Assembly: GCA_020629095.1 (NCBI GenBank) | Contig: JAHDDZ010000001.1 | Coordinates: 1 to 40,542 of the forward strand | Reading direction: 5' to 3' | From: Candidatus Altimarinota bacterium | GTDB taxonomy: Bacteria > Patescibacteriota > Gracilibacteria > UBA4473 | Length of the DNA: 40,542 nt | Part shown: in pieces, positions 1-40,542 of the stretch | Numbering within the stretch: position 1 is the first letter of the stretch | Layout: the number at the start of each line of letters is the position of its first letter | Translations under genes and position numbers: made by a program | The notes under the pieces: model-generated | What the model was told of the DNA's origin: nothing | Databases searched by the model: none | The model's input: the letters and a program-made list of their open reading frames with translations, nothing else

Positions 1-290
1 AAGTAATGCCCAAGCTCGTGTGCTATTGTAAATAATTTTCGACTAGCAGATTCGTCATTATTTACAATAATCTGCCATTTTCCATCCTTATTTCTCAACA
101 TGCCAGATATGTCACGCAAATCGCCCTGTAGAACCTCTATTCCGTTATTTCTTGCTATAGTTAATAACCTGTCCTTGCTGTTATCACAATTAATTTCAGA
201 TAATAATTTATCAACTATTTCGCTAATTTCTTGCTGCTTCGCAATGCCGACAAGTTTATTAACCATTTGTACTGGATTATCCATTTCCAT
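1..290 (-). CDS. ImmA/IrrE-family zinc metallopeptidase, 3' end runs off the window
   Basis: This gene is absent from the ORF track because it has no stop inside the window. Reverse-complement reading from the ATG at 290-288 gives MEMDNPVQMVNKLVGIAKQQEISEIVDKLLSEINCDNSKDRLLTIARNNGIEVLQGDLRDISGMLRNKDGKWQIIVNNDESASRKLFTIAHELGHY. HELGH is an HExxH zinc motif in the context typical of ImmA/IrrE (COG2856) peptidases. Confidence 0.7.
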   Translation of the reverse strand, partial: MEMDNPVQMVNKLVGIAKQQEISEIVDKLLSEINCDNSKDRLLTIARNNGIEVLQGDLRDISGMLRNKDGKWQIIVNNDESASRKLFTIAHELGHY

Positions 291-370
291 ATTAGTTTAG
301 TTTTAAGAATTGCAAAGTGTTTATTGCACTTTTCATATTTACTATGTTCATTGTTTTTTACGTGTTATAA

Positions 371-712
371 GGGGATATTTACCATTTTTTATTTGTAAGA
401 GAGCAAAAGAAAGGACAACTGGCGGTTTGGGGATTTCCGGGAGGAAAAATAGATGCAGGTGAGAGAAGAGAAGAAGCATTGGTCCGTGAAGTAAAAGAAG
501 AAACAGGTTTGGATATTCGCGTTCAAAATCCTCTTAAGGTGAAGCTGGTTAGGCGCACTGCTTATTTTTGCCAAGTCATAGGCGGGACTATCGAGTATGA
601 CCCAAGTGAGATATTAGAAGTAGCCTGGTTTACTCTTTCTGAGGCATTATCATTACAGCTTCGAGGTGGTTATACAGAGCAAATCATTCGTTTACTAGAA
701 CTGAATGACTAG
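371..712 (+). pseudogene. NUDIX hydrolase, N-terminally short, with no canonical start codon upstream of the Nudix box
   Basis: The frame is open from 371, after a TAA at 368-370. It reads GDIYHFLFVREQKKGQLAVWGFPGGKIDAGERREEALVREVKEETGLDIRV, which contains a complete Nudix box (GX5EX7REUXEEXGU). The first ATG/GTG/TTG in frame is the TTG at 479, which lies inside the box. Only the ATT at 377 or the CTG at 419 lie upstream. Confidence 0.55.
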
Positions 713-1416
713 TTCTTACACAGCCTACTTTGCAGCCTTCGCAGTCGCTTCTGTAATTTCTGGAACAGTGGGCTTTGGGGCAATGCTTGTTTTTTTTGCT
801 ATAACTAGTTTTTTTGCACCAGATCTACAAATTCTCTTACTTGCAGCAAGCACTGCTGCAAATATTAAAACAATTTATCAGTTGCATTTGTTTTGGCCTC
901 ACATTCGTTGGGATATAACAAGGCAAATTTTATTATTAGGAGTGCCATTTGCAATACTCGGTTCGCTTATGGCGCAATATGTACCTGCAGATTTTTTTCG
1001 GCATTGGAGGATTTATATTGCTCTTTGTTTTGTGGAAATTTTCTAGCCCAAAGTTAGAAGAAATGCCCTCTTGGATTATAAAAATTTGGTCTGGTGTTTG
1101 GGGCAGTGTTTCAGGCTTGGTTGGGGCTGGAGGGCCTATTTTGGTTTCTTTGGTTTCGACTTTTCACCTGCAAAAAAATGCACTTGTTGCAACCATGCAG
1201 GCCCTTTTTTTCTTCTCGACTCTTGTCAAAATTCCAGGGTACCTGACAATTGAAAACAGCATCACTGATATTCGCTTTTTGTTCGTAATGGTGGTTATTG
1301 GCATTGTTGGGACTCGCATTGGCAAATGGCTTCATGATCGAGTCCCAGAGCAGTTGTTTCAAAAAGTTGTATTGGGGCTTTTGGCGCTGTCTGCAATGAA
1401 AATGTTGTGGCCCTAA
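705..1416 (+). pseudogene. TauE/SafE (DUF81) family anion-exporter permease, split by a frameshift in a T7 run
   Basis: ORFs 705..1046 and 949..1416 are both polytopic membrane segments. They carry motifs such as VISGTVGFGAMLVF and GLVGAGGPILVSL, as in TauE/SafE. Removing one T from the T7 run at 992-998 joins them as ...YVPADFFGIGGFILLF..., giving about 236 aa, the normal family size. Confidence 0.7.
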
Positions 1417-1417
1417 A

Positions 1418-2407
1418 TTACATCATCGCGGCAATATCAATTAGCCTCTCGGTGTAGCCCCATTCATTATCGTACCAGCTTAGCACTTTTATCATATTTC
1501 CGCCGAGTGCCATGGTGCTGCCGGCGTCCACGATGCTACTGCGAGAGTCCATTTTATAGTCACTTGAAACCAGCGGCCGTGGCTCAAACCCAAGCACATC
1601 TGGGGCTTTTGCTGATGCGGCTTTTAGGGCTGTATTTACCTCTTCTGCGGTGACATCTTTTTTTAGTGTTACCACCAGATCAACTAGAGACACGGTCGGA
1701 GAAGGCACTCGAACGGCCATTCCATTTAGCTTTCCGCTGAGTTGTGGAAGCACAATCCCCACGGCTTTTGCAGCACCAGTTGTGGTCGGGATTAGGTTTT
1801 CGGCTGCAGCACGGCTGCGTCGTGCGTCTTTGTGCCCTGCATCTAATATATTTTGTGAAGTTGTGTAGCTGTGAATTGTTGTCACGAGTCCATGCTCAAT
1901 TCCAAAAGCGGCATCAAGCGCTTGTGCAACTGGTGCCAGGCAGTTTGTGGTACACGACGCGTTACTCACAAACACATCATCGCTGCTCAGGGCTTCGTCG
2001 TTTACACCTTTTACGAGCATCTTAAACCCGTCCCCCTTTGGTGGTGCGCTCAGCAGTACTTTTTTTGCCCCTTGGTCAATGTGTTGTTGGCAGCCCTCTT
2101 TTGTCCGAAATGCGCCTGTGCATTCGAGCACTATATCTACATTCAGCTCGCCCCATGGTAACTCAGATATATTTCGAGTTGTAAATTTCTCGACTGTATG
2201 GCCATCAATTTTGAGGGTATCCGCATCCACTATTTCAACCGTGCCAGCATATCGCCCAAAATTTGTATCAAACTCAAACAAATGCGCAGACATTTCTGTC
2301 TTGCTCGGGTCGTTTATAGCGACCAACTGCATGTCGTCTCGTTGCATAATAATGCGCGCCGCAGTTCGTCCGATTCGTCCAAAGCCGTTAATGGCAACTC
2401 GTTTCAT
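1418..2407 (-). CDS. gap: Type I glyceraldehyde-3-phosphate dehydrogenase
   Basis: The N-terminal NAD fold reads INGFGRIGR. The catalytic motif SNASCTTNCLAP and the C-terminal WYDNEWGY are both present. Length is 329 aa. Confidence 0.97.
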   Translation of the reverse strand: MKRVAINGFGRIGRTAARIIMQRDDMQLVAINDPSKTEMSAHLFEFDTNFGRYAGTVEIVDADTLKIDGHTVEKFTTRNISELPWGELNVDIVLECTGAFRTKEGCQQHIDQGAKKVLLSAPPKGDGFKMLVKGVNDEALSSDDVFVSNASCTTNCLAPVAQALDAAFGIEHGLVTTIHSYTTSQNILDAGHKDARRSRAAAENLIPTTTGAAKAVGIVLPQLSGKLNGMAVRVPSPTVSLVDLVVTLKKDVTAEEVNTALKAASAKAPDVLGFEPRPLVSSDYKMDSRSSIVDAGSTMALGGNMIKVLSWYDNEWGYTERLIDIAAMM

Positions 2408-2431
2408 GGGGAAAAAATGTTAGTCAGAGCG

Positions 2432-2458
2432 AGTATAGTCATTTTTTGAGTAGGTCAA
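2432..2458 (-). promoter_or_regulatory. Candidate sigma70-type promoter for gap
   Basis: On the minus strand there is TTGACC (2458->2453) and TATACT (2437->2432). The spacer is 15 nt, shorter than ideal. The -10 lies 24 nt upstream of the gap ATG. Confidence 0.3.
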
Positions 2459-2470
2459 AGAGAACTTTTG

Positions 2471-2479
2471 TGATATAAT
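2471..2479 (+). promoter_or_regulatory. Extended -10 promoter (TGATATAAT) for the 2486 gene, in a leaderless configuration
   Basis: TGn-TATAAT spans 2471-2479. TATAAT ends at 2479 and the ATG is at 2486, leaving a 6-nt gap (agaaag). Confidence 0.5.
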
Positions 2480-2485
2480 AGAAAG

Positions 2486-3694
2486 ATGTATTTTTGGCGC
2501 ATTTTGGCCCTTGTTTTGTTTCTGTCTCCGCTTGTATATGCGGATGATCAAGCAGTGCCAGAAAATGATTGCCAAATTGACGCAAACCAAAAAGAGAAGA
2601 CAACGGGCATTGCCCAATATATTTCGAATATTGATACGGACACGTATTTGCAGGTTGAGGACAGTTCTGGCTATACTTCCACAGAATATATTGAGGATCT
2701 GAAAAGCAAAAATACTTCAATGGAAAGCCCATTTTTGCATACGCTCTCACTCAGCCTTGAAACCGCAAAGTCGGCGCTTGGGCTGACAGACATCAGTGGC
2801 GAAAGTGCGGCGCTGGTCGAAGAGGCGTTTTATAAACGAGAGGAGCAAGTATTATTGCGGCATGTGTTTCAGACAAAACCGCTTAGCGGAAACTGCCGTG
2901 TGCACTTCGTAACTGACGACATCCGCCGAGACGTAAAAGCGCGAATAAATGAAGCGTGTGTGCAATTGGCTTCATTTGCAGAAGATGCAGATCGGATTTT
3001 GGAAACGCCAAAATCGCCAGAATACTACGCCGGGGTTCGCTTTCAAACATGTAAAAATGAGCTGATAGTGCCGATTATTTCACAGCTTAAAAATATTATC
3101 GGAGGAGGAAATAGCTCGCTAGAGCAGAAATATGCTGAGCTGACAGATAAAGATTCAAGCTGGCAGACTATCCAAAAAGATCTGTCAGAAAAGCGAAAAG
3201 AGTGGAGAACCGCGCAGGAGATTGGTGACACTGAAGATGTGGAGCGGATTCAAGAAGAAATAGAGGCACTGGAGGATGAGTTAGAGCAAATTACGATTGC
3301 AGTAGAAAGTCGGCTGGAGCTCTATAAATCATATGTGCAGGTGCTGGAAGAAAGCGCAACCGCGAGCAATGTGCAGTTGAGTGGCAGCCAAACGGGCACA
3401 TTTGATGTGTGCGTGCTGTCTATTGGCGGAGAGTGCACACGAAATGTGTGGGGAGATGGCGAAAATAGCCTGTTTACAAAGATAATTCGAGGGGCGATAA
3501 GTGTAGTTGGCACCCTGGCGGTTGTTGTCCTTATCATTGCTGGCTACTACTTGCTGCTTAGTCGCGGTGACGAGTCAATGCAAGCAACCGGAAAGGGGAT
3601 GATATTAAACGTGGTGTTGGGGTTGGCAGTCGTGTTCCTCAGCTATGTGCTGGTGCAGGCGGTCATCTCGTTTCTCTTTAGCCTTGGCGGATGA
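2486..3694 (+). CDS. Secreted coiled-coil protein with a C-terminal VirB2/TrbC-like two-helix pilin hairpin
   Basis: The N-terminal signal peptide is MYFWRILALVLFLSPLVYA/DD. A central acidic coiled coil reads DVERIQEEIEALEDELEQI. The C-terminus has two TM helices separated by a short polar loop (GAISVVGTLAVVVLIIAGYYLLLSRGDESMQATGKGMILNVVLGLAVVFLSYVLVQAV). This resembles the T4SS-pilin-like domain common in CPR proteins. Confidence 0.6.
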   Translation: MYFWRILALVLFLSPLVYADDQAVPENDCQIDANQKEKTTGIAQYISNIDTDTYLQVEDSSGYTSTEYIEDLKSKNTSMESPFLHTLSLSLETAKSALGLTDISGESAALVEEAFYKREEQVLLRHVFQTKPLSGNCRVHFVTDDIRRDVKARINEACVQLASFAEDADRILETPKSPEYYAGVRFQTCKNELIVPIISQLKNIIGGGNSSLEQKYAELTDKDSSWQTIQKDLSEKRKEWRTAQEIGDTEDVERIQEEIEALEDELEQITIAVESRLELYKSYVQVLEESATASNVQLSGSQTGTFDVCVLSIGGECTRNVWGDGENSLFTKIIRGAISVVGTLAVVVLIIAGYYLLLSRGDESMQATGKGMILNVVLGLAVVFLSYVLVQAVISFLFSLGG

Positions 3695-6129
3695 TGAGAA
3701 AAGTATTATTAGCTTTTGCGTTGTGCTTGTTGCCGACTTTTGCCCATGGGTTGGTGGTGCAAACTGGCACGTGGGAGAATAATAGGTGGGAAAGAAGCAC
3801 GGAGGATTTATTGCCAGGGGATGTGTTTTACATCCTCATAAATGAAAAGGAAAGTGATGAGATTTTGATAGATTCGAGTGGAGGATTGGTCTTGAAAAAA
3901 GAAGGAGCAAAAGTTGATTTTGACCCCCAAAAAACAATTATTGCCGCAGAGAACTGGAGAGAGCTAGCTGCAGATAAAGACCCAGATGCAAAAAATATTG
4001 TGCTAGAGGCAAAAGTTGGAACGGACATACGAAACACAAAAGAGGAATATCAGCTGCTGATTCCGTATCTTTTAAAAGATGGAGACACCACAAAAACACG
4101 CACAGCAAATGTAACAATCAAGGTTGGGGCGCCGAGTGCGCGGATTGTGAAATCAATCTCGCGGCCGCTTGACCAGCCCAATCGATTTACCGCTGAGCTG
4201 TCTTCTATTCCGCCAAATGTTTTAAGCAATGATGGATTTATTCCTGTTTTTGAGTGGGAATATCGTGAAAATGGAACAGAGAATTGGAGTGCGATATCGC
4301 CTGTACCACAGTGTGATAATGACACAAGCAGTAAAGTAAAGTGCTCTATCGTAATTACGCCAAGTGAAGTGAGTGCCCCGGGGTTCATTTTTGGTGTGGT
4401 TTATGACATACGGGTTACGGTCAAGGGGGTTGTGCCTGGTGATGAACTCGTTGCCACAACAGAGGCTGATTTTCCATCTGGAAATAACCTGCGGGTTATC
4501 ATCAGTCAGCCAAAAGGGCAGGATGAAAAGTGGGTTGGAAATGAAGGAATTGAGGAGAAATATACGTTTGCAGCAACGCCAAATGGATCGCTAAATGCTT
4601 ATGCAAACGCGGGACACTATGGCCTGTGGGTGCTGCGAGAGGAGGCAACTGGGGCGGATATTTCATCGGTTCCAACAGGCTCAACGGCGCAATACACAGT
4701 TGACCAGCGAAAGATAACGCCCGAAACGGCGCACACATTTCCGGGCGACCCACTACAGAAATGGCTTCAGATGAATGGAATAGAGGCCATGCAGGCGGGG
4801 CGATATGCAGTTGATTTCTATGTACTGCAGAAGGTAACCAGTGATGCGCATGATAATACCCCAGAAAACAAACGCCGTACTTTTCAGTCAAATGGAGACA
4901 CCGTGTATCTCCGACAAATAGAGCGAGATACGCTGACATTTACGGTTGTTAATCCAGACCTGAAAGTGAAGATAAATGGGTTAGGGCCGCATTCAATATT
5001 GCTTCCGTATGAAGAAGTTTTAGATCTTTCGGTTGAGCTGGATGGTATCGACGAGGCGTTGGTTGGGGAGATTGAGTGGAGGGCGGGGGCAGAAGAGGCT
5101 TTTGATCCTATAGGATATGTTGATTTACTAACAGCCAAAACAAAGCCAAATAGCCAAATAAGGCCTTTTCAGAAATATATTTTTGAGGCAACAATGATTT
5201 TAACAGATGGAAGTAGAACCACTGGTTTTGCCGAATTTGAAACCCAAGCAGATTGCGATGACCCTCAAGCGCAGGCACAATATCCAAATGAGTGTTTTGG
5301 GACAGGAAGTGGCCTGACTGGGCGCAAAGGCGAATTGCTGCACCGGGGGCAGTGCGTGCCACCAGAAAGCGTAAACTCGAGTGCGATTGGGTGGTATGAG
5401 AATGGCGCCGCGATGGCACTACCGATTCCGCCCTTGGTAGAAGGGACAGATGGTAAAGAGCTGCACTGGTGTTTTTGCTATGAGCGGCCAGTGGTAAATG
5501 AATTTGGGGAGGCATTAAAACGCCTTGAGTGGTATCAGACCGTGTTGAAAGAATCAGCCAATGGGGACAGCCTGGTTACTGCCAAGCGGGTTAATTATTG
5601 CGTGCCGCTGCAGGACTGCTTGGGCGACGTGTGTGCTATTTCAGGAGATAATGGATTTGACCTTTTTAGTAACTCTATACGAACTGTGTATCGATATGGC
5701 GCGTTTATAATTGGTTCAATTGTAGTTCTTATTTTGGTATGGAGTGGCATTCAGATGATGCTAGGCGGCGCAAACAGCGCACTCTATGAAGATGCCAAAA
5801 TGCGCATCTTGCAGGCGCTTTTAAGCATGGGATTGCTTTTTAGCAGCGCCATGATACTCCAAGCTGTAAATCCTTACTTCTTTCGGTCAGGTGAGGTTGA
5901 CGTAGCCGATAGTGATGCCGACGGTCTGCCAGACTGGTGGGAGAGAGAACATCGACTTGACCCATTTGACCCACAAGACTCGGGCTTTTCACAATCAAAA
6001 CAGTTGGAGGCCTGTAATGCACTGACCCCAGGAAATGGCGGGGACATTGATCTGGACGGAGATGGGGTTTGTAATTATCTCGAATATGTGCGAGGGACGG
6101 ATCCGCAATATGCAGAAGTCACAAACTAG
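3691..6129 (+). CDS. Large secreted surface protein with a Cys-rich region, a pilin-like TM hairpin and C-terminal thrombospondin-type-3 Ca-binding repeats
   Basis: Its ATG overlaps the upstream stop (ATGA at 3691-3694). The signal peptide is MMRKVLLAFALCLLPTFAHG. About 640 aa are predicted to be extracellular. The hairpin reads GAFIIGSIVVLILVWSGIQMMLGGANSALYEDAKMRILQALLSMGLLFSSAMILQAV. It is followed by DSDADGLPDWWE...DPFDPQDS and DIDLDGDGVCNYLEYVRGTDP. Confidence 0.6.
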   Translation: MMRKVLLAFALCLLPTFAHGLVVQTGTWENNRWERSTEDLLPGDVFYILINEKESDEILIDSSGGLVLKKEGAKVDFDPQKTIIAAENWRELAADKDPDAKNIVLEAKVGTDIRNTKEEYQLLIPYLLKDGDTTKTRTANVTIKVGAPSARIVKSISRPLDQPNRFTAELSSIPPNVLSNDGFIPVFEWEYRENGTENWSAISPVPQCDNDTSSKVKCSIVITPSEVSAPGFIFGVVYDIRVTVKGVVPGDELVATTEADFPSGNNLRVIISQPKGQDEKWVGNEGIEEKYTFAATPNGSLNAYANAGHYGLWVLREEATGADISSVPTGSTAQYTVDQRKITPETAHTFPGDPLQKWLQMNGIEAMQAGRYAVDFYVLQKVTSDAHDNTPENKRRTFQSNGDTVYLRQIERDTLTFTVVNPDLKVKINGLGPHSILLPYEEVLDLSVELDGIDEALVGEIEWRAGAEEAFDPIGYVDLLTAKTKPNSQIRPFQKYIFEATMILTDGSRTTGFAEFETQADCDDPQAQAQYPNECFGTGSGLTGRKGELLHRGQCVPPESVNSSAIGWYENGAAMALPIPPLVEGTDGKELHWCFCYERPVVNEFGEALKRLEWYQTVLKESANGDSLVTAKRVNYCVPLQDCLGDVCAISGDNGFDLFSNSIRTVYRYGAFIIGSIVVLILVWSGIQMMLGGANSALYEDAKMRILQALLSMGLLFSSAMILQAVNPYFFRSGEVDVADSDADGLPDWWEREHRLDPFDPQDSGFSQSKQLEACNALTPGNGGDIDLDGDGVCNYLEYVRGTDPQYAEVTN

Positions 6130-6165
6130 GAATTAGATTTGTTTGTGTGTGTGGGGGTAAAATGC

Positions 6166-6193
6166 TTGACAGTTTTTTCTGTTCGCCTAGCAT
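6166..6193 (+). promoter_or_regulatory. Candidate promoter for tuf
   Basis: TTGACA (6166-6171), a 16-nt spacer, then TAGCAT (6188-6193). The -10 lies 29 nt upstream of the ATG at 6223. Confidence 0.45.
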
Positions 6194-6222
6194 GTTGGCG
6201 AATCTTTTTAACCTACCCTAAG

Positions 6223-7416
6223 ATGAATGAGTTTGTACGAAACAAGCCACACGTAAATGTGGGTACCATTGGTCATGTTGATCATGGAAAAACCACTCTT
6301 ACTGCTGCCATTACAGCAGTTCTTAATAACCGTCACGGAGACCTTGCGGCGAATCAAGCAGTTGCGTTTGACGCAATTGATAACGCGCCAGAAGAAAAAG
6401 CGCGTGGGATTACTATCTCAACAAGTCACCAAGAGTATGAAACAGCAGCACGTCATTACGCACATGTTGACTGTCCAGGACATGCCGATTATGTGAAAAA
6501 CATGATTACAGGGGCGGCTCAAATGGACGGGGCAATCCTCGTTTGTGCAGCAACTGACGGGCCAATGCCACAGACAAAAGAGCACATCCTTCTTGCAAAA
6601 CAAGTTGGCGTTGATCACATCGTTGTTTTCTTGAATAAGTGCGATATGATGGACGACGAAGAAATGCTAGAGCTTGTGGAAATGGAAATTCGAGAAGAGC
6701 TATCAAAACGTGATTACAACGGAGATGACGCAATTATTGTTCGAGGTTCTGCGCTAAAAGCACTTGAAGACCCAGGCAGCGAATGGGGAGATAAAATTAT
6801 GGAATTGATGACGTCTCTTGATACTGAAATTCCAGAACCAAAACGAGAAATCGATAAAGATTTCCTTATGCCAGTTGAAGACGTATTCTCTATTAAAGGT
6901 CGTGGAACTGTTGCAACAGGGCGAATCGAGCAAGGGAAGATCAACACAGGCGATGAAGTAGAGCTGGTTGGGATTAAAGAAACTCGAAAGCTGGTTGTGA
7001 CTGGTGTAGAGATGTTTAAAAAACTACTAGGAGAAGGTCTGGCAGGGGACAATGTTGGTCTACTCCTTCGCGGTATTGAGCGAGAAGAAATCGAGCGTGG
7101 ACAAGTGCTTGCAAAGCCTGGTTCAATTACTCCGCACAACGAGTTTGAAGCTGAGGTTTACATCCTTAAAAAAGAAGAAGGTGGTCGTCACACTCCATTC
7201 TTCAAAGGCTACAAGCCACAATTTTTCATCCGAACATCTGATATTACTGGTGAAATTCACCTACCAGACGGTGTTGAAATGGTGATGCCTGGTGACAATG
7301 CCAAGTTCACAGTGAGCCTCGGTTCACTTATCGCCCTAAATGAAGGAACGCGATTCGCGATCCGAGAGGGAGGACGGACAGTTGGTGCTGGTGTAGTAAC
7401 AAAAATTACAAAGTAA
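6223..7416 (+). CDS. tuf: Elongation factor Tu
   Basis: The protein starts [34 protein letters not shown] and NKCD G-motifs are present. I chose the ATG at 6223; the 28-codon extension of the track ORF (start 6139) has no EF-Tu counterpart and covers the promoter. Confidence 0.97.
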
Positions 7417-7435
7417 TTATTTTCAAAACCGCTCA

Positions 7436-7465
7436 AAAAAAGCTCTCCAAGCGGAGAGCTTTTTT
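7436..7465 (+). terminator. Rho-independent terminator after tuf
   Basis: Stem agctctcc (7441-7448), loop aagc, stem ggagagct (7453-7460), then ttttt (7461-7465). An A-run precedes the stem. Confidence 0.8.
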
Positions 7466-7535
7466 AGTAGAGCTAGCTAGCTTTTTGGGTTTTGAAACGA
7501 TGATTTCTTAATTGGGCAATTGCCCTGGCAAATAG

Positions 7536-7564
7536 TTGACGCGATTGCTAGTTTTTGCTACTCT
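7536..7564 (+). promoter_or_regulatory. Candidate promoter for dnaJ, near-leaderless
   Basis: TTGACG (7536-7541), a 17-nt spacer, then TGcTACTCT (hexamer at 7559-7564, preceded by TGn). The ATG at 7573 is 8 nt after the hexamer. Confidence 0.4.
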
Positions 7565-7572
7565 GCGCCCCG

Positions 7573-8604
7573 ATGGCAAACTACTATGATGACTTGGGCG
7601 TTGGCAAAAATGCGACCGAAAGTGAGATCAAAAAAGCATATCGCGCAAAGGCAAAACAGCATCACCCAGATAAAGGGGGGAATGAGGCTGACTTTAAGAA
7701 GATAAATGAGGCGTATGAGGTGCTAGGAAATACACAGAAAAAGGCGCAATATGATCAATTTGGAACAACTGGAAATGCTTCTGGTGGCGGCATGAATTAT
7801 GATTTTTCGGGAGGAGGATTTGGCGGATTTGAAGACATTTTTTCAAATATCTTTTCAGGTGGATTTGGTGGGCAGCAGCCCCGAAAGCAGCAAACTCGCG
7901 GAAGAGATTTGGAGACGACAATTCGCATTAGCTTTACTGATAGCTTAATGGGGGCGCGGCAGAGTTTAAACGCGCATACATTTGTGGCGTGTGGCACATG
8001 TGACGCTGCCGGAGGCAGTGACAAAACAGCCTGCGCGACGTGTGGCGGCAGGGGCTCTGTGACCCAAAAAATGCAAACGCCGTTGGGGGCTTTTCAGCAG
8101 CAAGTGCCGTGTCAAAGCTGCCGAGGGGAGGGGGTTTCATTTGCAAAAAAGTGCGCAAAGTGCGCTGGAGAGGGGCGAGTAAAAGAGCGCAGAACAGTTG
8201 AGGTAGAAGTGCCAGAAGGGGTGGAACATGGTCAAACGTTGCGGCTTGGTGGGCAGGGCGAGGCTGGCCGGCGTGGTGCACAGGCTGGAGACCTGTATGT
8301 GACGATTGAGGTGGCGCCGAGTAGTGAGTGGAAGCGCAAGGGGCTTGACCTCATTTCGCGTTTGCAGGTGCCAGTTTTTGAGGCGCTTTCTGGCGGTGTT
8401 TTCTCTGTTAAGACCTTTTGGGGAAATGTAGATATTACGGTTCCGGAACTGACAAAAGAGGGTACGCTGTTGCGGTTAAAAGGCAAAGGAGTGAAGTCAA
8501 GCGGTCGTGCCGGAGACCACTATGTGGAGGTTGAGTATGTGATGCCAAAACGAGTCAATACCAAGCTAAAAAAACTGCTTTCAGATGCAGCAAAAATGGC
8601 TTAA
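7573..8604 (+). CDS. dnaJ: Molecular chaperone DnaJ
   Basis: The J-domain reads YYDDLGV...HHPDKGG (HPD motif). A G/F-rich linker follows. Four CxxCxG-type zinc motifs are present (CGTCDAAGG, CATCGGRG, CQSCRGEG, CAKCAGEG). I chose the ATG at 7573 (MANYYDDLGV). Confidence 0.95.
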   Translation: MANYYDDLGVGKNATESEIKKAYRAKAKQHHPDKGGNEADFKKINEAYEVLGNTQKKAQYDQFGTTGNASGGGMNYDFSGGGFGGFEDIFSNIFSGGFGGQQPRKQQTRGRDLETTIRISFTDSLMGARQSLNAHTFVACGTCDAAGGSDKTACATCGGRGSVTQKMQTPLGAFQQQVPCQSCRGEGVSFAKKCAKCAGEGRVKERRTVEVEVPEGVEHGQTLRLGGQGEAGRRGAQAGDLYVTIEVAPSSEWKRKGLDLISRLQVPVFEALSGGVFSVKTFWGNVDITVPELTKEGTLLRLKGKGVKSSGRAGDHYVEVEYVMPKRVNTKLKKLLSDAAKMA

Positions 8605-8605
8605 A

Positions 8606-9649
8606 TTAGGCACGAAATTGGGCATGAGCACTTGCCAAATCATGGCTCGTAATGGCACATAAAAGCGATAATTCGGCACACAAAACGCCAGCTCCAATCA
8701 CCATTGCCAGCTCGTCTGCTGCTTTCCCAGTGCCATTTTTTTGAGTCAGCCCAATGGCCTGTAGCCACTTGTTTTGTGTTGGAAGCCTTGTTCCACCGCC
8801 CACTGTGCCGACCAGTATGCATGGCATTTCAATCGTTATTTTAATTCCAGTATCTGTCTGCTGCAGGATGGTCGTGCCAGTTGCGCCATCTGCTATGTGC
8901 GATGGGTCTTGACCAGTAGCAATGAAAACTCCGGCTAGGATATTTGCATGGTGCGCATTTTGGCCAATAGCCTTAGCCAGTCGTGAACCACTTTTGAGCT
9001 TAGCCTCAGAGACTATTAGCAGTTCCTTTGGGGTCGTTTTCAGTACCTCTGACAGCACTTTTATGCTGATCTCTGCACTTGTTTTTATCATGCGCCCACG
9101 GCCGCTTGTGGCATTTCGCAGGCTGGCTTTTTTGTCACTGCACAGGTTTCCGCTCGTCGCAATCAACGTGCCTCCCCATTCTGGGACCAGCAGCTCATCA
9201 CAGATTCGTTTTGCGCTAATTGTAGCCATATTCATGCCCATCGCATCGGCCGTGTCAAACTTCATTTCAACGTGCACAAATTCATCATCTGTTAGTACTT
9301 TTGCCCCGAGCCATTGTGTGTGTAAGCTTGTTTGTTTGATGCATTTTTGAACTGCATCTGCATTTTCTCTAAACCAATTTTCATACCATTCTTGAGACTT
9401 TTTATTTTTAATTTTAAATACTGGTGCACGTGTAATTCCAACTCGTTGTATAGATGAAATAGCCCCACCACAAAGGCTAATTGCTTTTGCGCCGCGGTTG
9501 GCAGATGCAACTAAACAGGCCTCTGTGGTCGCGATCGGCAGAGCATATTTGTTCCCATTTACTTGCATTTCTTTGACCAGCCCAACGGGCAGCTCAACCA
9601 CACCAGATATATTTTCGCAGTTTTGTTCGTATGCGCTCAAATCGCTCAT
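8606..9649 (-). CDS. Class I-type HMG-CoA reductase, minimal catalytic domain
   Basis: Motifs seen: ENISGVVELPVG, TTEACLVAS, DAMGMNM, GTVGGGT and a C-terminal His (SAHAQF). I chose the ATG at 9649 because it forms an ATGA overlap with the upstream stop. An alternative ATG lies at 9676. Confidence 0.88.
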   Translation of the reverse strand: MSDLSAYEQNCENISGVVELPVGLVKEMQVNGNKYALPIATTEACLVASANRGAKAISLCGGAISSIQRVGITRAPVFKIKNKKSQEWYENWFRENADAVQKCIKQTSLHTQWLGAKVLTDDEFVHVEMKFDTADAMGMNMATISAKRICDELLVPEWGGTLIATSGNLCSDKKASLRNATSGRGRMIKTSAEISIKVLSEVLKTTPKELLIVSEAKLKSGSRLAKAIGQNAHHANILAGVFIATGQDPSHIADGATGTTILQQTDTGIKITIEMPCILVGTVGGGTRLPTQNKWLQAIGLTQKNGTGKAADELAMVIGAGVLCAELSLLCAITSHDLASAHAQFRA

Positions 9650-10263
9650 GCTGGCATTATACGCGTCGGCACGCAATTGTCACCCGCAAGCCACTTTTGC
9701 AGCACATTTGGTACCCCGTGAGAGATGTGCACAATGGCCCCCATGGCGGCGCAAGATCTTGCTGCAGCCACCTTTGCAGCGATTCCGCCAGTAGCATCAT
9801 GATTTTTTCTTGCAAAAGAAATGTTATTTTGCAGTTCTGCAATTGGCTTCTTTTCAGTATCAAATAAGCATGCATCGCTTAAAAAAAGAACCCGCTGCGG
9901 CTGAAGCCGTTTGCACAGATGTACCATAACTGCGTCTGATCCAGTTACCTCTTTGGGCTCAATTACCCCACGAGTGAGTTGTCCAGTGGCTGATTTGTCA
10001 TATCGCACAGAGGGTAAATCAAGACCGCATTTTGCGGCTGTTTGCTGAATTTTGCGAGTTAGCTCCACCATATTTTTGTGGCCGACTTCTCTATCATTTT
10101 GCAGCAAAGGCGGGTGCCCCCAGCTACCACCTCCATGCAGAATTATTCCCTTGAAATTACTTGCCGCCAGAACCATAAAAATCCCTTCTAACGCCGCTTC
10201 GTCGTAACTTTTTTCAACCATTTTATCACTAAAAATACTGCCTCCAATTTTAATAATATCCAT
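9646..10263 (-). CDS. ipk: Isopentenyl phosphate kinase (amino-acid-kinase fold)
   Basis: Motifs seen: IKIGGSIFSDK, ILHGGGSWGHP (the IPK His motif), LFLSDACLFD and DATGGIAAKV. The ATG at 10263 overlaps the upstream TGA by 1 nt (TGATG). An alternative TTG lies at 10266. Confidence 0.78.
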   Translation of the reverse strand: MDIIKIGGSIFSDKMVEKSYDEAALEGIFMVLAASNFKGIILHGGGSWGHPPLLQNDREVGHKNMVELTRKIQQTAAKCGLDLPSVRYDKSATGQLTRGVIEPKEVTGSDAVMVHLCKRLQPQRVLFLSDACLFDTEKKPIAELQNNISFARKNHDATGGIAAKVAAARSCAAMGAIVHISHGVPNVLQKWLAGDNCVPTRIMPA

Positions 10264-11243
10264 CAAAAAAGGTGCTGATTTGTTGCAGTTGCTCCCTTTC
10301 CAATTGGCGAGCTGATAATTTTTTCTATACCATCTATTTTGGCTATCGCACTTTCAACAATTTTTTTGTTTTTTACAGGTGTTAAAACGTGCACCGTGCT
10401 GCCAGCATCAAGCGTCCAAGTCACTGAAATGCCATCTTTTTGTAGGTCATAAACAGCGGCAATGATGGCTCCTGTTGTTTGATTTGTATAATTTAAAGAC
10501 GGATTACCGCTCATCATAACGGCATGGAGGGCAAGTGCCTGAGATTCTGAAATGGCGAGAAAAGCACTAAAATCTTGTTGAGAAATAGCGTGCTGAAGTT
10601 GCCTTATTTGTGCCTCACTCATTGTGATTCGGGCTTTTTGCAACGGGCTTTTTGCAGCAAAATCATGCCCTTCGAGCGAGCCAATCTGTTTTGGTTTTGT
10701 GTCTGAAACGGCAATAATATCAACCAAATTCCATTCATTTTCACCTGCTATTTTTTCTGTTTTTCCAGTTTGGAAAAGTGCCCCCCAGCCATCATGAGCA
10801 CTTCTTAGGGCAGAACCACTTCCGGCGATATGCATTAGGTCAATATGCTGCATTGGAGCGATCAGAATAGCGCTGCAAGCCGCGTACCATAGGGCACAAA
10901 CCCCAGACGCAGAAGACGCAATTCCGGCACTCATGGGGAAGTTAAGCTGGCTTTTGGCTTTCCATTTATGGGTTATTTCAGCAGTTTTAGCGATGGCATT
11001 TACCATATCAAAAATCATTTGTGCACGTGCTGAACTAGTTGGGTCAAGCTGTACCTCTTCTCCTGTTTCGAGCTCTATTGTTAATGTATTCTCATCGTAG
11101 TCAGCATCAAAACAAATTGTTGTATGCGCGGTGCAGGAGGCTAAATTCATGCTCAAACTCGGGCTGGCCGGTAGTCGGCCCTGCGCATGGCCCCAGTGCT
11201 TAATGATAGCAATATTGGCCGGAGCAATTGCGCTAGCTTTCAT
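10263..11243 (-). CDS. Mevalonate diphosphate/phosphate decarboxylase homolog (GHMP family)
   Basis: APANIAIIKHWG corresponds to APVNIA.IKYWGK in known enzymes. NFPMSAGIASSASG, GSGSALRS and TLDAGST also match. I chose the ATG at 11243 (ATGA overlap with the idi stop); the track ORF starts at 11273. Confidence 0.85.
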   Translation of the reverse strand: MKASAIAPANIAIIKHWGHAQGRLPASPSLSMNLASCTAHTTICFDADYDENTLTIELETGEEVQLDPTSSARAQMIFDMVNAIAKTAEITHKWKAKSQLNFPMSAGIASSASGVCALWYAACSAILIAPMQHIDLMHIAGSGSALRSAHDGWGALFQTGKTEKIAGENEWNLVDIIAVSDTKPKQIGSLEGHDFAAKSPLQKARITMSEAQIRQLQHAISQQDFSAFLAISESQALALHAVMMSGNPSLNYTNQTTGAIIAAVYDLQKDGISVTWTLDAGSTVHVLTPVKNKKIVESAIAKIDGIEKIISSPIGKGATATNQHLF

Positions 11244-11800
11244 ACTTTTTGCTGATTTATATTTTCTTTCCACCAGTCGCTAAAGGCTTTATTGTGGTGC
11301 AATAAAAGTACTTCCTCTCGGCACCATGGGCTCAGGTGACTCCATTCTATCATCCTATTTTGCAGCAAATTGTTCCAATTTACCCACTGCGTTTTTGCCA
11401 CTTCGTCTGCATTTGGCTTGGGGGCATCTGACAAAGTTCCAACCCAAATTGGGCACCATTCGTGCTCCATGACTTCATCCATAGTGGCCCTATAACTATA
11501 GTTTGGCACCATCTCAATTATGCTTTTTGGTGAAACCCCAAGCTCAAATTGAGCTCTTCGCGTAACGGCATCAGTCATTTTTTCACCAGGTAGCGGGTGC
11601 CCACAAACTGAGTTGCTCCATACGCCAGGCCACGTTTTCTTGCTATGAGATCGTTGTTGCAGCAATAGTTTGCCGTCTGGAGAAAATAAAAAGCAAGAGA
11701 AAGCTTTATGCAGAGGCGTTTTTGAGCTATGAACAGTGGCTTTTAAGGTTGTGCCAATTTCATTCCAATTAGCATCGAGCAGGATGACTTCTTCGTTCAT
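11240..11800 (-). CDS. idi: Type 1 isopentenyl-diphosphate delta-isomerase (Nudix fold)
   Basis: Motifs seen: LHKAFSCFLF, LLLQQRSHSKKTWPGVWSNSVCGHP and EHEWCPIW. Length is 186 aa. Confidence 0.9.
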   Translation of the reverse strand: MNEEVILLDANWNEIGTTLKATVHSSKTPLHKAFSCFLFSPDGKLLLQQRSHSKKTWPGVWSNSVCGHPLPGEKMTDAVTRRAQFELGVSPKSIIEMVPNYSYRATMDEVMEHEWCPIWVGTLSDAPKPNADEVAKTQWVNWNNLLQNRMIEWSHLSPWCREEVLLLHHNKAFSDWWKENINQQKV

Positions 11801-12654
11801 AGGCTGATTATACTCGATAGGTGTGCCACGGCCAGTGGCCCAAAAAAGTACCAGAAGGCAATCATTCCCATAAGGGTGTTTATGACGGGAAGTCTCTTGT
11901 AGACAGCAAAAAGAGTGGAATTACTTTTCCAGCTTGTAAAAATAATAGTTGTATAGACTCCCATTCCAAGGATTCCTGCGAGTAGAGAATATTGCAGAGT
12001 AATCGCAAAAGTCGTCATCCATAAGGCCCACACATACATAAGCGTTCTGTGCTTGCCAAGAGTAGTAGCTGTAGTAGAAAGGCCCGCTTTCGTATCAGCG
12101 GGGATGTCTGGAATAGCACTATATGCATGCATTCCCACCATCATCGACCAAATTCCCACAAATGCAACCCAGTCTGACGGTTCAGTTGAAATAGACCAAT
12201 ATCCTATGAGTGCTGGGCAAGTATACAACACATTGCTAACCGAGTCAAGAAATGGCCGTGCCTTCAGTCGAACTGGCGGAAGAGAGTAGCTGAGTGACAA
12301 AATAAGCCAGCCCGCCCATGCCACCTGCGCAGCTATTGGAGTAATCAGCAGTAGTGGTACAACTGGCAGATGTAAGAGTAAGATCCACCACACCAATGGG
12401 CGCGTTTTACTGCTTTTGTGGCGGTTTTCATATCCATCTTTTTTTGCATTCAGTGCGTCTGTGTCTCGATCACTTATGTCATTTATGCCATATACTAGTA
12501 GATTTGCCGGCAGGGTAAAATATGCCAACCAAAGCCAAAAAGTGGGCGTCCAGAAGTCACCAACAGACTCTGCTCCGGCCGCCCAGCCTACGGCAAATGT
12601 CCCGGCTAAATACCCCCAAAACCGTGGCCGACTGGTCCTCAAAATCCATTTCAT
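11797..12654 (-). CDS. UbiA-family aromatic/polyprenyl prenyltransferase, possibly lycopene-elongase-like
   Basis: The protein is polytopic. It starts with SRPRFWGYLAG. The first Asp-rich motif is YGINDISDRDTDALNAKK and the second is AIPDIPADTKAGLSTTATTLG. It sits directly after crtB and crtI. The family call is firm; the substrate call is an inference. Confidence 0.75.
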   Translation of the reverse strand: MKWILRTSRPRFWGYLAGTFAVGWAAGAESVGDFWTPTFWLWLAYFTLPANLLVYGINDISDRDTDALNAKKDGYENRHKSSKTRPLVWWILLLHLPVVPLLLITPIAAQVAWAGWLILSLSYSLPPVRLKARPFLDSVSNVLYTCPALIGYWSISTEPSDWVAFVGIWSMMVGMHAYSAIPDIPADTKAGLSTTATTLGKHRTLMYVWALWMTTFAITLQYSLLAGILGMGVYTTIIFTSWKSNSTLFAVYKRLPVINTLMGMIAFWYFFGPLAVAHLSSIISL

Positions 12655-14168
12655 GAGAGATCAGTTAATGATGTGAGCATACTACCAGATCGGTCATTTA
12701 TGATGTATTTATAGGCCAATTGACTGCTGAGTAAGCTAATTGGCACTCCGATGCCGGGGTTTGTGCCAGCCCCTGTATACAGCAAATTTTCCACTTTTTT
12801 GCTTTTGGCAGGGGGTCTAAAACATGCCGTTTGCCTCAGTGTATGGGCCAATCCAAGCGCACTCCCACCATATGCGTTATATCTGTCTTTGAAGTCGCTG
12901 ATACTAAAACTTCGCTGAAACACAATTCGCTCGCGGAGGTTTTTTATCGGAAACTTTTCCTCCATATGCGCCAAAACGCGGTCGATTTCACGTGCCCTGG
13001 TGGCATCATCATCGAGTAATTTGGGACTTATTGGCACCAGTACAAATAGGTTTTCATGTCCATCTGGGGCAGTTTCTGGCTCAGTCTTGCTCGGGGCACA
13101 TACATACAAACTTGGCTCAGTTGGATATTTTGGGTTGATAAAAAGTTCATCAAAACCGCCTTTCCAGTCATCTGCAAAAATGAGATTATGGTGGACCAAA
13201 TGATCGCATTTCCCCTTTACCCCAAGATATAAAATGAGTCCACTGGGCGCCCATTTGCGCTTTTTCCAATACGGTTTTGAGTAGGTTCTATGCCGCTTTT
13301 TAGTTATCAGTTGTGTTTCTGTGAAGGCATAATCGGCATTGCTAATGACGATATCAGCATGCATTTCAGTTCCGTTTTGCAGCCGCACGCCCACCGCCTT
13401 TTTGTCTTCTATTAAAATCTCCGCCACTTCTGTGTTCAGCCGTATGTCTGCTCCGTGTTTTTTTGCAATGCCCGCAAACGACTTCATGACCGCGTGCAGA
13501 CCCCCTTTAGGGTACCACACCCCCATGTTGAAATCAATATGACTCATGAGGCTATAGATCGCAGGAGCATCATATGGTGAGGTGCCCAAGAATACCATTG
13601 CGTACTGCAAAATCCGCTGTATATGAGAGTTTTTTGTATATTTTTCTACGTGCTTTGCGAAGCTCGAAAAGACCCCCAGCTCCATTCCCATGCGGGCTGT
13701 GCGCAGGTTTATCAGATCAAAAATACTCTCATAATTCTTGCACATAAAATCACTCTTACTGATTTCATATTTCGTTTTTGCCTTCTCTAAGTACGCCAAA
13801 AGTCGTGGTGTGACACCTTTTTCAAATGCCTCAAAAGTAGGCAAATCTTTCTTCAAGTCACTAAAAATCGTAGTTGGGGGCGTCAGATCATTATTCCCCC
13901 ACCATATTTTATAGGCGGGATCAAGCTGTGTCAGCTCCAGCTGTTCCTCTACCTTTTCACCTAGCAGTGCATAAAAATCTGCAAATAAATCTGGCATTAA
14001 ATACCAACTGGGTCCCATATCAAAACGAAACCCATCAGCCTCGAAAAAACCTCCACGACCGCCTACGCACTCATTTTTTTCCACCACTGTCACCTGCGCC
14101 CCAGATCTTGCCAGTAAGGCTGCAGCTCCAAGCCCTCCGATGCCACTGCCGATAATTATTGTTTTCAT
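12651..14168 (-). CDS. crtI: Phytoene (or diapophytoene) desaturase, CrtI family
   Basis: The FAD motif reads IIIGSGIGGLGAAALLARSG..VVEKN..GGR. The C-terminus has YTGAGTNPGIGVP. I chose the ATG at 14168 (MKTIIIGSG), which forms an ATGA overlap with the crtB stop. The track ORF starts at 14198. Confidence 0.85.
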   Translation of the reverse strand: MKTIIIGSGIGGLGAAALLARSGAQVTVVEKNECVGGRGGFFEADGFRFDMGPSWYLMPDLFADFYALLGEKVEEQLELTQLDPAYKIWWGNNDLTPPTTIFSDLKKDLPTFEAFEKGVTPRLLAYLEKAKTKYEISKSDFMCKNYESIFDLINLRTARMGMELGVFSSFAKHVEKYTKNSHIQRILQYAMVFLGTSPYDAPAIYSLMSHIDFNMGVWYPKGGLHAVMKSFAGIAKKHGADIRLNTEVAEILIEDKKAVGVRLQNGTEMHADIVISNADYAFTETQLITKKRHRTYSKPYWKKRKWAPSGLILYLGVKGKCDHLVHHNLIFADDWKGGFDELFINPKYPTEPSLYVCAPSKTEPETAPDGHENLFVLVPISPKLLDDDATRAREIDRVLAHMEEKFPIKNLRERIVFQRSFSISDFKDRYNAYGGSALGLAHTLRQTACFRPPAKSKKVENLLYTGAGTNPGIGVPISLLSSQLAYKYIINDRSGSMLTSLTDLS

Positions 14169-15013
14169 GAAAAAAGGGCTAATCGGAGTTTTTGCCACTT
14201 GCTAAGCGAATAATTGCTGTGGTGCACATGGTACTCAGACTGCTCAATTTTGTCTAAATATGCCGAATAAAGCTGGCTCGCGGCTCGAACAGCCCACCGC
14301 CCACGAGGGTGCAATTTCTCTATTGCAGGGGCTGCTTCCGCATATAATTTTCTGGCACGTGCAGCCTGGAATTGCATAAAATCTGCCCATCCTTTTGGAT
14401 ATTCTTTTTTTGCAATATGTGCCTCCGTTATACCCCATTTTGCCATTTCGTCAGCCGGTAAATAAATTCGCCCGAGGTCAAAATAATCCTCTGAAATATC
14501 TCGTAAAAAATTTGTGAGTTGCATGGCATATCCCAGTTTTGCAGCCGCATTAAGTGTTTCTTTATCTGGAGGAGATCTATCTGCCATGCCAATGGCGTAG
14601 GTCATGAGCACGCCCACCGCGGCAGCAGATCCGTCCATATATGTACACAGATCGCTATAATTTGCATATCGATTTTTATGGGTGTCCATGCGCATTGCGG
14701 CCAAAAAAGAACTAGCGTGTTTTGGTGGCACTTTTAGCTCTTGGTGCAAACCTGCAGCTGCCAGGAGCACGGGGTGCGTTGTTGAGTCCACTCCTATTTG
14801 CGCCTTTTCCCATGCAGCCTCCCAGGCGCTCAGGGACTGTTTTTTGTTTTGTATTTCAGGGCTATCCACTATGTCATCTGGCAATCGAAAAAAGGCATAG
14901 ATGATGTAGGTACGGTCACGAAGCCACTTTGGAAATAGACGCGTTGCACTTGCGTAGGTTGGTCCACGATTGTGCATTATGGCTTTACAAAAGGCAATAT
15001 CATGCTTTTTCAT
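14165..15013 (-). CDS. crtB: Phytoene/squalene synthase family enzyme (CrtB/CrtM type)
   Basis: Asp-rich motifs FFRLPDDIVDS and NFLRDISEDY are present, plus YMDGSAAAVG. Length is 282 aa. Confidence 0.85.
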   Translation of the reverse strand: MKKHDIAFCKAIMHNRGPTYASATRLFPKWLRDRTYIIYAFFRLPDDIVDSPEIQNKKQSLSAWEAAWEKAQIGVDSTTHPVLLAAAGLHQELKVPPKHASSFLAAMRMDTHKNRYANYSDLCTYMDGSAAAVGVLMTYAIGMADRSPPDKETLNAAAKLGYAMQLTNFLRDISEDYFDLGRIYLPADEMAKWGITEAHIAKKEYPKGWADFMQFQAARARKLYAEAAPAIEKLHPRGRWAVRAASQLYSAYLDKIEQSEYHVHHSNYSLSKWQKLRLALFS

Positions 15014-15948
15014 GCGGTTCGATTCATTAAAAAGTGAAGCAAATCAAAGAGCGAGTTATGCTGTTTTTCACTCAGAGGGCAATTCTTTAGAAGTGTTAAA
15101 GCTGTTTCATGGTGCTTTTGTGCTACTTCTTGGGTGGCGGCATATGCGCCTATTTCGGCATAAAATGCATGAATTTGCTCTATGTTTTTTGTATCTAAAA
15201 TGGCTTTGTGCTTCTCTGGTTTTTGTATTTGTGCATAGGCTGTATAGTGCGTTGCCTTTCCCTCCATGATATCATTAAGCACAGGTTTTCCCACTTCCTC
15301 ACTGTCAGACTGGGTGTCTAGCAGGTCATCCATCAACTGAAATGCCGTTCCCACAGCAGTGCCCCATGCCTCTGCCCAAGCCAGTTGTTGATTCGTTGTT
15401 TTAGTGGCCATAAGGCCCAACTGTAAAGGGCGTGTCACAGAGTATGTTGCTGTCTTTAAATAGGTTTTTTGCAGCACATTCTCCATGCTGCTTTGCGGTG
15501 TTAATTGGGCATCGAGCACTTGTCCAGAGAGGACTTCGCGCTGAAGTGCGCTCCATGTTTTTTGCGCAGCTTCATGGGGGTTTGTTTTTGAAAAATACTC
15601 ATGAGAGAGCATCAGCAGCCAGTCACCAGACAGCAAAGCAAGGTCATTTCCAACCTCTGTATGAACCGTTTTGCTTCCTCGCCGCAGGGGGGAATTGTCC
15701 ATGATATCATCATGTACTAAGGCAAATCCATGCAACAGCTCAAGTGCAATTTGTAGGTTATTTCTAGAAAAATCATCTGCGCCAATGGCCGCAAGATATG
15801 GACGAATACGTTTCCCTCCACGGAGAACTAAATCAGCTGCAGGGGCAAATGCAACCTTGGCAGAGTCATGCGGTAATGCCAAAAGGCTATCAGAAAGGGC
15901 ATCTTTAAGGGTTTTTTGAAAGATATTTGCGTATGGAATTATTTTCAT
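15010..15948 (-). CDS. Polyprenyl diphosphate synthase (GGPP/FPP synthase type)
   Basis: The first Asp-rich motif is LVHDDIMDNSPLRRG and the second is FQLMDDLLD. I chose the ATG at 15948 (MKIIPYANIF, 312 aa) because it forms an ATGA overlap with the preceding small gene. The track ORF extends to 16104. Confidence 0.85.
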   Translation of the reverse strand: MKIIPYANIFQKTLKDALSDSLLALPHDSAKVAFAPAADLVLRGGKRIRPYLAAIGADDFSRNNLQIALELLHGFALVHDDIMDNSPLRRGSKTVHTEVGNDLALLSGDWLLMLSHEYFSKTNPHEAAQKTWSALQREVLSGQVLDAQLTPQSSMENVLQKTYLKTATYSVTRPLQLGLMATKTTNQQLAWAEAWGTAVGTAFQLMDDLLDTQSDSEEVGKPVLNDIMEGKATHYTAYAQIQKPEKHKAILDTKNIEQIHAFYAEIGAYAATQEVAQKHHETALTLLKNCPLSEKQHNSLFDLLHFLMNRTA

Positions 15949-16205
15949 AAAAGTGGCATCAAGGCAGGGGCATGGACTATTCTTCCATCTGGCAGTATAT
16001 TTTTTCGCATCATAATAATCTTCACTCTTTGTCCTTCCGCGCATGTATATCCTGGCATGATTGGAAAAATATGCTTTTTGGCTTCCAATTGAGTCAATGC
16101 CCAAGTACCACTATTTGAGGTCGTCACATGCAAAATGGTTCCACTCTTGCCTATAAACGCTTTATCTTTTTGCCACAAACGGTTTTGCTGCGTAGGGGAT
16201 ATCAT
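15945..16205 (-). CDS. Small DUF35/OB-fold acyl-CoA-associated protein homolog (86 aa, no zinc ribbon)
   Basis: This is the C-terminal 86 aa of track ORF 15945..16364, starting at the ATG at 16205. That ATG forms an ATGA overlap with the thiolase stop. The sequence is MISPTQQNRLWQKDKAFIGKSGTILHVTTSNSGTWALTQLEAKKHIFPIMPGYTCAEGQRVKIIMMRKNILPDGRIVHAPALMPLL. It has the G.G.v...T / v.L.e / iG..V pattern of the DUF35 OB domain. Its position after HMGCS and thiolase matches the archaeal gene order. Confidence 0.5.
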   Translation of the reverse strand: MISPTQQNRLWQKDKAFIGKSGTILHVTTSNSGTWALTQLEAKKHIFPIMPGYTCAEGQRVKIIMMRKNILPDGRIVHAPALMPLL

Positions 16206-17308
16206 GCTTTTTTGACTATGTGAATAACAACGGTTCCGCCGGTTCCCCCCACATTGTGTGCCAGACCTGTTTTGACTCGGTCTGTTTGGTTTCTGGCAAG
16301 GGTTATAAGCTGTCGCACGCCGGTTGCGCCAACCGGGTGCCCAAAAGCTTTTAACCCTCCCCATGGGTTTATAATTATTTCAGATTCTCTTTGTAGCATT
16401 GTCTCTAAAAGTGAATGCGCTTGCCCTCTTTTTGCTAGCCCGAGGTCCTCCACTGCAAGAGAAAGTGATATAGAAAAACAGTCATGCAAGCAGTATTGGT
16501 CAATATCAGAAATGCTTATTTCAGCCTGATTTAGGGCATTAGCGAGAACCATGCTTGTTGTCAAAATCTGTGTTAAATCTGCCCGATTTGAAAGCCCTGG
16601 AGGACCACTTTTGGTGGCACTGGCAGTGATTTGTGTGGAGGACTTTTTGGCACTCAGCACAAGGGCGGCGGCACCATCTGTGATGGGGGCTGCGTGTAGC
16701 AGTCGCATGGGGCTGCTCACCATCTGGCTTGATTCAATTTGTTTATTTGAGAAGTTTTTATGAAACTGCGCCAAAGTATTTTCAGTTGCCTGGCGGTGCA
16801 TCAGTTGCATTCCAGGGCTAAAAACTGTTGCATCGTGCCCATGCTTTTTCATATAGGCCTGTGCGATGAGGGCATAGAGACCACCAAAAGTGATGCCGGT
16901 TGAGCTCTCCGCCTCAGTTGTCGCTCCCATCAGCGCTTGGTTGACGGTTGCACTAGAGTGATCTGTCATTTTTTCTGTGCCGATGACAAGAGCATTTGTA
17001 GCAAATCCAGCAAAGACATCCTTCCATCCTAAATGCACAGCAATACCACCAGAAGCGCAAGCGGCCTCCGTTCTGATACAAGCTGCAGAAATGCCCAACT
17101 TTTCTGCAATAATAGCACCTAGGTGTCCTTGCTCATCAAGGGCAATTCCGAGCATATTTCCAACATAGAGCACATCAATATCAGCGGGACTAATACCACT
17201 TTCAGAGAGCGCTTCAGCTCCCGCGAACACCCCCAAGTCAACCGCGGAAAGGCCATCATGCCGCCCAAATTTTGTGCATCCAGTTCCGTTTATAAAGACA
17301 GAATTCAT
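16202..17308 (-). CDS. Archaeal-type acetyl-CoA acetyltransferase (thiolase)
   Basis: The start reads INGTGCTKFGRH. The catalytic Cys context is TEAACASGG. The C-terminus has HPVGATG and NVGGTGG. Length is 368 aa. Confidence 0.9.
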   Translation of the reverse strand: MNSVFINGTGCTKFGRHDGLSAVDLGVFAGAEALSESGISPADIDVLYVGNMLGIALDEQGHLGAIIAEKLGISAACIRTEAACASGGIAVHLGWKDVFAGFATNALVIGTEKMTDHSSATVNQALMGATTEAESSTGITFGGLYALIAQAYMKKHGHDATVFSPGMQLMHRQATENTLAQFHKNFSNKQIESSQMVSSPMRLLHAAPITDGAAALVLSAKKSSTQITASATKSGPPGLSNRADLTQILTTSMVLANALNQAEISISDIDQYCLHDCFSISLSLAVEDLGLAKRGQAHSLLETMLQRESEIIINPWGGLKAFGHPVGATGVRQLITLARNQTDRVKTGLAHNVGGTGGTVVIHIVKKA

Positions 17309-18306
17309 GAAAGTGGGCGGTTTATTTCATTATATGCTTGTGCGTCAAGCACCTGCATGGCGGCTATCTGTTCTCGAATAGGCATTGTTTTACACCCACT
17401 TTCAGCTTTTTTTGTGACCACAAATGCATCAGCCCCAGCCCCAGAGCCGTAACTGCAGCAAAGGATTTTGTCTCCAATTTTTGCTTCATCAAGGGCAGCG
17501 CAAAGCCCCAAAGGTATACAGGCTGCATAGGTATTTCCAATCAGCGGAACCAGCCACCCAGCAGCTAATTGTGCTCTTGTTATCACCATTTTTTGTGCTA
17601 CTTTGAGGGGGAGTTTTGCGTTTGGCTGGTGCAAGATTACATGCGCATAATCTGCTATTTTGCTTTGTGTTTCATTCAGCAATAACTGCAGTGCGCCGCA
17701 CACAACCTCTATGTAGGTCTCATTGCTATGCGCCCCAGCATGGATTGGATGATCTGCCTTGTTACTGCGCCAAAAGTCTAGTCTATGAACTGAATAGCTC
17801 TGCCAAGATTCTATGGTGGCAATAGGCGTTTTACCCACTAAAAAAGCGGCAGCACCTGCCCCAGCCGTGTAGTGCAGTGGGTCCCCAACTTTGCCAGTTG
17901 CACAGTCCGAGGCAACCGCAATTCCACTTTGGCTGCGGCCTGTCGCTACATGGCACAGGGCCATGTCGAGTGCGACGGTTCCGGCTTTGCAGGCAAATTC
18001 AACATCAGCCGTTTGGCAGTTTGTATCCATGCCAATTCCATCGACAATCATACTGCTAGTTGGGTTTACTGCATAGAGGGGCGTTTCGCTCCCGAAAAAA
18101 AGACATCCGGCTTTCTGTGTCGTTAGGCTACTTGCGGCTCGCAACCCAAGTGTCAAACTGTCAGTCGCCGTGCCTGGAATAGATTTTTGTGAAACACCCA
18201 GCCCAGCGTACAGCGTTTTTGGCTGCCCGGCTAACTCCGCAAGCAGTTCTTGTTGTGCACAAAAACCAGGAATCGCCACCCCATATTCTTGTATTCCAAT
18301 TGCCAT
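17305..18306 (-). CDS. Archaeal-type HMG-CoA synthase
   Basis: VEFACKAGT holds the catalytic Cys. LHQPN and IGNTYAAC are also present. Length is 333 aa. Confidence 0.88.
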   Translation of the reverse strand: MAIGIQEYGVAIPGFCAQQELLAELAGQPKTLYAGLGVSQKSIPGTATDSLTLGLRAASSLTTQKAGCLFFGSETPLYAVNPTSSMIVDGIGMDTNCQTADVEFACKAGTVALDMALCHVATGRSQSGIAVASDCATGKVGDPLHYTAGAGAAAFLVGKTPIATIESWQSYSVHRLDFWRSNKADHPIHAGAHSNETYIEVVCGALQLLLNETQSKIADYAHVILHQPNAKLPLKVAQKMVITRAQLAAGWLVPLIGNTYAACIPLGLCAALDEAKIGDKILCCSYGSGAGADAFVVTKKAESGCKTMPIREQIAAMQVLDAQAYNEINRPLS

Positions 18307-18833
18307 TACACCAAAAAGTGCACAAGCGTGTTGTCTGCTGTCAGCTGCGCTTTTGAAAAAGCAAATTCCCCCTCGTGTTTTGTTGCGCCAGATTCGGCCT
18401 GCACAGTCGGCATCAGCGCACCATCACCACAAATAAGTGCGACCGCAGGGCTAATTTTATCAATCAATTCATCCACTTTTTTGGCATCAAAATCCTTGCC
18501 TACCGCAATAATTGCCACCGCAATATTTTCTCCTACCTCCTCTAGCATCGCAGCATTTGGCACGGCGGTCAGTTGACCAAAGTGGCAAATGGTCCCATCA
18601 GCAGATGTGACCTTATAAATAGTATTTTTTTCACTCGAAGAAACGCCCTTTAGTAAAATATTCCCAATTTCAAATTCACCTGGAAGAAATATATTTCGCC
18701 CGCCTCCAGTAGTATTTTCAGCTCGGTCATGCCATGTTGTTAAAACAGAATCGCCAGTTGCAGCACTCATTCCGACAACTCCCTCTGTGCACGTCACAAC
18801 AAATCCGAAATCATCTTTTGCCATTATTTTCAT
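18306..18833 (-). CDS. MBL-fold (Lactamase_B_3-like) protein with degenerate metal-binding motifs
   Basis: MKIMAKDD...LPGEFEIGNILLKGVS..KNTIYKVTSADGTICHFGQL..LEEVGENIAVAIIAVGKD...ALICGD follows the layout of small MBL-fold hydrolases (PGEYE..G, N.iy.ie.dG..i.H.GDLG, PVGG, PMHY). The HxHxDH and later His/Asp positions are replaced. I chose the ATG at 18833; the track ORF starts at 18881 and would overlap the holA start. Confidence 0.4.
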   Translation of the reverse strand: MKIMAKDDFGFVVTCTEGVVGMSAATGDSVLTTWHDRAENTTGGGRNIFLPGEFEIGNILLKGVSSSEKNTIYKVTSADGTICHFGQLTAVPNAAMLEEVGENIAVAIIAVGKDFDAKKVDELIDKISPAVALICGDGALMPTVQAESGATKHEGEFAFSKAQLTADNTLVHFLV

Positions 18834-18857
18834 TGTGCTGTCTTTTATGTTGCCTAA

Positions 18858-18886
18858 ACTATAGTCGACCCTCCACCACATGGCAA
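18858..18886 (-). promoter_or_regulatory. Candidate promoter for the 12-gene isoprenoid operon
   Basis: On the minus strand: TTGCCA (18886->18881), a 17-nt spacer, then TATAGT (18863->18858). The -10 lies 24 nt upstream of the ATG at 18833. Confidence 0.4.
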
Positions 18887-19821
18887 CTAATGTACGAATT
18901 TTGACTGGTGACTGCCTTTTTCAAATAAAAGAGCGTATTGACGTTTTTCGTACTGCTTTTGCCAAAAAGTACCCAGAGGGAGATATTAGTGAAATATATG
19001 CAGGAGCGGACGCCGTTGACATGAAAAATGCACTTGCCACCGAAAGTCTTTTTAGCACAAAGCGGATTATCTTCTTTTTTGATTGCATTAATGCAGATAA
19101 CCTCGAGCAGCTTATTCCGCAAATAGAATTGTTGCATGGCAATGAGGACAAGACGCTTATAATCACTTTGCCGCGCCCAGATAAGCGAACAAAGACGTAT
19201 AAAACATTCATAAAAGGATCATTTTTTGTAGAGGATTTTCCACAACTAGATGGCATAAATCTATCGAGTTGGTGCGTGAAAAAAAGTGAAAAGCAGATGG
19301 ACACGGCCACAGCAAATGCGCTCATTGCGTATTGTGGAACAGATTTATGGAAGCTCTCGACTGAGATAGAAAAACTGGTTATGAGTGAAAAGATAATTAC
19401 AAAAGAGCTGATTCACGAAATGGCAATTCCGAGTCCATCAGCAGAAATTTGGGGCATGATGGAGGCGTTTAGCGCCCAAAACAAAGGGCGTGCTATGAGT
19501 GAATATGGGAAGCTGCGAGCTGCTGGGCACGAGCCGTTTTATGTCATGGCGATGCTGATGCGTGAGCTGCGGATTTTATTGCAACTGCAGACAGCAAAGG
19601 CGTTTCAGGTGCCGACAAAGAGTTTTGGAATAAACCGATTTGTAGCCAAAAAAACAAGCCCCCATGCGAGTAAATGGAACAGCGCGCGATTGCGAAAGGC
19701 GTTTGCGCGGCTGCAAGAAATTGATACGGGAATAAAAACAGGTGGACTGCAGATTCCAACAGGCGACGCCGCCGAGCTTGATTTAGCGCTTGAGACATTT
19801 ATGATCTCTGTATGTCAGTAG
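18880..19821 (+). CDS. holA: DNA polymerase III delta subunit
   Basis: Length is 313 aa. The N-terminal region has the delta-subunit layout (ESLFSTKRIIFF, then an LWKL.TEIEKL helical domain). This call rests on weaker motifs than the others. Confidence 0.75.
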   Translation: MATNVRILTGDCLFQIKERIDVFRTAFAKKYPEGDISEIYAGADAVDMKNALATESLFSTKRIIFFFDCINADNLEQLIPQIELLHGNEDKTLIITLPRPDKRTKTYKTFIKGSFFVEDFPQLDGINLSSWCVKKSEKQMDTATANALIAYCGTDLWKLSTEIEKLVMSEKIITKELIHEMAIPSPSAEIWGMMEAFSAQNKGRAMSEYGKLRAAGHEPFYVMAMLMRELRILLQLQTAKAFQVPTKSFGINRFVAKKTSPHASKWNSARLRKAFARLQEIDTGIKTGGLQIPTGDAAELDLALETFMISVCQ

Positions 19822-20567
19822 TTTTCTTTGCGCTCATTGGGGCATGTGTTGGCAGCTTTTTGACCGTGCTGTTGCCGCGCTTTCGGCACGACGAGCCGGG
19901 CATTGTCTTTGGTCGATCGCGTTGTGTTGAAACTGGCAGAACGCTGAAATGGCATGAGCTTATTCCGGTCTTTTCCTACTTGTTTTTGGGCGGAAAAATA
20001 AAAGATACATCAGGCAAAATTCCTCTATTCTATCCACTGACAGAGTTGGTAGGAGCTTTACTTTGGGGGCTGGCAGCATACCAGTTTGGCATTGGCTGGC
20101 ACTTGGCGCCAATTTTGTTTGCATTGACGGGGTTGCTTGCCATCGGAGCTTATGATGCGCGGTGGGGCCTGGTTGACCGCCGGCTATCGATTCCCCTCAT
20201 TATGTGCTTTATTGTGTGGGCATTTTTCAGGGAATTCTCTTGGCATTTATATCTTATATCGGGCGCGCTGGTTGGGGTTTTTTTCTGGTTGCAATATGCG
20301 TTCTCAAAGGGCCGATGGTGCGGCCAGGGCGATATTGATTTAGGGATAATGGCGGGACTTTGCGTTGTCGTTGACTGGTCTTTTTTACTACTTTTTTTTA
20401 GCTACATCCTTGGCAGTTTTACCTTGCTTGTGTGGTACGCACTGCACAAATCTCTCCCAAAAACAATTCCGATGGGCCCTTTTTTGGCCGCTTCTGCAGC
20501 TGCATTCTTACTGTGGGGCAGCGGGCTTGCTGATTGGTATTTTTCAATTATCATGCCCACTGCATGA
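19812..20567 (+). CDS. pilD: Type IV prepilin peptidase (A24 family)
   Basis: The N-terminal region reads CVGSFLTVLLPR...RSRCVETGRTLKWHELIPVFSY. Two catalytic Asp contexts are present (GAYDARWG and GQGDIDLG). The protein is polytopic. Confidence 0.85.
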   Translation: MSVVFFALIGACVGSFLTVLLPRFRHDEPGIVFGRSRCVETGRTLKWHELIPVFSYLFLGGKIKDTSGKIPLFYPLTELVGALLWGLAAYQFGIGWHLAPILFALTGLLAIGAYDARWGLVDRRLSIPLIMCFIVWAFFREFSWHLYLISGALVGVFFWLQYAFSKGRWCGQGDIDLGIMAGLCVVVDWSFLLLFFSYILGSFTLLVWYALHKSLPKTIPMGPFLAASAAAFLLWGSGLADWYFSIIMPTA

Positions 20568-20926
20568 TTCGTCATTTCATTTTAACACTCTTGGTTTTGC
20601 TCCTCAGTTTGGGGATACTCATGACTGCGCTGACGCAGCTTGACCCCATGGGAGAACAGGCGCTCATTGCTCATATCGCTTTTTTGATCGGCATTTTTGG
20701 CTCAGTTGCGTCTTTTTTTACATTCGTTTTCTTCTTTGCAAAAGAGCTTGTTGCAGGTTACACAGCCGGAACAAGAGCATTTGCAGCGTCACTTCGGCGT
20801 GGCGTTTTGGTTGGGCTTTTTGCGCTGGGGGCTGTTTTACTCCAATTGATGGGCCTCATTGGCCTGCTCGAATTGATATTGTGGGCGCTTTTTTTGTCGC
20901 TGGTTGAATACATCAGCAGCCAGTAA
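20564..20926 (+). CDS. Hypothetical 4-TM membrane protein
   Basis: The ATG at 20564 forms an ATGA overlap with the pilD stop. The sequence starts MIRHFILTLLVLLLSLGILMTAL... and has four hydrophobic segments. I recognise no motif. Confidence 0.5.
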   Translation: MIRHFILTLLVLLLSLGILMTALTQLDPMGEQALIAHIAFLIGIFGSVASFFTFVFFFAKELVAGYTAGTRAFAASLRRGVLVGLFALGAVLLQLMGLIGLLELILWALFLSLVEYISSQ

Positions 20927-20931
20927 ACAAC

Positions 20932-20959
20932 TTGCGAAAAGCGTTTTTTTATTTACAAT
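20932..20959 (+). promoter_or_regulatory. Candidate promoter for metG, in a leaderless configuration
   Basis: TTGCGA (20932-20937), a 16-nt spacer, then TACAAT (20954-20959). Six nt (tgggcc) follow before the ATG at 20966. Confidence 0.5.
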
Positions 20960-20965
20960 TGGGCC

Positions 20966-22396
20966 ATGGAGCACTATTTTACGACGCCGATTTACTATGT
21001 AAATGCTGCCCCGCACATCGGCACGGCCTATACGACCTTAGCGGCTGACACGTTGGCGCGGTACTGGCGCAAAAAGCTTGGACGAGAGTACGTACGGTTC
21101 ACAACTGGAACAGATGAAAACAGCCAAAAAACGCTTTCTGCAGCGGCTGCAAAAGGTCAGTCGGTTGAGGAGTATTTATCAGAAATGGCGGATGAGTTTG
21201 TGGACTGCTGGGGACAGCTAGGCATTGATTATGATGATTTTATCCGGACCACAGAGCCGCGCCACGAGTCCACTGTGCAGCGTTTGGTTACTCAGTTAAT
21301 GGAAAACGGTGATGTGTATTTGGGAGATTACGAGGGAATGTATTGCTCGCGGTGCGAGACATTTTTGAAGGAAAGTGAACTGAATGAAGCTGGTCAATGC
21401 CCAGACCACCTGATCGCTCCTGAGAAAATAAAGGAAAAGAACTACTTTTTTCGCCTCAGTAAATATCAAGATTGGCTGCTGGAGCTGCTTCAGGGGGGCT
21501 TTTTAAAACCAGAAAAGAGGGCAAATGAGCTCATTTCACTGATAAAAAATGAAGGACTGGATGACATTTCGATTAGCAGAGAAGGTGCGGAGATTGGCAT
21601 TGCGCACCCGAGCGACCCAAATCATAAGCTGTATGTGTGGACAGAGGCACTCATGAACTACTACACGTCGATTGACAGGCCGGAGTTGAATCACTTTTGG
21701 CATGGCGAGGTGACCCATTTGGTCGGAAAAGATATCACGCGGTTTCATTGTCTCATTTGGCCAGCGATGCTCCATTCGCTTGGTTTGCCTCTGCCAAAGC
21801 AGGTTTTTGCGCATGGTTTTTTTACCATCAACGGACAAAAAATGAGCAAAAGCCTGGGAAACGCAGTTGAACCCCGTGCGCTTGCGCAAAAATATGGGGC
21901 AGATGCGCTGCGAATTGCACTACTTTCGGCATTTGCGTTTGGTAATGACGGAGACTTTAGCGAAGATCACCTGGCGGAAGTGTATCGTACAAAGCTGGCG
22001 GGAGGCCTTGGAAACTTGGTTAATCGGGTTATTACCTTGATTGATAAATATTATAACGGAGATAAATCAACTTTGCCGGTTGCACCAGCTGTAATCCATG
22101 TTGAGGCCTTTGGAAAGCATATGGAGGCGCTGGAGCTATATCGGGCGTGCGAGGTGTTTTTTGATCTCATTGATCAGACCAATAAGCAGCTGGCAGATGC
22201 AGAGCCGTGGAAAGCTCCAGACAAGCAGGCGCCTGAGGTGCTTGCTCTTTTTGCTGGTCAACTGGCTACGCTAGAGGCTCTATCTGACATGGCCGAGGTA
22301 CTGTTGCCAGAGGCAGCAAAGCGCCTGAAGTTGATGCTTGGGAATGCCCAAAAAACAGGAGAACGCGTTATTTTGTTCCCACAAATAGAGGCATGA
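20966..22396 (+). CDS. metG: Methionine--tRNA ligase (short form)
   Basis: The HIGH-type motif reads PIYYVNAAPHIGTAYT. KMSKSLGN is present. The CSRCETF...CPDH zinc knuckle is present. Confidence 0.95.
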   Translation: MEHYFTTPIYYVNAAPHIGTAYTTLAADTLARYWRKKLGREYVRFTTGTDENSQKTLSAAAAKGQSVEEYLSEMADEFVDCWGQLGIDYDDFIRTTEPRHESTVQRLVTQLMENGDVYLGDYEGMYCSRCETFLKESELNEAGQCPDHLIAPEKIKEKNYFFRLSKYQDWLLELLQGGFLKPEKRANELISLIKNEGLDDISISREGAEIGIAHPSDPNHKLYVWTEALMNYYTSIDRPELNHFWHGEVTHLVGKDITRFHCLIWPAMLHSLGLPLPKQVFAHGFFTINGQKMSKSLGNAVEPRALAQKYGADALRIALLSAFAFGNDGDFSEDHLAEVYRTKLAGGLGNLVNRVITLIDKYYNGDKSTLPVAPAVIHVEAFGKHMEALELYRACEVFFDLIDQTNKQLADAEPWKAPDKQAPEVLALFAGQLATLEALSDMAEVLLPEAAKRLKLMLGNAQKTGERVILFPQIEA

Positions 22397-23616
22397 AATG
22401 GCTCTTTTGGCTCTCGCTTGGCACGCTCACACTTGGTATGCTTTTGCGTGTTCCAGTTGGCGGCGCAGGCATTTTGGCTATAGATATTCTCGGGGCAGCC
22501 ATGCTTTTTGTGTGGCTTATTCGCCTCCTGACCAGCACCACAAAAATGCCCTCTTTTCGGTTTTTGGCATTTGCGTGGTGCTTTGTGTTTTTTGCCTTGG
22601 GGTCGTTGGCGTGGGGCATGGCTGATTTGCCCTCCAGCTCACAACTGGCTGCTGGCGCAAAGTGGCTTCGATTGCCAACAGGAATCGCCTTTTTCTATGC
22701 CGCCTACGAGCTGTATTTTGACACTGCAAAAGATCATTTTTGGAATGCATTTTCAGCCATCGTGGCAGTTGTTTTAGGGATTGGGTTTTTACAGTTTTTT
22801 TTGTTTCCAGACATCGCTGTCCTCAGCGAGGCTGGCGGCTGGGACCCCCACACAGGGCGGCTTTTGGGACTGTGGCTTGACCCAAATTTTGTCGCGGGGT
22901 TTTGTGCTGTTTTCTTCCCCATTGTCGTTGCGCTTTTTTACACCGCGCAGGGCAAACGAAAAACACTTTTTGCGCTGCTGGCCGCGGTTGTTTTTGTGGC
23001 ACTCTTTTTGACATTTAGCCGTAGTGGCCTGCTGGCAGGCGTCATCGGAATTGGCATTTTTTATCTACTCTATGACCCCAAATGGATCCTTATCGGGATT
23101 GGGGTGATGGGCATCGGAATAGCCAGCAACGAGCGCGCGCAACAGCGATTAACCGAGTTTGCAGGTACGATAAAGACAATTGTGTTGCAAGACACAGACG
23201 AGATCGACCCAACGGCCAATTTACGAATCGAAAGCTGGAGCAAGTCGCTGGGGCTGTGGGAGGCGCGCCCGTGGGTCGGAATTGGCTACAACACCTATCG
23301 GGACTACGCCGTTGAGGCCGGCGTGGTTGAGGAGGGATTCTTTAGCGGAGGTGGCTCGGACAGCACGCATATCACGGTTTTAGTAACCACTGGCATCATC
23401 GGTTTTGTCCTCTTCTTGGCTTGGTGGGGTGCTCAGCTGCTGTGGCTGTTTCTCTCGTTTTTTCAATCAAAAAATGTTCTTTTCCTTGCGGGGGCCTGCT
23501 CTGTGGTGGCTTTGTTTATTCATGCAGTTTTCGTAAACTCTCTCTTTTTCCCGTTTTTGTTTTACCCACTCATGGCTATAATAGGAGTGATTTCTGCGCA
23601 CAAAACAGATGAATAG
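22393..23616 (+). CDS. O-antigen ligase/polymerase (Wzy_C) family membrane protein
   Basis: Its ATG forms an ATGA overlap with the metG stop. The protein is polytopic, with LFLTFSRSGLLAG and a periplasmic loop containing W..RPWVGIGYNTY. Confidence 0.75.
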   Translation: MKWLFWLSLGTLTLGMLLRVPVGGAGILAIDILGAAMLFVWLIRLLTSTTKMPSFRFLAFAWCFVFFALGSLAWGMADLPSSSQLAAGAKWLRLPTGIAFFYAAYELYFDTAKDHFWNAFSAIVAVVLGIGFLQFFLFPDIAVLSEAGGWDPHTGRLLGLWLDPNFVAGFCAVFFPIVVALFYTAQGKRKTLFALLAAVVFVALFLTFSRSGLLAGVIGIGIFYLLYDPKWILIGIGVMGIGIASNERAQQRLTEFAGTIKTIVLQDTDEIDPTANLRIESWSKSLGLWEARPWVGIGYNTYRDYAVEAGVVEEGFFSGGGSDSTHITVLVTTGIIGFVLFLAWWGAQLLWLFLSFFQSKNVLFLAGACSVVALFIHAVFVNSLFFPFLFYPLMAIIGVISAHKTDE

Positions 23617-25399
23617 CAATTGGAAAGGAGCCTCAATTATCATCGCCCTTGTGGTGTTCTTTCTTTTGTTTGCTGCGTTTTTTCAGGCATTTGTGCCCAA
23701 ATGGAAAGGCCAGATTTCGGCTTTTGCAGAGGCCGTGCAGACTGCTGATGGCGTTAATGAGCTCAAAATAGCACTACAAAAAGCAGATGATTTGCCGCCT
23801 GTGTACCCAATTGGGCAAGTCCGAAAAGCGGCCATGGCAGGGAGAGATGCGCTGACTGCGATTGATGCAATAGAGAGCGTGTCATTACAAGACGGTCCTC
23901 TATCTCGTATGCAGCTGCTGGGGTTACTCGACCAGGTTGATGTGCTGAAAAAAAGCGCAAAACGCGCACGAAGAGCAATTAGTAACGTTCCGCATATCTT
24001 TTTGACAGAAGAGCAAAAAAGCAAAAAAAGCACTGTGCTTGAGGTGCTTAAAATTGGAGAAAATGCAATAGACGAACTGGCACAAATGAAGGGCGCGGTG
24101 CTGGAGCATTTTGCTGAGGAGGCGCGCGTTTTAGTGCTCTTCCAAAATCAAAACGAAGTGCGGCCAACTGGTGGTTTTGTTGGCAGTATGCTGATAATTG
24201 ACTTTGAAGACACGCAGGTCACAGGGCGTTTTGTTGACGTATATGCGCTTGACCGCCAAGTCGAAGACACCCTAAAGCTGCCAGCGCCAGAGTGGTTTTT
24301 CCCCCTCAGCAAAGAGATCTCGCTGCGTGACGCAAACCTGACGCGCGACTTCCCAGATGCTGCACGGGTTTATCGATATTTCTTCTCAGGCATCGGTGAG
24401 GTGCCACCAGACACGGTTTTGGCGATTAATCTGAGTATCGTGTCAGAGGTCATGCAGCGCACTGGCAACATTCGCCTAGAAGAATGGGGCATGAATATGA
24501 CAGCCGAGAACTTTGATTTGCTGCTCAGCTTTTTAGTAGAAAGCAAGGCCGCTGGTCGATTTAGCGCAAAAGAGCCGGTGCTGGACGTAGCAAATGCATT
24601 GATGAAATCTATTTCTGAATATGATTTTAATGCCGCCGATTGGGCAGATTTTGATGCAAAAGCCTACATGAAAAATGGGAATGTCTTGCTCGACAGCCAG
24701 CTGAGCAAAACCGCGGCCCTCAGCGAGCAATGGAACACAGAGGGGGCGCTGAAGTGGGATGCCGATACGACAGACTTTTTTGGGGTTGATTTTGTATCAA
24801 TTGGGGCAAATAAGTCAGATCGGTTTGTGTGGTCTCGCATAGCTCACGACACGAATATAAGCCCGTCTGGAGTTGCAAAAAATACGATTACAATCCGCCG
24901 AACGCATGCTATCAGAGAGGGTGAATTGTCTTCACTTTTAGGAGTTGAAAACTGGCCACAAAACCTGCGCGGGCTGTTGGACCAGCAGACCAACTGGAAG
25001 CTCGGATTGGGTGAGAACAGGGCAGTTGTGCGGCTCTATGTGCCAGTTGAGGCGCAGTTCATTGCCGGAGAAAGTCCAACTGGGGCGATATTAAATAACT
25101 TGAGCGTAGACGGAAAGTTTCGGGTTTTCACGGTTCCGATGAATGTGAAACCCCAAGAGAGTGCGGTAGCGCAGCTTGAATACACAATCCCTCTAGACAA
25201 AGGCAGCAGCGCCTGGAGAGGGTATAGCCTGCAATTTGCACCGCCTTTGGGCGTGCAGCAGGCTACTTTTCTCAAATATATTTCAACGGCAAGCGAGGCG
25301 CAGAGCCTGCAGCAAACACAAAATGTCGGACTACCAGTGCCATTCTCGCCAATGATTTTTCGGGCAGTGGCCTCTTTTGAGGAAGAATTAAATAATTGA
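23609..25399 (+). CDS. DUF4012 domain membrane-anchored protein
   Basis: There is an N-terminal TM helix. The signature reads [18 protein letters not shown]. It overlaps the upstream gene by 8 nt. Confidence 0.7.
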
Positions 25400-25423
25400 C
25401 ACGGGGGGCTTTGTGCGTAGAAT
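25396..25423 (+). promoter_or_regulatory. Candidate promoter for fusA
   Basis: TTGACA (25396-25401), a 16-nt spacer, then TAGAAT (25418-25423). The -10 lies 25 nt upstream of the ATG at 25449. Confidence 0.55.
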
Positions 25424-25448
25424 TGGCGCGAAATTATTTATCTATACT

Positions 25449-27536
25449 ATGAGTAACGTGAGTCACTATCCACTCGAAAAAGTTCGGAATATCGGAATTA
25501 TTGCGCATATTGACGCAGGAAAAACAACCACTACAGAGCGTATTTTGTTCTATACTGGGAAAAGCCATAAGATTGGCGAGGTGCATGACGGAGACGCCAC
25601 CATGGATTGGATGGAGCAAGAACAAGAACGTGGAATTACCATTACTTCTGCTGCGACAACAGCTTTTTGGGGAGACTGTCAGATTAACATTATCGACACG
25701 CCCGGCCACGTTGATTTCACCGTAGAAGTAGAGCGGAGCCTGAGAGTGTTGGATGGTGCCGTGTGTGTATTTGATGGAGTTGCTGGGGTTGAGCCGCAAT
25801 CAGAAACAGTATGGCGACAGGCTGATAAATATAACGTGCCACGGATGTGTTTCATTAACAAGCTTGATCGAACAGGGGCGAGCTTTTGGCGAGCATATCA
25901 GTCTATCTTAGATCGATTGACAAAAAGTGCGTTCCCGATCCAAATTCCGGTTGGAGAAGAAAGTGACTTCAAGGGGATTATTGATCTAATAGAAAACAAG
26001 GCGGTGCTGTATTATGATGATCTGGGGAAAGATGTGCGAATAGAGGAGATTCCGGTAGACATTGCAGACCAGGCAGCAGAGTGGCGTGAGAAGATGATTG
26101 AGGCAATTGCTGGCCACGATGACGCGCTGATGGAAAAGTATTTCGATGGGCAAGAAATTACAAAAGAGGAGATTCTTGCAGCCATGCGGATTGCAACGAC
26201 AAAGGGCGATTTTGTGCCTGTTGTAACCGGAACGGCGTTGAAAAACAAGGGAGTGCAGCCATTGCTGGACAAGGTGGTCGAACTGCTTCCAAGCCCGCTT
26301 GATATTCCACCAGCACAGGGGACTGACCCAGACGACGAAGAAAAAGTGCTTGAGCGAAAAGCAGATAGTGCAGAGCCATTGGCTTCACTAGCGTTCAAAG
26401 TTGCAACAGACCCATTTGTGGGGCGATTGACCTTTGTGCGGGTTTACAGCGGAAAGTTAGAATCAGGCGGCACAGTGTATAACACCAGCAGCCAAAAGAA
26501 AGAGCGAATTGGGCGATTGCTGCAGATGCACGCAAACACACGAGAGGAAATTAAAGAAATTCCGGCGGGGCACATTGGGGCGGTTGTTGGCCTGAAGGCT
26601 ACGCGAACGGGTGACACATTGTGCGACCCAGTAAATGAGATTATGCTTGAGTCAATTGAATTTCCAGAGCCAGTTATCTCAATTTCGATTGAACCAAAAA
26701 CAAAGGCCGATCAAGAGAAAATGGGTATCGCCCTGCAAAAACTTGCAGAGGAGGATCCGACATTTCGTGTGCACACAGACGAAGAAACCAATCAGACAAT
26801 CATTTCTGGAATGGGAGAATTACACTTAGACATTATTGTCGACCGAATGAAGCGAGAGTTTAAGGTCGAGGCAAATATTGGGCAGCCACAAGTGGCATAT
26901 CGCGAAACAATCTCAAAAGAGGTGCAAGCAGAATATATGCACAAGAAGCAGTCAGGTGGTCGTGGTCAATTTGGTCACGTATATATCAAAATCCGACCAG
27001 CAGAGGCTGGTACTGGGAACAAGTTTGAGAACACAATTAAGGGGGCGTCTATTCCAAATGAATATATTCCGGGGTGTGAAAAAGGATTTAATGAGTCACT
27101 AACACGAGGGATTCGCGCTGGTTACCCAGTTGTTGATATTGAAGTGGAACTATATGATGGGAAATATCATGACGTGGATTCATCTGAGTTGGCCTTTAAA
27201 ATCGCTATGCAGCAGGCTGTGCAAGAGGGATGTCGACGTGCTGCGCCGTCTATTTTGGAGCCGATGATGGCCGTTGAGATTATTACACCAGAAGATTACA
27301 TGGGGGATGTAATGGGAAATGTGTCGTCGAAACGGGGGATTATTCAGGAAACGGGTGACCGTGGAATGGCAAAATTTGTGAAAGCGCAAATTCCACTCGC
27401 AGAGATGTTCGGTTACGCAACAGAGCTGCGAAGCATGACGCAGGGCCGTGCCAGTTACAGCATGGAGTTCGCGCACTATGCAAAAGTGCCAAATAGCGTT
27501 GCCGAGAAAATCATTGCAGAGCGAGCCGGTGCTTAA
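25449..27536 (+). CDS. fusA: Elongation factor G
   Basis: The start reads [41 protein letters not shown] and NKLDR are present. I chose the ATG at 25449; the track ORF starts at 25413. Confidence 0.97.
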
Positions 27537-27548
27537 TATACACAATCA

Positions 27549-29075
27549 ATGATTCGGTTTTTACTTCGCCGCCAAACACTTCGGGTGCTCTTGGCGGCTT
27601 TGTGCGTCTGGGGTGTCATTTCCATTGCCCCCATTTTTTCTATTGTGTCGCCAGCTCACTGGGGCAAAACGCACTTGATTGTACTGATGAATGATGCAGA
27701 GGCGCGCCCTTGTGGCGGGTTTATTTCTGCCTATGGCGTAGCGCGGGCTTTTCCGCCAAAGTTTCAATTAGACAATGTATACAACCTGCCGGAGCATAGT
27801 CTTGGAGCTGCTCGCGAGCCGCTTGCTGCGGTTGCTAACCAGCTGCAGTTCTGGGACACAGGGACCGCGCTGAACCCATCCAACTGTGTAAATGATATTG
27901 AGGCTGCATTTGAAGAGATAACAGAAATGGAGATAGACCGCGTTATGCTGGTAAATGCAAGTATTCTCGAGAGACTGATTGCCGGTGTTGGCGGAATAAA
28001 TTTTAATGGAGAGGAGGTGCAGGCAGATAATGCCTTTGCAACACTGAGTCGAGCAGTGGCAGACACCGACCGGCATGATGAATCGGCTCTTGCTGGGCGC
28101 AAATCTAGCATTGGAGACATAGCAAAATCAGTCATTAAAAAGTCAGTTTTCCAATTTTGGAATTGGCGAAAAATGACAAAAAGTATTGCAGCTGCAACAG
28201 AATCAGAACTTTTTTTAGAGGGGAGTTCTCCGGCTTTTGAGTCAGATGGTTGGGCGCTCGTAGAGTGGAATTTAGGAGGAGCAAAAAGTTCTCGTTACCT
28301 CCAGAAGAACCTCGAATTACGAATGCGAGAAACTGCTCCAGACGAGTGGTTGGTCGAGATCTTTGCAACAGCCCACCACCTTGGGGGAAGTGATGAGCCG
28401 CTTTCGCAAACATATAAAGGAGGGTTTGAGGTGCAATTTCCTGAGTGGCTAGAAACAGCAAATGACTGGTGGCCGGTTGAGGTTGCACCAGGAAAAAAGG
28501 CGACATATGAAAGAACTTTTCAGTTGAAGGGGCAGTTGCCAAGGTCACTCTCTATAACGGTGCAGCGTGGGCAAAAACTCTTTTTTGATGGAAGTATTTC
28601 TGTGTTTCCACAGCAACAAATCAGTGCAGCAGATGGTCATGTCACAGAGGGGGTTTGGGTTCTTTCTGATGTGCTAGAAAAAAGTACGAAATATGCTTAT
28701 ACGATCAAAAGTGATATGGTGAAGCCATTTGTGACGTTGCATGAATATACTCCAAAGAATGCACTTCCAGAGTTGTACACACAAGAATTCGCATCACACG
28801 ATATCGTTGTAGAAATTCACTTCTCAGAACCGATTATCCTCAATGATGCTTTTTACGCAGAACTGCTCGACAGAGATGTTGCAGATGTATTTATTCATGC
28901 AGATGCCTATCTCGACCATTCTTTTTTGTTCCTTAATAATCAGACACTTTTACTTGGTTTTCAGACTGATAAAAAGCAAGATCAAGAGCGATATGATCTT
29001 CGAATAGAGGGCATCGAGGACTTTTTTGGAAATGAAATAAAGAATGGCCAACGGACTATTATCGTACGAGACTAG
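27549..29075 (+). CDS. DUF4012 domain membrane-anchored protein (paralog of 23609..25399)
   Basis: There is an N-terminal TM helix. The signature reads LMNDAEARPCGGFISAYG. It starts 12 nt after the fusA stop. Confidence 0.65.
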   Translation: MIRFLLRRQTLRVLLAALCVWGVISIAPIFSIVSPAHWGKTHLIVLMNDAEARPCGGFISAYGVARAFPPKFQLDNVYNLPEHSLGAAREPLAAVANQLQFWDTGTALNPSNCVNDIEAAFEEITEMEIDRVMLVNASILERLIAGVGGINFNGEEVQADNAFATLSRAVADTDRHDESALAGRKSSIGDIAKSVIKKSVFQFWNWRKMTKSIAAATESELFLEGSSPAFESDGWALVEWNLGGAKSSRYLQKNLELRMRETAPDEWLVEIFATAHHLGGSDEPLSQTYKGGFEVQFPEWLETANDWWPVEVAPGKKATYERTFQLKGQLPRSLSITVQRGQKLFFDGSISVFPQQQISAADGHVTEGVWVLSDVLEKSTKYAYTIKSDMVKPFVTLHEYTPKNALPELYTQEFASHDIVVEIHFSEPIILNDAFYAELLDRDVADVFIHADAYLDHSFLFLNNQTLLLGFQTDKKQDQERYDLRIEGIEDFFGNEIKNGQRTIIVRD

Positions 29076-29094
29076 AAAAAAACCATAAGTTGAC

Positions 29095-29122
29095 TTGACT
29101 TTTGCTGGCATTTGAGAAGAAT
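29095..29122 (+). promoter_or_regulatory. Weak candidate promoter for the ATPase operon
   Basis: Tandem TTGACTTGACT lies at 29090-29100. The best -10 is AAGAAT (29117-29122), with a 16-nt spacer from the second TTGACT. Confidence 0.3.
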
Positions 29123-29146
29123 TCGAAGGATTTGAAATTGCCCCAT

Positions 29147-29467
29147 ATGACAACGGATTTTATTACGCAAGTGGAGGGAGCCGAGATGCAAGCTGTAACG
29201 GTTTTAGAGGCAGCAAAACAAAAAGCACAAGAGTATTTGGTGCAAGCGCGCGCAAGCGCAAATGTGGCGGCTGAGGAATTGGTTGTAAGCGCTCGAAATA
29301 AGTTACAAGAAGAGGTGAAAGCTGCGCAAGAAATTGCTAAGGCAGAATATATGAAGCTAGCGGAAAAAGGAGGGGCTGATCAAAGGAGTTTGGAGGCTTC
29401 GTGCGCAGAGCAGCAAAGTCAGGTTGTGAAGCGGGTTGCAAGTTTATTTCTTGACCTTACTGCATAA
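29147..29467 (+). CDS. V/A-type ATPase peripheral-stalk subunit (G/H-like coiled coil)
   Basis: The protein is 106 aa and almost entirely Ala/Glu/Lys/Gln helix (EAAKQKAQEYLVQARASANVAAEEL...). It is the first gene of the ATPase operon. I chose the ATG at 29147. Confidence 0.5.
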   Translation: MTTDFITQVEGAEMQAVTVLEAAKQKAQEYLVQARASANVAAEELVVSARNKLQEEVKAAQEIAKAEYMKLAEKGGADQRSLEASCAEQQSQVVKRVASLFLDLTA

Positions 29468-29470
29468 AAG

Positions 29471-31450
29471 ATGGCAAAGGTTCCTATTGAAAAAGTGCGA
29501 TTTGCTGGGCTAAAAAAGCATGAAGATGTGCTGCTAAAAGAGCTGCAAAAAAAATCTTTTGTGCACTTTGTTCGAGTAAAAAAAGAAGAGGTGTCAGCAG
29601 AAGACGAACATACTCGTTCTCGACTCGGATTTTTTGTGGACTATATGACAAAAAATGCCGAGAAGGGTGTTGTTGAGGGGGGGATGCTTACTGGTGGGAA
29701 AATTGTTTTAAGTGAGGCGGAGGCGCAGGAGCGAGCTGCTCGTTTTGCTAAGTCAGGAGAATCATTCATCTCTCAGGCGGAATTGGCTGAAGAGACGCTG
29801 GTGCGGAGTGCAAATGAGGTTTCACAGCTAAAAGAGTTGCGTGCAAAGATTGCTCCATTTGTGGGAATTGGCATGGGAGAGGTTCCAAAAAGTATCTCGC
29901 AGTGGGTTGGGGTGGTTCCAGTTGATGCAGTTGAATCTGTGTCTTTGGTGCTTGCGGAAGAGACGCATTTGGCTGAGCTTTTTGTAGTAAACCGAGGTGA
30001 TTTAGGTGCCGTTGTGCGAATTGTTTCGCACATTGACCAGCAAAAAGGGGTGCAAGAATTATTGGACACAGTGACTTTTCAGCAGCTGGAGTTGTCTTCT
30101 TTTGGGGCATATTCGGGGCAGGCGCCGGCTGATGCAGTTCGGTCGATTGATGAAAAAATAGCAATAGAGGAGGGTAAATTAGTGGCGGCTGAACAGGCAG
30201 TGAAAGATCTGACACGGCACGTAAATGATGCGCGAGTTGCAGCAGATATTGGTGATTGGGATGAGAGTCAGCGATCAGTCGCATCTTCTTTTTATAAAAG
30301 TAAATCACTTTTTTCTTTTGAGGCGTGGATTCCTAAAAGAGAGAAGGGGGCGCTTGAAAAATGGTTAAGTAGTTCATTTGTGGGCGAAGTTGCCATTGAG
30401 GAGGTCTCGCTTGCAGATGATGAAACCCCGCCAGCGTTTTTGGAGAACAACATAGCTGTTCGGCCATTTGAGGCGCTTACAAATATGTATGGCGCGCCAC
30501 TGAAAAAAGATCTAGATCCAACTCCGTTTTTGAGTTGGTGGTTTGTTTTATTCTTTGGCATCTGCCTTTCGGATGTTGGATATGGAGCACTTCTTGTCAT
30601 TGCCGGTGCCATCTTTTTGGGCTTTGGTACTTTTGCAGAATCTGAAAAAGACACATATCGACTGATGCTCTATTGCGGCGTTTCTGCCGTGATCGGAGGT
30701 GTATTATTGGGTGGGTGGTTTGGTATGACCCCAGATCAAGCTCCAGAATTTTTGACAACTGTGAAAGACGGAGCAGAGGTATTCCGTGGGCAGATCTTGA
30801 ATCCAACAGAGGGCACGGGCCCGCTTTCATTCCTCATTTTTAGTATCTATGTCGGAATTGCCCAGCTGCTGTTTGGTGTTCTGGTTGAGGCCTGGAAGTA
30901 TGTAAAGCAGAGAAATTATGGCGCAGCTGTTATGGATAGTCTGGTCTGGTTTGTATTCTTGGTAAGTCTAATTGGCTTTGCCATGGCAAGTATGGGAGTC
31001 CTTCCTCTGCCAGTTGACCCACTTAAGTGGGCAACAATTGCAACAGCCGGAATCCTTGTTTTGACACAGGGGCGACATCAAAAAAACTGGATCATGAAGC
31101 CAATTTCTGGGGTGCTTGGGCTTTATGGGGTTATGAATTATTTATCAGACGTGTTGAGCTATAGTCGCCTTATGGCGCTTGGGCTTGCCACAGGAGTTAT
31201 TGGTAGTGCGATGAATACCACTGCTGGCGTGCTCTATGAAATGATCGGGATTCCAGGTGTTTCGCACATTGTGGCGATCGTAGTGCTTATTTTTGGGCAT
31301 GGGTTAAACTTTGCACTCAGCTTGCTGGGGGCGAGTATTCACTCGATGCGCCTCCAATTTATTGAGTTTTTCGGGCGATTTTATACGGGCGGAGCAGAAG
31401 TGTTTACGCCTTTTGTGCGAAAAACAAAACATATTTTTATACGTTCTTAA
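29471..31450 (+). CDS. ntpI: V/A-type ATPase subunit I (a-subunit)
   Basis: Length is 659 aa. The N-terminal half is soluble (MAKVPIEKVRFAGLKKHEDVLLKELQK). The C-terminal half is polytopic and ends SYSRLMALGLATGVIG...HSMRLQFIEFF. Confidence 0.85.
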   Translation: MAKVPIEKVRFAGLKKHEDVLLKELQKKSFVHFVRVKKEEVSAEDEHTRSRLGFFVDYMTKNAEKGVVEGGMLTGGKIVLSEAEAQERAARFAKSGESFISQAELAEETLVRSANEVSQLKELRAKIAPFVGIGMGEVPKSISQWVGVVPVDAVESVSLVLAEETHLAELFVVNRGDLGAVVRIVSHIDQQKGVQELLDTVTFQQLELSSFGAYSGQAPADAVRSIDEKIAIEEGKLVAAEQAVKDLTRHVNDARVAADIGDWDESQRSVASSFYKSKSLFSFEAWIPKREKGALEKWLSSSFVGEVAIEEVSLADDETPPAFLENNIAVRPFEALTNMYGAPLKKDLDPTPFLSWWFVLFFGICLSDVGYGALLVIAGAIFLGFGTFAESEKDTYRLMLYCGVSAVIGGVLLGGWFGMTPDQAPEFLTTVKDGAEVFRGQILNPTEGTGPLSFLIFSIYVGIAQLLFGVLVEAWKYVKQRNYGAAVMDSLVWFVFLVSLIGFAMASMGVLPLPVDPLKWATIATAGILVLTQGRHQKNWIMKPISGVLGLYGVMNYLSDVLSYSRLMALGLATGVIGSAMNTTAGVLYEMIGIPGVSHIVAIVVLIFGHGLNFALSLLGASIHSMRLQFIEFFGRFYTGGAEVFTPFVRKTKHIFIRS

Positions 31451-31471
31451 ACTTCTTTAATTTTTTTACAC

Positions 31472-31978
31472 ATGGAGGAAACTCTACAATCCGTTTCGTC
31501 AATTGAATGGGGGCCTGTGCTCGCCATTCTCGGTGCATTTCTTGCTGTTTTCTTGGGGGGTCTTGGCTCAAGTTTGGCTATTGGTCAGGCTGGTCAAAAG
31601 GCTGCAGGAGTGATGGCTGAAAAGCCAAACTTGTTTGGTTCACTTTTGGTGCTTACAGCTCTTCCGGGGTCACAAGGGATTTACGGTCTTTTGATCGCTA
31701 TCTTCATTTTGTCAGGTGCTGGAATGCTAGGGGGAGGTGACGCAGCAGTAAGCATGAATGCTGGTATGATGTATCTTGTTTCTGGTCTTGTGATCGGATT
31801 TGCCGCACTTTCATCAGCTGTTTTGCAGGGGCGAGTAGTGACGGCATCTGTTGGCGCATTGGCTCGTGAAGAATCTGTGGCTGGTAAAGCCGTTACTATG
31901 AGTGTTATTATTGAGGCGTACGCGATCTTTGGTCTTTTGGTAGCGATCTTCATCGCCCTAGCAGCTAACGGCGCATAA
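31472..31978 (+). CDS. ntpK: V/A-type ATPase proteolipid subunit K (duplicated, 4 TM)
   Basis: Length is 168 aa. The sequence aligns by eye to Enterococcus hirae NtpK through ALPGSQGIYGLLIAIF, AVLQGRVV and MSVIIEAYAIFGLLVAIF. Confidence 0.9.
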   Translation: MEETLQSVSSIEWGPVLAILGAFLAVFLGGLGSSLAIGQAGQKAAGVMAEKPNLFGSLLVLTALPGSQGIYGLLIAIFILSGAGMLGGGDAAVSMNAGMMYLVSGLVIGFAALSSAVLQGRVVTASVGALAREESVAGKAVTMSVIIEAYAIFGLLVAIFIALAANGA

Positions 31979-31980
31979 AC

Positions 31981-32541
31981 ATGGCACTTTCAGATATTCT
32001 CAAAAAAATCGTACAAGAGGCTGAAACAGAGGCAAAAGAAATTTTGACAAAAGCTGAGGCTGCTGCCGTTGCTGAAAAGCAGCAAATAGTAGCCGAAGCG
32101 AATGAAAAAATTACAGAGCTTGAAGCTCGAAAAGAGTCGCTCATCAGTGAACTGCAAAAAAAAGCAGTGCACATGGCCGAGCGTGAAAATAAGCTCGCAC
32201 TCATGATGGGGCAGCAGTCAGTCGTAGAAAAGACGCTTTCAGCGCTTTACACGCATTTGTCTGAGTTGAGTGACGACGCATATGGGGCCATTTTGAAAAA
32301 CCTTTGCAGCGGGCTTTCAGGCGGAAAAATGATTCTTCACGCACCGAAAAATCGATTAGCTATTACTCAAAAATATGCACCGACAGGCGCAGAAGTGAAA
32401 GACTCAGCGGATATAAAAGCTGGGTTTATCGCAGAAATTGGGAACGTTAGAATTGATAATTCGTTCAAAAGCCTTCTCTTTTCAGAGCACAAAGATGCGC
32501 TTGTGCAAGCAATCGCTCAACATTATTCATTTGTTTCATGA
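31981..32541 (+). CDS. ntpE: V/A-type ATPase subunit E
   Basis: The N-terminus is a long coiled coil. The C-terminal globular part contains AGFIAEIGNVRIDNSFKSLL. Confidence 0.75.
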   Translation: MALSDILKKIVQEAETEAKEILTKAEAAAVAEKQQIVAEANEKITELEARKESLISELQKKAVHMAERENKLALMMGQQSVVEKTLSALYTHLSELSDDAYGAILKNLCSGLSGGKMILHAPKNRLAITQKYAPTGAEVKDSADIKAGFIAEIGNVRIDNSFKSLLFSEHKDALVQAIAQHYSFVS

Positions 32542-33536
32542 GTGATTTTCTTTTTGTTGCTGGCCAAATTAGAGCCCTTGAGGGCAAGATGCTCACTAAT
32601 CAGCAATTAGAGCGGATGGTTGGCGCGCCCACTGCGACAGATTCTTTTCGGGTGCTGGTTGAGCTGGCGTATGCAAAATACATTAACAACAGCACCACAG
32701 CAGATGACTTTCAAGACATTCTGGACCAAGGGCTGCTGGAAACAAAAGCGCTTATCACTCAATCAAGCGAGAACTTTCCGGAGCTTGATTTGATATGGCT
32801 CAAATATGATTTGGGAAATATCAAATCTGCCTACCGGATGAAGTTGGCTGGCGCCGAAGGTATTTCTGCCTTTGCGCGAAAAGAGGGATTTAGTGCGCTT
32901 GGGGCAATCAGCCAAAATTCCCTAGAGGCACTTGTATGGCATCATGAAGCAGATGCCTCGATCTCGCCTGCATTTGCAGAGGCGGTGGGCGAGCTGGCTG
33001 ATGAAAACCAGTTTGAGGTTATCTCTTCTCGGCTCGACACGGCTTGGGTCGATGCAATGCGCGCATCGGTCAAAAAGCATAAAACTGCTTTCAGTACCGG
33101 ATATTTTCAGCGGCTTATCGACACAGCAAACCTAAGTGCATGGACGCGAGCGCGCTATTCATTTGAGGTGCCATATACGCCAGAATTGCATTTAGATGGA
33201 GGCATCATTGACTATTCTGACTTGGCACATGCAAAAACGCCGAGTGAGCTGGTTGATCCCCTTTCTGGTACGCCATACGAGTCATTGGTTCGGTCTATGC
33301 CAAAGGCGGCAGACGCAGATGAGATGATCGAGCAAATGGAGGGCAAGTGCGAAACATTCCTCATGCGCTATGTAGTGGAATCAGAGTCCGGTGCAATCAG
33401 CACCGTAGAGATTCCGCTGGCTTACTTTGAGCGGCGTGCGCACAATGCACGCTTGATCAAGCTGGTGCTTTTCAGCAAGCTGGCTGGTATCGCTCCTGAA
33501 GAGATTCAAAAACGAGTAGACTACTATTCCCTATGA
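32538..33536 (+). CDS. ntpC: V/A-type ATPase subunit C (d-subunit homolog)
   Basis: Length is 332 aa. The start reads FLFVAGQIRALEGKML. Its ATG forms an ATGA overlap with the upstream stop. Confidence 0.8.
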   Translation: MSDFLFVAGQIRALEGKMLTNQQLERMVGAPTATDSFRVLVELAYAKYINNSTTADDFQDILDQGLLETKALITQSSENFPELDLIWLKYDLGNIKSAYRMKLAGAEGISAFARKEGFSALGAISQNSLEALVWHHEADASISPAFAEAVGELADENQFEVISSRLDTAWVDAMRASVKKHKTAFSTGYFQRLIDTANLSAWTRARYSFEVPYTPELHLDGGIIDYSDLAHAKTPSELVDPLSGTPYESLVRSMPKAADADEMIEQMEGKCETFLMRYVVESESGAISTVEIPLAYFERRAHNARLIKLVLFSKLAGIAPEEIQKRVDYYSL

Positions 33537-33883
33537 ACTATAAACTAGCTGTTATCGGAATGGAGGGAACAGCCGCGATTTATCGTATGCTGGGCGTAGA
33601 TGTCTACACAGCAAGCAGCTCAAGCGCTGCACGCGAGCTGGTAGAAAAGCTGATGAAGCAGTTTCAACCAGGGACTGAAACACCAGAGTACGCTGTGCTC
33701 TTTATTGAAGAAGATTTTCATGCAGAAATGCCTGTAGATTTAATAGAAAAATTAACGAAGCGGGCGCTGCCCGCCGTGGTTCCGGTGCCGACACCAGCAT
33801 CTGAAACCGGTAAAAAATCATATGGTGTGAAGCGCCTCTACTCAATCGTAGAGCGGGCAATCGGGAGTAATATTCTTGGCTAA
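33533..33883 (+). CDS. ntpF: V/A-type ATPase subunit F
   Basis: Length is 116 aa. The sequence contains MNYKLAVIGMEGTAAIYRMLGVDVY...AVLFIEEDF...LPAVVPVP. Confidence 0.8.
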   Translation: MNYKLAVIGMEGTAAIYRMLGVDVYTASSSSAARELVEKLMKQFQPGTETPEYAVLFIEEDFHAEMPVDLIEKLTKRALPAVVPVPTPASETGKKSYGVKRLYSIVERAIGSNILG

Positions 33884-33896
33884 TTTCATTTATACT

Positions 33897-35660
33897 ATGA
33901 CAACAACAGAACCAATTATCATCAAAGTAGCCGGCCCACTGGTGGTCGCTGACAATATGCAAACCGCCAAGATGTATGAGGTGGTGCGTGTGGGAACGGA
34001 GGGGCTTGTAGGAGAGGTTATTCGACTAGAGGACGGTAAAGCCTCTATCCAGGTATATGAGGAAACAGGTGGTGTGGGGCCAGGTGAGCCCGTAAAACTA
34101 ACCGGAAAAACTCTTTCGGTTGAGCTTGGACCGGGGCTTTTGGAGACCATTTATGATGGAATTCAGCGGCCGCTAAAAGTGTTAGAGGAGAAATCTGGGC
34201 ACTATTTGGCGCGCGGAATTGATGCTGATGGGCTCGACCAAAACAAAAAGTGGGATTTCAAAGCTACGGCAAAAGCAGGCGACACAGTTAGCGAAGGAGA
34301 CATCCTTGGGACGGTGCAAGAAACCACGCTGATTGAGCACAAAGTGATGGTGCCAGTTGGCATTACAAATGCAAAAATTAAAGATATTAAATCTGGAAAT
34401 TATACGGTAACACAAAACATCGGAACACTCGAAACAGATGGTAAGGAAACACCTGTTCAGATGCGTCAATTTTGGCCGATTCGGGTATCTCGAAAAGTAA
34501 GCGCAAAGCGAATTCCAGACACACCATTGCGGACAGGATGTCGTTCTATTGACATGTTTTTCCCGCTCGTAAAAGGTGGTGCTGCATGTATTCCGGGTCC
34601 GTTTGGAAGTGGAAAAACAGTGACTCAGCAGACACTGGCGAAGTACTGTGATGCGGAGGTTATTGTGTATATTGGGTGTGGTGAGCGTGGAAATGAGATG
34701 ACGGAGGTGCTGAACGAGTTCCCGCATTTGAAAGATCCAAACACGGGGGAGCCTTTGATGAAGCGGACAATCATGATCGCTAACACCTCAAACATGCCGG
34801 TTGCGGCGCGTGAAGCGTCTGTGTATACGGGGATTACAATCGGAGAATATTACCGTGACATGGGATATAATGTGGCATTGATGGCGGATTCTACATCGCG
34901 TTGGGCAGAGGCGATGCGAGAGATCTCTGGGCGTCTGGAAGAGATGCCAGGGGAGGAAGGCTATCCGGCCTATTTGGGTTCAAAAACTGCAGAATTTTAT
35001 GAACGAGCAGGTGCGGTTGAGTGCTTGGGTTCTGACGACCGACAGGGGAGCCTCACAGTCATTGGCGCGGTCTCGCCTCCTGGTGGTGATCTGTCTGAGC
35101 CGGTTTCACAAAATACGCTTCGGGTGACAAAAACATATTGGGGACTGGACAAGAAACTCAGTTACCAGCGGCATTTTCCGGCGATTAACTGGCTAAAAAG
35201 CTATAGTCTGTATGCGCCAAATATCGACAAATGGATGAAAGAAAATGTGGCGGAAGACTACTGGACGATCCAGGCAGAGGGGCTAAACCTTTTGCAAGAG
35301 GAGGCAAAACTGGAGGAAATTGTTCGATTGGTCGGGCCAGATGCGCTTAGTACTCGTGAGAAATTGGTGTTGCTGACAGCAAAATCAATCCGAGAAGATT
35401 ATCTCTACCAAGATAGTTTTGACCCGTTTGATGCGTATACGCTGAATGACAAGCAATATGAAATGCTCAAAACGATTCTGACACTTTTCCGAGAAGGCGA
35501 AAAGCTAATGGATATTGAGGATTTTGATTTCAGTCAGATTCAGGGATCTGATGTGATAAATGAGCTAGCAGACCTGAAGCTAAAAGAAGCGGGTGACGTG
35601 GCTGGATATGAGGCTGTTCGTGCAAATATCCGTAGTTTGGTTGAGGGCCTCGCTGGATAA
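33897..35660 (+). CDS. ntpA: V/A-type ATPase catalytic subunit A
   Basis: The Walker A motif reads GPFGSGKTV. Also present are GERGNEMTEVL and the non-homologous insert typical of A subunits. I chose the ATG at 33897; the track ORF starts at the TTG at 33876. Confidence 0.95.
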   Translation: MTTTEPIIIKVAGPLVVADNMQTAKMYEVVRVGTEGLVGEVIRLEDGKASIQVYEETGGVGPGEPVKLTGKTLSVELGPGLLETIYDGIQRPLKVLEEKSGHYLARGIDADGLDQNKKWDFKATAKAGDTVSEGDILGTVQETTLIEHKVMVPVGITNAKIKDIKSGNYTVTQNIGTLETDGKETPVQMRQFWPIRVSRKVSAKRIPDTPLRTGCRSIDMFFPLVKGGAACIPGPFGSGKTVTQQTLAKYCDAEVIVYIGCGERGNEMTEVLNEFPHLKDPNTGEPLMKRTIMIANTSNMPVAAREASVYTGITIGEYYRDMGYNVALMADSTSRWAEAMREISGRLEEMPGEEGYPAYLGSKTAEFYERAGAVECLGSDDRQGSLTVIGAVSPPGGDLSEPVSQNTLRVTKTYWGLDKKLSYQRHFPAINWLKSYSLYAPNIDKWMKENVAEDYWTIQAEGLNLLQEEAKLEEIVRLVGPDALSTREKLVLLTAKSIREDYLYQDSFDPFDAYTLNDKQYEMLKTILTLFREGEKLMDIEDFDFSQIQGSDVINELADLKLKEAGDVAGYEAVRANIRSLVEGLAG

Positions 35661-35677
35661 AACCAAAAAAGTATAAT

Positions 35678-35704
35678 AAAAGACCCGCTCAGCGGGTCTT
35701 TTTT
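35678..35704. terminator. Bidirectional rho-independent terminator between ntpA and glmS
   Basis: agacccgct (35681-35689) pairs perfectly with agcgggtct (35691-35699). The stem is flanked by aaa upstream and ttttt downstream. Confidence 0.85.
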
Positions 35705-35721
35705 ATGGTTTCATTTCTTGG

Positions 35722-37464
35722 CTACTTTACGGTCACGGACTTGGCCAAGTTGCGCGGCTGGTCTGGGTCAAGGCCACGCTCGACCGCCATGTGGTATGAT
35801 AAAATCTGCACAGGAATGACGGTGCTGATGCACTGTGCCTCATCGCAATCTGGCACGCGGATCCACTCATCAAAGACCTCTGAGTGTATGCAGCTGACCC
35901 CAATGACCCACGCGCCACGGCTTTTGACCTCCATGGCGTTGCTGAGGGTCTCTGGGTCATCGCCTAGCACCAGCACAGGCGCACCCTCCGTAATGAGAGC
36001 AATGGGCCCGTGTTTGAGCTCTCCTGCGGCAAAACCCTGCGCATGAACATAACTCACCTCCTGAATTTTAATCGACGCCTCGAGCGCCATGGGGTAGAGC
36101 GTATTTCGCCCGATGATGAACATATTTTCGTGTTTTGCCAGTTTTTTTGAAATAGCTTCAATTCGCTCCTCGAACCGCGGGTTGAGCATGTCATTTATTG
36201 CACCGGCTGTTGCACTCAATAGCTCGCGCCCTTCGTTGACGCGCCCTGCATCAGCGTATGCCAGCAAGAACAAAATCGCCATCTGAGCAGTGGCAGCTTT
36301 TGTGCTGGCAACAGCTTTTTCTGGGCCTGTCTGCAATGGCAGGTGCACATCCGCCATGCGTGCCATAGAGCTGCTTTCTACATTTGTCATGGCGAGTATT
36401 TTTGCCCCTTTATTTTTTCCAATCTCCAGCACCTCCATTACATCTGCTGTTTCGCCGCTTTGACTCACTGCCAGTAGTAGTGTCCCCTCGCGCACAAACT
36501 GCAAAAAGCTGCTCATTTCAGATGCGGGCACCACATTCACTTTTCGTCCAGCGATGTTAGCAAAAAAGTATTCCCCTGCCATAGCGGCTTTGTTGGCCGT
36601 TCCACACGCAATTGCATACACGCCTTTAGCCTCTTTCATCATTTTTGCAGCGGCTTTCAGCTTGTCATTGCTTTGGTTAATAGCACTCGCGATTGTGCTT
36701 TTTTGCTCGCGTATTTCTTTAATCATAAAGTGCGGATGGTCGCCTTTTGTGGCATCTTCGGCTTCCCATGGAACCGCGATTGTTCGCTTGTCAATTGCCT
36801 TTCCGCTCTGTAGATTTAAAAACTCAACTTCAGCACCAACAACCCGCACCATCTCATTGTCATCCAAGTAATTTACATTTTTTGTATAGGGCAAAAATGC
36901 TGGAATATCAGATGCAATATACGTCTCGTGCTCACCTCGGCCGATGATCAGAGGGCTGCCCTTTCGCGCAGCACAAATGCCAGGACGCCCTTCAAAGAAA
37001 GCCAATACGGCATATCGTCCCTCGACTTCTTTTGCCATTTGCATCATGCACTCTTCAGGGGTTTTGCCAGTAGCAAAGTGCGCAGCAAGCAGGCTTGCCA
37101 TCACCTCTGTGTCGGTCTCAGACGCATAGGTAGTTGGATATTTTTCTTTTAGCTCCCGATAATTTTCACAGATTCCATTGTGAATTAGCGTAACACCTCC
37201 GACCACGTGCGGGTGTGCATTTGCTTTTGTTACACCGCCATGGGTTGCCCAACGACTGTGCCCAAAGGCTTCGACGCCATCTGGAAAGTCACAGTGCACT
37301 TGGCTAATTTTTCCTACGTCTTTACAAATAAAAACATCGTTTCTCGCAGTTCTAACAGCGACACCCCAGCTGTCATATCCTCTGTATTCAAGAGCTTTTA
37401 GCCCTTTTAAGACTGTCGCCCCAGAGGCAACAGACGAGCCGGAAACGCCAAAAATTCCACACAT
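35722..37464 (-). CDS. glmS: Glutamine--fructose-6-phosphate aminotransferase
   Basis: The ATG at 37464 gives MCGIFGV, the N-terminal Cys nucleophile. Two SIS domains follow, and the protein ends ...NLAKSVTVK. The track ORF starts at 37560. Confidence 0.95.
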   Translation of the reverse strand: MCGIFGVSGSSVASGATVLKGLKALEYRGYDSWGVAVRTARNDVFICKDVGKISQVHCDFPDGVEAFGHSRWATHGGVTKANAHPHVVGGVTLIHNGICENYRELKEKYPTTYASETDTEVMASLLAAHFATGKTPEECMMQMAKEVEGRYAVLAFFEGRPGICAARKGSPLIIGRGEHETYIASDIPAFLPYTKNVNYLDDNEMVRVVGAEVEFLNLQSGKAIDKRTIAVPWEAEDATKGDHPHFMIKEIREQKSTIASAINQSNDKLKAAAKMMKEAKGVYAIACGTANKAAMAGEYFFANIAGRKVNVVPASEMSSFLQFVREGTLLLAVSQSGETADVMEVLEIGKNKGAKILAMTNVESSSMARMADVHLPLQTGPEKAVASTKAATAQMAILFLLAYADAGRVNEGRELLSATAGAINDMLNPRFEERIEAISKKLAKHENMFIIGRNTLYPMALEASIKIQEVSYVHAQGFAAGELKHGPIALITEGAPVLVLGDDPETLSNAMEVKSRGAWVIGVSCIHSEVFDEWIRVPDCDEAQCISTVIPVQILSYHMAVERGLDPDQPRNLAKSVTVK

Positions 37465-37471
37465 TGACTCT

Positions 37472-37499
37472 ATTGTCGGTACGAAAAAAAGAAAGTCAA
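37472..37499 (-). promoter_or_regulatory. Candidate promoter for glmS, near-leaderless
   Basis: On the minus strand: TTGACT (37499->37494), a 16-nt spacer, then GACAAT (37477->37472). Seven nt follow before the ATG at 37464. Confidence 0.3.
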
Positions 37500-37501
37500 G
37501 C

Positions 37502-37530
37502 TTGACAATGCGCCTCCGTCTGACTACATT
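37502..37530 (+). promoter_or_regulatory. Candidate promoter for rpsP
   Basis: TTGACA (37502-37507), a 17-nt spacer, then TACATT (37525-37530). The -10 lies 28 nt upstream of the ATG at 37559. Confidence 0.5.
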
Positions 37531-37558
37531 TTGCACCGAACTACAGAATACACTTTTC

Positions 37559-38026
37559 ATGCTAATTATCCGTTTTGCTCGCAGAGGTCGCCGAAATCGT
37601 GCTTTTTACGACCTGGTCGTTGCAGAAAAAGCCCGTGCAGTGCAGAAAAAATATGTTGAGAAATTGGGCTATTTTGACCCCCACACAGACGGTGGTGCTG
37701 GAAAATTTGAGTATGATATAGATGCTGTCAAAAAATATATTGGAAATGGGGCGCAAATGAGCGACAGTGTTGCAAAAAAACTGACAAAAGCGGGGGTAAA
37801 GGAAGCAGAAAAATTTGTTCTTCGACGAGCAAGTAAGCCACCAAAGCCAGTGGAAGCACCTGAACCAAAAGCAGAAGAGCTCGTAGCAGAGAATGCAGAA
37901 GAGACATCAGCCGCTGAAGAAGCAAAAGCTGAGGAGCCGAAAGCTGAAGTAGTAGAAGAATCCTCCGCAAAAGAGGAGGCCGCTTCGGAGCCAAAAGCAA
38001 CGGAAGAAGCACCAGCTGCTGAGTAG
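37559..38026 (+). CDS. rpsP: 30S ribosomal protein S16 with an acidic Ala/Glu/Lys-rich C-terminal extension
   Basis: The start reads MLIIRFARRGRRNRAFYDLVVAEKARAVQKKYVEKLGYFDP. The last roughly 65 aa are low-complexity (PKPVEAPEPKAEELVAENAEETSAAEEAKAEEPKAE...). Confidence 0.9.
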   Translation: MLIIRFARRGRRNRAFYDLVVAEKARAVQKKYVEKLGYFDPHTDGGAGKFEYDIDAVKKYIGNGAQMSDSVAKKLTKAGVKEAEKFVLRRASKPPKPVEAPEPKAEELVAENAEETSAAEEAKAEEPKAEVVEESSAKEEAASEPKATEEAPAAE

Positions 38027-38027
38027 T

Positions 38028-38056
38028 TTGCGTGATGTGCCTATATTGATTAGAAT
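38028..38056 (+). promoter_or_regulatory. Candidate internal promoter for the KH-domain gene, in a leaderless configuration
   Basis: TTGCGT (38028-38033), a 17-nt spacer, then TAGAAT (38051-38056). Six nt (acaact) follow before the ATG at 38063. Confidence 0.45.
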
Positions 38057-38062
38057 ACAACT

Positions 38063-38335
38063 ATGAGTGAAAAGACACAGCCAGTTGAGCAGTTTCTGAG
38101 CTATACTATTTCAAATTTACTCGATACTGGAAGTGTGCACGAAGTTAAAGTGGAGGAAGATGAAATAGGTGTCATTGCTCGCATTTATGTAGCAGAAGAT
38201 CAAATGGGAAAATTAATTGGGCGAAATGGACAAACTATCAGCGCCTTGCGGTTGCTGGTGCGGTCAATCGGGGCACGGATTGGCACAAAAGCGACGCTGA
38301 AGGTCGTCGAGCCAACTGATAAGACAGAAGTATGA
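38063..38335 (+). CDS. KH-domain RNA-binding protein (YlqC/UPF0109 family)
   Basis: The sequence IYVAEDQMGKLIGRNGQTISALRLLV contains the GxxG KH motif. Its position after rpsP is the conserved one. Confidence 0.85.
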   Translation: MSEKTQPVEQFLSYTISNLLDTGSVHEVKVEEDEIGVIARIYVAEDQMGKLIGRNGQTISALRLLVRSIGARIGTKATLKVVEPTDKTEV

Positions 38336-38835
38336 TACCTTTTATTCAATCAGCTTTTGCGCAATCTGGACAAGGAGGAGCGTTGCCAAGCACTGGACAG
38401 GGCGGCACAACGACTGGCGGAAGCATTTTTGATAGTGCATCAACGAGTTCTGGCCTTGGAGTAGATGCGCCGACGCTCATCAGCAGTAGCCCGATCTTAG
38501 GAGAACTCAGCTTTAGTGAACTAATTCAGATGATAATTGTATATGCCTTTATTATCGCAGCGGCACTTAGTGCTATTTTTATTTTTATTGGAGGAATCAA
38601 TTTTATTCTCTCTGGCGGGGCAGATGACAAGATTAAGCAAGCTGTGAATACTATTCGATACAGCATTATTGGACTAATTGTAACTATTTTGAGCTTTACA
38701 TTTGTGACTATTATTGGGCGTATTTTTGGCATAGACTTTCTTGGCTATGTATCATATGACAGCATCCGAGATAGTATAAACCAGCTAACACAGTCGGTTC
38801 AGGTTGAAAATCCATCTATCTTTTCTCCTCAATAA
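38332..38835 (+). CDS. Small VirB2/TrbC-like pilin-hairpin membrane protein
   Basis: Its ATG forms an ATGA overlap with the KH gene stop. A Gly/Ser/Thr-rich N-terminal region is followed by two TM helices with a short polar loop (IIVYAFIIAAALSAIFIFIGGINFILSGGADDKIKQAVNTIRYSIIGLIVTILSFTFVTIIG). Confidence 0.55.
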   Translation: MIPFIQSAFAQSGQGGALPSTGQGGTTTGGSIFDSASTSSGLGVDAPTLISSSPILGELSFSELIQMIIVYAFIIAAALSAIFIFIGGINFILSGGADDKIKQAVNTIRYSIIGLIVTILSFTFVTIIGRIFGIDFLGYVSYDSIRDSINQLTQSVQVENPSIFSPQ

Positions 38836-38840
38836 ATCAC

Positions 38841-39473
38841 TTGGTGCAATGGATCCGTGCTGCAGTTTTTCCGCCCAAGTGCGTTATCTGTGGCGCAGAG
38901 GCTGTTTTGCTCTGCCATAATTGTCGGCGGTGGGAGGATTATAGAGGAGAAAAAGCACTGCCATACATTGAGGAATTGCAGGTCGCAGTGGCCTATAATG
39001 ACACGGCAAAGGCTGTCGTAGAGCATTTAAAGTACTATGGTATGCAGCAAATGCGGGGGGTTATTTTACCACAAATTGAGGGTGTTTTTAAAAACAAAAA
39101 GACGGTCATTGTGCCGATTCCCCTGCACTGGACCCGTCAGCTGTGGCGCGGTTTTAACCAGTCTCTAGTGTTGTCGGAGGTTATTGCAGAGACGACGCAT
39201 ATGCCAATTCAGCACTTGTTACAACGAAAAAAAAGAACAAAACAGCAGGCAAAACTGAGCAGAAAACTGCGGCGAAAAAACCTGGAAAATGCGTTTTGTA
39301 TGCGAAAAAATGGCGATATACCCAGCTCTGTTACAATTGTCGATGACGTATGCGCAACCGGTGAAACGCTCATTTCGGCAGCAAAAACTTTGAAAGAAGC
39401 GGGCGTAAAAGAAGTGAGGGCTATTGTTTTTGCTCGGCCAAACCTGCTTGACACAGCCGCACGCTCTGACTAG
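38841..39473 (+). CDS. comFC: ComF-family phosphoribosyltransferase-domain protein
   Basis: The N-terminus has CxxC...CxxC (CVICGAEAVLLCHNC). The PRT motif reads VTIVDDVCATGETL. The start is the TTG at 38841 or the GTG at 38844. Confidence 0.8.
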   Translation: MVQWIRAAVFPPKCVICGAEAVLLCHNCRRWEDYRGEKALPYIEELQVAVAYNDTAKAVVEHLKYYGMQQMRGVILPQIEGVFKNKKTVIVPIPLHWTRQLWRGFNQSLVLSEVIAETTHMPIQHLLQRKKRTKQQAKLSRKLRRKNLENAFCMRKNGDIPSSVTIVDDVCATGETLISAAKTLKEAGVKEVRAIVFARPNLLDTAARSD

Positions 39474-39476
39474 AGT
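39448..39476 (+). promoter_or_regulatory. Candidate promoter for rpmG, embedded in the 3' end of comF
   Basis: TTGACA (39448-39453), a 17-nt spacer, then TAGAGT (39471-39476). The -10 lies 22 nt upstream of the ATG at 39499. Confidence 0.5.
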
Positions 39477-39498
39477 ACGATCGAATAAAATTATAGGT

Positions 39499-39708
39499 AT
39501 GGCACGAGCAACTAAAAAGCGATCATTTTTTGCCCTTTACTGCACAGAGTGCATGGAAAAAGAGGGGAAACGTGTTGAGAATTATAAGATTCTTTTGAAT
39601 ACACAAAACACAAATCCAAAGGAATTTACAGCACGAAAGTACTGTCCTCGCCTTCGAAAGCACACAATTCATAAGGCAAAGCAGATTTCACGAGCACAAA
39701 ACAAGTAG
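39499..39708 (+). CDS. rpmG: 50S ribosomal protein L33
   Basis: The sequence is MARATKKRSFFALYCTECMEKEGKRVENYKILLNTQNTNPKEFTARKYCPRLRKHTIHKAKQI. It shows the L33 pattern C..C...NY...KYCP...KHT.H.E.K. I chose the ATG at 39499; the track ORF starts at 39424. Confidence 0.85.
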   Translation: MARATKKRSFFALYCTECMEKEGKRVENYKILLNTQNTNPKEFTARKYCPRLRKHTIHKAKQISRAQNK

Positions 39709-39710
39709 TT

Positions 39711-39738
39711 TTGCTTCTGTTTGGTGTTTGCGTATAGT
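39711..39738 (+). promoter_or_regulatory. Candidate promoter for the AI-2E transporter gene, in a leaderless configuration
   Basis: TTGCTT (39711-39716), a 16-nt spacer, then TATAGT (39733-39738). Six nt (gactat) follow before the ATG at 39745. Confidence 0.45.
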
Positions 39739-39744
39739 GACTAT

Positions 39745-40542
39745 ATGAACTTCCTCGCAGGCATAAAAAATCGAATAGGCTCCATCCGTGGAAAGCTGGA
39801 GCAGGCAGAAACACAGTTGGCCGTACGAGCAGCCACGCGAAAGGATGCTCCAATGAAAGTGCAATTAGACATACCGCCCAAGACGATTACACGCGTCTTG
39901 GCGGTTTTGTTTATTGCATGGCTTTTGTGGCAGGCCATTTCAGAGCTGCAGTCGCTGCTTATTTCATTGCTTATTGTCGGTTTTTTTGGTTTGGCGCTAA
40001 CGCCGCTTTTAAACCGCCTAGAGCGGTATTTGCCGCGCTGGCTTGCGCTTCTCATTCTCTACACAGCTTTTATTGGCATCATCGCGCTGTGTGTCATCTT
40101 GGTGGTTCCGATCATTGCAGAGCAGTTCTTAATCCTTAGCCAAGAAGTGGGCACGTGGCTGTCGCCCAACAGCGCCTTTTTAAATGCCGCACAAGAGCAG
40201 TTAAATCGAATGGGGGTAGATGCTATTAACTTGAAATCTATTGCGGCAGAGAACGCCAGCACAATTTCTGGTGTGCTCAACAGCTTTGCTGGCAGCGCGC
40301 TTGGGCTCATTACAGGCATTTTCTCACAACTGTTTTCCATCACATTTACACTTGTTTTGCTCTTCTTCTTGTTGCTTGAAAGAGAGAGCGTGATTGCCTT
40401 TTTTGCTCAGTTGTTGCCAGCAGAAACACGTGAAAACTTGGCAGAAAAGCTTCCGGCTGTGCAGCAAAAAATTGAAGATTGGTTGGGCGGTCAGTTGCTT
40501 CTTATGCTCTCTGTTGCACTTTTGACTGGTATCGGGATGGGC
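39745..40542 (+). CDS. AI-2E family transporter (PerM/UPF0118), 3' end runs off the window
   Basis: This gene is absent from the ORF track because it has no stop inside the window. My own translation from the ATG at 39745 is open for 266 codons to the window end. It reads MNFLAGIKNRIGS...ITRVLAVLFIAWLLWQAISELQSLLISLLIVGFFGLALTPLLNRLERYLPRWLALLILY...LLFFLLLERESVIAFFAQLLP...KIEDWLGGQLLLML, the typical AI-2E layout. Confidence 0.8.
   Translation, partial: MNFLAGIKNRIGSIRGKLEQAETQLAVRAATRKDAPMKVQLDIPPKTITRVLAVLFIAWLLWQAISELQSLLISLLIVGFFGLALTPLLNRLERYLPRWLALLILYTAFIGIIALCVILVVPIIAEQFLILSQEVGTWLSPNSAFLNAAQEQLNRMGVDAINLKSIAAENASTISGVLNSFAGSALGLITGIFSQLFSITFTLVLLFFLLLERESVIAFFAQLLPAETRENLAEKLPAVQQKIEDWLGGQLLLMLSVALLTGIGMG

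Follow-up and report, generated by a model that had tools for sequence, protein, structure and literature searches.

What do two adjoining genes for large, apparently exported proteins that share a membrane hairpin contribute to an ultrasmall bacterium? The pair, here called P1 and P2, lies in a 40,542-nt stretch of DNA (the window) from a Peregrinibacteria-like ultrasmall bacterium, which also carries the mevalonate pathway. The first-pass annotation had proposed translational coupling of the two genes through an ATGA, and both the ORF coordinates and the overlap proved exactly as claimed: the TGA of P1 (3692-3694) overlaps the ATG of P2 (3691-3693). In NCBI's own call P2 has 811 aa and starts one codon later, with a 1-nt overlap remaining. 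In relatives, -7 to +23 nt separate the P1- and P2-type genes, and four such pairs have a 1-nt overlap. The pair may be transcribed from the extended -10-like motif ahead of P1, maybe as a leaderless mRNA; the motif was missed by the consensus scan because it has no -35 match. A probable EF-Tu ATG follows P2 at position 6224, and the promoter-like site before it putatively sets the pair off at its 3' end as a unit of its own. Feature coordinates are collected in Table 1.

Table 1. Features of the P1/P2 pair and of P3, in window coordinates.
Feature	Position (nt)	Strand	Basis
Extended -10-like motif, TGaTATAAT	2471..2479	+	Direct sequence reading; last base 6 nt before P1 ATG
P1 ORF, 402 aa, 'A1'-type pilin-family protein	2486..3694	+	ORF and PF18895 match
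P1 predicted Sec signal peptide, aa 1-19, cleavage between PLVYA and DD	2486..2542	+	Hydrophobic segment and AxA-like site; heuristic only
P1 ectodomain, aa 20-292	2543..3361	+	Without detectable homologue
P1 acidic heptad-compatible helix, aa ~246-290, directly upstream of module	3221..3355	+	Crude heptad score
P1 pilin module, aa 293-402: Cys309/Cys317 loop, then two hydrophobic helices	3362..3691	+	
ATGA stop/start overlap, P1/P2	3691..3694	+	Read in sequence
P2 ORF, 812 aa, 'A2'-type pilin-family protein with outsize N-terminal ectodomain	3691..6129	+	ORF and module HMM
P2 predicted Sec signal peptide, aa 1-20, cleavage between PTFAHG and L	3691..3750	+	Heuristic only
P2 ORFan ectodomain, aa 21-629, acidic	3751..5577	+	Without internal repeats
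P2 Cys-rich block, 8 Cys at aa 522, 535, 555, 594, 596, 637, 643, 648	5254..5634	+	
P2 pilin module, aa 630-732	5578..5886	+	AF2, relatives' identity and PF18895
P2 TSP3-like Asp-rich tail, 80 aa, aa 733-812	5887..6126	+	TSP3_bac near cutoff
Promoter-like site TTGACA-16-TAGCAT, between P2 stop and EF-Tu ATG	6166..6193	+	Consensus match only
P3, 167 aa, small pilin-family protein; module aa 57-133 (nt 38500-38730)	38332..38835	+	PF18895 and module HMM

As had been noticed before, both N-termini resemble signal peptides by heuristic reading, each with a hydrophobic segment (aa 4-25 in P2) followed by an AxA-like site (between AHG and L in P2). After a long stretch that is not hydrophobic, two hydrophobic helices lie at aa 329-362 and 367-402 in P1 and at aa 665-695 and 705-724 in P2. 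Modelled by AF2 with a 66-sequence alignment (pLDDT 79), the P2 module comprises a beta-hairpin (aa 636-652), helix 1 (655-691), a GG..AK.R loop and helix 2 (696-726), which ends in NPYFF. The earlier description of one C-terminal two-helix module in both proteins was right as to the hairpin, but in P2 the hairpin is not C-terminal, being followed by the tail. This extracellular-type tail holds two thrombospondin-type-3-like Ca-binding motifs, DSDADGLPDWWE and DLDGDGVCNYLEY..GTDP, and a Cys775/Cys794 pair; TSP3_bac scores it at 24.1 bits against a cutoff of 25, and P0003, the best exhaustive P2 match, has 26 TSP3_bac repeats. The Cys-rich block reported for P2 is real, with eight cysteines in aa 522-648 versus two in aa 21-521, and Cys637, Cys643 and Cys648 fall within the conserved beta-hairpin that opens the module. 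P1 has four cysteines in its ectodomain and six in the mature protein, including Cys309 and Cys317 of the module. Cysteine counts are even in both mature proteins.

The hairpins belong to a known pilin family. P1 (29.7 bits, aa 333-393), P3 (32.7 bits) and the isolated P2 module (27.2 bits) all scored above the 26.6-bit cutoff of PF18895 (T4SS_pilin), so the suggested third gene does carry the same module. P3 overlaps an upstream KH-domain ORF by 4 nt and precedes a comF-like gene by 5 nt, in an rpsP-KH-P3-comF gene string; no convincing signal peptide was found in it. PF18895 was matched by all 66 aligned relatives, 14 of which also showed a weak TrbC/VirB2 match, and one relative is named 'pilin' by NCBI. 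A lineage-specific module HMM matched three of the 41 window ORFs, P2 (127 bits, E = 5.6e-40), P1 (50 bits) and P3 (48.8 bits; E-values of these two 5.3e-16 and 1.2e-15), whilst the remaining ORFs, other membrane hairpins included, all gave E > 0.7. Two-helix hairpins are simple and Foldseek does not discriminate them, as would suit unrelated hydrophobic segments in unrelated membrane proteins or over-called ORFs. That reading has a negligible probability given that the HMM picked out exactly P1, P2 and P3. Chance hairpins are ruled out by this specificity, 833 database relatives and the conserved gene pairing.

The resemblance to VirB2/TrbC claimed for the hairpins stood in part. When a broad module profile was compared with a real Agrobacterium-type VirB2/TrbC alignment, 84 columns were co-linear (P = 1.5e-4, score 29.8), against P of at least 0.03 and scores of at most 17.4 for all controls (reversed, column-shuffled and other hairpins). 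The window proteins gave weak TrbC/VirB2 matches over the same hairpin stretch, but the TrbC Pfam model stayed below its cutoff. A narrow module profile was not significant against VirB2/TrbC in hhalign, and Foldseek of the P2 module model returned nothing significant (T-pilus VirB2 at E 5.9). Similarity of the module profile to VirB2/TrbC, above controls, is thus weakly positive.

The ectodomains have no such relatives, as the first-pass annotation had judged in calling them novel. For the ~600-aa P2 ectodomain, exhaustive phmmer found no homologue among 1.84 billion representative proteins, and there was no Pfam family at E <= 1, no PDB sequence match and no significant internal similarity in self-comparison. 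The 833 matches to P2 concern other parts: the best-matching stretches listed fall between aa ~513 and the C-terminus, nearly all of them at aa ~630-735 or 733-812. A single-sequence AF2 model of the ectodomain reached a pLDDT of 33.7, too low to be informative. P2 had no match in plasmid and phage collections. With P1, phmmer of the ectodomain against 151 retrieved family proteins and the genes of 28 related loci found only itself, as did a full-length word-index search, and the PDB gave no significant match. The coiled coil proposed for P1 shrinks to an acidic heptad-compatible helix of ~45 aa, scoring 0.82 in a crude test in which 11 of 500 shuffles did as well; Pfam and NCBIfam coiled-coil-type matches over aa 201-298 were weak noise. 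Catalytic or toxic ectodomains held by the hairpin, such as a cell-wall hydrolase or a host-damaging effector, would fit those relatives with recognisable secreted-protein domains after the module (such as CAP in P0059). We consider this very improbable, as permissive searches of Pfam, NCBIfam and PDB gave no family match for either ectodomain and no catalytic motif was recognised.

By sequence and gene order, P1/P2 is a conserved two-gene pair of Peribacteria, Peregrinibacteria and Gracilibacteria MAGs. Tightly spaced pairs in these MAGs have a first gene that matches P1 and a second that matches P2; the best relatives of P1 are such first genes in Peribacteria/Gracilibacteria MAGs (E 1e-20 to 1e-10) and share with it the signature ..GT.AV..LI....Y..(I/L).S.GDE.....GK....VQ. 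Module paralogues, whose numbers the first-pass annotation had suggested checking, are expanded in relatives, with 100 module genes in 28 loci. The window has no T4SS ATPase or VirB6/8/9/10 gene, in agreement with the earlier observation, and no VirB4-like ATPase or T4SS gene lay within 10 kb at 31 related places examined. Such absence is common: pilins were near virB4 in only 1135 of 1948 surveyed assemblies, and the class Gracilibacteria has its T4SS genes dispersed. Of 3035 assemblies of Patescibacteria, 2417 carry VirB4 (Quinonero-Coronel et al. 2025, PMC12102498). The same survey catalogued VirB2-like pilin arrays of 2-11 genes in Patescibacteria with the same Pfam model, and in Southlakia epibionticum the arrays are essential and lie within a T4SS cluster (Wang et al. 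2023, PMC10633639). The idea of an uncharacterised new system therefore has to be given up.

Larger arrays in relatives are found in type IV pilus clusters, where they follow pilT directly. This raises the alternative that the modules work not with a VirB4 T4SS but with the T4P/PilT machinery, or that they form a self-contained appendage. In eight related loci a genuine pilT (TIGR01420, 437 bits) is followed on the same strand by an array of 2-5 module genes, with -47 to +39 nt between the pilT end and the first array gene; where loci extend far enough, the array end adjoins metG and then a pseudopilin/PilC/GspM-like operon. P3 adjoins comF, and no VirB4 is near any array. However, the module has no N-methylation (class III) leader, which prepilin peptidase and T4P assembly need; PF07963 was not matched and the leaders are Sec type I-like. 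P1/P2-type pairs sit among housekeeping genes rather than in T4P contexts, gene neighbourhood by itself carries little weight where genomes are small and compact, and the Saccharibacteria arrays sit in a T4SS cluster (PMC10633639). On balance a type IV pilus link seems improbable.

A stronger alternative, though still an unlikely one, is that the hairpin is a bitopic membrane anchor of pilin ancestry and that P1 and P2 are stand-alone surface proteins with neither filament nor T4SS. This would suit the missing T4SS neighbours, the very large P2 ectodomain (only 2 of 139 relatives have an N-region of at least 500 aa) and the large extracellular Cys-rich proteins known from Peribacteria (PMC4736985). 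Conservation argues otherwise. Module identity to relatives is 35-55% (40-57% for the P2 module), whilst MetRS in the same genomes reaches 36-41%; generic anchors are not kept at 35-55% identity where MetRS is at only 36-41%. Small and polar residues of the module also stay near-invariant, with Gly, Gln, Lys, Arg and the NPxFF sequence among them (in P2 G675, S685-G686, Q688, G693, K703, R705, N727-P728 and F730-F731). The conserved pairing and the relatives with two or three tandem modules point to module-module contacts, and fused modules fit side-by-side packing better than simple anchoring.

We therefore favour, at a probability of roughly 0.55, P1 and P2 as a Sec-exported pair of VirB2-like pilin-family proteins in which a conserved assembly module displays variable outer domains with a role in contact. 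The signal peptide would be cleaved and the hairpin would stay in the cytoplasmic membrane, N-out/C-out. Sec-type leaders throughout the family (almost all members start with MKK-hydrophobic-AxA), even cysteine counts and extracellular-type domains after the hairpin (TSP3 in P2, CAP in P0059 and weak, sub-threshold TSP3-type matches in P0004 and P0060, E ~0.006-0.01) suggest these outside-facing ends, which would place the variable N-terminal region, and the Ca-binding TSP3-like tail of P2, outside the cell. The module, about as conserved as MetRS whilst the ectodomains are unrelated, is read as the packing part. It would pack with other modules, for example those of small pilins such as P3, and may also dock to assembly machinery whose genes lie elsewhere, a dispersed Patescibacteria-type T4SS being the likeliest candidate. 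The outcome could be a filament or a membrane-proximal oligomer showing strain-specific outer domains to another cell or surface. P2 is probably a surface- or pilus-displayed attachment protein. A domain of ~65 kDa per subunit may fit poorly in a VirB2-type helical filament. To our knowledge, PF18895 proteins have not so far been seen as filaments.

Among known systems, the Patescibacteria VirB2-like arrays, such as the pilin series within SEML1_0006-0019 of Ca. Southlakia epibionticum, belong to the same Pfam family as P1/P2. They likewise place a two-helix hairpin behind a Sec-type leader and occur as tandem paralogues of divergent sequence in a monoderm CPR host, with no relaxase or coupling protein nearby. 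Since such arrays are widespread in Patescibacteria and have already been described there, P1/P2 is not a new kind of system. Unlike the Southlakia array, however, the pair lies outside a T4SS cluster and in a Peregrinibacteria-like rather than a Saccharibacteria lineage; P1, and P2 above all, exceed typical pilins (median 168 aa in relatives) 3-6 times in length, and in P2 the ORFan ectodomain precedes the hairpin and a TSP3-like tail follows it. VirB2/TrbC/TraA pilins (PF04956; T-pilus structures 8EXH and 8CUE) share with the module a leader, a short extracellular segment and two long hydrophobic helices with a short basic loop between them, and the profile alignment is co-linear along the entire mature pilin. 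P1/P2 differ from them in their large N-terminal domains, monoderm host, lack of a virB operon and lack of evidence for cyclisation. The Mbov_0395/MMCAP2_0565 proteins of mycoplasma ICEs (NF045849) are also small two-helix pilin-like proteins of wall-less/monoderm bacteria, but P1 and P3, with 18.7 and 16.6 bits along the whole 80-position model, fall far short of its cutoff of 40, and P1-P3 have no ICE context.

A conserved polymerising or anchoring part joined to an unconstrained exposed part is also found in flagellins, with their D2/D3 outer domains, and in large-headed type IV pilins. This may serve as an analogy only, as fold and machinery are unrelated and polymerisation of P1/P2 is hypothetical. 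Finally, Peribacteria encode large, Cys-rich, strain-variable extracellular proteins for which a role in attachment has been proposed (Anantharaman et al. 2016, PMC4736985). They resemble P1 and P2 in their large size, export, Cys content and lack of homologues, and their lineage shares the mevalonate pathway with the window. The passages of that paper on pili and secretion deal with twitching motility, type II secretion and type IV pili and name no VirB2-type module, and neither 'VirB4' nor 'type IV secretion' occurs in its text; the link between such surface proteins and PF18895 is made here.

The two-gene cassette described in the first-pass annotation was found exactly where it had been placed, with P1 and P2 (its first and second products) encoded on the same strand and the stop codon of one sharing ATGA with the start codon of the other. 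By hydropathy, both proteins begin with a hydrophobic, type I-like leader and, after a long non-hydrophobic stretch, carry two hydrophobic segments with a short polar loop between them. The same two segments are present in P3, the product of the third gene that had been named, in which no clear signal peptide was found. The Cys-rich block of P2 was also confirmed, with eight Cys within aa 522-648, and the mature proteins contain even numbers of Cys (6 in P1, 12 in P2). Three points of the earlier description needed revision, the lack of a clear leader in P3 among them. The hairpin of P2 is not its C-terminal end, as an Asp-rich tail of 80 residues lies beyond it. In P1, the 'coiled coil' reduces to a heptad-compatible acidic helix of ~45 residues (aa ~246-290) and no more, with a score that 11 of 500 shuffled sequences reached in a crude test. 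An extended -10-like motif lies just ahead of P1, ending 6 nt before its start codon, which suggests that the pair may be transcribed as a leaderless mRNA.

Coordinates of features in the window and in related loci
Feature	Position	Strand	Length	Remarks
TauE/SafE exporter gene	705-1046; 949-1416			overlapping ORFs; profile positions 1-97 and 92-237
Extended -10-like motif	2471-2479			TGaTATAAT
P1	2486-3694	+	402 aa	leader aa 1-19; ectodomain aa 20-292; hydrophobic segments aa 329-362 and 367-402
ATGA overlap	3691-3694			P1 stop, P2 start
P2	3691-6129	+	812 aa	leader aa 4-25; ectodomain aa 21-629; module aa 630-732; hydrophobic segments aa 665-695 and 705-724
Mevalonate cluster	8606-18306	-		dense
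Prepilin peptidase (A24) gene and following ORF	19812-20926			directly upstream of metG
Multi-TM ORF	20534-20926		130 aa	no family match
DUF4012 gene, first	23609-25399		596 aa	N-terminal TM segment
DUF4012 gene, second	27549-29075		508 aa	N-terminal TM segment
rpsP, KH-domain gene, P3, comF-like gene	38063-39473			P3 overlaps KH ORF by 4 nt, 5 nt from comF
P3	38332-38835	+	167 aa	
End of window	39473-40542			last ~1 kb
pilT-adjacent arrays in relatives	L007:7802-11607			also L012, L013, L015, L016, L018, L022, L024
Multi-module proteins in relatives	L006:1344-2123; L021:10274-11068; L022:10245-11306; L025:4680-5768			also P0098
Conserved protein upstream of pairs	L001:6089-8053		648-699 aa	also L003, L004, L008-L011, L027, L029, L030

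The rest of the window is made up of housekeeping genes: GAPDH, EF-Tu, DnaJ, a prepilin peptidase, MetRS, EF-G, GlmS, rpsP and comF, along with a mevalonate-pathway and carotenoid-type cluster, two DUF4012 proteins and a V-type ATPase operon. Read from translations, the cluster contains HMG-CoA reductase, HMG-CoA synthase, thiolase, IDI, an isopentenyl-phosphate-kinase-like gene and diphosphomevalonate decarboxylase, and its prenyl and carotenoid genes are a UbiA prenyltransferase, a phytoene-desaturase-like gene, a phytoene/squalene synthase and a polyprenyl synthase. The mevalonate pathway fits a Peribacteria/Peregrinibacteria/Gracilibacteria-type lineage (PMC4736985). The DUF4012 paralogues flank the EF-G gene, and an O-antigen-ligase-like gene (Wzy_C) lies upstream. 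The split TauE/SafE gene has a frameshift, is a pseudogene or results from a sequencing error. P3 is embedded in a string of genes ending in comF, a gene noted near T4SS loci in class ABY1 by a 2025 T4SS survey (PMC12102498). At the end of the window no ORF exceeds ~100 aa and neither a tRNA nor an Rfam family was matched; a gene that continues past the contig end may lie there. A mobile-element origin was rejected: P2 had no tblastn match in plasmid or phage records, composition is uniform and the 40.5-kb window contains no tRNA. No T4SS ATPase or Rfam family was found in it either.

The first-pass annotation had proposed searching the three hairpins against T4SS_pilin (Pfam PF18895, gathering score 26.6 bits). 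P1 scored 29.7 bits, P3 32.7 bits, and P2 22.7 bits at full length and 27.2 bits as the isolated module, placing all three hairpins above the cutoff. The P2 module shares 40-57% identity with proteins for which PF18895 is precomputed. When P2 was searched exhaustively with phmmer against 1.84 billion representative proteins, 833 hits were obtained. Among those listed, nearly all best stretches fell either at aa ~630-735, with 40-57% identity and E values as low as 1e-26, or in the tail (aa 733-812); a few reached back to aa ~513 and none covered the first ~500 ectodomain residues. A lineage module HMM matched only P2 (127 bits), P1 (50) and P3 (49) among the 41 window ORFs, which excludes a chance origin of the hairpins. 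Judged by these profile scores, their membership of PF18895 is solid. The multi-TM ORF directly upstream of metG, the gene at which arrays end in relatives, does not match the module (E 4.4) and was rejected as a fourth pilin.

Relatives follow a common design, in which an MKK-type Sec leader precedes a variable region of 15-750 aa and the module comes next, in most cases at the very C-terminus. The module signature is G..G(V/I)DL..NY(I/V)..IY(K/R)(W/Y)GA.IIGI..VL.IV.SG.QI..GG....AK.RI.QA..SL.LLF.SA.IL.TINPxFF. An AF2 model of the P2 module from a 66-sequence alignment (pLDDT 79) predicts a beta-hairpin and, after it, two long helices (37 and 31 residues). The modules of P1 and P2 are 29% identical and their genes overlap by 4 nt, making them tandem divergent paralogues.

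The proposed resemblance to VirB2/TrbC pilins drew weak support from profile comparison; the Pfam scores stayed below the cutoff, and structure searches could not discriminate. Against PF04956 (TrbC/VirB2, gathering score 27.9 bits), P1 scored 15.5 bits and P2 12.7 bits (15.9 as the isolated module), over the same residues as PF18895, and P3 had no match. Weak TrbC matches were found in 14 of 66 relatives (best E 3.2e-4), and DUF4134 matches in six. In hhalign, a narrow module profile (26 sequences) showed no significant similarity to VirB2, represented by seven annotated VirB2/TrbC genes of conjugative plasmids (probability 1.2%, E 0.045). A broad profile of 248 modules aligned with VirB2/TrbC in 84 co-linear columns that span the mature pilin in full, with a score of 29.8, P 1.5e-4 and a probability of 52%. 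No control scored above 17.4 (all P >= 0.03); the controls were a reversed alignment, 20 column-shuffled versions, another membrane ORF and the V-ATPase c subunit of the window. Foldseek of the module model against the PDB gave nothing significant (best E 1.9), listing T-pilus VirB2 (8exh_A, 8cue_1A) at a noise-level E of 5.9 with 21-24% identity, and the archaeal conjugative pilus 8dfu_0, with a target-normalised TM-score of 0.60, among noise-level helical hairpins. Such a hairpin is too simple for Foldseek to have discriminating power. A PDB sequence search with the module profile gave nothing meaningful. Together, the broad profile and the TrbC matches lend real but weak support to VirB2 likeness, short of establishing membership of TrbC/VirB2 proper, and it is plausible that the module works like a VirB2-type pilin. 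P1, P2 and P3 do not match the type IV pilin N_methyl family (PF07963), whose hallmarks are a short basic leader with a terminal Gly, then an N-methylated hydrophobic residue and Glu5.

The ectodomains are the variable regions ahead of the module. That of P2 has no homologue among the 1.84 billion proteins searched with phmmer, no Pfam match at E <= 1, no PDB match and no internal repeats. The P1 ectodomain matched only itself among the retrieved family proteins and genes of related loci, and a PDB sequence search with it gave nothing meaningful. Word-index searches with full-length P1 and P2 each found only the query, and a single-sequence AF2 model of P2 was unusable (pLDDT 33.7). It is improbable that the ectodomains are tethered enzymes or toxins; the Pfam and PDB searches with P2 named no such family. 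In other long family members recognisable domains occur only after the hairpin. Among these, P0059 carries a CAP domain, and P0004 and P0060 have weak, sub-threshold matches of thrombospondin type 3 (TSP3) type (E ~0.006-0.01). Tested against the bacterial TSP3 repeat PF18884 (cutoff 25 bits, plus a Dx(D/N)xDGxxDxxE-type Ca-binding motif), the P2 tail scores 24.1 bits, just below the cutoff. Two TSP3-like motifs are visible in its sequence, and its strongest database matches are TSP3-repeat proteins (E 2e-28), the best with 26 TSP3 repeats.

A genome scan with the closest modules found 28 loci, all in Peribacteria, Peregrinibacteria or 'Gracilibacteria' MAGs; the window MetRS is 36-41% identical to that of related MAGs. 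Module paralogues are expanded in these genomes, an outcome the first-pass annotation had suggested looking for, with 100 module genes (median length 168 aa, maximum 490 aa) and arrays of 2-5 genes on the gene maps. Two arrangements recur. The first is a tight pair, in which a 250-490-aa gene precedes a 135-243-aa gene with a gap of -7 to +23 nt, in housekeeping surroundings adjoining dihydroorotase and ATCase. The best matches of P1 are first genes of such pairs, whose sub-signature it shares, and the P2 module matches second genes. The cassette is therefore a conserved heteropair and not a local oddity. The second member measures ~150-240 aa in relatives versus 812 aa in the window. The second arrangement is an array of 3-5 genes. 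At eight loci, with 2-5 module genes in each, the array starts -47 to +39 nt after a genuine pilT on the same strand. Where loci extend far enough, these arrays end next to metG, behind which lies a type IV pilus operon with genuine N-methyl pseudopilins, PilC and a GspM-like protein. In some family members two or three modules are fused in one polypeptide.

Most pairs lie downstream of a conserved protein of no recognised family (no Pfam or NCBIfam match), in which a single TM helix is predicted near aa 296-315 and the C-terminal half is repeat-like. Its gene directly abuts the first pilin gene at one locus (L029) and is often followed by genes for a NuoE-like 2Fe-2S protein and an FNR-like oxidoreductase. 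The window has no homologue. As a divergent VirB4 this protein was rejected, since it has no Walker A motif, no family match and a single predicted TM helix.

As first claimed, no virB4 or other T4SS gene was found in the window, nor within 10 kb in 31 related places. Around the arrays, FtsH and PilB are the only proteins of at least 500 aa with a Walker A motif. The ATPase upstream of the arrays is not VirB11 but belongs to the PilT/PilU family (TIGR01420 pilT_fam 437 bits versus 52 for VirB11). An unlikely rival is a system linked to type IV pili and PilT, or otherwise independent of a T4SS; the pilT neighbours point that way, and the lack of N_methyl matches in the pilins themselves does not. 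A machine encoded elsewhere is consistent with published surveys. VirB4 was found in 2417 of the 3035 Patescibacteria assemblies surveyed, class Gracilibacteria has dispersed T4SS genes, and the association of pilin with virB4 is not universal, the two being close in 1135 of 1948 assemblies (PMC12102498).

In the mechanism we propose, P1 and P2 would be exported by Sec and lose their leader, the hairpin would stay in the membrane with both ends outside, and the variable regions would be displayed on the cell surface. Both-ends-out topology is suggested by the leader, the even Cys counts and the presence of extracellular-type domains both before and after the hairpin. Less probably, the hairpin is an anchor and nothing else. 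The module is about as conserved as MetRS; it has a basic loop, and several of its small and polar residues are near-invariant. This conservation, the basic loop, the near-invariant residues, the heteropair and the fusion of 2-3 copies argue for specific contacts between modules, or between module and machine, over bare anchoring. Since these features point to specific contacts, we favour incorporation of P1 and P2 in a VirB2-type assembly or at its base, alongside small pilins like P3; the assembly would be driven by a T4SS encoded elsewhere in the genome. Polymerisation, T4SS dependence and adhesion of P1 and P2 are all steps that we infer.

The claim that this is an uncharacterised kind of system did not stand, as the PF18895 family and its arrays are already published (PMC12102498, PMC10633639). 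Its use in a survey of VirB2-like pilins gave a catalogue spanning 1948 assemblies, with 441 arrays of 2-11 genes (PMC12102498), and PF18895 is the dominant domain of freshwater-specific structure clusters (10.1101/2025.04.23.650224). In Southlakia epibionticum the pilin array is essential and lies inside a T4SS cluster (PMC10633639), and this work on Patescibacteria has been reviewed (PMC12857230). The searchable literature, including a part of the PMC12102498 supplement that has no Peregrinibacteria entries, yielded neither the conserved heteropair of Peregrinibacteria-like genomes, nor the pilT-adjacent arrays, nor multi-module pilins. Pilins with ORFan ectodomains of hundreds of residues and post-hairpin TSP3 or CAP domains were likewise not found in the searchable literature.

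The locus shows a conserved pilin module carrying predicted extracellular domains that are very large and unique to the lineage, and a particular pair of genes that is conserved throughout a class whose pilin arrays lie away from any VirB4 gene, often directly behind pilT. CPR/Patescibacteria depend on contact with other cells, and in the one species tested their VirB2-like pilins are essential. Should the module polymerise, proteins like P2 would be candidate host-recognition subunits and could help to study partner specificity in episymbionts that are uncultivated. Otherwise, the family would be an example of a pilin turned general surface anchor. Either outcome would sharpen the reading of 'T4SS pilin' annotations in CPR genomes.

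A bolder version of the type IV pilus link seems to us improbable. Here the Peregrinibacteria/Gracilibacteria modules would form an appendage or display scaffold with no canonical VirB4 T4SS, tied genetically and functionally to the type IV pilus and PilT, on whose conserved core unrelated, rapidly replaced ectodomains, such as the 600-residue ORFan one of P2 with the Ca-binding tail of that protein, would be swapped for host or partner specificity. Such exchangeable ectodomains would parallel the outer domains of flagellin, but on a conjugative-pilin chassis.

Follow-up and report, generated by a model that had tools for sequence, protein, structure and literature searches.

The minus strand of the contig analysed here (40,542 nucleotides, hereafter the window) carries, between positions 8606 and 18833, a run of 12 consecutive open reading frames of about 10 kb, as delimited by ORF listing and junction extraction (Table 1). 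Eleven of them are isoprenoid genes, to which one small and unrelated gene is added, and the catalytic motifs are intact in the translations of all the chain enzymes. The identities proposed in a first-pass annotation hold for the HMG-CoA synthase (HMGCS), thiolase, polyprenyl synthase, CrtB, CrtI, UbiA, type 1 isomerase (IDI), MVD-family decarboxylase, isopentenyl phosphate kinase (IPK) and class-I HMG-CoA reductase (HMGR).

Table 1. Genes and candidate signals of the chain, in the direction of transcription
Feature	Position	Strand	Basis
Promoter-like TTGCCA-17-TATAGT, upstream of gene 1	18858..18886	-	10/12 consensus match
Gene 1, small degenerate MBL-fold protein, 175 aa	18306..18833	-	Weak Pfam match
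HMG-CoA synthase, archaeal/CPR type	17305..18306	-	NCBIfam PRK04262, PDB
Acetoacetyl-CoA thiolase, archaeal (SCP2-like) type	16202..17308	-	Pfam, NCBIfam, PDB
86-aa ORF at DUF35/OB-fold scaffold position	15945..16205	-	Position, marginal similarity
Short-chain trans-polyprenyl diphosphate synthase, CrtE/IdsA-like	15010..15948	-	Pfam polyprenyl_synt
Phytoene synthase family enzyme (CrtB)	14165..15013	-	Pfam SQS_PSY
CrtI-family phytoene desaturase, near bifunctional CrtI/CrtD (CrtID)	12651..14168	-	NCBIfam
UbiA-family prenyltransferase, LyeJ/CrtEb-like	11797..12654	-	NCBIfam PRK12875
TATAAT-N6-ATG at IDI start codon, candidate internal leaderless promoter	11798..11812	-	Motif match
Isopentenyl-diphosphate isomerase (IDI), type 1 (Nudix)	11240..11800	-	NCBIfam
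MVD-family decarboxylase, most likely MPD	10263..11243	-	Pfam MVD-like_N + MDD_C
Isopentenyl phosphate kinase (IPK), short form, 205 aa	9646..10263	-	Pfam AA_kinase, PDB
GTGACA-16-TATAAT-N6-ATG at HMGR start codon, candidate internal leaderless promoter	9647..9683	-	11/12
HMG-CoA reductase, class I	8606..9649	-	Pfam, PDB
Terminator-like hairpin + T-run	8574..8591	-	15 nt past HMGR stop, within convergent dnaJ 3' end

Junctions, flanks and transcription signals

All 11 junctions of the chain are overlaps and none is left as a gap: nine are 4-nt ATGA overlaps (lowest stop coordinates 17305, 16202, 15945, 15010, 14165, 12651, 11797, 11240 and 9646) and two share a single nucleotide (TAATG at 18304-18308, TGATG at 10261-10265), so that the gene count, both overlap classes and every coordinate given for them earlier were reproduced in the DNA. 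The overlaps also survive scrutiny of the start codons, since the family profiles extend to the first 1-5 residues of HMGCS, thiolase, CrtI, the decarboxylase (MVD), IDI and HMGR, the independent gene call of the public record gives equal lengths for MVD (326 aa), HMGR (347 aa), HMGCS (333 aa) and the MBL-like protein (175 aa), and for several chain genes there exists no alternative in-frame start that would remove the overlap. In the rest of the window, 8 of the 19 same-strand junctions overlap (11/11 versus 8/19, Fisher p=0.0016; 0.42^11 = 7e-5). Since the contig is very compact as a whole, and other CPR mevalonate (MVA) clusters (loci L005, L017 and L111) have overlaps of 1-8 nt at most junctions, close overlap is typical both of the lineage and of this pathway, and the chain is not unique in it.

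The first gene of the chain faces the divergent holA (plus strand, ATG 18880) across a 46-bp gap. Its product matches Pfam Lactamase_B_3 weakly (29.9 bits) and in the C-terminal half only, shows a weak match to TM0207/1VJN, and lacks the HxHxDH motif, which is also missing from its family of ~180-aa proteins. The gene is conserved beside holA, in divergent orientation, in L089 and L171/L172; in L171 the next gene after it is MurJ instead of HMGCS. It is therefore probably a resident neighbour of holA for which a role as pathway enzyme is unlikely, and its earlier inclusion among the pathway members is not maintained.

The promoter-like site upstream of gene 1 overlaps the start of holA and would leave a leader of ~24 nt to the ATG at 18833, while at the other end of the chain the stops of dnaJ (8602-8604) and HMGR (8606-8608) are separated by 1 nt. 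That the genes in between form a single cistron chain with tight stoichiometric coupling, as was first proposed, goes further than the junctions themselves, and two leaderless-promoter-like motifs lie inside the chain, at the IDI and HMGR starts, which disfavours a strictly single transcript. The chain could instead consist of several nested transcription units, its overlaps reflecting compaction rather than stoichiometric coupling, a reading that we consider a serious possibility, though a somewhat less than even one. It is consistent with the three TATAAT-N6-ATG motifs of the window (0.32 expected; three reached in 0/100 shuffles), all of which end on start codons, namely those of IDI, of HMGR and of the first gene of a unit at 2486; the one at HMGR is preceded by a -35-like GTGACA and is the best promoter-like match of the region. 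The frequency of overlaps across the contig and in other CPR MVA clusters points the same way. However, this reading is built on sequence motifs, promoter-like sites overall are not enriched in the region (20 versus 17.1 expected from shuffles), the overlaps of the chain exceed the local background, and internal promoters are compatible with read-through co-transcription. Shine-Dalgarno motifs are near-absent (2/35 starts): together with the stop/start overlaps, this scarcity makes translational coupling plausible, while a start devoid of such a motif is by itself no sign of reinitiation.

Enzymes of precursor supply

The HMGCS passes the PRK04262 cutoff (293 bits versus 244), carries the catalytic motif EFACKAGT and has its best PDB match in 6ESQ/6ET9 (E=3.5e-62). 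The thiolase combines Pfam Thiolase_N and Thiolase_C_1, matches two NCBIfam models, PRK06064 and that of the M. thermolithotrophicus acetyl-CoA acetyltransferase, and is closest in the PDB to 6ESQ chain A (E=5e-60). As for the HMGR (Pfam HMG-CoA_red, 309.7 bits), it displays the TEACLVAS, DAMGMN and GTVGGG motifs, is devoid of ~75 N-terminal residues of the archaeal enzyme, and best matches the archaeal class-I 6HR7 (E=2e-63), whereas class II enzymes reach only ~1e-11. With the Methanothermococcus 6ESQ complex and 6HR7 as best solved relatives, the upper enzymes are indeed archaeal in type.

The 86-aa ORF after the thiolase occupies the position taken in CPR clusters by a 99-100-aa PF01796 OB-fold protein. 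It has no match in Pfam, NCBIfam or the PDB, and its AlphaFold single-sequence model, with a pLDDT of 40, is too poor to be of use; its N-terminal 29 residues align with a CPR OB-fold protein (blastp E=0.017), and it is the top match of the window to a CPR-DUF35 HMM, but at E=0.08 only. It is likely a shortened, divergent DUF35/OB-fold homologue; the label 'DUF35-like' has weak support, with detection at a marginal level. The comparison with the thiolase/HMGCS/DUF35 channeling complex of Methanothermococcus thermolithotrophicus (6ESQ/6ET9) extends to HMGCS and thiolase, for which it provides the closest solved relatives, and to a small gene after the thiolase; the small protein resembles CPR OB-fold proteins in its N-terminal segment only.

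The decarboxylase falls below the NCBIfam equivalog cutoffs of both DPMD and PMD. Among solved structures it is closest to 6N0X (E=1.2e-44), whereas no diphosphomevalonate decarboxylase does better than 2e-26. Its site residues are His16, His19, Arg23 and His193, without the Lys/Arg that CPR enzymes adjoining a phosphomevalonate kinase (PMVK) have at the substrate site; the Tyr16 kept in 79/80 homologues is replaced. In 6N0Z, a variant of the 6N0X protein, the His equivalent to His193 is changed to Met and the Asn equivalent to position 19 to Lys. The His16/His19 pair is unlike those of characterised MPDs (Tyr/Asn) and MDDs (Tyr/Lys), and the nearest homologue among 5.8e9 proteins searched is 37% identical. 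Judging from these residues and matches, the enzyme is most likely a mevalonate-5-phosphate decarboxylase (MPD) with an atypical substrate site, although its substrate is uncertain given the two failed cutoffs and the His at phosphate positions 16 and 19.

The IPK lies directly downstream, an adjacency also found in the Anaerolineales locus L010. Its best PDB matches are IPKs (8U0K, 2.6e-9, and 3LKK), it contains KIGGS, HGGGSWGH (with the catalytic His) and DATGG, which are listed as IPK motifs (PMC3857490), and it misses ~40 mid-protein residues of solved IPKs. The IDI passes both PRK03759 (217 bits versus 127) and TIGR02150 (148 bits versus 105.8). Neither a mevalonate kinase (MVK) nor a PMVK was found in the operon or in the whole 40.5-kb contig, so that the pathway encoded here, formerly described as complete, is short of one step, that of MVK. 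The 6N0X match, the absent Lys/Arg, His193, the downstream IPK and the lack of a PMVK in the contig together point to the MPD/IPK route. The same features, namely a decarboxylase without the MDD Lys and with a His near 194, followed by an IPK and without PMVK, are shared with the alternative MVA pathway of Chloroflexi and haloarchaea (Dellas et al. 2013, PMC3857490; 6N0X). Nevertheless, identity to the enzymes of that pathway is only ~37%, His replaces the conserved Tyr of KYWG and the Asn/Leu of MPDs, and Chloroflexi MPD/IPK loci include the MVK that is absent here.

Host lineage and origin of the cluster

The top named matches of EF-G are from Gracilibacteria, Peribacteria and Peregrinibacteria (71-81% identity) and the contig encodes T4SS_pilin and DUF4012 proteins; by these sequence markers it is a CPR contig of the Gracilibacteria/Peregrinibacteria/Peribacteria group. 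The organism uses the standard genetic code. Archaeal-type AACT, HMGS and HMGR-I, as well as IDI-I and IPK, have been published for CPR bacteria (PMC6107057), a near-complete MVA pathway has been described in Peribacteria (PMC4736985), and Patescibacteria are reported to carry bacterioruberin genes (PMC9948471).

The suggestion of a laterally acquired module finds little room in this context. In its strongest form, the 10-kb block would be archaeal, complete from acetyl-CoA to pigment and transferred as one unit, which we regard as unlikely. The Methanothermococcus relatives of thiolase, HMGCS and HMGR would agree with such an origin, as would the carotenoid enzyme types CrtID and LyeJ and the MPD + IPK route, best known from haloarchaea (PMC11946383; PMC3857490), and a gene order unlike that of canonical CPR clusters. 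Besides, organisms with ~80% EF-G identity exist, yet decarboxylase homologues stop at 37%, which suggests that relatives do not have the module or that it evolves fast, and leaves room for an older transfer. Against this stand the usual CPR complement of archaeal-type enzymes, the type 1 IDI, type 2 being usual in Archaea, and the missing MVK, which leaves the block incomplete. In addition, the nearest homologues of HMGCS, thiolase and HMGR are 33-44% identical, many of them in bacterial or CPR-style clusters with MVD and IDI-1, and no archaeal or other donor exceeds ~44%. GC (0.455 versus 0.471) and GC3 (0.408 versus 0.441) are less than 1 sd from those of the neighbouring genes; the codon-usage correlation with the neighbours, by contrast, is lower (0.84) than an internal baseline of 0.95, although the gene sets and their amino-acid composition differ. 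Finally, the relative L089 (~47% identical) has the same pilD-holA / MBL-like-HMGCS layout with a 4-nt overlap, so the location of the chain is old. No sign of recent transfer was thus seen in GC, GC3, donor identity or gene neighbourhood, and the MVA enzymes are probably CPR versions of the archaeal type, ancestral or anciently acquired, rather than a recent archaeal import.

Carotenoid genes, proposed pathway and gene order

The polyprenyl synthase (Pfam polyprenyl_synt, 169.5 bits) contains DDIMD and DDLLD, and in NCBIfam it comes closest to short-chain synthases, without reaching any of their cutoffs; it is a probable GGPP synthase, with the chain length deduced. CrtB matches SQS_PSY over its full length (220 bits) and is 44-47% identical to CrtB of the CPR carotenoid clusters L001-L003. 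CrtI passes TIGR02734 (474 bits versus 238), scores 588 bits on CrtID (NF058655), under the cutoff of 640, and has its nearest homologues (53-57% identical) in CPR bacteria (Uhrbacteria, Saccharibacteria) and Acidobacteria. UbiA, a probable lycopene elongase, passes PRK12875 (257 bits versus 205), has both Asp-rich motifs and is 39-41% identical to the UbiA adjoining CrtI and CruF in L001-L003. On these scores and on the CrtI and CruF neighbours of the CPR homologues, UbiA and CrtI are assigned to the bacterioruberin (C50) type. The end product is uncertain, because CruF was not found in the 40.5-kb contig and the product length of the prenyl synthase is a prediction from homology. A non-carotenoid or C30 product (squalene/dehydrosqualene derivatives made by an HpnD/CrtM-like synthase and an HpnE/CrtN-like oxidase, UbiA prenylating another substrate) would suit the top scores of the SQS_PSY protein on HpnD and HpnC (188 and 161 bits, both under cutoff) and a chain length not fixed by NCBIfam, but is very improbable, as the desaturase scores 46 bits on HpnE against 588 on CrtID, the HpnCDE route requires two SQS_PSY genes where one is present, and the nearest CrtB, CrtI and UbiA homologues cluster with CruF hydratase genes in CPR loci.

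The cluster is thus, in our judgement with fair confidence, an isoprenoid 'supply-plus-product' cluster of a CPR bacterium, predicted to lead by the alternative MVA route to acyclic C45/C50 carotenoids. From the observed gene content, junctions, families, taxonomic placement and contexts, we infer its transcription, substrates and products as follows. Transcription of the resident MBL-like gene, and of all 11 isoprenoid genes that follow, would start from a promoter within the 46 bp that separate the chain from holA, and the candidate leaderless promoters inside the chain, ahead of IDI and of HMGR, could allow separate expression of the IPP-supply genes. Acetyl-CoA would be converted to HMG-CoA by thiolase and HMGCS, perhaps assisted by a degenerate partner of the DUF35 type, and the HMGR would reduce HMG-CoA to mevalonate; an MVK encoded elsewhere would yield mevalonate-5-phosphate, the MVD-family enzyme isopentenyl phosphate and the IPK IPP. 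IDI-1 would then form DMAPP and the trans-prenyl synthase GGPP. Phytoene made by CrtB would be desaturated by the CrtI(D)-type enzyme to lycopene, which the LyeJ-like UbiA would extend by C5 units; the predicted products are acyclic C45/C50 carotenoids of bisanhydrobacterioruberin type, and there is no CruF hydratase.

The fused order of MVA and carotenoid genes was absent from 160 related MVA loci (80 genome and 80 metagenome) and from five distinct CPR CrtI/carotenoid loci, none of which has an MVA gene; as first supposed, it is unusual, and it is new, while its component parts are already known for CPR bacteria. A tiny-genome CPR bacterium here packs isoprenoid genes for steps from acetyl-CoA condensation to a predicted C50-type pigment into one overlapping chain. 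With CPR MVA clusters (Hoshino & Gaucher 2018, PMC6107057; PMC4736985) it shares archaeal-type thiolase and HMGCS with a small gene behind them in the OB-fold position, class-I HMGR, type 1 IDI, an MVD-family decarboxylase, an IPK syntenic with IDI and tight overlaps, all seen directly in L005, L017, L111 and L167. The canonical order, however, is HMGR-HMGCS-thiolase-DUF35-MVK-PMVK-MVD, in which thiolase/DUF35 and MVD are separated by MVK and PMVK (or a P-loop kinase) and the cluster is syntenic with a cis-prenyl (UPP) synthase, whereas here HMGR comes last, neither kinase is present, a trans-prenyl synthase replaces UPPS and four carotenoid genes interrupt the cluster. In the same line, a CrtI/CrtD-type gene adjoins a LyeJ-type UbiA gene as in the crtI/crtD - lyeJ - cruF clusters of haloarchaea and Arthrobacter (PMC11946383; Patescibacteria homologues, PMC9948471), and CrtE and CrtB lie upstream of the CrtI/UbiA pair as in the CPR loci L001-L003 and L085; in contrast to those C50 clusters, the contig lacks CruF, the UbiA gene is transcribed in the same direction as its neighbours rather than divergently, and the carotenoid module is set inside MVA genes. 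The logic of joining precursor supply to product genes is also that of the Streptomyces MVA clusters beside the terpenoid/meroterpenoid clusters for naphterpin, furaquinocin and terpentecin (Kuzuyama 2017, PMC5509993), which are secondary alongside MEP and encode the bacterial-type NphT7, class-I HMGR, MVK, PMVK, MDD and IDI-2; there, however, the MVA genes form a separate adjoining block, whereas here they are interleaved with the product genes in an overlapping chain.

Architecture and gene content of the operon

The twelve minus-strand ORFs lying between 8606 and 18833 succeed one another without a break (MBL-like gene, HMGCS, thiolase, an 86-aa ORF, IPPS, CrtB, CrtI, UbiA, IDI, decarboxylase, IPK, HMGR). 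When every junction was extracted from the DNA, all eleven were found to overlap, nine as ATGA and two by a single nucleotide, and the chain of overlaps described in the first-pass annotation was thereby recovered junction by junction, with unchanged coordinates. The start codons on which these overlaps depend are not arbitrary, since the family profiles align from residues 1-5 in HMGCS, thiolase, CrtI, decarboxylase, IDI, and HMGR, and since the public gene calls give identical lengths for all four proteins that could be checked. Overlaps are more frequent in the operon than at the same-strand junctions of the window outside it (11/11 versus 8/19; Fisher p=0.0016); the contig is compact throughout, and the mevalonate (MVA) clusters of other CPR bacteria (L005, L017, and L111) are similarly built. 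At the downstream border, dnaJ and HMGR are convergent with ends 1 nt apart (8602-8608), and at the upstream border holA and the MBL-like gene are divergent and separated by 46 bp. The window is an entire public contig of 40,542 bp, and its proteins are singletons in the protein collection.

Gene identities were obtained from Pfam, NCBIfam, and PDB sequence searches (table), and inspection of the translations showed intact catalytic motifs in HMGCS, thiolase, IPPS, CrtB, CrtI, UbiA, IDI, decarboxylase, IPK, and HMGR. The operon thus includes archaeal AACT and HMGS, HMGR-I and IDI-I, together with an IPK syntenic with IDI, the local order being IDI - decarboxylase - IPK - HMGR. The HMGR has 347 aa and lacks about 75 N-terminal residues of the Methanothermococcus enzyme 6HR7; it is also about 30 residues shorter than other CPR HMGRs, a longer form being ruled out by an upstream stop codon.

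Features of the operon and sequence motifs of the window
Feature	Position	Strand	Assignment	Support or remark
HMGCS		-	archaeal type	PRK04262 above cutoff; 6ESQ 3.5e-62
Thiolase (acetoacetyl-CoA)		-	archaeal type	6ESQ 5e-60
IPPS		-	short-chain trans-prenyl synthase	polyprenyl_synt 169.5 bits
CrtB		-	phytoene synthase family	SQS_PSY 220 bits
CrtI		-	CrtI family	TIGR02734 474 bits, above 238; bifunctional CrtI/CrtD (CrtID) model 588, cutoff 640
UbiA		-	prenyltransferase	passes PRK12875, a model named merely 'prenyltransferase'
IDI		-	type 1	PRK03759 217 bits
Decarboxylase	10263-11243	-		
IPK		-	short form, 205 aa	KIGGS, HGGGSWGH, DATGG kept; residues as listed in PMC3857490
HMGR	8606-9649	-	class I	309.7 bits; 6HR7 2e-63; class II ~1e-11
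1-nt overlap	18304-18308	-	TAATG	junction sequence
1-nt overlap	10261-10265	-	TGATG	junction sequence
Promoter-like site	18886-18858	-	TTGCCA-17-TATAGT	fits ATG 18833 as first start
Terminator-like site	8591-8574	-	hairpin + T-run	after HMGR stop, within convergent dnaJ coding sequence
TATAAT-N6-ATG	2474-2488	+		ATG = first gene of unit at 2486
TATAAT-N6-ATG	11798-11812	-		ATG = IDI start (11800)
TATAAT-N6-ATG	9647-9661	-		ATG = HMGR start (9649)

The 86-aa ORF had been called DUF35-like. Its place next to the thiolase is indeed the expected site of the DUF35 scaffold, the gene after thiolase in CPR clusters encoding a 99-100-aa PF01796 OB-fold protein, but the label itself is weak: the ORF has no Pfam, NCBIfam, or PDB match, it aligns with the CPR OB-fold protein mainly over its N-terminal 29 residues (blastp E=0.017), and it is the top match of the window for a CPR-DUF35 HMM at E=0.08. 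Single-sequence AlphaFold models of this protein (pLDDT 40) and of the 175-aa MBL-like protein (pLDDT 33) were too poor for use. The 86-aa ORF is probably a shortened homologue of the DUF35 OB-fold protein.

The lower mevalonate route

The first-pass annotation regarded the mevalonate pathway as complete. This is wrong, because a Pfam scan of the 40.5-kb contig, covering all ORFs from 100 aa upwards, revealed no GHMP kinase besides the decarboxylase, and tblastn with CPR mevalonate kinase (MVK) and phosphomevalonate kinase (PMVK) at E<=10 weakly matched the decarboxylase alone. At least one step, from mevalonate to mevalonate-5-phosphate, is consequently absent from the contig.

In the PDB search, the nearest solved relative of the decarboxylase, an MVD-family protein, is 6N0X (1.2e-44), diphosphomevalonate decarboxylases following at 2e-26 or weaker. 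The PDB table names 6N0X just 'diphosphomevalonate decarboxylase', although it is presumably the mevalonate-5-phosphate decarboxylase (MPD) of Anaerolinea thermophila; the related entry 6N0Z departs from it twice in the alignment, with Lys in place of Asn and Met in place of His. For the substrate-phosphate positions given in PMC3857490, the residues of the window enzyme are His16, His19, Arg23, Ser142, Ser144, Ser189, and His193. It has no equivalent of Lys21, its His16 and His19 fit neither the MPD nor the diphosphomevalonate-type (MDD) pattern, and it scores under both NCBIfam cutoffs. Across 80 homologous loci, position 19 is mostly Lys/Arg in those CPR enzymes whose genes have two GHMP kinase genes beside them and Asn in Chloroflexi, while it is His in the window. 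Of 80 homologues from CPR, Chloroflexi, and others, 79 keep the Tyr of KYWG, the window decarboxylase alone replacing it; its residues 16-19 read HWGH, against YWG plus K, R, or N in those 79. The IPK gene directly follows, as it also does in the Anaerolineales locus L010, with no PMVK. The encoded IPK retains the catalytic His and the Lys/Gly/Asp-Thr-Gly residues and falls about 40 aa short of the length of solved IPKs. On the grounds of the closeness to 6N0X, the residues at the substrate positions, the adjoining IPK, and the missing PMVK, the "alternative" MPD/IPK route is assigned to the operon, the substrate of the decarboxylase being what we infer from these features.

The operon as a whole is probably an alternative-route MVA module of CPR type interleaved with a C50-type carotenoid module, with a resident gene ahead of them and MVK encoded elsewhere, in which case the MVA module would depend on a kinase supplied from another part of the genome. 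Another reading, which we hold to be very improbable, is a lower route independent of MVK, where the decarboxylase would act on unphosphorylated mevalonate or another non-canonical intermediate and the short IPK would then phosphorylate the product to IPP. It draws on the fact that His16 and His19 correspond to positions contacting the substrate phosphate(s) in characterised enzymes. If it were true, no gene beyond the 11 isoprenoid ones would be needed to lead from acetyl-CoA to a C50-type pigment, a fifth variant of the MVA pathway would exist, in a CPR bacterium, and the 'enigmatic' CPR IPK would gain a defined role. The MBL-like first gene was also considered as the missing pathway enzyme and rejected, as it has no metal-binding motifs, is absent from all other MVA/carotenoid loci, and remains beside holA where MurJ replaces HMGCS. 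For the favoured MPD/IPK assignment, the presence of an MPD-like decarboxylase and an IPK without PMVK suggests that the alternative route is used in at least one CPR lineage.

The carotenoid module and its place among known gene orders

The nearest homologues of CrtI and UbiA lie in loci of the order polyprenyl synthase - CrtB - CrtI - divergent UbiA - CruF, in an Uhrbacteria genome and in metagenome contigs, and homologues of the UbiA protein, a candidate lycopene elongase of LyeJ/CrtEb type, adjoin CrtI and CruF in CPR loci. Together with the types of CrtI and UbiA found here, these contexts point to a pigment of the bacterioruberin family. For Patescibacteria, homologues of the bacterioruberin gene family are already on record (PMC9948471), and Haloarcula provides documented cases of bifunctional CrtI/CrtD enzymes (PMC11946383). 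CruF (PF04240) is present in the CPR carotenoid loci L001-L003 and in L084 and L086, and had no Pfam match among the contig ORFs of at least 100 aa; without it, and provided that no cruF gene exists in another part of the genome, the cluster would be expected to yield a C45/C50 carotenoid of bisanhydrobacterioruberin type that is not hydrated.

The gene order was compared with 80 species-representative genome loci collected with the decarboxylase profile, 80 metagenome loci collected with the HMGCS profile, and 5 distinct CrtI loci. CPR MVA genes follow either the order HMGR - HMGCS - thiolase - DUF35 - MVK - PMVK - MVD - UPPS or the order IDI - UPPS - MVK - MVD - HMGR - HMGCS - thiolase - DUF35. 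Carotenoid genes adjoin the MVA genes in none of the 160 MVA loci, and MVA genes occur in none of the 5 carotenoid loci; the fused arrangement thus deserves the term "unusual" that it had received at first. In the literature searched, no CPR MVA-carotenoid operon was found described. The linking of product genes to an MVA cluster that supplies the precursor has a precedent in Streptomyces (PMC5509993). With respect to the canonical CPR clusters, the window keeps the sub-blocks HMGCS-thiolase-small ORF and IDI-decarboxylase-(IPK)-HMGR, but drops the kinases and has CrtE-CrtB-CrtI-UbiA between the sub-blocks. In the canonical cluster, MVK, PMVK, and diphosphomevalonate decarboxylase (DPMD) are grouped with the upper genes (PMC6107057), and both kinases are found in L005 and L017, whereas they are absent here. 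Likewise, the CPR clusters L005, L017, L111, and L167 encode a cis-prenyl synthase (PF01255 UPPS), whereas the window has a trans-type polyprenyl_synt protein and no UPPS.

In two related metagenomic MVA clusters with one GHMP kinase only, the post-thiolase DUF35 OB-fold domain is fused to a guanylate-kinase-like P-loop domain (L111, 12134-13054; L167, 12491-13543). This fusion could be a non-orthologous phosphomevalonate kinase that is physically attached to the thiolase/HMGCS scaffold.

The contig physically joins the CPR mevalonate gene set to a defined, predicted end product, a C40-C50 carotenoid. At 10.3 kb, the unit makes a compact construct that should give a coloured product. On this evidence, some of the ultra-small bacteria that are supposed to depend on a host would devote genes to a membrane pigment of their own, a point relevant to the light, oxidative stress, or cold that they meet.

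Lineage, origin, and expression of the operon

The top named matches of EF-G come from Candidatus Gracilibacteria, Peribacteria, and Peregrinibacteria (71-81% identity), and the contig also encodes T4SS_pilin proteins, DUF4012 proteins, and a V/A-type ATPase operon. Genetic code 25, that of Gracilibacteria, was rejected, 10 of the 12 operon genes stopping at TGA exactly at the ends of their family profiles; since TGA is a stop, the organism is a standard-code member of the Gracilibacteria/Peribacteria/Peregrinibacteria CPR group. According to PMC6107057, archaeal thiolase/HMGS, HMGR-I, IDI-I, and an IDI-syntenic IPK are characteristic of CPR and ancestral there, and PMC4736985 credits Peribacteria genomes with a near-complete MVA pathway of uncertain purpose. 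The upper enzymes are therefore of archaeal type, as had been noticed, but their presence in a bacterial genome is the known state of the lineage and no anomaly.

Lateral acquisition of the whole module had been suggested as a possibility on that basis, and the data speak against a recent transfer. GC and GC3 of the 12 operon genes lie within one standard deviation of those of the remaining window genes. A donor cannot be named; the homologues of HMGCS, thiolase, HMGR, and decarboxylase do not exceed about 44% identity in any lineage, the exception being an HMGCS fragment at 48% in L089. In this 2.7-kb ENA contig (ERZ6863811, c_000001141231), whose proteins are 38-48% identical to those of the window, pilD - holA are encoded on one strand, and the opposite strand bears MBL-like - HMGCS with a 4-nt overlap. 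In L171/L172, holA - tsaE is followed by divergent MBL-like - MurJ. The MBL-like gene, which belongs to a family of ~180-aa proteins without the HxHxDH metal site, is therefore a resident neighbour of holA and no member of the pathway in which it had been counted. The isoprenoid genes presumably joined it before the lineages of the window and of L089 split, in an ancestor shared by both; such a joining is an old event and not a recent import. An ancient transfer is possible, particularly of the carotenoid or MPD/IPK parts. In relatives whose EF-G is about 80% identical, no decarboxylase exceeds 37% identity to that of the window; the isoprenoid module would be either rare or fast-evolving in this group. 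In the two closest long contigs (L087 and L088), the gene order around EF-G differs from that of the window.

As for transcription, a single promoter-like site lies upstream of the operon, two TATAAT-N6-ATG sites lie within it, and its only terminator-like hairpin follows HMGR (table). TATAAT-N6-ATG occurs three times in the contig against 0.32 expected, at least three copies were seen in 0 of 100 shuffles, and the ATG of all three is a gene start. This spacing is that of leaderless-mRNA promoters, perhaps a normal mode in this organism, and makes the sites at IDI and HMGR candidate internal promoters through which the IPP-supply genes could be expressed independently. Shine-Dalgarno motifs are nearly absent from the contig (2 of 35 starts), so that operon starts lacking them are not special; with the TATAAT-N6-ATG sites, this near-absence hints at SD-independent or leaderless initiation genome-wide. 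A single chain with stoichiometric coupling, as first put forward, is plausible for translation but, given the sites at IDI and HMGR, may be incomplete for transcription. Searches of the whole window revealed no RNA family, riboswitch, or leader with Rfam, and no tRNA.

Elsewhere on the contig, the V/A-type (archaeal/vacuolar-type) ATPase operon (29471-35660, plus strand) encodes subunits I, c, E, C, F, and A, possibly preceded by a small-subunit gene (29102-29467), and extends to a convergent glmS; subunits B and D are not in the contig. Two overlapping plus-strand ORFs in different frames (705-1046 and 949-1416) match a protein of the TauE/SafE sulfite-exporter family, one its N-terminal and the other its C-terminal half; the split is a frameshift, due to a pseudogene or to an assembly error. 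C-terminal T4SS_pilin domains (PF18895) are found in 402- and 812-aa proteins at 2486-6129 (plus strand), whose genes overlap by 4 nt directly upstream of tuf, and in a 167-aa protein at 38332-38835 (plus strand). Finally, the EF-Tu ORF (6139-7416, plus strand) has a TTG start about 26 codons before the usual N-terminus, with the Pfam domain beginning at residue 36, and its true start probably lies further downstream; for EF-G, the public gene call omits 12 codons of the maximal ORF.

Follow-up and report, generated by a model that had tools for sequence, protein, structure and literature searches.

Roseiflexus castenholzii has been shown to possess a mevalonate pathway that runs through mevalonate kinase (MVK), phosphomevalonate decarboxylase (PMD) and isopentenyl phosphate kinase (IPK) (Dellas 2013, PMC3857490); halophilic archaea and certain Chloroflexi have been assigned the same pathway (PMC9254496). 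Among CPR bacteria, a 'near-complete' mevalonate pathway was reported for Peribacteria (Anantharaman 2016, PMC4736985). The main comparative study of CPR mevalonate pathways left the role of the CPR IPK homologs open (PMC6107057). Here we describe two adjacent genes of an ultrasmall, Peregrinibacteria/Gracilibacteria-like CPR bacterium whose products probably catalyse the final two committed steps of the haloarchaea/Chloroflexi-type pathway, with an MVK on a contig designated C70 and no phosphomevalonate kinase (PMVK). The evidence documented below covers gene content and motifs, the genomic setting, a predicted fold and co-occurrence in comparisons with other genomes. The pathway itself is already known, and the assignment is an ordinary and internally consistent one. 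The kinase whose apparent absence motivated the analysis is not missing, and one real oddity is left, which is the unusually short IPK.

The analysed window is a 40.5-kb stretch of genomic DNA. In an ORF reading of the window, the two genes of interest lie in a mevalonate/carotenoid operon on the minus strand, with the following features.

10263..11243, minus strand: MVD-family GHMP protein of 326 aa, read from Pfam, NCBIfam, its PDB match and residues as a putative phosphomevalonate (MVA-5-P) decarboxylase
9646..10263, minus strand: shortened IPK homolog of 205 aa, amino-acid-kinase family, with the archaeal IPK model NF040647 as best family
11240..11800, minus strand: type-1 IPP isomerase (IDI-1), directly upstream of the decarboxylase gene (NF002995, 217 bits, cut-off 127)
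8606..9649, minus strand: class-I HMG-CoA reductase (HMGR), directly downstream of the IPK gene (PF00368, 310.7 bits)
17305..18306, minus strand: archaeal-type HMG-CoA synthase (NF003274, 293 bits, cut-off 244)
16202..17308, minus strand: archaeal-type thiolase (acetoacetyl-CoA thiolase), with Pfam thiolase domains (NF004720, 318 bits; NF053570, 275 bits)

The thiolase scores are under both cut-offs, which are 420 bits for NF004720 and 600 bits for NF053570. Profile matches identify the other operon products as a GGPP-type synthase, CrtB, CrtI and a UbiA prenyltransferase. As read from the DNA, the IDI stop and the decarboxylase ATG share ATGA at 11243-11240, the decarboxylase stop and the IPK ATG share TGATG at 10265-10261, and the IPK stop and the HMGR ATG (at 9649) share ATGA at 9649-9646. 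The stop/start overlaps at all three junctions indicate that the IDI, decarboxylase, IPK and HMGR genes are translationally coupled.

The locus resembles the haloarchaea/Chloroflexi-type pathway in having one MVK, one MVD-family decarboxylase lacking a Lys21-type diphosphate site, one IPK and no PMVK, and in its conserved ATP-dependent decarboxylase machinery. The decarboxylase-IPK adjacency is also found in Chloroflexota, Acidobacteriota and some CPR clusters. It differs in its host, a CPR bacterium with a genome of roughly 1 Mb, in the location of the genes inside a carotenoid operon with the MVK unlinked, and in its proteins, which are at most 39% identical to any other and form their own long branch. 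The archaeal-type thiolase and HMG-CoA synthase, class-I HMGR, IDI-1 and IPK/IDI-1 synteny are shared with the CPR mevalonate gene set, whereas a PMVK-type paralog is absent here. The Peribacteria belong to the same class and likewise have an MVK-type kinase and an MVD-family decarboxylase without Lys at the diphosphate site; unlike the window's family, they (sister family f8) have no detectable IPK.

A first-pass annotation of the window had described a single MVD-family GHMP member beside an IPK in the operon, and both ORFs are indeed as described. It had further stated that the operon has no mevalonate kinase. This statement is correct for the operon and the window, where a PF00288 six-frame scan and custom MVK/MVD profiles over the 40.5 kb detected neither MVK nor PMVK and left the decarboxylase gene as the sole real GHMP gene. 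The absence of MVK does not extend to the genome. The suggested genome-wide search for GHMP kinases, run with PF00288 on the assembly (760 kb, 73% complete), returned exactly two genes, the decarboxylase and a match at C70:14203-14421 that belongs to the following gene.

C70:13765-14628, minus strand: divergent mevalonate kinase homolog, identified by TIGR00549, PDB matches and motifs

This kinase matches TIGR00549 at 2.6e-32 with 112 bits, under the cut-off of 163, and its best PDB matches are all MVKs. In its alignment GHMP motifs I-III are recognisable, with the Lys and Glu-His, the P-loop and motif III all conserved, as is the catalytic Asp of SGID. An MVK-type profile gives it 141 bits, a PMVK-type profile 57 bits. 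Contig C70 matches contig C31 in GC content (46.9% versus 46.5%) and in tetranucleotide usage (r 0.978 and 0.975). The evidence supports the surmise that the kinase is encoded elsewhere. No PMVK was found in the assembly with TIGR01220, PF04275 and custom profiles, a result that is weak alone at 73% completeness, so the argument for PMVK absence leans on a closed genome of the same family (G111, below). A canonical MVK and a PMK elsewhere in the genome had together been named as evidence against the alternative route; an MVK was found and a PMK was not, which removes the anomaly of a missing kinase and keeps the pathway assignment. The idea that the missing phosphorylation comes from the decarboxylase, from IPK or from the operon's first gene is unneeded given the C70 MVK, and no support for it was found. 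The first gene, which encodes an MBL-fold protein, was rejected as a kinase, having only a weak Lactamase_B_3 match and no kinase features.

In the proposed route, where every substrate specificity is predicted from sequence, the thiolase, HMG-CoA synthase and HMGR of the operon would produce mevalonate, which the divergent C70 kinase (13765-14628, minus strand) would convert to mevalonate 5-phosphate. With ATP, the 326-aa GHMP protein would phosphorylate mevalonate 5-phosphate at its 3-OH and then decarboxylate the product to isopentenyl phosphate, which the 205-aa IPK homolog would phosphorylate to IPP. IDI-1 would then isomerize IPP to DMAPP, feeding the GGPP synthase and the carotenoid genes of the same operon. 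PMVK would play no part. The decarboxylase, IPK and C70 MVK are all far from characterised enzymes and under the NCBIfam equivalog cut-offs.

The substrate class of the decarboxylase is central to this assignment. The protein carries Pfam MVD-like_N and MDD_C domains (PF22700, PF18376), corresponding to an MVD-type two-domain GHMP fold, and its P-loop motif PMSAGIASSASG aligns with PTGAGIASSAAA of 6n0x. This structure from Anaerolinea thermophila, the only solved PMD (PMC9254496), is its closest solved relative (E 9e-45, versus about 1e-26 for classical MDDs). On NF040704 (MvaD), a model built on haloarchaeal enzymes, it scores 110.6 bits versus a cut-off of 475. The equivalents of the P-loop, Arg144, Lys188 and Asp283 are retained in the alignment. 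The conserved TLDAG, GSGSALRS and TKPK motifs hold the catalytic Asp, the carboxylate Arg and the ATP-contacting Lys; residue roles follow PMC9254496, in which the catalytic Asp is Asp280 of A. thermophila PMD and Asp281 of S. solfataricus DMD. Retention of these three residues is the mark of an ATP-dependent decarboxylase and rules out both M3K and MBD. The route known from Thermoplasma, which uses M3K, M3P-5-kinase and MBD, was rejected: the catalytic Asp missing from M3K is kept, so are the P-loop and the ATP Lys, for which MBD has no further need, and an MVK is present.

At the sites that distinguish MDD, Lys21 is replaced by His, Arg193 by Leu and Met196 by His. Lys21 is the hallmark of MDD (Dellas 2013, PMC3857490, Table 4), and Lys21 and Arg193, with which classical MDD binds the second (distal) phosphate of MVA-5-PP, are both absent here. 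The same two positions are altered in the mutant chain 6n0z, as deduced from differences between PDB chain sequences. The Lys21 site holds Asn in A. thermophila and Leu in Roseiflexus versus His here. The inspection of the MVD-versus-PMD active site that had been recommended thus indicates phosphate-site residues of PMD type rather than MDD type, and together with the lack of a detectable PMVK it supports the earlier proposal of an alternative route in which a decarboxylase acting on MVA-5-P is followed by IPK. The protein departs from classical MDDs at the Lys21/Arg193 site, in the TIGR01240 cut-off and in the PMVK partner. Against the PMD assignment, the His at the Lys21 position could carry a positive charge.

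The classical route through MVK, PMVK and diphosphomevalonate decarboxylase is an unlikely alternative, in which the PMVK gene would be in that quarter of the genome which the assembly lacks and IPK would serve isopentenyl phosphate salvage or be unrelated. Incomplete assembly leaves room for such a gene, and MVK, PMVK and DPMD have been reported as the usual CPR set, with the role of IPK left open (Hoshino & Gaucher 2018). The top NCBIfam match of the decarboxylase is also TIGR01240 (diphosphomevalonate decarboxylase), though at 135.9 bits it is under the cut-off of 171.35. Besides the missing Lys21 and Arg193, relatives of the same family argue against this route. The closed single-contig 1.3-Mb genome G111 and the 95%-complete G021 have the orthologous cluster, each with one MVK-type kinase, one decarboxylase and one adjacent IPK, and profile searches, TIGR01220 among them, found no third GHMP kinase or PMVK in either. 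None of the three family genomes that carry MVA has IspH, which is present in 14 others; MVA would be the sole route found in these three.

The residue marker was examined outside the family in 80 named loci, 24 of which have a clear kinase/IPK context; the counts ignore phylogeny. The residue after YWG, at the Lys21 position, is Lys or Arg in seven of the eight clusters with a PMVK-type kinase and in none of the 16 with MVK and IPK. In these outside clusters the PMVK-type kinase adjoins the decarboxylase and accompanies Lys/Arg at the site, which also speaks against the classical route for the present locus. Within the same class, the residue is Arg in both genomes with a PMVK-type kinase and Asn in all ten without. 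The marker is not absolute, because two CPR clusters (L040 and L082) combine IPK with a decarboxylase of the Lys or Arg type. As a PMD marker, His in place of Met196 was discarded; it also occurs in four of the eight PMVK-linked clusters, and only the Lys21 position discriminates. A PMVK-type kinase and an IPK did not occur together beside the decarboxylase in the sampled clusters. This distribution suggests that the CPR holds two alternative routes, with PMVK or with IPK, rather than IPK 'irrespective' of other genes. The three family members lie on their own long branch in the decarboxylase tree, nested in neither the PMD nor the MDD group, and on long unplaced branches in the kinase tree, in no MVK or PMVK clade. 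Both trees being uninformative, profile-score contrasts were used instead.

The IPK homolog, at 205 aa versus about 240-270 aa in the haloarchaea/Chloroflexi-type pathway, matches NF040647 in two segments (2-53 and 151-259 of the model) with 71.2 bits versus a cut-off of 120. It has lost 45 of 245 core columns, in blocks of 12, 21, 4 and 6, and the losses fall in the N-lobe, the acceptor-binding half. The residues conserved in all IPKs are K6, G8, G9, K15, G54, P140, G144, D213, T215 and G216 besides His60. Ten of the eleven are kept, the diagnostic His included, and only the Pro140 equivalent is replaced (by Gln95), with the other nine of the ten positions retained. The kept residues in the short protein are K5, G7, G8, K14, G44, H50, G99, D156, T158, G159 and K164. 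H50, in HGGGSWGH, aligns to His60 of M. jannaschii, an active-site His that other amino acid kinases do not have (Dellas 2013, PMC3857490). The AF2 model is compact, with a pLDDT of 88.9 and a pTM of 0.88. In a Foldseek search of the PDB with this model, ranks 1-30 were all IPKs (TM 0.73-0.83), followed by FomA and glutamate 5-kinase. The 205-aa protein is thus confidently predicted to fold as an IPK. Given the lost N-lobe columns and Pro140 equivalent, it might nevertheless be impaired or have a changed substrate.

A decaying or inactive IPK, with the pathway broken at its last step or finished by an unrecognised kinase, is quite improbable in our judgment. The loss of 45 columns including the Pro140 equivalent would fit decay, as would the lack of close relatives; an exhaustive search of 1.84 billion (1.84e9) representatives found none, and the nearest non-self protein had an E of 4.8e-10. 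A word-based homolog search had returned only the protein itself, and the exhaustive search was required. In addition, ten genomes of the sister family f8 have MVK and a PMD-like decarboxylase with no IPK detectable by IPK-profile search, so an IPK-independent completion may exist in the class. Profile matches in that family were rejected as IPKs, having proved to be ProB-like glutamate 5-kinases. Against decay, the reading frame is uninterrupted, with start/stop coupling to the gene on either side, none of the catalytic or nucleotide-site residues has been lost, nor has the diagnostic His, and the model is compact and confident. The IPKs of G111 (240 aa) and G021 (about 226 aa) are partly shortened in the same regions, which looks like gradual streamlining and not a one-off lesion. 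That IPK instead replaces PMVK, its opened N-lobe turning MVA-5-P into the diphosphate for a classical diphosphomevalonate decarboxylase, is close to the first-pass alternative and very improbable: both reactions transfer a phosphoryl group to an alkyl phosphate and the lost region is the acceptor-binding lobe, but the decarboxylase lacks the residues holding the second phosphate, the relatives' IPKs are near full length (that of G111 scores 111.7 bits on the IPK model), and no precedent was found in the literature examined.

Returning to the route through PMD and IPK, its assignment would provide the CPR IPK homologs with a definite function, and the suggested PMVK-or-IPK split in the CPR is relevant to the argument that the common ancestor had both routes. 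A bolder joint reading, which we consider doubtful, is that the protein is a functional minimised IPK, about 20% under the IPKs matched here in length, and that the MVK, PMD-like and IPK set of the family reveals the 'enigmatic' CPR IPKs to complete a PMVK-free route. With blocks of 21 and 12 columns lost from the N-lobe, such an enzyme may accept wider or different alkyl phosphates (longer prenyl phosphates, mevalonate 5-phosphate). A working 205-aa IPK, if true, would be of interest to builders of isopentenol-utilisation pathways. The first-pass annotation had overlooked the shortness of this IPK, which falls about 45 residues below all others in length.

The operon in the window and a putative mevalonate kinase (MVK) on C70, another contig of the same assembly, most likely form a route from acetyl-CoA to DMAPP through MVK, phosphomevalonate decarboxylase (PMD), isopentenyl phosphate kinase (IPK) and IDI-1, all of them putative functions. 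The genes concerned are the following.

18881 to 8606, minus strand: operon of 12 genes
Genes 1 to 4, minus strand: MBL-fold protein, archaeal-type HMG-CoA synthase, archaeal-type thiolase, small ORF
Genes 5 to 8, minus strand: GGPP-type prenyl synthase, CrtB, CrtI, UbiA prenyltransferase
Genes 9 to 12, minus strand: IDI-1, MVD-family protein (326 aa), IPK homolog (205 aa), class-I HMG-CoA reductase
C70:13765-14628, minus strand: putative MVK, 284-aa ORF with PF00288

Acetyl-CoA would be converted via HMG-CoA to mevalonate, from which the putative MVK of C70 would make mevalonate 5-phosphate (MVA-5-P). The 326-aa protein, as a PMD, would convert MVA-5-P to isopentenyl phosphate (IP), the 205-aa IPK would convert IP to IPP, and IDI-1 would convert IPP to DMAPP, with the products probably supplying the operon's carotenoid genes. 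Such a pathway, of the haloarchaea/Chloroflexi type, is already known; the host lineage is new and very divergent. The first-pass annotation had placed the decarboxylase and IPK genes exactly and had seen a single GHMP member in the operon; with PF00288 and our own profiles, the decarboxylase is indeed the sole real GHMP gene of the window. Start and stop codons, read in the DNA, overlap between IDI and decarboxylase (ATGA), decarboxylase and IPK (TGATG), and IPK and HMG-CoA reductase (ATGA). The reductase ORF as listed (8606-9676) is too long; the ATG overlapping the IPK stop is at 9649 and gives 347 aa. The reductase scored 281 bits with TIGR00533, below the cut-off of 442. The carotenoid block (GGPP-type synthase, CrtB, CrtI, UbiA prenyltransferase; 11797-16104) sits between thiolase and IDI and is present only in the window when compared with the mevalonate (MVA) cluster of G111, a relative in the same family f1 (L028, G111:C1:476000-495000), whereas the rest is collinear. 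The assembly comprises 86 contigs and 760 kb, with an estimated completeness of 73%, and encodes EF-Tu, DnaJ and DNA polymerase III delta, with peptide deformylase on C70, which mark it as bacterial. TGA interrupts genes in some genomes of the class.

The check proposed in the first-pass annotation, run on all contigs as a six-frame scan with PF00288, found two real GHMP genes, the decarboxylase and the C70 ORF. The suspicion that the missing kinase might be encoded elsewhere was thus borne out, and the kinase on C70 resolves the anomaly. The best NCBIfam match of the C70 protein was TIGR00549 mevalonate kinase (2.6e-32; 112 bits, short of the 163-bit cut-off), with only 1e-3 for the phosphomevalonate kinase (PMVK) model, and its best solved relatives are all mevalonate kinases. 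Conserved in it are the N-terminal Lys, Glu-His, the P-loop, the catalytic Asp (SGID) and KxTGAGG. C70 shares its GC content and tetranucleotide usage with C31, the contig of the window, so mis-binning is unlikely. Because CPR PMVKs are MVK paralogs that likewise pass the MVK model, we built two custom profiles. The PMVK-type profile came from the decarboxylase-adjacent kinase of outside three-GHMP clusters, a separate clade with SH-aLRT support of 100%; the MVK-type profile came from the second kinase of those clusters, single kinases of IPK-bearing clusters and two solved MVKs. The C70 protein scored 141 bits against the MVK-type and 57 against the PMVK-type profile, and its two orthologs 126 vs 37.5 and 108 vs 29. 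Putative PMVKs adjoining the decarboxylase in Microgenomates-type CPR clusters (L033:4985-5998, L034:5027-6001, L038:5006-5998, L046:4946-6001) form their own clade. They scored 185-215 bits with TIGR00549, above the MVK equivalog cut-off, and fell below the PMVK cut-off, so automatic annotation would call both paralogs mevalonate kinase. In L035 (titled Gammaproteobacteria) and L048 (titled archaeon), kinase and decarboxylase cluster tightly with CPR Microgenomates in both trees, which suggests mis-binned or mislabelled MAG contigs.

No PMVK was found in the 73%-complete genome by TIGR01220, PF04275 or our own MVK/PMVK-sensitive profile, and absence from this genome alone at that completeness is weak evidence. 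An MVD homolog occurs in 3/43 genomes of family f1: the window genome, G111 (one closed contig, 1.3 Mb, 99% complete) and G021 (95% complete). Each of these genomes has one MVK-type kinase, one decarboxylase and an IPK immediately downstream of it, and in none was a third GHMP gene found. The G111 cluster, with the gene order HMGS, thiolase, IDI, decarboxylase, IPK, MVK, HMGR, has MVK inside it, which links the orthologs of the C70 gene to this pathway. IspH was not found in these three genomes and is present in 14 other family members; MVA would be the only route found in the three. No family f1 genome combines IspH (MEP pathway) with the MVA cluster; those with a marker have one or the other, and 26 of the 43 lack both. 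The same exclusion holds within genus g16, where G111 has MVA without IspH and its congeners G015, G231 and G237 have IspH.

The nearest solved structure to the 326-aa protein is 6n0x from Anaerolinea thermophila (E 9e-45, vs about 1e-26 for classical diphosphomevalonate decarboxylases). PMC9254496 names the A. thermophila structure as the only solved phosphomevalonate decarboxylase. Conserved in the 326-aa protein are the P-loop, the catalytic Asp, the loop Lys and the Arg in GSGSxxRS, all required for ATP-dependent decarboxylation (PMC9254496); a Thermoplasma-type M3K or MBD is ruled out by these residues. The distal-phosphate positions of the classical enzymes are replaced (Lys21 by His, Arg193 by Leu, Met196 by His), and the two residues by which the 6n0z mutant chain differs lie at the same diphosphate-site positions. 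Lys21 is invariant among MDDs and replaced in MPDs (Dellas et al., PMC3857490). The proposed comparison of MVD and PMD active-site residues therefore came out PMD-type, with the caveat that a His at the Lys21 position can be protonated. His in the window, Thr in G111 and Leu in G021 follow the IPK-side pattern. A further caveat is that the three proteins form their own long branch in the decarboxylase tree.

The least certain step is that of the 205-aa protein, read here as a streamlined but active IPK. The protein matches the IPK model in two segments (positions 2-53 and 151-259) and lacks 45/245 core columns relative to 66 relatives, with the largest losses, 12 columns after residue 61 and 21 after residue 94, in the N-terminal acceptor-binding lobe. 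Its best non-self match among 1.84 billion representative proteins had an E of 4.8e-10; the median hit was 256 aa long, and no apparently complete hit was shorter than 218 aa. The IPKs of G111 (240 aa) and G021 (about 226 aa) are partially shortened in the same regions. The diagnostic His that separates IPKs from other amino acid kinases is kept, as are 9/10 other universally conserved IPK residues; the Pro140 equivalent is gone. The AlphaFold model is compact (pLDDT 88.9, pTM 0.88), and its best 30 PDB matches are all IPKs.

The Lys21 marker was examined outside the family in 80 named loci from the protein alignment, 24 of them with clear kinase/IPK context. By raw counts, taken without phylogenetic correction, Lys or Arg follows YWG in 7/8 loci with a PMVK-type kinase and no IPK, and in 0/16 with one MVK-type kinase and IPK. 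Within the class, both PMVK-type genomes (2/2) have Arg and all genomes without a PMVK-type kinase (10/10) have Asn. One caveat is that two CPR clusters, L040 and L082, join IPK to a Lys- or Arg-type decarboxylase. Hoshino & Gaucher described CPR as carrying MVK, PMVK and DPMD, with additional IPKs to which they assigned no role; unlike that description, our comparison suggests that CPR use PMVK and IPK as alternatives. Our literature search found no paper characterising a CPR PMD or IPK.

In ten genomes of the Peribacteria-like family f8, which belongs to the same class (loci L004-L006, L008, L010-L015; G174, G180, G289, G149, G236, G082, G284, G242, G128, G299), an MVK-type kinase gene immediately precedes that of an Asn-type, PMD-like decarboxylase. 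No PMVK-type kinase and no IPK was found in them, the IPK-profile matches being only ProB-like glutamate 5-kinases, so the IP to IPP step is unaccounted for there. This set matches the 'near-complete' Peribacteria pathway of Anantharaman 2016 (PMC4736985). In the Arg/Lys/Thr-type CPR decarboxylases of L007 (G101), L009 (G230), L033, L035 and L089, the catalytic Asp is Asn (NTGQD vs DAGPN), and four of the five are accompanied by a PMVK-type kinase. The Sulfolobus enzyme reportedly stayed active when carrying the D281N mutation (PMC9254496).

Follow-up and report, generated by a model that had tools for sequence, protein, structure and literature searches.

Four contiguous minus-strand genes in the genome of a Peribacteria-like CPR bacterium probably form a bacterioruberin-type (LyeJ-type) cassette for an acyclic carotenoid, co-transcribed within an archaeal-type mevalonate operon and likely yielding bisanhydrobacterioruberin as the end product. 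The genes occupy positions 11,797–15,948 of the window, that is, the whole stretch of 40,542 nucleotides of Candidatus Altimarinota bacterium (assembly GCA_020629095.1, contig JAHDDZ010000001.1) analyzed here. Judging from the encoded proteins, the cassette should make a red C45/C50 membrane carotenoid akin to that of salt-loving archaea. This reading draws on gene identities, family scores, synteny, distribution, and an empty site in a related genome, from which every catalytic step and the product are predicted.

Gene content and organization of the operon

The assembly comprises 760 kb in 86 contigs at an estimated completeness of 73%, in line with the reduced genome described in an earlier note on this DNA, and contains bacterial EF-Tu, EF-G, and DnaJ genes together with T4SS-pilin and DUF4012 genes, a CPR/Patescibacteria-like set. 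The contiguous polyprenyl synthase, CrtB, CrtI, and UbiA genes reported in the earlier note correspond to four intact ORFs, and the strings SRPRFW, NDISDRDTDALNAKK, and IPDIPADTKAGLSTTATTLG quoted there for the UbiA protein were all found in its translation. The features of the operon, in the direction of transcription, are as follows.

18,858–18,886, minus: promoter-like site upstream of the operon (TTGCCA-17-TATAGT, 10/12 matches; weak evidence)
18,306–18,833, minus: MBL-fold protein, first cistron of the operon (Lactamase_B_3, E 8e-7; TAATG junction with HMGS)
17,305–18,306, minus: archaeal-type HMG-CoA synthase, HMGS (NF003274, 293 bits, cut-off 244)
16,202–17,308, minus: thiolase (NF004720, 318 bits, below the model cut-off)
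15,945–16,205, minus: small DUF35-like gene, upstream boundary of the cassette (ATGA overlaps on both sides)
15,010–15,948, minus: short-chain trans-prenyl diphosphate synthase (IDS/CrtE role), predicted GGPP (C20) synthase, 312 aa (Pfam polyprenyl_synt, E 2e-49)
14,165–15,013, minus: predicted phytoene synthase CrtB (C40), 282 aa (Pfam SQS_PSY, E 6e-65, 220 bits)
12,651–14,198 (ORF), minus: CrtI-family desaturase, predicted bifunctional CrtI/CrtD (“CrtID”) (Pfam Amino_oxidase, E 7e-37)
11,797–12,654, minus: UbiA prenyltransferase, LyeJ-type (predicted lycopene elongase/1,2-hydratase), 285 aa (Pfam UbiA, E 1e-18)
11,240–11,800, minus: type 1 IPP:DMAPP isomerase (IDI), DMAPP donor supply (NF002995, 217 bits, cut-off 127)
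10,263–11,243, minus: MVD-like decarboxylase (Pfam/NCBIfam; overlapping junctions)
9,646–10,266, minus: isopentenyl phosphate kinase, IPK (Pfam/NCBIfam; overlapping junctions)
8,606–9,649, minus: HMG-CoA reductase, HMGR (Pfam/NCBIfam; overlapping junctions)
8,574–8,591, minus: terminator-like hairpin and T-run directly after the HMGR stop (weak evidence)

All 11 junctions of the 12-gene operon overlap, with ATGA start/stop overlaps at all four cassette junctions. The true start of CrtI is probably the ATG at 14,168, which gives a protein of 505 aa and an ATGA overlap with the crtB stop; the prenyl synthase starts from the ATG at 15,948, and a longer ORF of 364 aa, from the TTG at 16,104, runs into the upstream gene. 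Scans for promoters and terminators gave counts near the shuffle expectation, the promoter-like sites in the region being as frequent as that expectation, and no tRNA or Rfam elements were detected in the window.

The cassette lies between the DUF35-like gene and idi of the mevalonate operon. Its GC content (0.44–0.46) does not differ from that of the flanks, and composition thus provides no evidence for recent acquisition. In a genome of the same family (G031), an empty site was found in which the DUF35-like gene and IDI are neighbors, the window gene being homologous to a 92-aa ORF between thiolase and IDI in that genome (E 3e-8). With this empty-site relative, the locus is a clean case in which a biosynthetic cassette has entered the operon of its precursor pathway. 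A Peribacteria locus (L070) has the same gene order, HMGS-thiolase-small ORF-IDS-CrtB-CrtI-UbiA.

Assignment of the carotenoid enzymes

The earlier note had likened the UbiA protein to lycopene elongases of the CrtEb/LyeJ type, and the LyeJ half of this proposal held. The protein scored 257.5 bits against NF009516 (PRK12875), above the cut-off of 205, with 426 and 397 bits obtained for the prenyltransferases of Halocatena and Halarchaeum, which are encoded in crtI(D)-prenyltransferase-cruF clusters. It is 40% identical to both of these LyeJ proteins, which scored 177 and 164 bits with phmmer, compared to 73 bits for an Arthrobacter CrtEb-like protein and no more than 5 bits for Escherichia coli CyoE, MenA, and UbiA. 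Both Asp-rich motifs are intact, N58-D59-x2-D62-x3-D66 and D183-x3-D187 being invariant across the 20-sequence family alignment. The AlphaFold model has the UbiA fold (pLDDT 92) and superimposes on AfUbiA with DMAPP/Mg (4tq3/4tq4) at a TM score of about 0.7. The CrtEb half of the proposal fell: against the CrtEb-type model (NF009608/PRK13105), the protein scored 105 bits vs the cut-off of 217 and the 470 bits of the Arthrobacter CrtEb-like protein. No genes for C50 cyclase subunits were found in the operon. Assignment of the protein as a putative LyeJ-type lycopene elongase/hydratase, not of the CrtEb type, is supported by these comparisons.

In the phylogenetic tree, the LyeJ/CrtEb clade had support of 85/95 and was not starred; the window protein, on a long branch (1.13), had no supported position inside it. 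AU tests did not reject placement beside E. coli UbiA, MenA, or CyoE (p 0.35–0.57). The outgroup branches are saturated, at 3–10 changes per site, and because such branches attach anywhere, we judged these tests powerless; the assignment is based on synteny and on the HMM and phmmer scores. In about 75 of the 80 loci retrieved, which belong to Acidobacteriota, Abditibacteriota, Armatimonadota, and numerous Patescibacteria, the homologues adjoin CrtI and CrtB (often also IDI, CruF, and IDS), and IDI is a conserved neighbor of CruF-LyeJ in about 60 Acidobacteriota loci.

It is unlikely that the bacterial LyeJ-like chemistry differs from that of haloarchaeal LyeJ, be it by acting at one end only (C45), by another regiochemistry, or by hydration only, so that an acyclic C40 or C45 hydroxy-carotenoid would result. 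The identity of only 40% to LyeJ of the characterized type, the long branch without a supported place, and a literature without an assay of any Acidobacteriota or CPR member all leave room for such a difference. However, the score exceeds the curated LyeJ-family cut-off, both catalytic motifs are conserved, the tight coupling of the IDI gene beside the UbiA gene fits the need for a DMAPP donor, and the 3,4-desaturation that must come between the two elongations is carried out by desaturases of the partner enzyme's type.

The desaturase exceeds the cut-off of the CrtI family (TIGR02734, crtI_fam; 474 bits, cut-off 238), and its best model is CrtID (NF058655), at 588 bits. This score is below the equivalog cut-off of 640, with haloarchaeal proteins of the C0507 type at about 750, and we accordingly describe the protein as predicted to work like CrtID and not as a member of that family. 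It is 42% identical to the haloarchaeal crtD product encoded beside lyeJ and is the only CrtI-family protein encoded in the assembly (73% complete). Knock-out and complementation identified haloarchaeal C0507 as both CrtI and CrtD (PMC11946383), and thus a single desaturase copy can suffice. The name “CrtID” itself had no match in the literature, the experimental basis being given under other wording (PMC11946383).

The CrtB protein, which carries the motifs DDIVD and DISED, is 36% identical to haloarchaeal CrtB and shares a starred clade (97/96) with the CrtB proteins of haloarchaea and Streptomyces. It misses all NCBIfam CrtB equivalog cut-offs, and we assign it as a C40 phytoene synthase by its SQS_PSY domain and by its grouping with known C40 enzymes. 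The prenyl synthase is the one trans-IDS that tblastn detected in the assembly. Its best NCBIfam matches, none of which reaches the cut-off, are an encapsulin-cargo polyprenyl transferase (157 bits), IdsA_Meth, and GGPP_syn. In the classification of Wang and Ohnuma, type I GGPP synthases reportedly have an aromatic residue at position -5 and a DDxxD motif without a two-residue insert. The first aspartate-rich motif here, DDIMD, has no such insert, in contrast to DDLPAMD in E. coli IspA; it is preceded by F at -5 and A at -4, and the motif region, which reads LLHGFALVHDDIMD, bears the type I (archaeal-type) signature. Because of this signature and the position of CrtB in the 97/96 haloarchaeal clade, the chain length is most likely C40, extended to C45/C50.

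Against this stands the reading, highly improbable in our view, that the pair is of the squalene (HpnCDE-like) or C30 diapocarotenoid (CrtM/CrtN-like) type and that the UbiA enzyme, unrelated to carotenoids, belongs with the prenyltransferases of quinone, haem, or ether-lipid synthesis. HpnD is indeed the top NCBIfam model for the SQS_PSY protein, and the AU tests did not reject placements of the UbiA protein beside the E. coli enzymes. The HpnD score, however, is 188 bits vs a cut-off of 278.6 (HpnC, 161 vs 250), plasmid HpnD matches span only about 64% of its length, and just one SQS_PSY gene is present, although the squalene route requires both HpnC and HpnD; for the desaturase, HpnE gave 46 bits vs a cut-off of 283. 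HpnC, HpnD, HpnE, and the Staphylococcus CrtM, as well as CrtN, all fell outside the window clades, so the clustering with HpnD/HpnE that the earlier note had weighed against its own proposal did not occur. Nor did the UbiA protein cluster with quinone, haem, or ether-lipid enzymes, the other outcome so weighed: it scored 20–33 bits on the MenA (TIGR00751, 20 bits, cut-off 102), DGGGPS-like (PRK12884, 23 bits, cut-off 269), and homogentisate phytyltransferase models, along with the low phmmer scores given above, and the AU outcome reflects saturated outgroup branches rather than affinity.

Proposed pathway, end product, and distribution

In the proposed C50 pathway, acetyl-CoA would be converted to mevalonate by thiolase, HMGS with the DUF35-like protein, and HMGR, and mevalonate to IPP by the MVD-like decarboxylase and IPK, with a candidate mevalonate kinase encoded outside the operon. 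No IspH was detected in the genome (73% complete), and mevalonate is therefore the only IPP route found. IDI would provide DMAPP and the type I prenyl synthase GGPP, two molecules of which CrtB would join into phytoene (C40), to be desaturated to lycopene by the single CrtI/CrtD-type enzyme. The LyeJ-type protein may then add a C5 unit from DMAPP onto C-2 of a lycopene end, with 1,2 hydration, to form a C45 intermediate; 3,4-desaturation by the same desaturase and a repeat of the LyeJ-type step at the other end would give the C50 carotenoid. Lying across the membrane, the pigment could act as a rigidifying, antioxidant, or photoprotective lipid.

CruF is the C50 carotenoid 2'',3''-hydratase that completes bacterioruberin. 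No CruF was detected in the assembly (73% complete) by Pfam PF04240 or tblastn with haloarchaeal CruF, nor when CruF sequences of CPR, Acidobacteriota, and Abditibacterium served as tblastn queries or as the basis of a custom HMM. CruF was also absent genome-wide from five other LyeJ-bearing CPR genomes, with matches in three positive controls; the CruF-less set includes two genomes of the same class (95% and 98% completeness) and a Peribacteria genome with the same gene order. Given the lack of this hydratase, the likely end product is bisanhydrobacterioruberin rather than bacterioruberin. Bisanhydrobacterioruberin (BABR) is a C50 diol whose conjugated system comprises 13 double bonds and, to our knowledge, has been known so far only as an intermediate.

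At 73% completeness, CruF or a second desaturase could be absent from the assembly alone, and the same pathway might continue to full bacterioruberin, a C50 tetraol, with cruF in the approximately 27% of the genome that is unassembled. The presence of cruF in most Acidobacteriota and many CPR clusters, and its location far from lyeJ in one Saccharibacteria genome (G456; also PMC9948471), favor this extension, but three independent searches of the assembly and the five CruF-less CPR genomes, including the two nearly complete ones of the same class, make it improbable. As for a link to retinal, no cyclase or cleavage gene was found in the operon, and searches of the assembly for Bac_rhodopsin and heliorhodopsin were negative, the heliorhodopsin search, run without a positive control, being a weak negative.

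We further suggest, tentatively and with rather less than even confidence, that this is a self-contained, translationally coupled 12-gene operon leading from acetyl-CoA to a C50 carotenoid in a host-dependent, ultra-small scavenger of most of its lipids. The cassette would belong to a recurrent CruF-less lineage and would have been acquired by insertion into a mevalonate operon, itself rare in the family, at the junction of the DUF35-like gene with idi; BABR, as the terminal product, would serve as a dedicated “rivet” spanning the membrane.

CPR/Patescibacteria are considered reliant on hosts for almost all of their lipids. If the C50 assignment is true, a complete, self-supplied route to a pigment that spans the membrane would add one to the few lipids that CPR make themselves, with a bearing on the tuning of membranes built from scavenged lipids or on protection against light or oxidants. 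The locus, with four genes, or twelve from acetyl-CoA, in one block, is also a compact test object for bacterial LyeJ homologues. Pigment synthesis in such an organism is less unexpected than the earlier note had held: Haro-Moreno et al. 2023 (PMC9948471) described lyeJ, crtD, and cruF from Patescibacteria of Lake Baikal, and of 400 species sampled from the phylum, about 3% carry a LyeJ-type gene. Bacterioruberin-type genes in CPR having already been published, the increment from this locus is modest, and it is a tidy further example of gene sets similar to those reported in the phylum in 2023 (PMC9948471).

Comparison with known systems

The bacterioruberin cluster of Haloarcula japonica has the order crtI/crtD(c0507)-lyeJ(c0506)-cruF(c0505) (Yang et al. 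2015 as cited in PMC11946383; Yatsunami et al. 2024, PMC11946383), and the haloarchaeal cluster was inspected here in Halocatena salina and Halarchaeum sp. CBA1220 (L083, L084). The window shares with it the desaturase-then-prenyltransferase order with crtB adjacent, the NF009516 family of the UbiA protein (40% identity), CrtID as the best-fitting desaturase model (42% identity), and possibly the use of one desaturase for both steps. Unlike the haloarchaeal cluster, the window lacks cruF, belongs to a bacterial host with a genome of about 1 Mb, and has its own GGPP synthase in a cassette fused into the mevalonate operon through overlapping start and stop codons; unlike haloarchaeal CrtID, its desaturase falls just below the cut-off.

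The Lake Baikal Patescibacteria (PMC9948471) are of the same phylum and have the same pigment class predicted from genomes only, with a patchy, polyphyletic phylogeny, but there cruF is present and the genes are often unlinked, whereas here cruF is absent and a single operon unites the genes with those of the precursor pathway. The closest sequence relatives are the IDI-CruF-LyeJ/CrtI-CrtB clusters of Acidobacteriota (Pyrinomonadaceae and Blastocatellia MAGs; L003–L082), with identities of 40–46% for UbiA, about 50% for CrtI, about 40% for CrtB, and about 44% for IDI. In these clusters, too, IDI adjoins the elongase; they differ in the presence of CruF, the location of the elongase on the strand opposite to crtI-crtB, the lack of mevalonate genes alongside, and the large genomes of their free-living hosts. 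Finally, actinobacterial CrtEb C50 clusters of the decaprenoxanthin/sarcinaxanthin type, for example idi-crtE-crtB-crtI-crtY-like-crtEb in Arthrobacter sp. StoSoilB13 (L093), have in common with the window a UbiA-family elongase after crtE-crtB-crtI and an idi gene in the cluster, but their elongase is of the other family (NF009608, 470 bits in Arthrobacter vs 105 in the window) and their C50 cyclase subunits, which have no counterpart in the window, yield cyclic C50 carotenoids.

Operon layout and host genome

The window is contig C31 of an assembly of 760 kb in 86 contigs (estimated completeness 73%). Bacterial genes, including those for EF-Tu, EF-G, DnaJ and DNA polymerase III delta, flank the operon, along with genes for T4SS-pilin and DUF4012 proteins such as occur in CPR/Patescibacteria. 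The operon itself comprises 12 minus-strand genes, from about 18833 down to 8606.

Features of the minus-strand operon, in order of transcription
18886-18858, minus: promoter-like site; weak, such sites being about as frequent in shuffled sequence
18306-18833, minus: gene 1, MBL-fold protein (Lactamase_B_3), with a TAATG overlap with the HMG-CoA synthase (HMGS) gene
Minus: genes 2-4, HMGS, thiolase and a small DUF35-like protein
11797-15948, minus: genes 5-8, polyprenyl synthase (IDS), SQS_PSY/CrtB, CrtI-family desaturase and UbiA prenyltransferase
Minus: genes 9-12, type 1 IDI, MVD-like decarboxylase, isopentenyl phosphate kinase (IPK) and HMG-CoA reductase (HMGR)
8591-8574, minus: terminator-like hairpin; weak, about equally frequent in shuffled sequence

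Adjacent genes overlap at all 11 junctions (9 ATGA, 1 TTGATG, 1 TAATG). The desaturase and the prenyl synthase most likely start at the ATG codons at 14168 and 15948, respectively, each of which forms an ATGA overlap with the stop codon of the upstream gene. The four-gene carotenoid-type module recognized in the earlier note spans exactly 11797-15948, and the motifs quoted for it are present in the translation. The MBL-fold first cistron is not found upstream of HMGS in G031, a relative from the same family. Elsewhere in the genome, C70:13870-14607 (minus) encodes a GHMP-kinase homologue with 34% identity (E 7e-23) to the GHMP kinase of the G031 mevalonate cluster (L089:8853-9704, minus); this candidate mevalonate kinase, located away from the operon, would fill the place of the missing kinase noted for 9646-11243.

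Assignment of the predicted elongase, the synthases and the desaturase

The UbiA-family protein scored 257.5 bits against the NCBIfam LyeJ-family model NF009516 (cut-off 205), and 20, 23 and 33 bits against the models for MenA, the DGGGPS-like PRK12884 and homogentisate phytyltransferase, respectively. The meaning of NF009516 was probed by a tblastn search of a plasmid collection with this protein. The top matches (40% identity over 93% of the protein) were genes annotated as "prenyltransferase" in Halocatena salina and Halarchaeum sp., which have a crtI-family gene on one side, cruF on the other and crtB close by, the haloarchaeal lyeJ position, and whose products scored 426 and 397 bits on the same model. 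On the CrtEb-type model NF009608, the protein reached 105 bits versus 470 for an Arthrobacter gene that ends an idi-crtE-crtB-crtI-cyclase cluster; by these profile scores, the enzyme is of the LyeJ type and not of the CrtEb type. A phmmer comparison with a reference set scored LyeJ at 164-177 bits and the CrtEb-like protein at 73, with no more than 5 bits for E. coli CyoE, MenA or UbiA or for the second UbiA of the same genome. The lycopene elongase previously guessed at is supported, in its LyeJ form.

In the maximum-likelihood tree, the protein falls inside a 41-member clade (support 85/95, stem 2.5) that consists of LyeJ, the CrtEb-like protein and all the homologues from Acidobacteriota, Abditibacteriota and Patescibacteria; the place of the window branch within this clade is not settled. 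AU tests did not reject trees in which the protein was forced beside E. coli UbiA, MenA or CyoE, but the outgroup branches, at 3-10 changes per site, can attach anywhere, and the tree is therefore not informative on quinone or heme affinity. N58, D59, D62, D66, D183 and D187 are invariant in the family alignment, and the AlphaFold model (pLDDT 92) has a TM-score of about 0.7 to the structure of an Archaeoglobus UbiA homologue in complex with DMAPP and Mg2+. No LyeJ structure was found among the PDB matches, the sole sequence match being the Archaeoglobus UbiA homologue 4tq3. The second UbiA-family gene (C29:227-997, on a contig of 1360 bases) resembles 4-hydroxybenzoate polyprenyltransferase, scoring 221 bits on TIGR01474 (cut-off 275) and grouping with E. 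coli UbiA (97/94); such a gene is odd for a CPR genome that lacks quinone synthesis and, given how short its contig is, may represent bin contamination.

The best-fitting model for the desaturase is NF058655 (CrtID, bifunctional CrtI and CrtD), on which it scored 588 bits, below the cut-off of 640; the haloarchaeal desaturases adjoining lyeJ reach about 750. It passed the crtI_fam model (474 bits versus 238) and scored 46 bits on the HpnE model. Haloarchaeal C0507 acts as both CrtI and CrtD, as established by knock-out and complementation (Yatsunami et al., PMC11946383). Because the assembly holds a single CrtI-family gene, the economical reading is that one enzyme would perform both steps. 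The desaturase tree places the window protein with haloarchaeal CrtID, Arthrobacter CrtI and proteins of Acidobacteriota and CPR, outside the subclade of Pantoea CrtI, Streptomyces CrtI and Staphylococcus CrtN, with HpnE remote. CrtB shares 36% identity with its haloarchaeal counterpart, and its tree unites it with the haloarchaeal and Streptomyces CrtB proteins in a starred clade (97/96) that excludes HpnC, HpnD and Staphylococcus CrtM as well as the CrtB proteins of Pantoea and Thermus. The synthase and desaturase thus do not cluster with the squalene-synthesis enzymes, the alternative raised in the earlier note, and both miss their equivalog cut-offs.

In the prenyl synthase, the DDIMD motif is preceded by F (-5) and A (-4) and lacks the two-residue insert present in E. 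coli IspA; this signature recurs in the IDS genes of three other CPR clusters. Such residues, together with an uninserted DDxxD-type motif, mark archaeal-type GGPP synthases in the established classification. From this signature and the placements of CrtB and the desaturase, we favor the C40 route (phytoene, lycopene) for the substrate of the elongase; the chain length, previously left open, is hence deduced rather than measured.

Distribution and genomic context of the cassette

Within the same family, none of the 36 genomes sampled had LyeJ; within the same class, 2 of 24 did. An even draw of 400 species across the phylum contained 13 others (about 3%) that exceeded the family cut-off. HMGR was present in 3 of 60 relatives, IspH of the MEP pathway instead in 20, and neither in 37; the genome under study has HMGR, and IspH was not found in it. 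Two members of one genus differ in this respect, G015 carrying IspH and G031 HMGR. Another genome of the same class, G054 (98% complete), encodes IDS-CrtB-CrtI and a converging LyeJ (L092:4237-8456) without HMGR, IspH or CruF: its carotenoid cluster is accompanied by no IPP pathway that could be detected.

The G031 genome, assembled as one contig of 1.3 Mb, carries HMGS-thiolase-DUF35-like-IDI-MVD-IPK followed at a distance by HMGR, which is the operon of the window minus IDS-CrtB-CrtI-LyeJ, and its small ORF is homologous to the DUF35-like ORF of the window (E 3e-8). Given this empty site, the cassette occupies a position between idi and the DUF35-like gene in an operon type that already existed. 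No sign of recent arrival came from GC content, and the trees named no donor group.

A pattern search of species-representative genomes yielded 426 relatives, and the 80 best of them were retrieved. Among these 80, about 60 Acidobacteriota loci have IDI-CruF adjoining the elongase and a converging CrtI-CrtB, and the Patescibacteria loci have CruF-elongase with CrtI(-CrtB-IDS). A Peribacteria locus (L070) reads HMGS-thiolase-small ORF-IDS-CrtB-CrtI-elongase, the same order as in the window. The strongest argument on function comes from this recurring linkage to carotenoid genes and to IDI, which supplies the DMAPP donor. In two Acidobacteriota loci (L005:4673-5986 and L022:4454-5809, both minus), CruF and IDI form a single reading frame of about 440 aa and, as judged from the predicted frames, may be fused into one protein in these Pyrinomonadaceae-type clusters. 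At L072:6001-8294 (Patescibacteria group bacterium), the gene downstream of a LyeJ homologue, on the same strand, is a divergent CrtI-family member with 30% identity to that of the window; it groups with Staphylococcus CrtN and Pantoea CrtI and apart from the CrtID-like proteins. No CrtB gene was recognized at this locus, and the genome that holds it has no CruF.

Probable end product and relation to known systems

The CruF enzyme of haloarchaea converts bisanhydrobacterioruberin (BABR) to bacterioruberin by hydration. In the 73% complete assembly, no CruF was found with Pfam, with the haloarchaeal protein as a tblastn query, or with CruF from CPR, Acidobacteriota and Abditibacterium, used both in tblastn and to build a custom HMM. 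Because this assembly is incomplete, other LyeJ-bearing CPR genomes were checked: CruF was absent genome-wide from five of them, namely, G054, G050 (95% complete) and the genomes with loci L070, L055 and L072, and was detected by the same check in three positive-control genomes. The CruF-less variant of the cassette is accordingly real and recurrent. The end product here is most likely BABR, a C50 diol, with each catalytic step of the route deduced from the genes alone. Table 3 of PMC11946383 gives BABR absorption maxima of about 467, 490 and 521 nm, and its formula, C50H72O2, corresponds to a calculated mass of about 704.6 Da.

The lyeJ, crtD and cruF genes have been reported in Lake Baikal Patescibacteria, with a role in membranes at low temperature proposed for them (Haro-Moreno et al. 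2023, PMC9948471), and Peribacteria were already known for a near-complete mevalonate pathway "of uncertain purpose" (PMC4736985). As lyeJ-type genes in Patescibacteria have been known since 2023, the window holds a further case; specific to it are the union of the cassette with the whole precursor pathway in one overlapping operon, the absence of CruF and the existence of a relative with an empty site.

Follow-up and report, generated by a model that had tools for sequence, protein, structure and literature searches.

Gene order and boundaries at the thiolase–polyprenyl synthase junction

The window, a 40,542-nucleotide stretch of DNA from an ultrasmall Candidatus Altimarinota bacterium with a small genome (760 kb assembled, 73% complete), carries an operon of 12 genes whose start and stop codons overlap or abut (Table 1). 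The genes follow the order MBL-fold protein, HMG-CoA synthase (HMGCS), thiolase, an 86-aa small gene (P0001), prenyl synthase, CrtB, and CrtI, and then UbiA prenyltransferase, NUDIX/IDI, MVD-like decarboxylase, IPK-like kinase, and HMG-CoA reductase. P0001 thus lies in the order HMGCS-thiolase-P0001, with the genes overlapping, adjacent to archaeal-type enzymes. HMGCS scored 293 bits against the NCBIfam model NF003274 (hydroxymethylglutaryl-CoA synthase, cut-off 244) and 246 bits against TIGR00748 (HMG_CoA_syn_Arc). The thiolase matched Thiolase_N, Thiolase_C, and Thiolase_C_1 in Pfam, and PRK06064 (318 bits) and AcCoTHIOL_METTL (275 bits) in NCBIfam, both under their cut-offs.

Table 1. Features of the operon around the small gene P0001
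Feature	Position	Strand	Remarks
Operon, 12 genes	8606..18881	-	Start/stop codons overlapping or abutting
HMG-CoA synthase, archaeal-type, 333 aa	17305..18306	-	ATGA overlap with thiolase gene
Acetoacetyl-CoA thiolase, archaeal-type, 368 aa	16202..17308	-	Stop codon overlaps P0001 ATG
P0001, 86-aa small gene	15945..16205	-	Predicted zinc-ribbon-less, loop-shortened DUF35-family protein
Polyprenyl diphosphate synthase, 312 aa	15010..15948	-	PF00348 at residues 36-252

A sequence-only reading of this DNA had proposed that two ATGA junctions, at 16205-16202 and 15948-15945, delimit an 86-aa gene that neighboring ORFs conceal. We confirmed both junctions from the minus-strand sequence. The thiolase/P0001 junction reads ...AAAGC-ATGA-TATCC..., with the ATG at 16205-16203 and the thiolase stop codon TGA at 16204-16202. 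The P0001/synthase junction reads ...CTTTT-ATGA-AAATA..., with the ATG at 15948-15946 and the P0001 stop codon TGA at 15947-15945; ATG 15948 opens the polyprenyl synthase gene. Translation of 15945-16205 on the minus strand gave 86 residues and a stop (MISPTQQNRLWQKDKAFIGKSGTILHVTTSNSGTWALTQLEAKKHIFPIMPGYTCAEGQRVKIIMMRKNILPDGRIVHAPALMPLL), and every peptide quoted in the earlier reading was found in it. A Shine-Dalgarno motif is absent from all 12 genes of the operon, including before ATG 16205. Since all 12 genes overlap or abut and none has this motif, the P0001 junctions follow the norm of the operon.

The ORF list offers two longer frames here. The 139-aa ORF (15945..16364) is the P0001 frame with 159 nt of the thiolase gene added. 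The 364-aa ORF (15010..16104) begins at a TTG codon, extends the synthase frame back by 156 nt, and overlaps P0001 by 160 nt in a different frame. Both are over-extensions, as had been claimed. In Pfam and NCBIfam alignments, thiolase family models reach the last residues of the thiolase. On the synthase side, the 312-aa form is co-linear with the NCBIfam models from its residue 11 onward (residues 11-247 correspond to positions 11-262 of PRK10581, and residues 37-311 to positions 34-327 of IdsA), so that the extra 52 residues of the 364-aa form match no polyprenyl synthase model in Pfam or NCBIfam. Codon scores were negative for both extensions (-0.05 per codon for the 52-residue synthase extension). 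The true start of the polyprenyl synthase is ATG 15948, not TTG 16104. The claim that the small gene is masked by its neighbors held for the longest-ORF track but not for public gene callers, which call the small gene in both orthologous loci described below.

We next consider whether P0001 behaves as a gene. Its codon-usage score was the best of the six frames and above all 364 off-frame control windows; the score was nonetheless low, at the 0.5th percentile of the true in-frame windows of the genome. A close homolog of the thiolase was found in only two other genomes of the same family (G031 and G021, from two other genera), and 42% identity was observed between the window's thiolase and each of theirs. 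In both genomes, the HMGCS-thiolase-small ORF order with overlapping stop and start codons recurs, and the thiolase gene is followed, with a 7-nt overlap, by an ORF encoding 92 aa (G031) or 97 aa (G021). The gene downstream of the small ORF varies: the window has a prenyl synthase there and G031 has IDI, and G021 has no gene on that strand.

P0001 aligned end to end with both orthologs at 24-28% identity, and pairwise BLASTP returned full-length matches with E-values of 3e-8 (G031) and 2e-6 (G021); the G031 and G021 orthologs did not detect each other by BLASTP. An ORF of similar size and position is present at all three loci, whose G+C contents are 39%, 47%, and 60%. The neighboring enzymes are 39-44% identical among the three genera, compared with 24-28% for the small protein, which indicates that the latter evolves much faster and is under weak constraint. 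No Pfam domain is reported on either ortholog.

Wider searches added no members. A profile built from the three orthologs (A1: P0001, the 92-aa protein of G031, and the 97-aa protein of G021) found only these three in a class-wide search of 400 genomes. P0001 alone gave nothing significant in 60 relatives, where the best weak match (E 0.007) was the true G031 ortholog. When metagenomes were scanned with only the window's thiolase, no close relative appeared, and none of four alternative gene products of the window had an exact match in the public protein collection. Taking these results with the family evidence below, we consider it very likely that P0001 is a genuine gene and that it descends from DUF35.

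Relationship of P0001 to DUF35 proteins

Direct family searches did not recognize P0001. The sequence-only reading had assigned it to the OB domain of DUF35 and had named a match to PF01796 (OB_ChsH2_C) or PF12172 (zf-ChsH2) as a check; hmmscan against Pfam found neither at E-values up to 1, so this check came out negative, and by that measure alone the DUF35 claim would fail. NCBIfam gave nothing relevant, PF01796 had no match in a six-frame search of the whole genome at E-values up to 10, and the G031 and G021 orthologs (P0009 and P0010) were also PF01796-negative. PDB sequence searches with P0001 alone or with the three-sequence profile returned chance matches only, and PsaD and RACK1 were rejected as such. 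In a word-index protein search, P0001 retrieved nothing and the A1 profile only the two known orthologs. An exhaustive search of 1.8 billion representatives gave six matches, all to long repeat proteins (CarboxypepD_reg repeats, BRCA2 repeats, and a beta-propeller). We rejected homology to these proteins: a motif of ∼30 residues (VTTxxSGxW...PxxxGYT) had been summed over repeats, and we judged the similarity to be that of a convergent beta-hairpin.

We then examined what follows the thiolase elsewhere. A thiolase-alignment scan, limited to one genome per species, yielded 80 loci, and the ORF after the thiolase was sorted into three groups. Canonical DUF35 proteins (∼130 aa, two CxxC) follow the thiolase in 34 archaeal-type loci; most of these loci are from DPANN or other archaea, and some variants are of Chloroflexota or Bacillota type. 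A protein of ∼100 aa that lacks CxxC takes this place in 15 loci of the CPR (Patescibacteria) type (Beckwith-, Davies-, Shapiro-, Parcubacteria, and others). In Peribacteria, it is followed by an ORF of ∼310 aa, the N-terminal part of which is the same OB domain. The zinc-less CPR proteins are clearly related to DUF35: 13 of the 15 matched PF01796 (none matched PF12172), an HMM of the archaeal proteins detected 14 of them at E-values of 1e-10 to 1e-23 and the fifteenth (L034, a loop-less protein of 90 aa) at 6e-6, and hhalign linked the zinc-less and archaeal sets at 99.9%. Databases already label the ∼100-aa proteins "OB-fold domain-containing protein" or "DUF35 domain-containing protein."

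These sets connect P0001 to the family through profile-profile comparison with bona fide PF01796 proteins. In hhalign, A1 aligned with the zinc-less set of 15 proteins (Prob 92.4%, E 5e-7, 79 columns, end to end), with the Peribacteria OB domains (Prob 91.7%, E 7.6e-7), which were PF01796-positive in the three fusion proteins scanned, and, over the OB part only, with archaeal DUF35 (Prob 57%, E 1e-4). Reversed and 30 column-shuffled controls scored at most 15.4, compared with 40.2 and 30.6 for the real comparisons. When the plain A1 HMM was run against 1314 ORFs from 80 independent metagenome loci, we observed nine matches (E up to 0.0033); all nine were the DUF35-type ORF after the thiolase and aligned over nearly their full length.

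The joint alignment revealed a common plan: the N-terminal helix carries M-x-SP-x3-(W)R, strand 1 carries G-x-x-G-x-(I/V)-x3-T, strand 4 has a basic R, and D-G-x-(I/V)-x-(Y/H) lies close to the C terminus. Four residues (R9, G22, T28, and R67) do not vary among the 18 aligned sequences. A hairpin loop of ∼10 residues (VPPxGFxxxxPY) is missing from P0001 and its two orthologs, and also from L034 and L110.

AlphaFold2 models pointed in the same direction. In the model from the 18-sequence alignment (pLDDT 92.1), residues 4-15 form a helix and residues 21-30, 33-40, 60-70, and 76-84 form strands. To guard against leakage from PF01796-positive rows, we built a second model from the three Pfam-negative orthologs only; it reached a pLDDT of 87.6 and had the same fold, with a fifth strand at 43-49. 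The predicted architecture is an N-terminal helix (4-15) followed by a five-stranded OB barrel (21-84).

In Foldseek searches of the PDB, the top matches of both models were 6esq_E and 6esq_G (TMq 0.59-0.61, rmsd 3.0-3.3 Å, 82 columns), the DUF35 chains of the Methanothermococcus thermolithotrophicus acetoacetyl-CoA thiolase/HMG-CoA synthase complex. PhlB, MucC, the DUF35 domain of ChsH2, Trf, and BbsA came next, and DUF35 chains filled most of the top ranks. The E-values were modest (2.6e-3 to 4.7e-3, none at or below 1e-3), and generic OB folds such as ribosomal S12 and IF1 had similar E-values with a much larger rmsd. The predicted models thus have a DUF35-like three-dimensional fold, in agreement with the sequence evidence; structure alone would not carry the DUF35 claim. 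The earlier assignment to the DUF35 OB domain is supported by the profile-profile matches and by the best structural matches of the two models, rather than by the Pfam check that had been named for it.

Absence of the zinc ribbon

Only one of the 86 residues of P0001 is a Cys, and there is no CxxC; the protein lacks the rubredoxin-like ribbon (PF12172, CxxC...CxxC) of canonical DUF35 proteins. Its helix leads straight into OB strand 1, at the point where the archaeal proteins insert ∼30 residues with CxxC...CxxC. No PF12172 match in the genome passed the cut-off, which means that the assembled part has no separate gene to provide the ribbon; these 760 kb encode no other DUF35 OB domain or ribbon. 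Because the genome is 73% complete, a canonical DUF35 may be encoded on unassembled DNA. The absence of the N-terminal ribbon, noted in the sequence-only reading, is thus real. The suggestion that P0001 would be a minimal ribbon-less version in a bacterium stands as far as the ribbon is concerned, but such a version is not unique: in the sampled CPR loci, it is the rule.

Comparison with these CPR proteins places P0001 more precisely. The ∼100-aa zinc-less DUF35 proteins of Patescibacteria, such as MBI2596542.1 of Daviesbacteria ("OB-fold domain-containing protein") and AKM79870.1 of Beckwithbacteria ("DUF35 domain-containing protein" in UniRef), occupy the same slot and have the same helix-OB arrangement without a ribbon. 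They share with P0001 the SP..(W)R N terminus, the G.xG..x..T strand, and the DG.I.Y/H C-terminal strand. However, they are mostly PF01796-positive (13/15), whereas P0001 and its two orthologs are negative, identity is 14-30%, and P0001 is without the ∼10-residue VPPxGFxxxxPY loop that most of them carry (L034 and L110 are likewise loop-less).

The OB::guanylate-kinase-like fusions of Peribacteria (L023, L027, L031, L036, and L080) also resemble P0001 in their slot after the thiolase and in their zinc-less OB domain. They come from related Peregrinibacteria-type genomes, and two small deletions in their thiolases are also present in that of the window. Unlike P0001, which ends right after the OB barrel, they continue into a C-terminal PF00625 P-loop kinase domain of ∼190 residues.

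Ribbon loss has taken several routes. The segment is deleted in CPR; in three Iainarchaeum genomes and three metagenome loci, it is kept with all four Cys replaced; and one Thermomicrobiaceae record shows an OB-only form of ∼80 aa. We looked for thiolase indels that track ribbon loss and found only the small deletions common to Peregrinibacteria-type groups, which are uninformative on ribbon contact.

Zinc-less CPR proteins of ∼100 aa are therefore already known and annotated in databases. What is new is a more reduced subfamily of 86-97 aa, recognized by no model and with three members in the collections searched. Across the sampled CPR, the 86-aa P0001 is the most reduced member of a ribbon-free clade that lies beside the same two enzymes.

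A predicted zinc-free scaffold for thiolase and HMG-CoA synthase

DUF35 is a scaffolding subunit that touches both enzymes extensively within a dimer of heterotrimers (PMC6996347; PMC12960953), and all structurally characterized DUF35 proteins bind zinc (PMC6996347). The thiolase and HMGCS of this operon belong to the archaeal type, the one found in the DUF35 complex. Given this described role and these partners, the same scaffold without zinc is the most likely function of P0001. The full proposal, that P0001 is a minimal DUF35-family member and a zinc-free thiolase/HMGCS scaffold, is in our judgment likely; its family membership draws on the comparisons above, and scaffold function, complex formation, and channeling without zinc are inferred.

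The archaeal thiolase/HMGCS/DUF35 complex (6ESQ/6ET9) was reportedly described by Voegeli et al. in 2018 as channeling acetoacetyl-CoA. P0001 shares with the M. thermolithotrophicus DUF35 protein of this complex the slot after an archaeal-type thiolase and beside HMGCS, the N-terminal helix and C-terminal OB barrel, and the setting of the mevalonate pathway. It differs in having 86 residues rather than ∼130, with the whole ribbon and one OB hairpin loop gone, and in its bacterial host; the likeness is seen only by profile-profile comparison (57% direct, 92% via intermediates). The other top structural matches, PhlB (Pseudomonas PhlABC acyltransferase, 5M3K), MucC (Streptococcus MucABC, 9VBT), the DUF35 domain of ChsH2 (6OK1), and BbsA (7PXP), are DUF35 scaffolds wedged between thiolase-fold subunits. 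Unlike P0001, they have a zinc ribbon and serve secondary metabolism or degradation, not the mevalonate pathway (PMC12960953).

By position and homology, P0001 would complete an archaeal-type acetoacetyl-CoA thiolase/HMG-CoA synthase complex as its third subunit. It would bind at the thiolase-HMGCS interface and hold both enzymes together, such that acetoacetyl-CoA from the unfavorable thiolase condensation could be consumed directly by HMGCS. This would supply the mevalonate pathway and, in this operon, its carotenoid genes. Translation of P0001 is probably coupled to that of the thiolase via the ATGA overlap, which would favor matched amounts of the partners. P0001 has lost the ribbon that archaeal DUF35 carries between the helix and the OB barrel, together with the hairpin loop of ∼10 residues that other zinc-less CPR versions keep.

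The signs of weak constraint could also be read as decay. P0001 might be a DUF35 relic, still open and perhaps translated by coupling but with no scaffold role, leaving thiolase and HMGCS to work without a third subunit. Its low codon-usage score, its very fast divergence relative to the neighboring enzymes (to the point that the G031 and G021 orthologs are mutually undetectable by BLASTP), and the loss of the ribbon, the hairpin loop, and any Pfam match would all fit such a history. Decay should, however, have left stops or frameshifts in at least one lineage, whereas the frame is open with the same size, start, and overlap with the thiolase stop in three genera spanning 39-60% G+C. Four residues (R9, G22, T28, and R67) have stayed invariant in all 18 family members, and AlphaFold is confident with three sequences only. 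We consider a relic unlikely.

It is similarly improbable that P0001 is a DUF35-descended OB protein with another partner or role, be it the polyprenyl synthase, another enzyme of the operon, or a nucleic acid, as for Sulfolobus Trf. DUF35 proteins have been co-opted for several complexes and for mRNA release as well (PMC6996347; PMC12960953), the Peribacteria fusion to a guanylate-kinase-like domain shows that this OB module can be joined to other enzymes, and P0001 sits between the thiolase and the prenyl synthase. Yet the thiolase is the constant neighbor in all loci while the downstream gene varies, and the DUF35 of the mevalonate complex is the best structural match.

That there is no gene, the stretch being the 5' part of the polyprenyl synthase from TTG 16104 or an untranslated spacer open by chance, is very unlikely: the 364-aa ORF exists, ATG 16205 lacks a Shine-Dalgarno motif, and no database protein is identical to any version, but every gene of the operon lacks that motif, the 52-residue extension has no synthase-model match and a negative codon score, the small ORF has orthologs, profile matches, and a confident predicted fold, and a 250-nt spacer would be out of character in an otherwise spacer-free operon.

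A zinc-free scaffold thus remains our preferred reading of P0001, which hints that a scaffold for thiolase and HMGCS can do without the zinc ribbon. More tentatively, and with slightly less than even confidence, we propose that the 86-97-aa Peregrinibacteria-type proteins are the smallest working DUF35 scaffolds, consisting of a helix and a trimmed OB barrel with no metal, and that the same OB module serves as a docking adaptor. If so, the zinc ribbon of every solved DUF35 structure would not be needed for the thiolase/HMGCS channeling complex, the N-terminal helix and the OB barrel would possibly be sufficient parts for a scaffold, and the OB module would act as a docking adaptor, as its natural P-loop kinase fusion in sister lineages suggests.

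According to Hoshino and Gaucher (PMC6107057), archaeal AACT and HMGS are general in CPR, and the mevalonate genes of CPR, including archaeal AACT and HMGS, have been described without mention of DUF35 (PMC6107057; PMC4736985). P0001 and its relatives would add a third subunit to accounts that name only AACT and HMGS (PMC6107057). Pfam mining based on PF01796, as used in PMC12960953, misses the 86-97-aa subfamily. DUF35 ties the thiolase to HMG-CoA synthase so that the thermodynamically unfavorable first mevalonate step works. P0001 is a candidate for a scaffold of very small size in engineered mevalonate pathways.

Fused OB domains and shared thiolase deletions

In Peribacteria-type genomes, the thiolase is followed by an ORF that encodes one protein of ~305-315 aa (Table). 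We found that this protein fuses a zinc-less DUF35 OB domain (PF01796) to a guanylate-kinase-like P-loop domain (PF00625). The PF00625 part could be a housekeeping Gmk that was fused accidentally; alternatively, it could be a P-loop kinase that docks on the mevalonate complex.

P0001 is the 86-aa ribbon-less DUF35-type protein of the window. We compared the window thiolase (16202-17308) with those of L023, L027, L031, L036, L080, L015 and L016. Compared with archaeal and other CPR thiolases, the P0001-type and fusion lineages have two small deletions in common, one of ~7 residues near thiolase position 221 in the window and one of ~6 residues near position 340. Because the thiolases share both deletions, their sequences suggest that the two DUF35 variants originated in one Peregrinibacteria-type lineage.

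A CPR-type thiolase followed by a zinc-less DUF35 was also observed in entries bearing the title 'uncultured Gammaproteobacteria' or 'Pseudomonadales ... binchicken'; the taxonomic labels of these entries look doubtful.

Table. Features located in the window, the window's genome (G000) and thiolase-anchored loci (L-numbers)
Feature	Location	Strand	Remarks
OB-kinase fusion ORF	L023:5100-6041		
OB-kinase fusion ORF	L027:5120-6031		
OB-kinase fusion ORF	L036:4930-5865		
OB-kinase fusion ORF	L031, L080		further loci
OB-kinase fusion ORF	L111, L115, L117, L118, L123		metagenome
Records with doubtful-looking labels	L022, L025, L029, L034, L037, L050, L054, L057, L067, L087		
Loop-less helix-OB protein	L034:1199-1471		90 aa
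Similar to L034 protein	L110:2621-2794		interrupted by contig end
OB-only protein, no N-terminal helix	L076:5158-5400		~80 aa; Thermomicrobiaceae record
Iainarchaeum DUF35, zinc-ligand cysteines replaced	L040:4973-5377		
Iainarchaeum DUF35, zinc-ligand cysteines replaced	L045:5260-5661		
Iainarchaeum DUF35, zinc-ligand cysteines replaced	L048:5499-5903		
DUF35, zinc-ligand cysteines replaced	L154, L159, L164		metagenome
GHMP-kinase N domain	G000:C70:14203-14421	-	46.5 bits, above cut-off; in 288-aa ORF on another contig
MBL-fold protein	window 18306-18881	-	operon's first cistron; weak Lactamase_B_3 match, 29.6 bits

Operon components and a beta-hairpin likeness

The GHMP-kinase ORF on contig C70 is probably the mevalonate kinase absent from the operon. 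The MBL-fold cistron has two candidate starts, ATG 18881 and ATG 18833, and no MBL-fold gene was present upstream of the HMG-CoA synthase gene in G031 and G021, two other genera of the family.

Residues 18-54 of P0001 resemble the CarboxypepD_reg repeat proteins P0003 and P0006. The sole matches in an exhaustive protein search were due to a ~30-residue beta-hairpin motif, SG..x.VTTxxSGxW...L....I.P...GYT, that is repeated in transthyretin-like repeat proteins, and this likeness is probably convergent.

Other reduced DUF35 proteins and replacement of the zinc-ligand cysteines

Other strongly reduced DUF35 versions comprise helix-OB and OB-only proteins (Table). In the DUF35 of Iainarchaeum (DPANN), the ribbon-length segment is complete, yet all four zinc-ligand cysteines are substituted (for example, EGNKNTETGEEFFPARVVDPKGGRK versus IGCKCETCGTPYFPDRKICPKCRRK). 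This substitution in Iainarchaeum is a second route to a zinc-free DUF35, independent of ribbon deletion.
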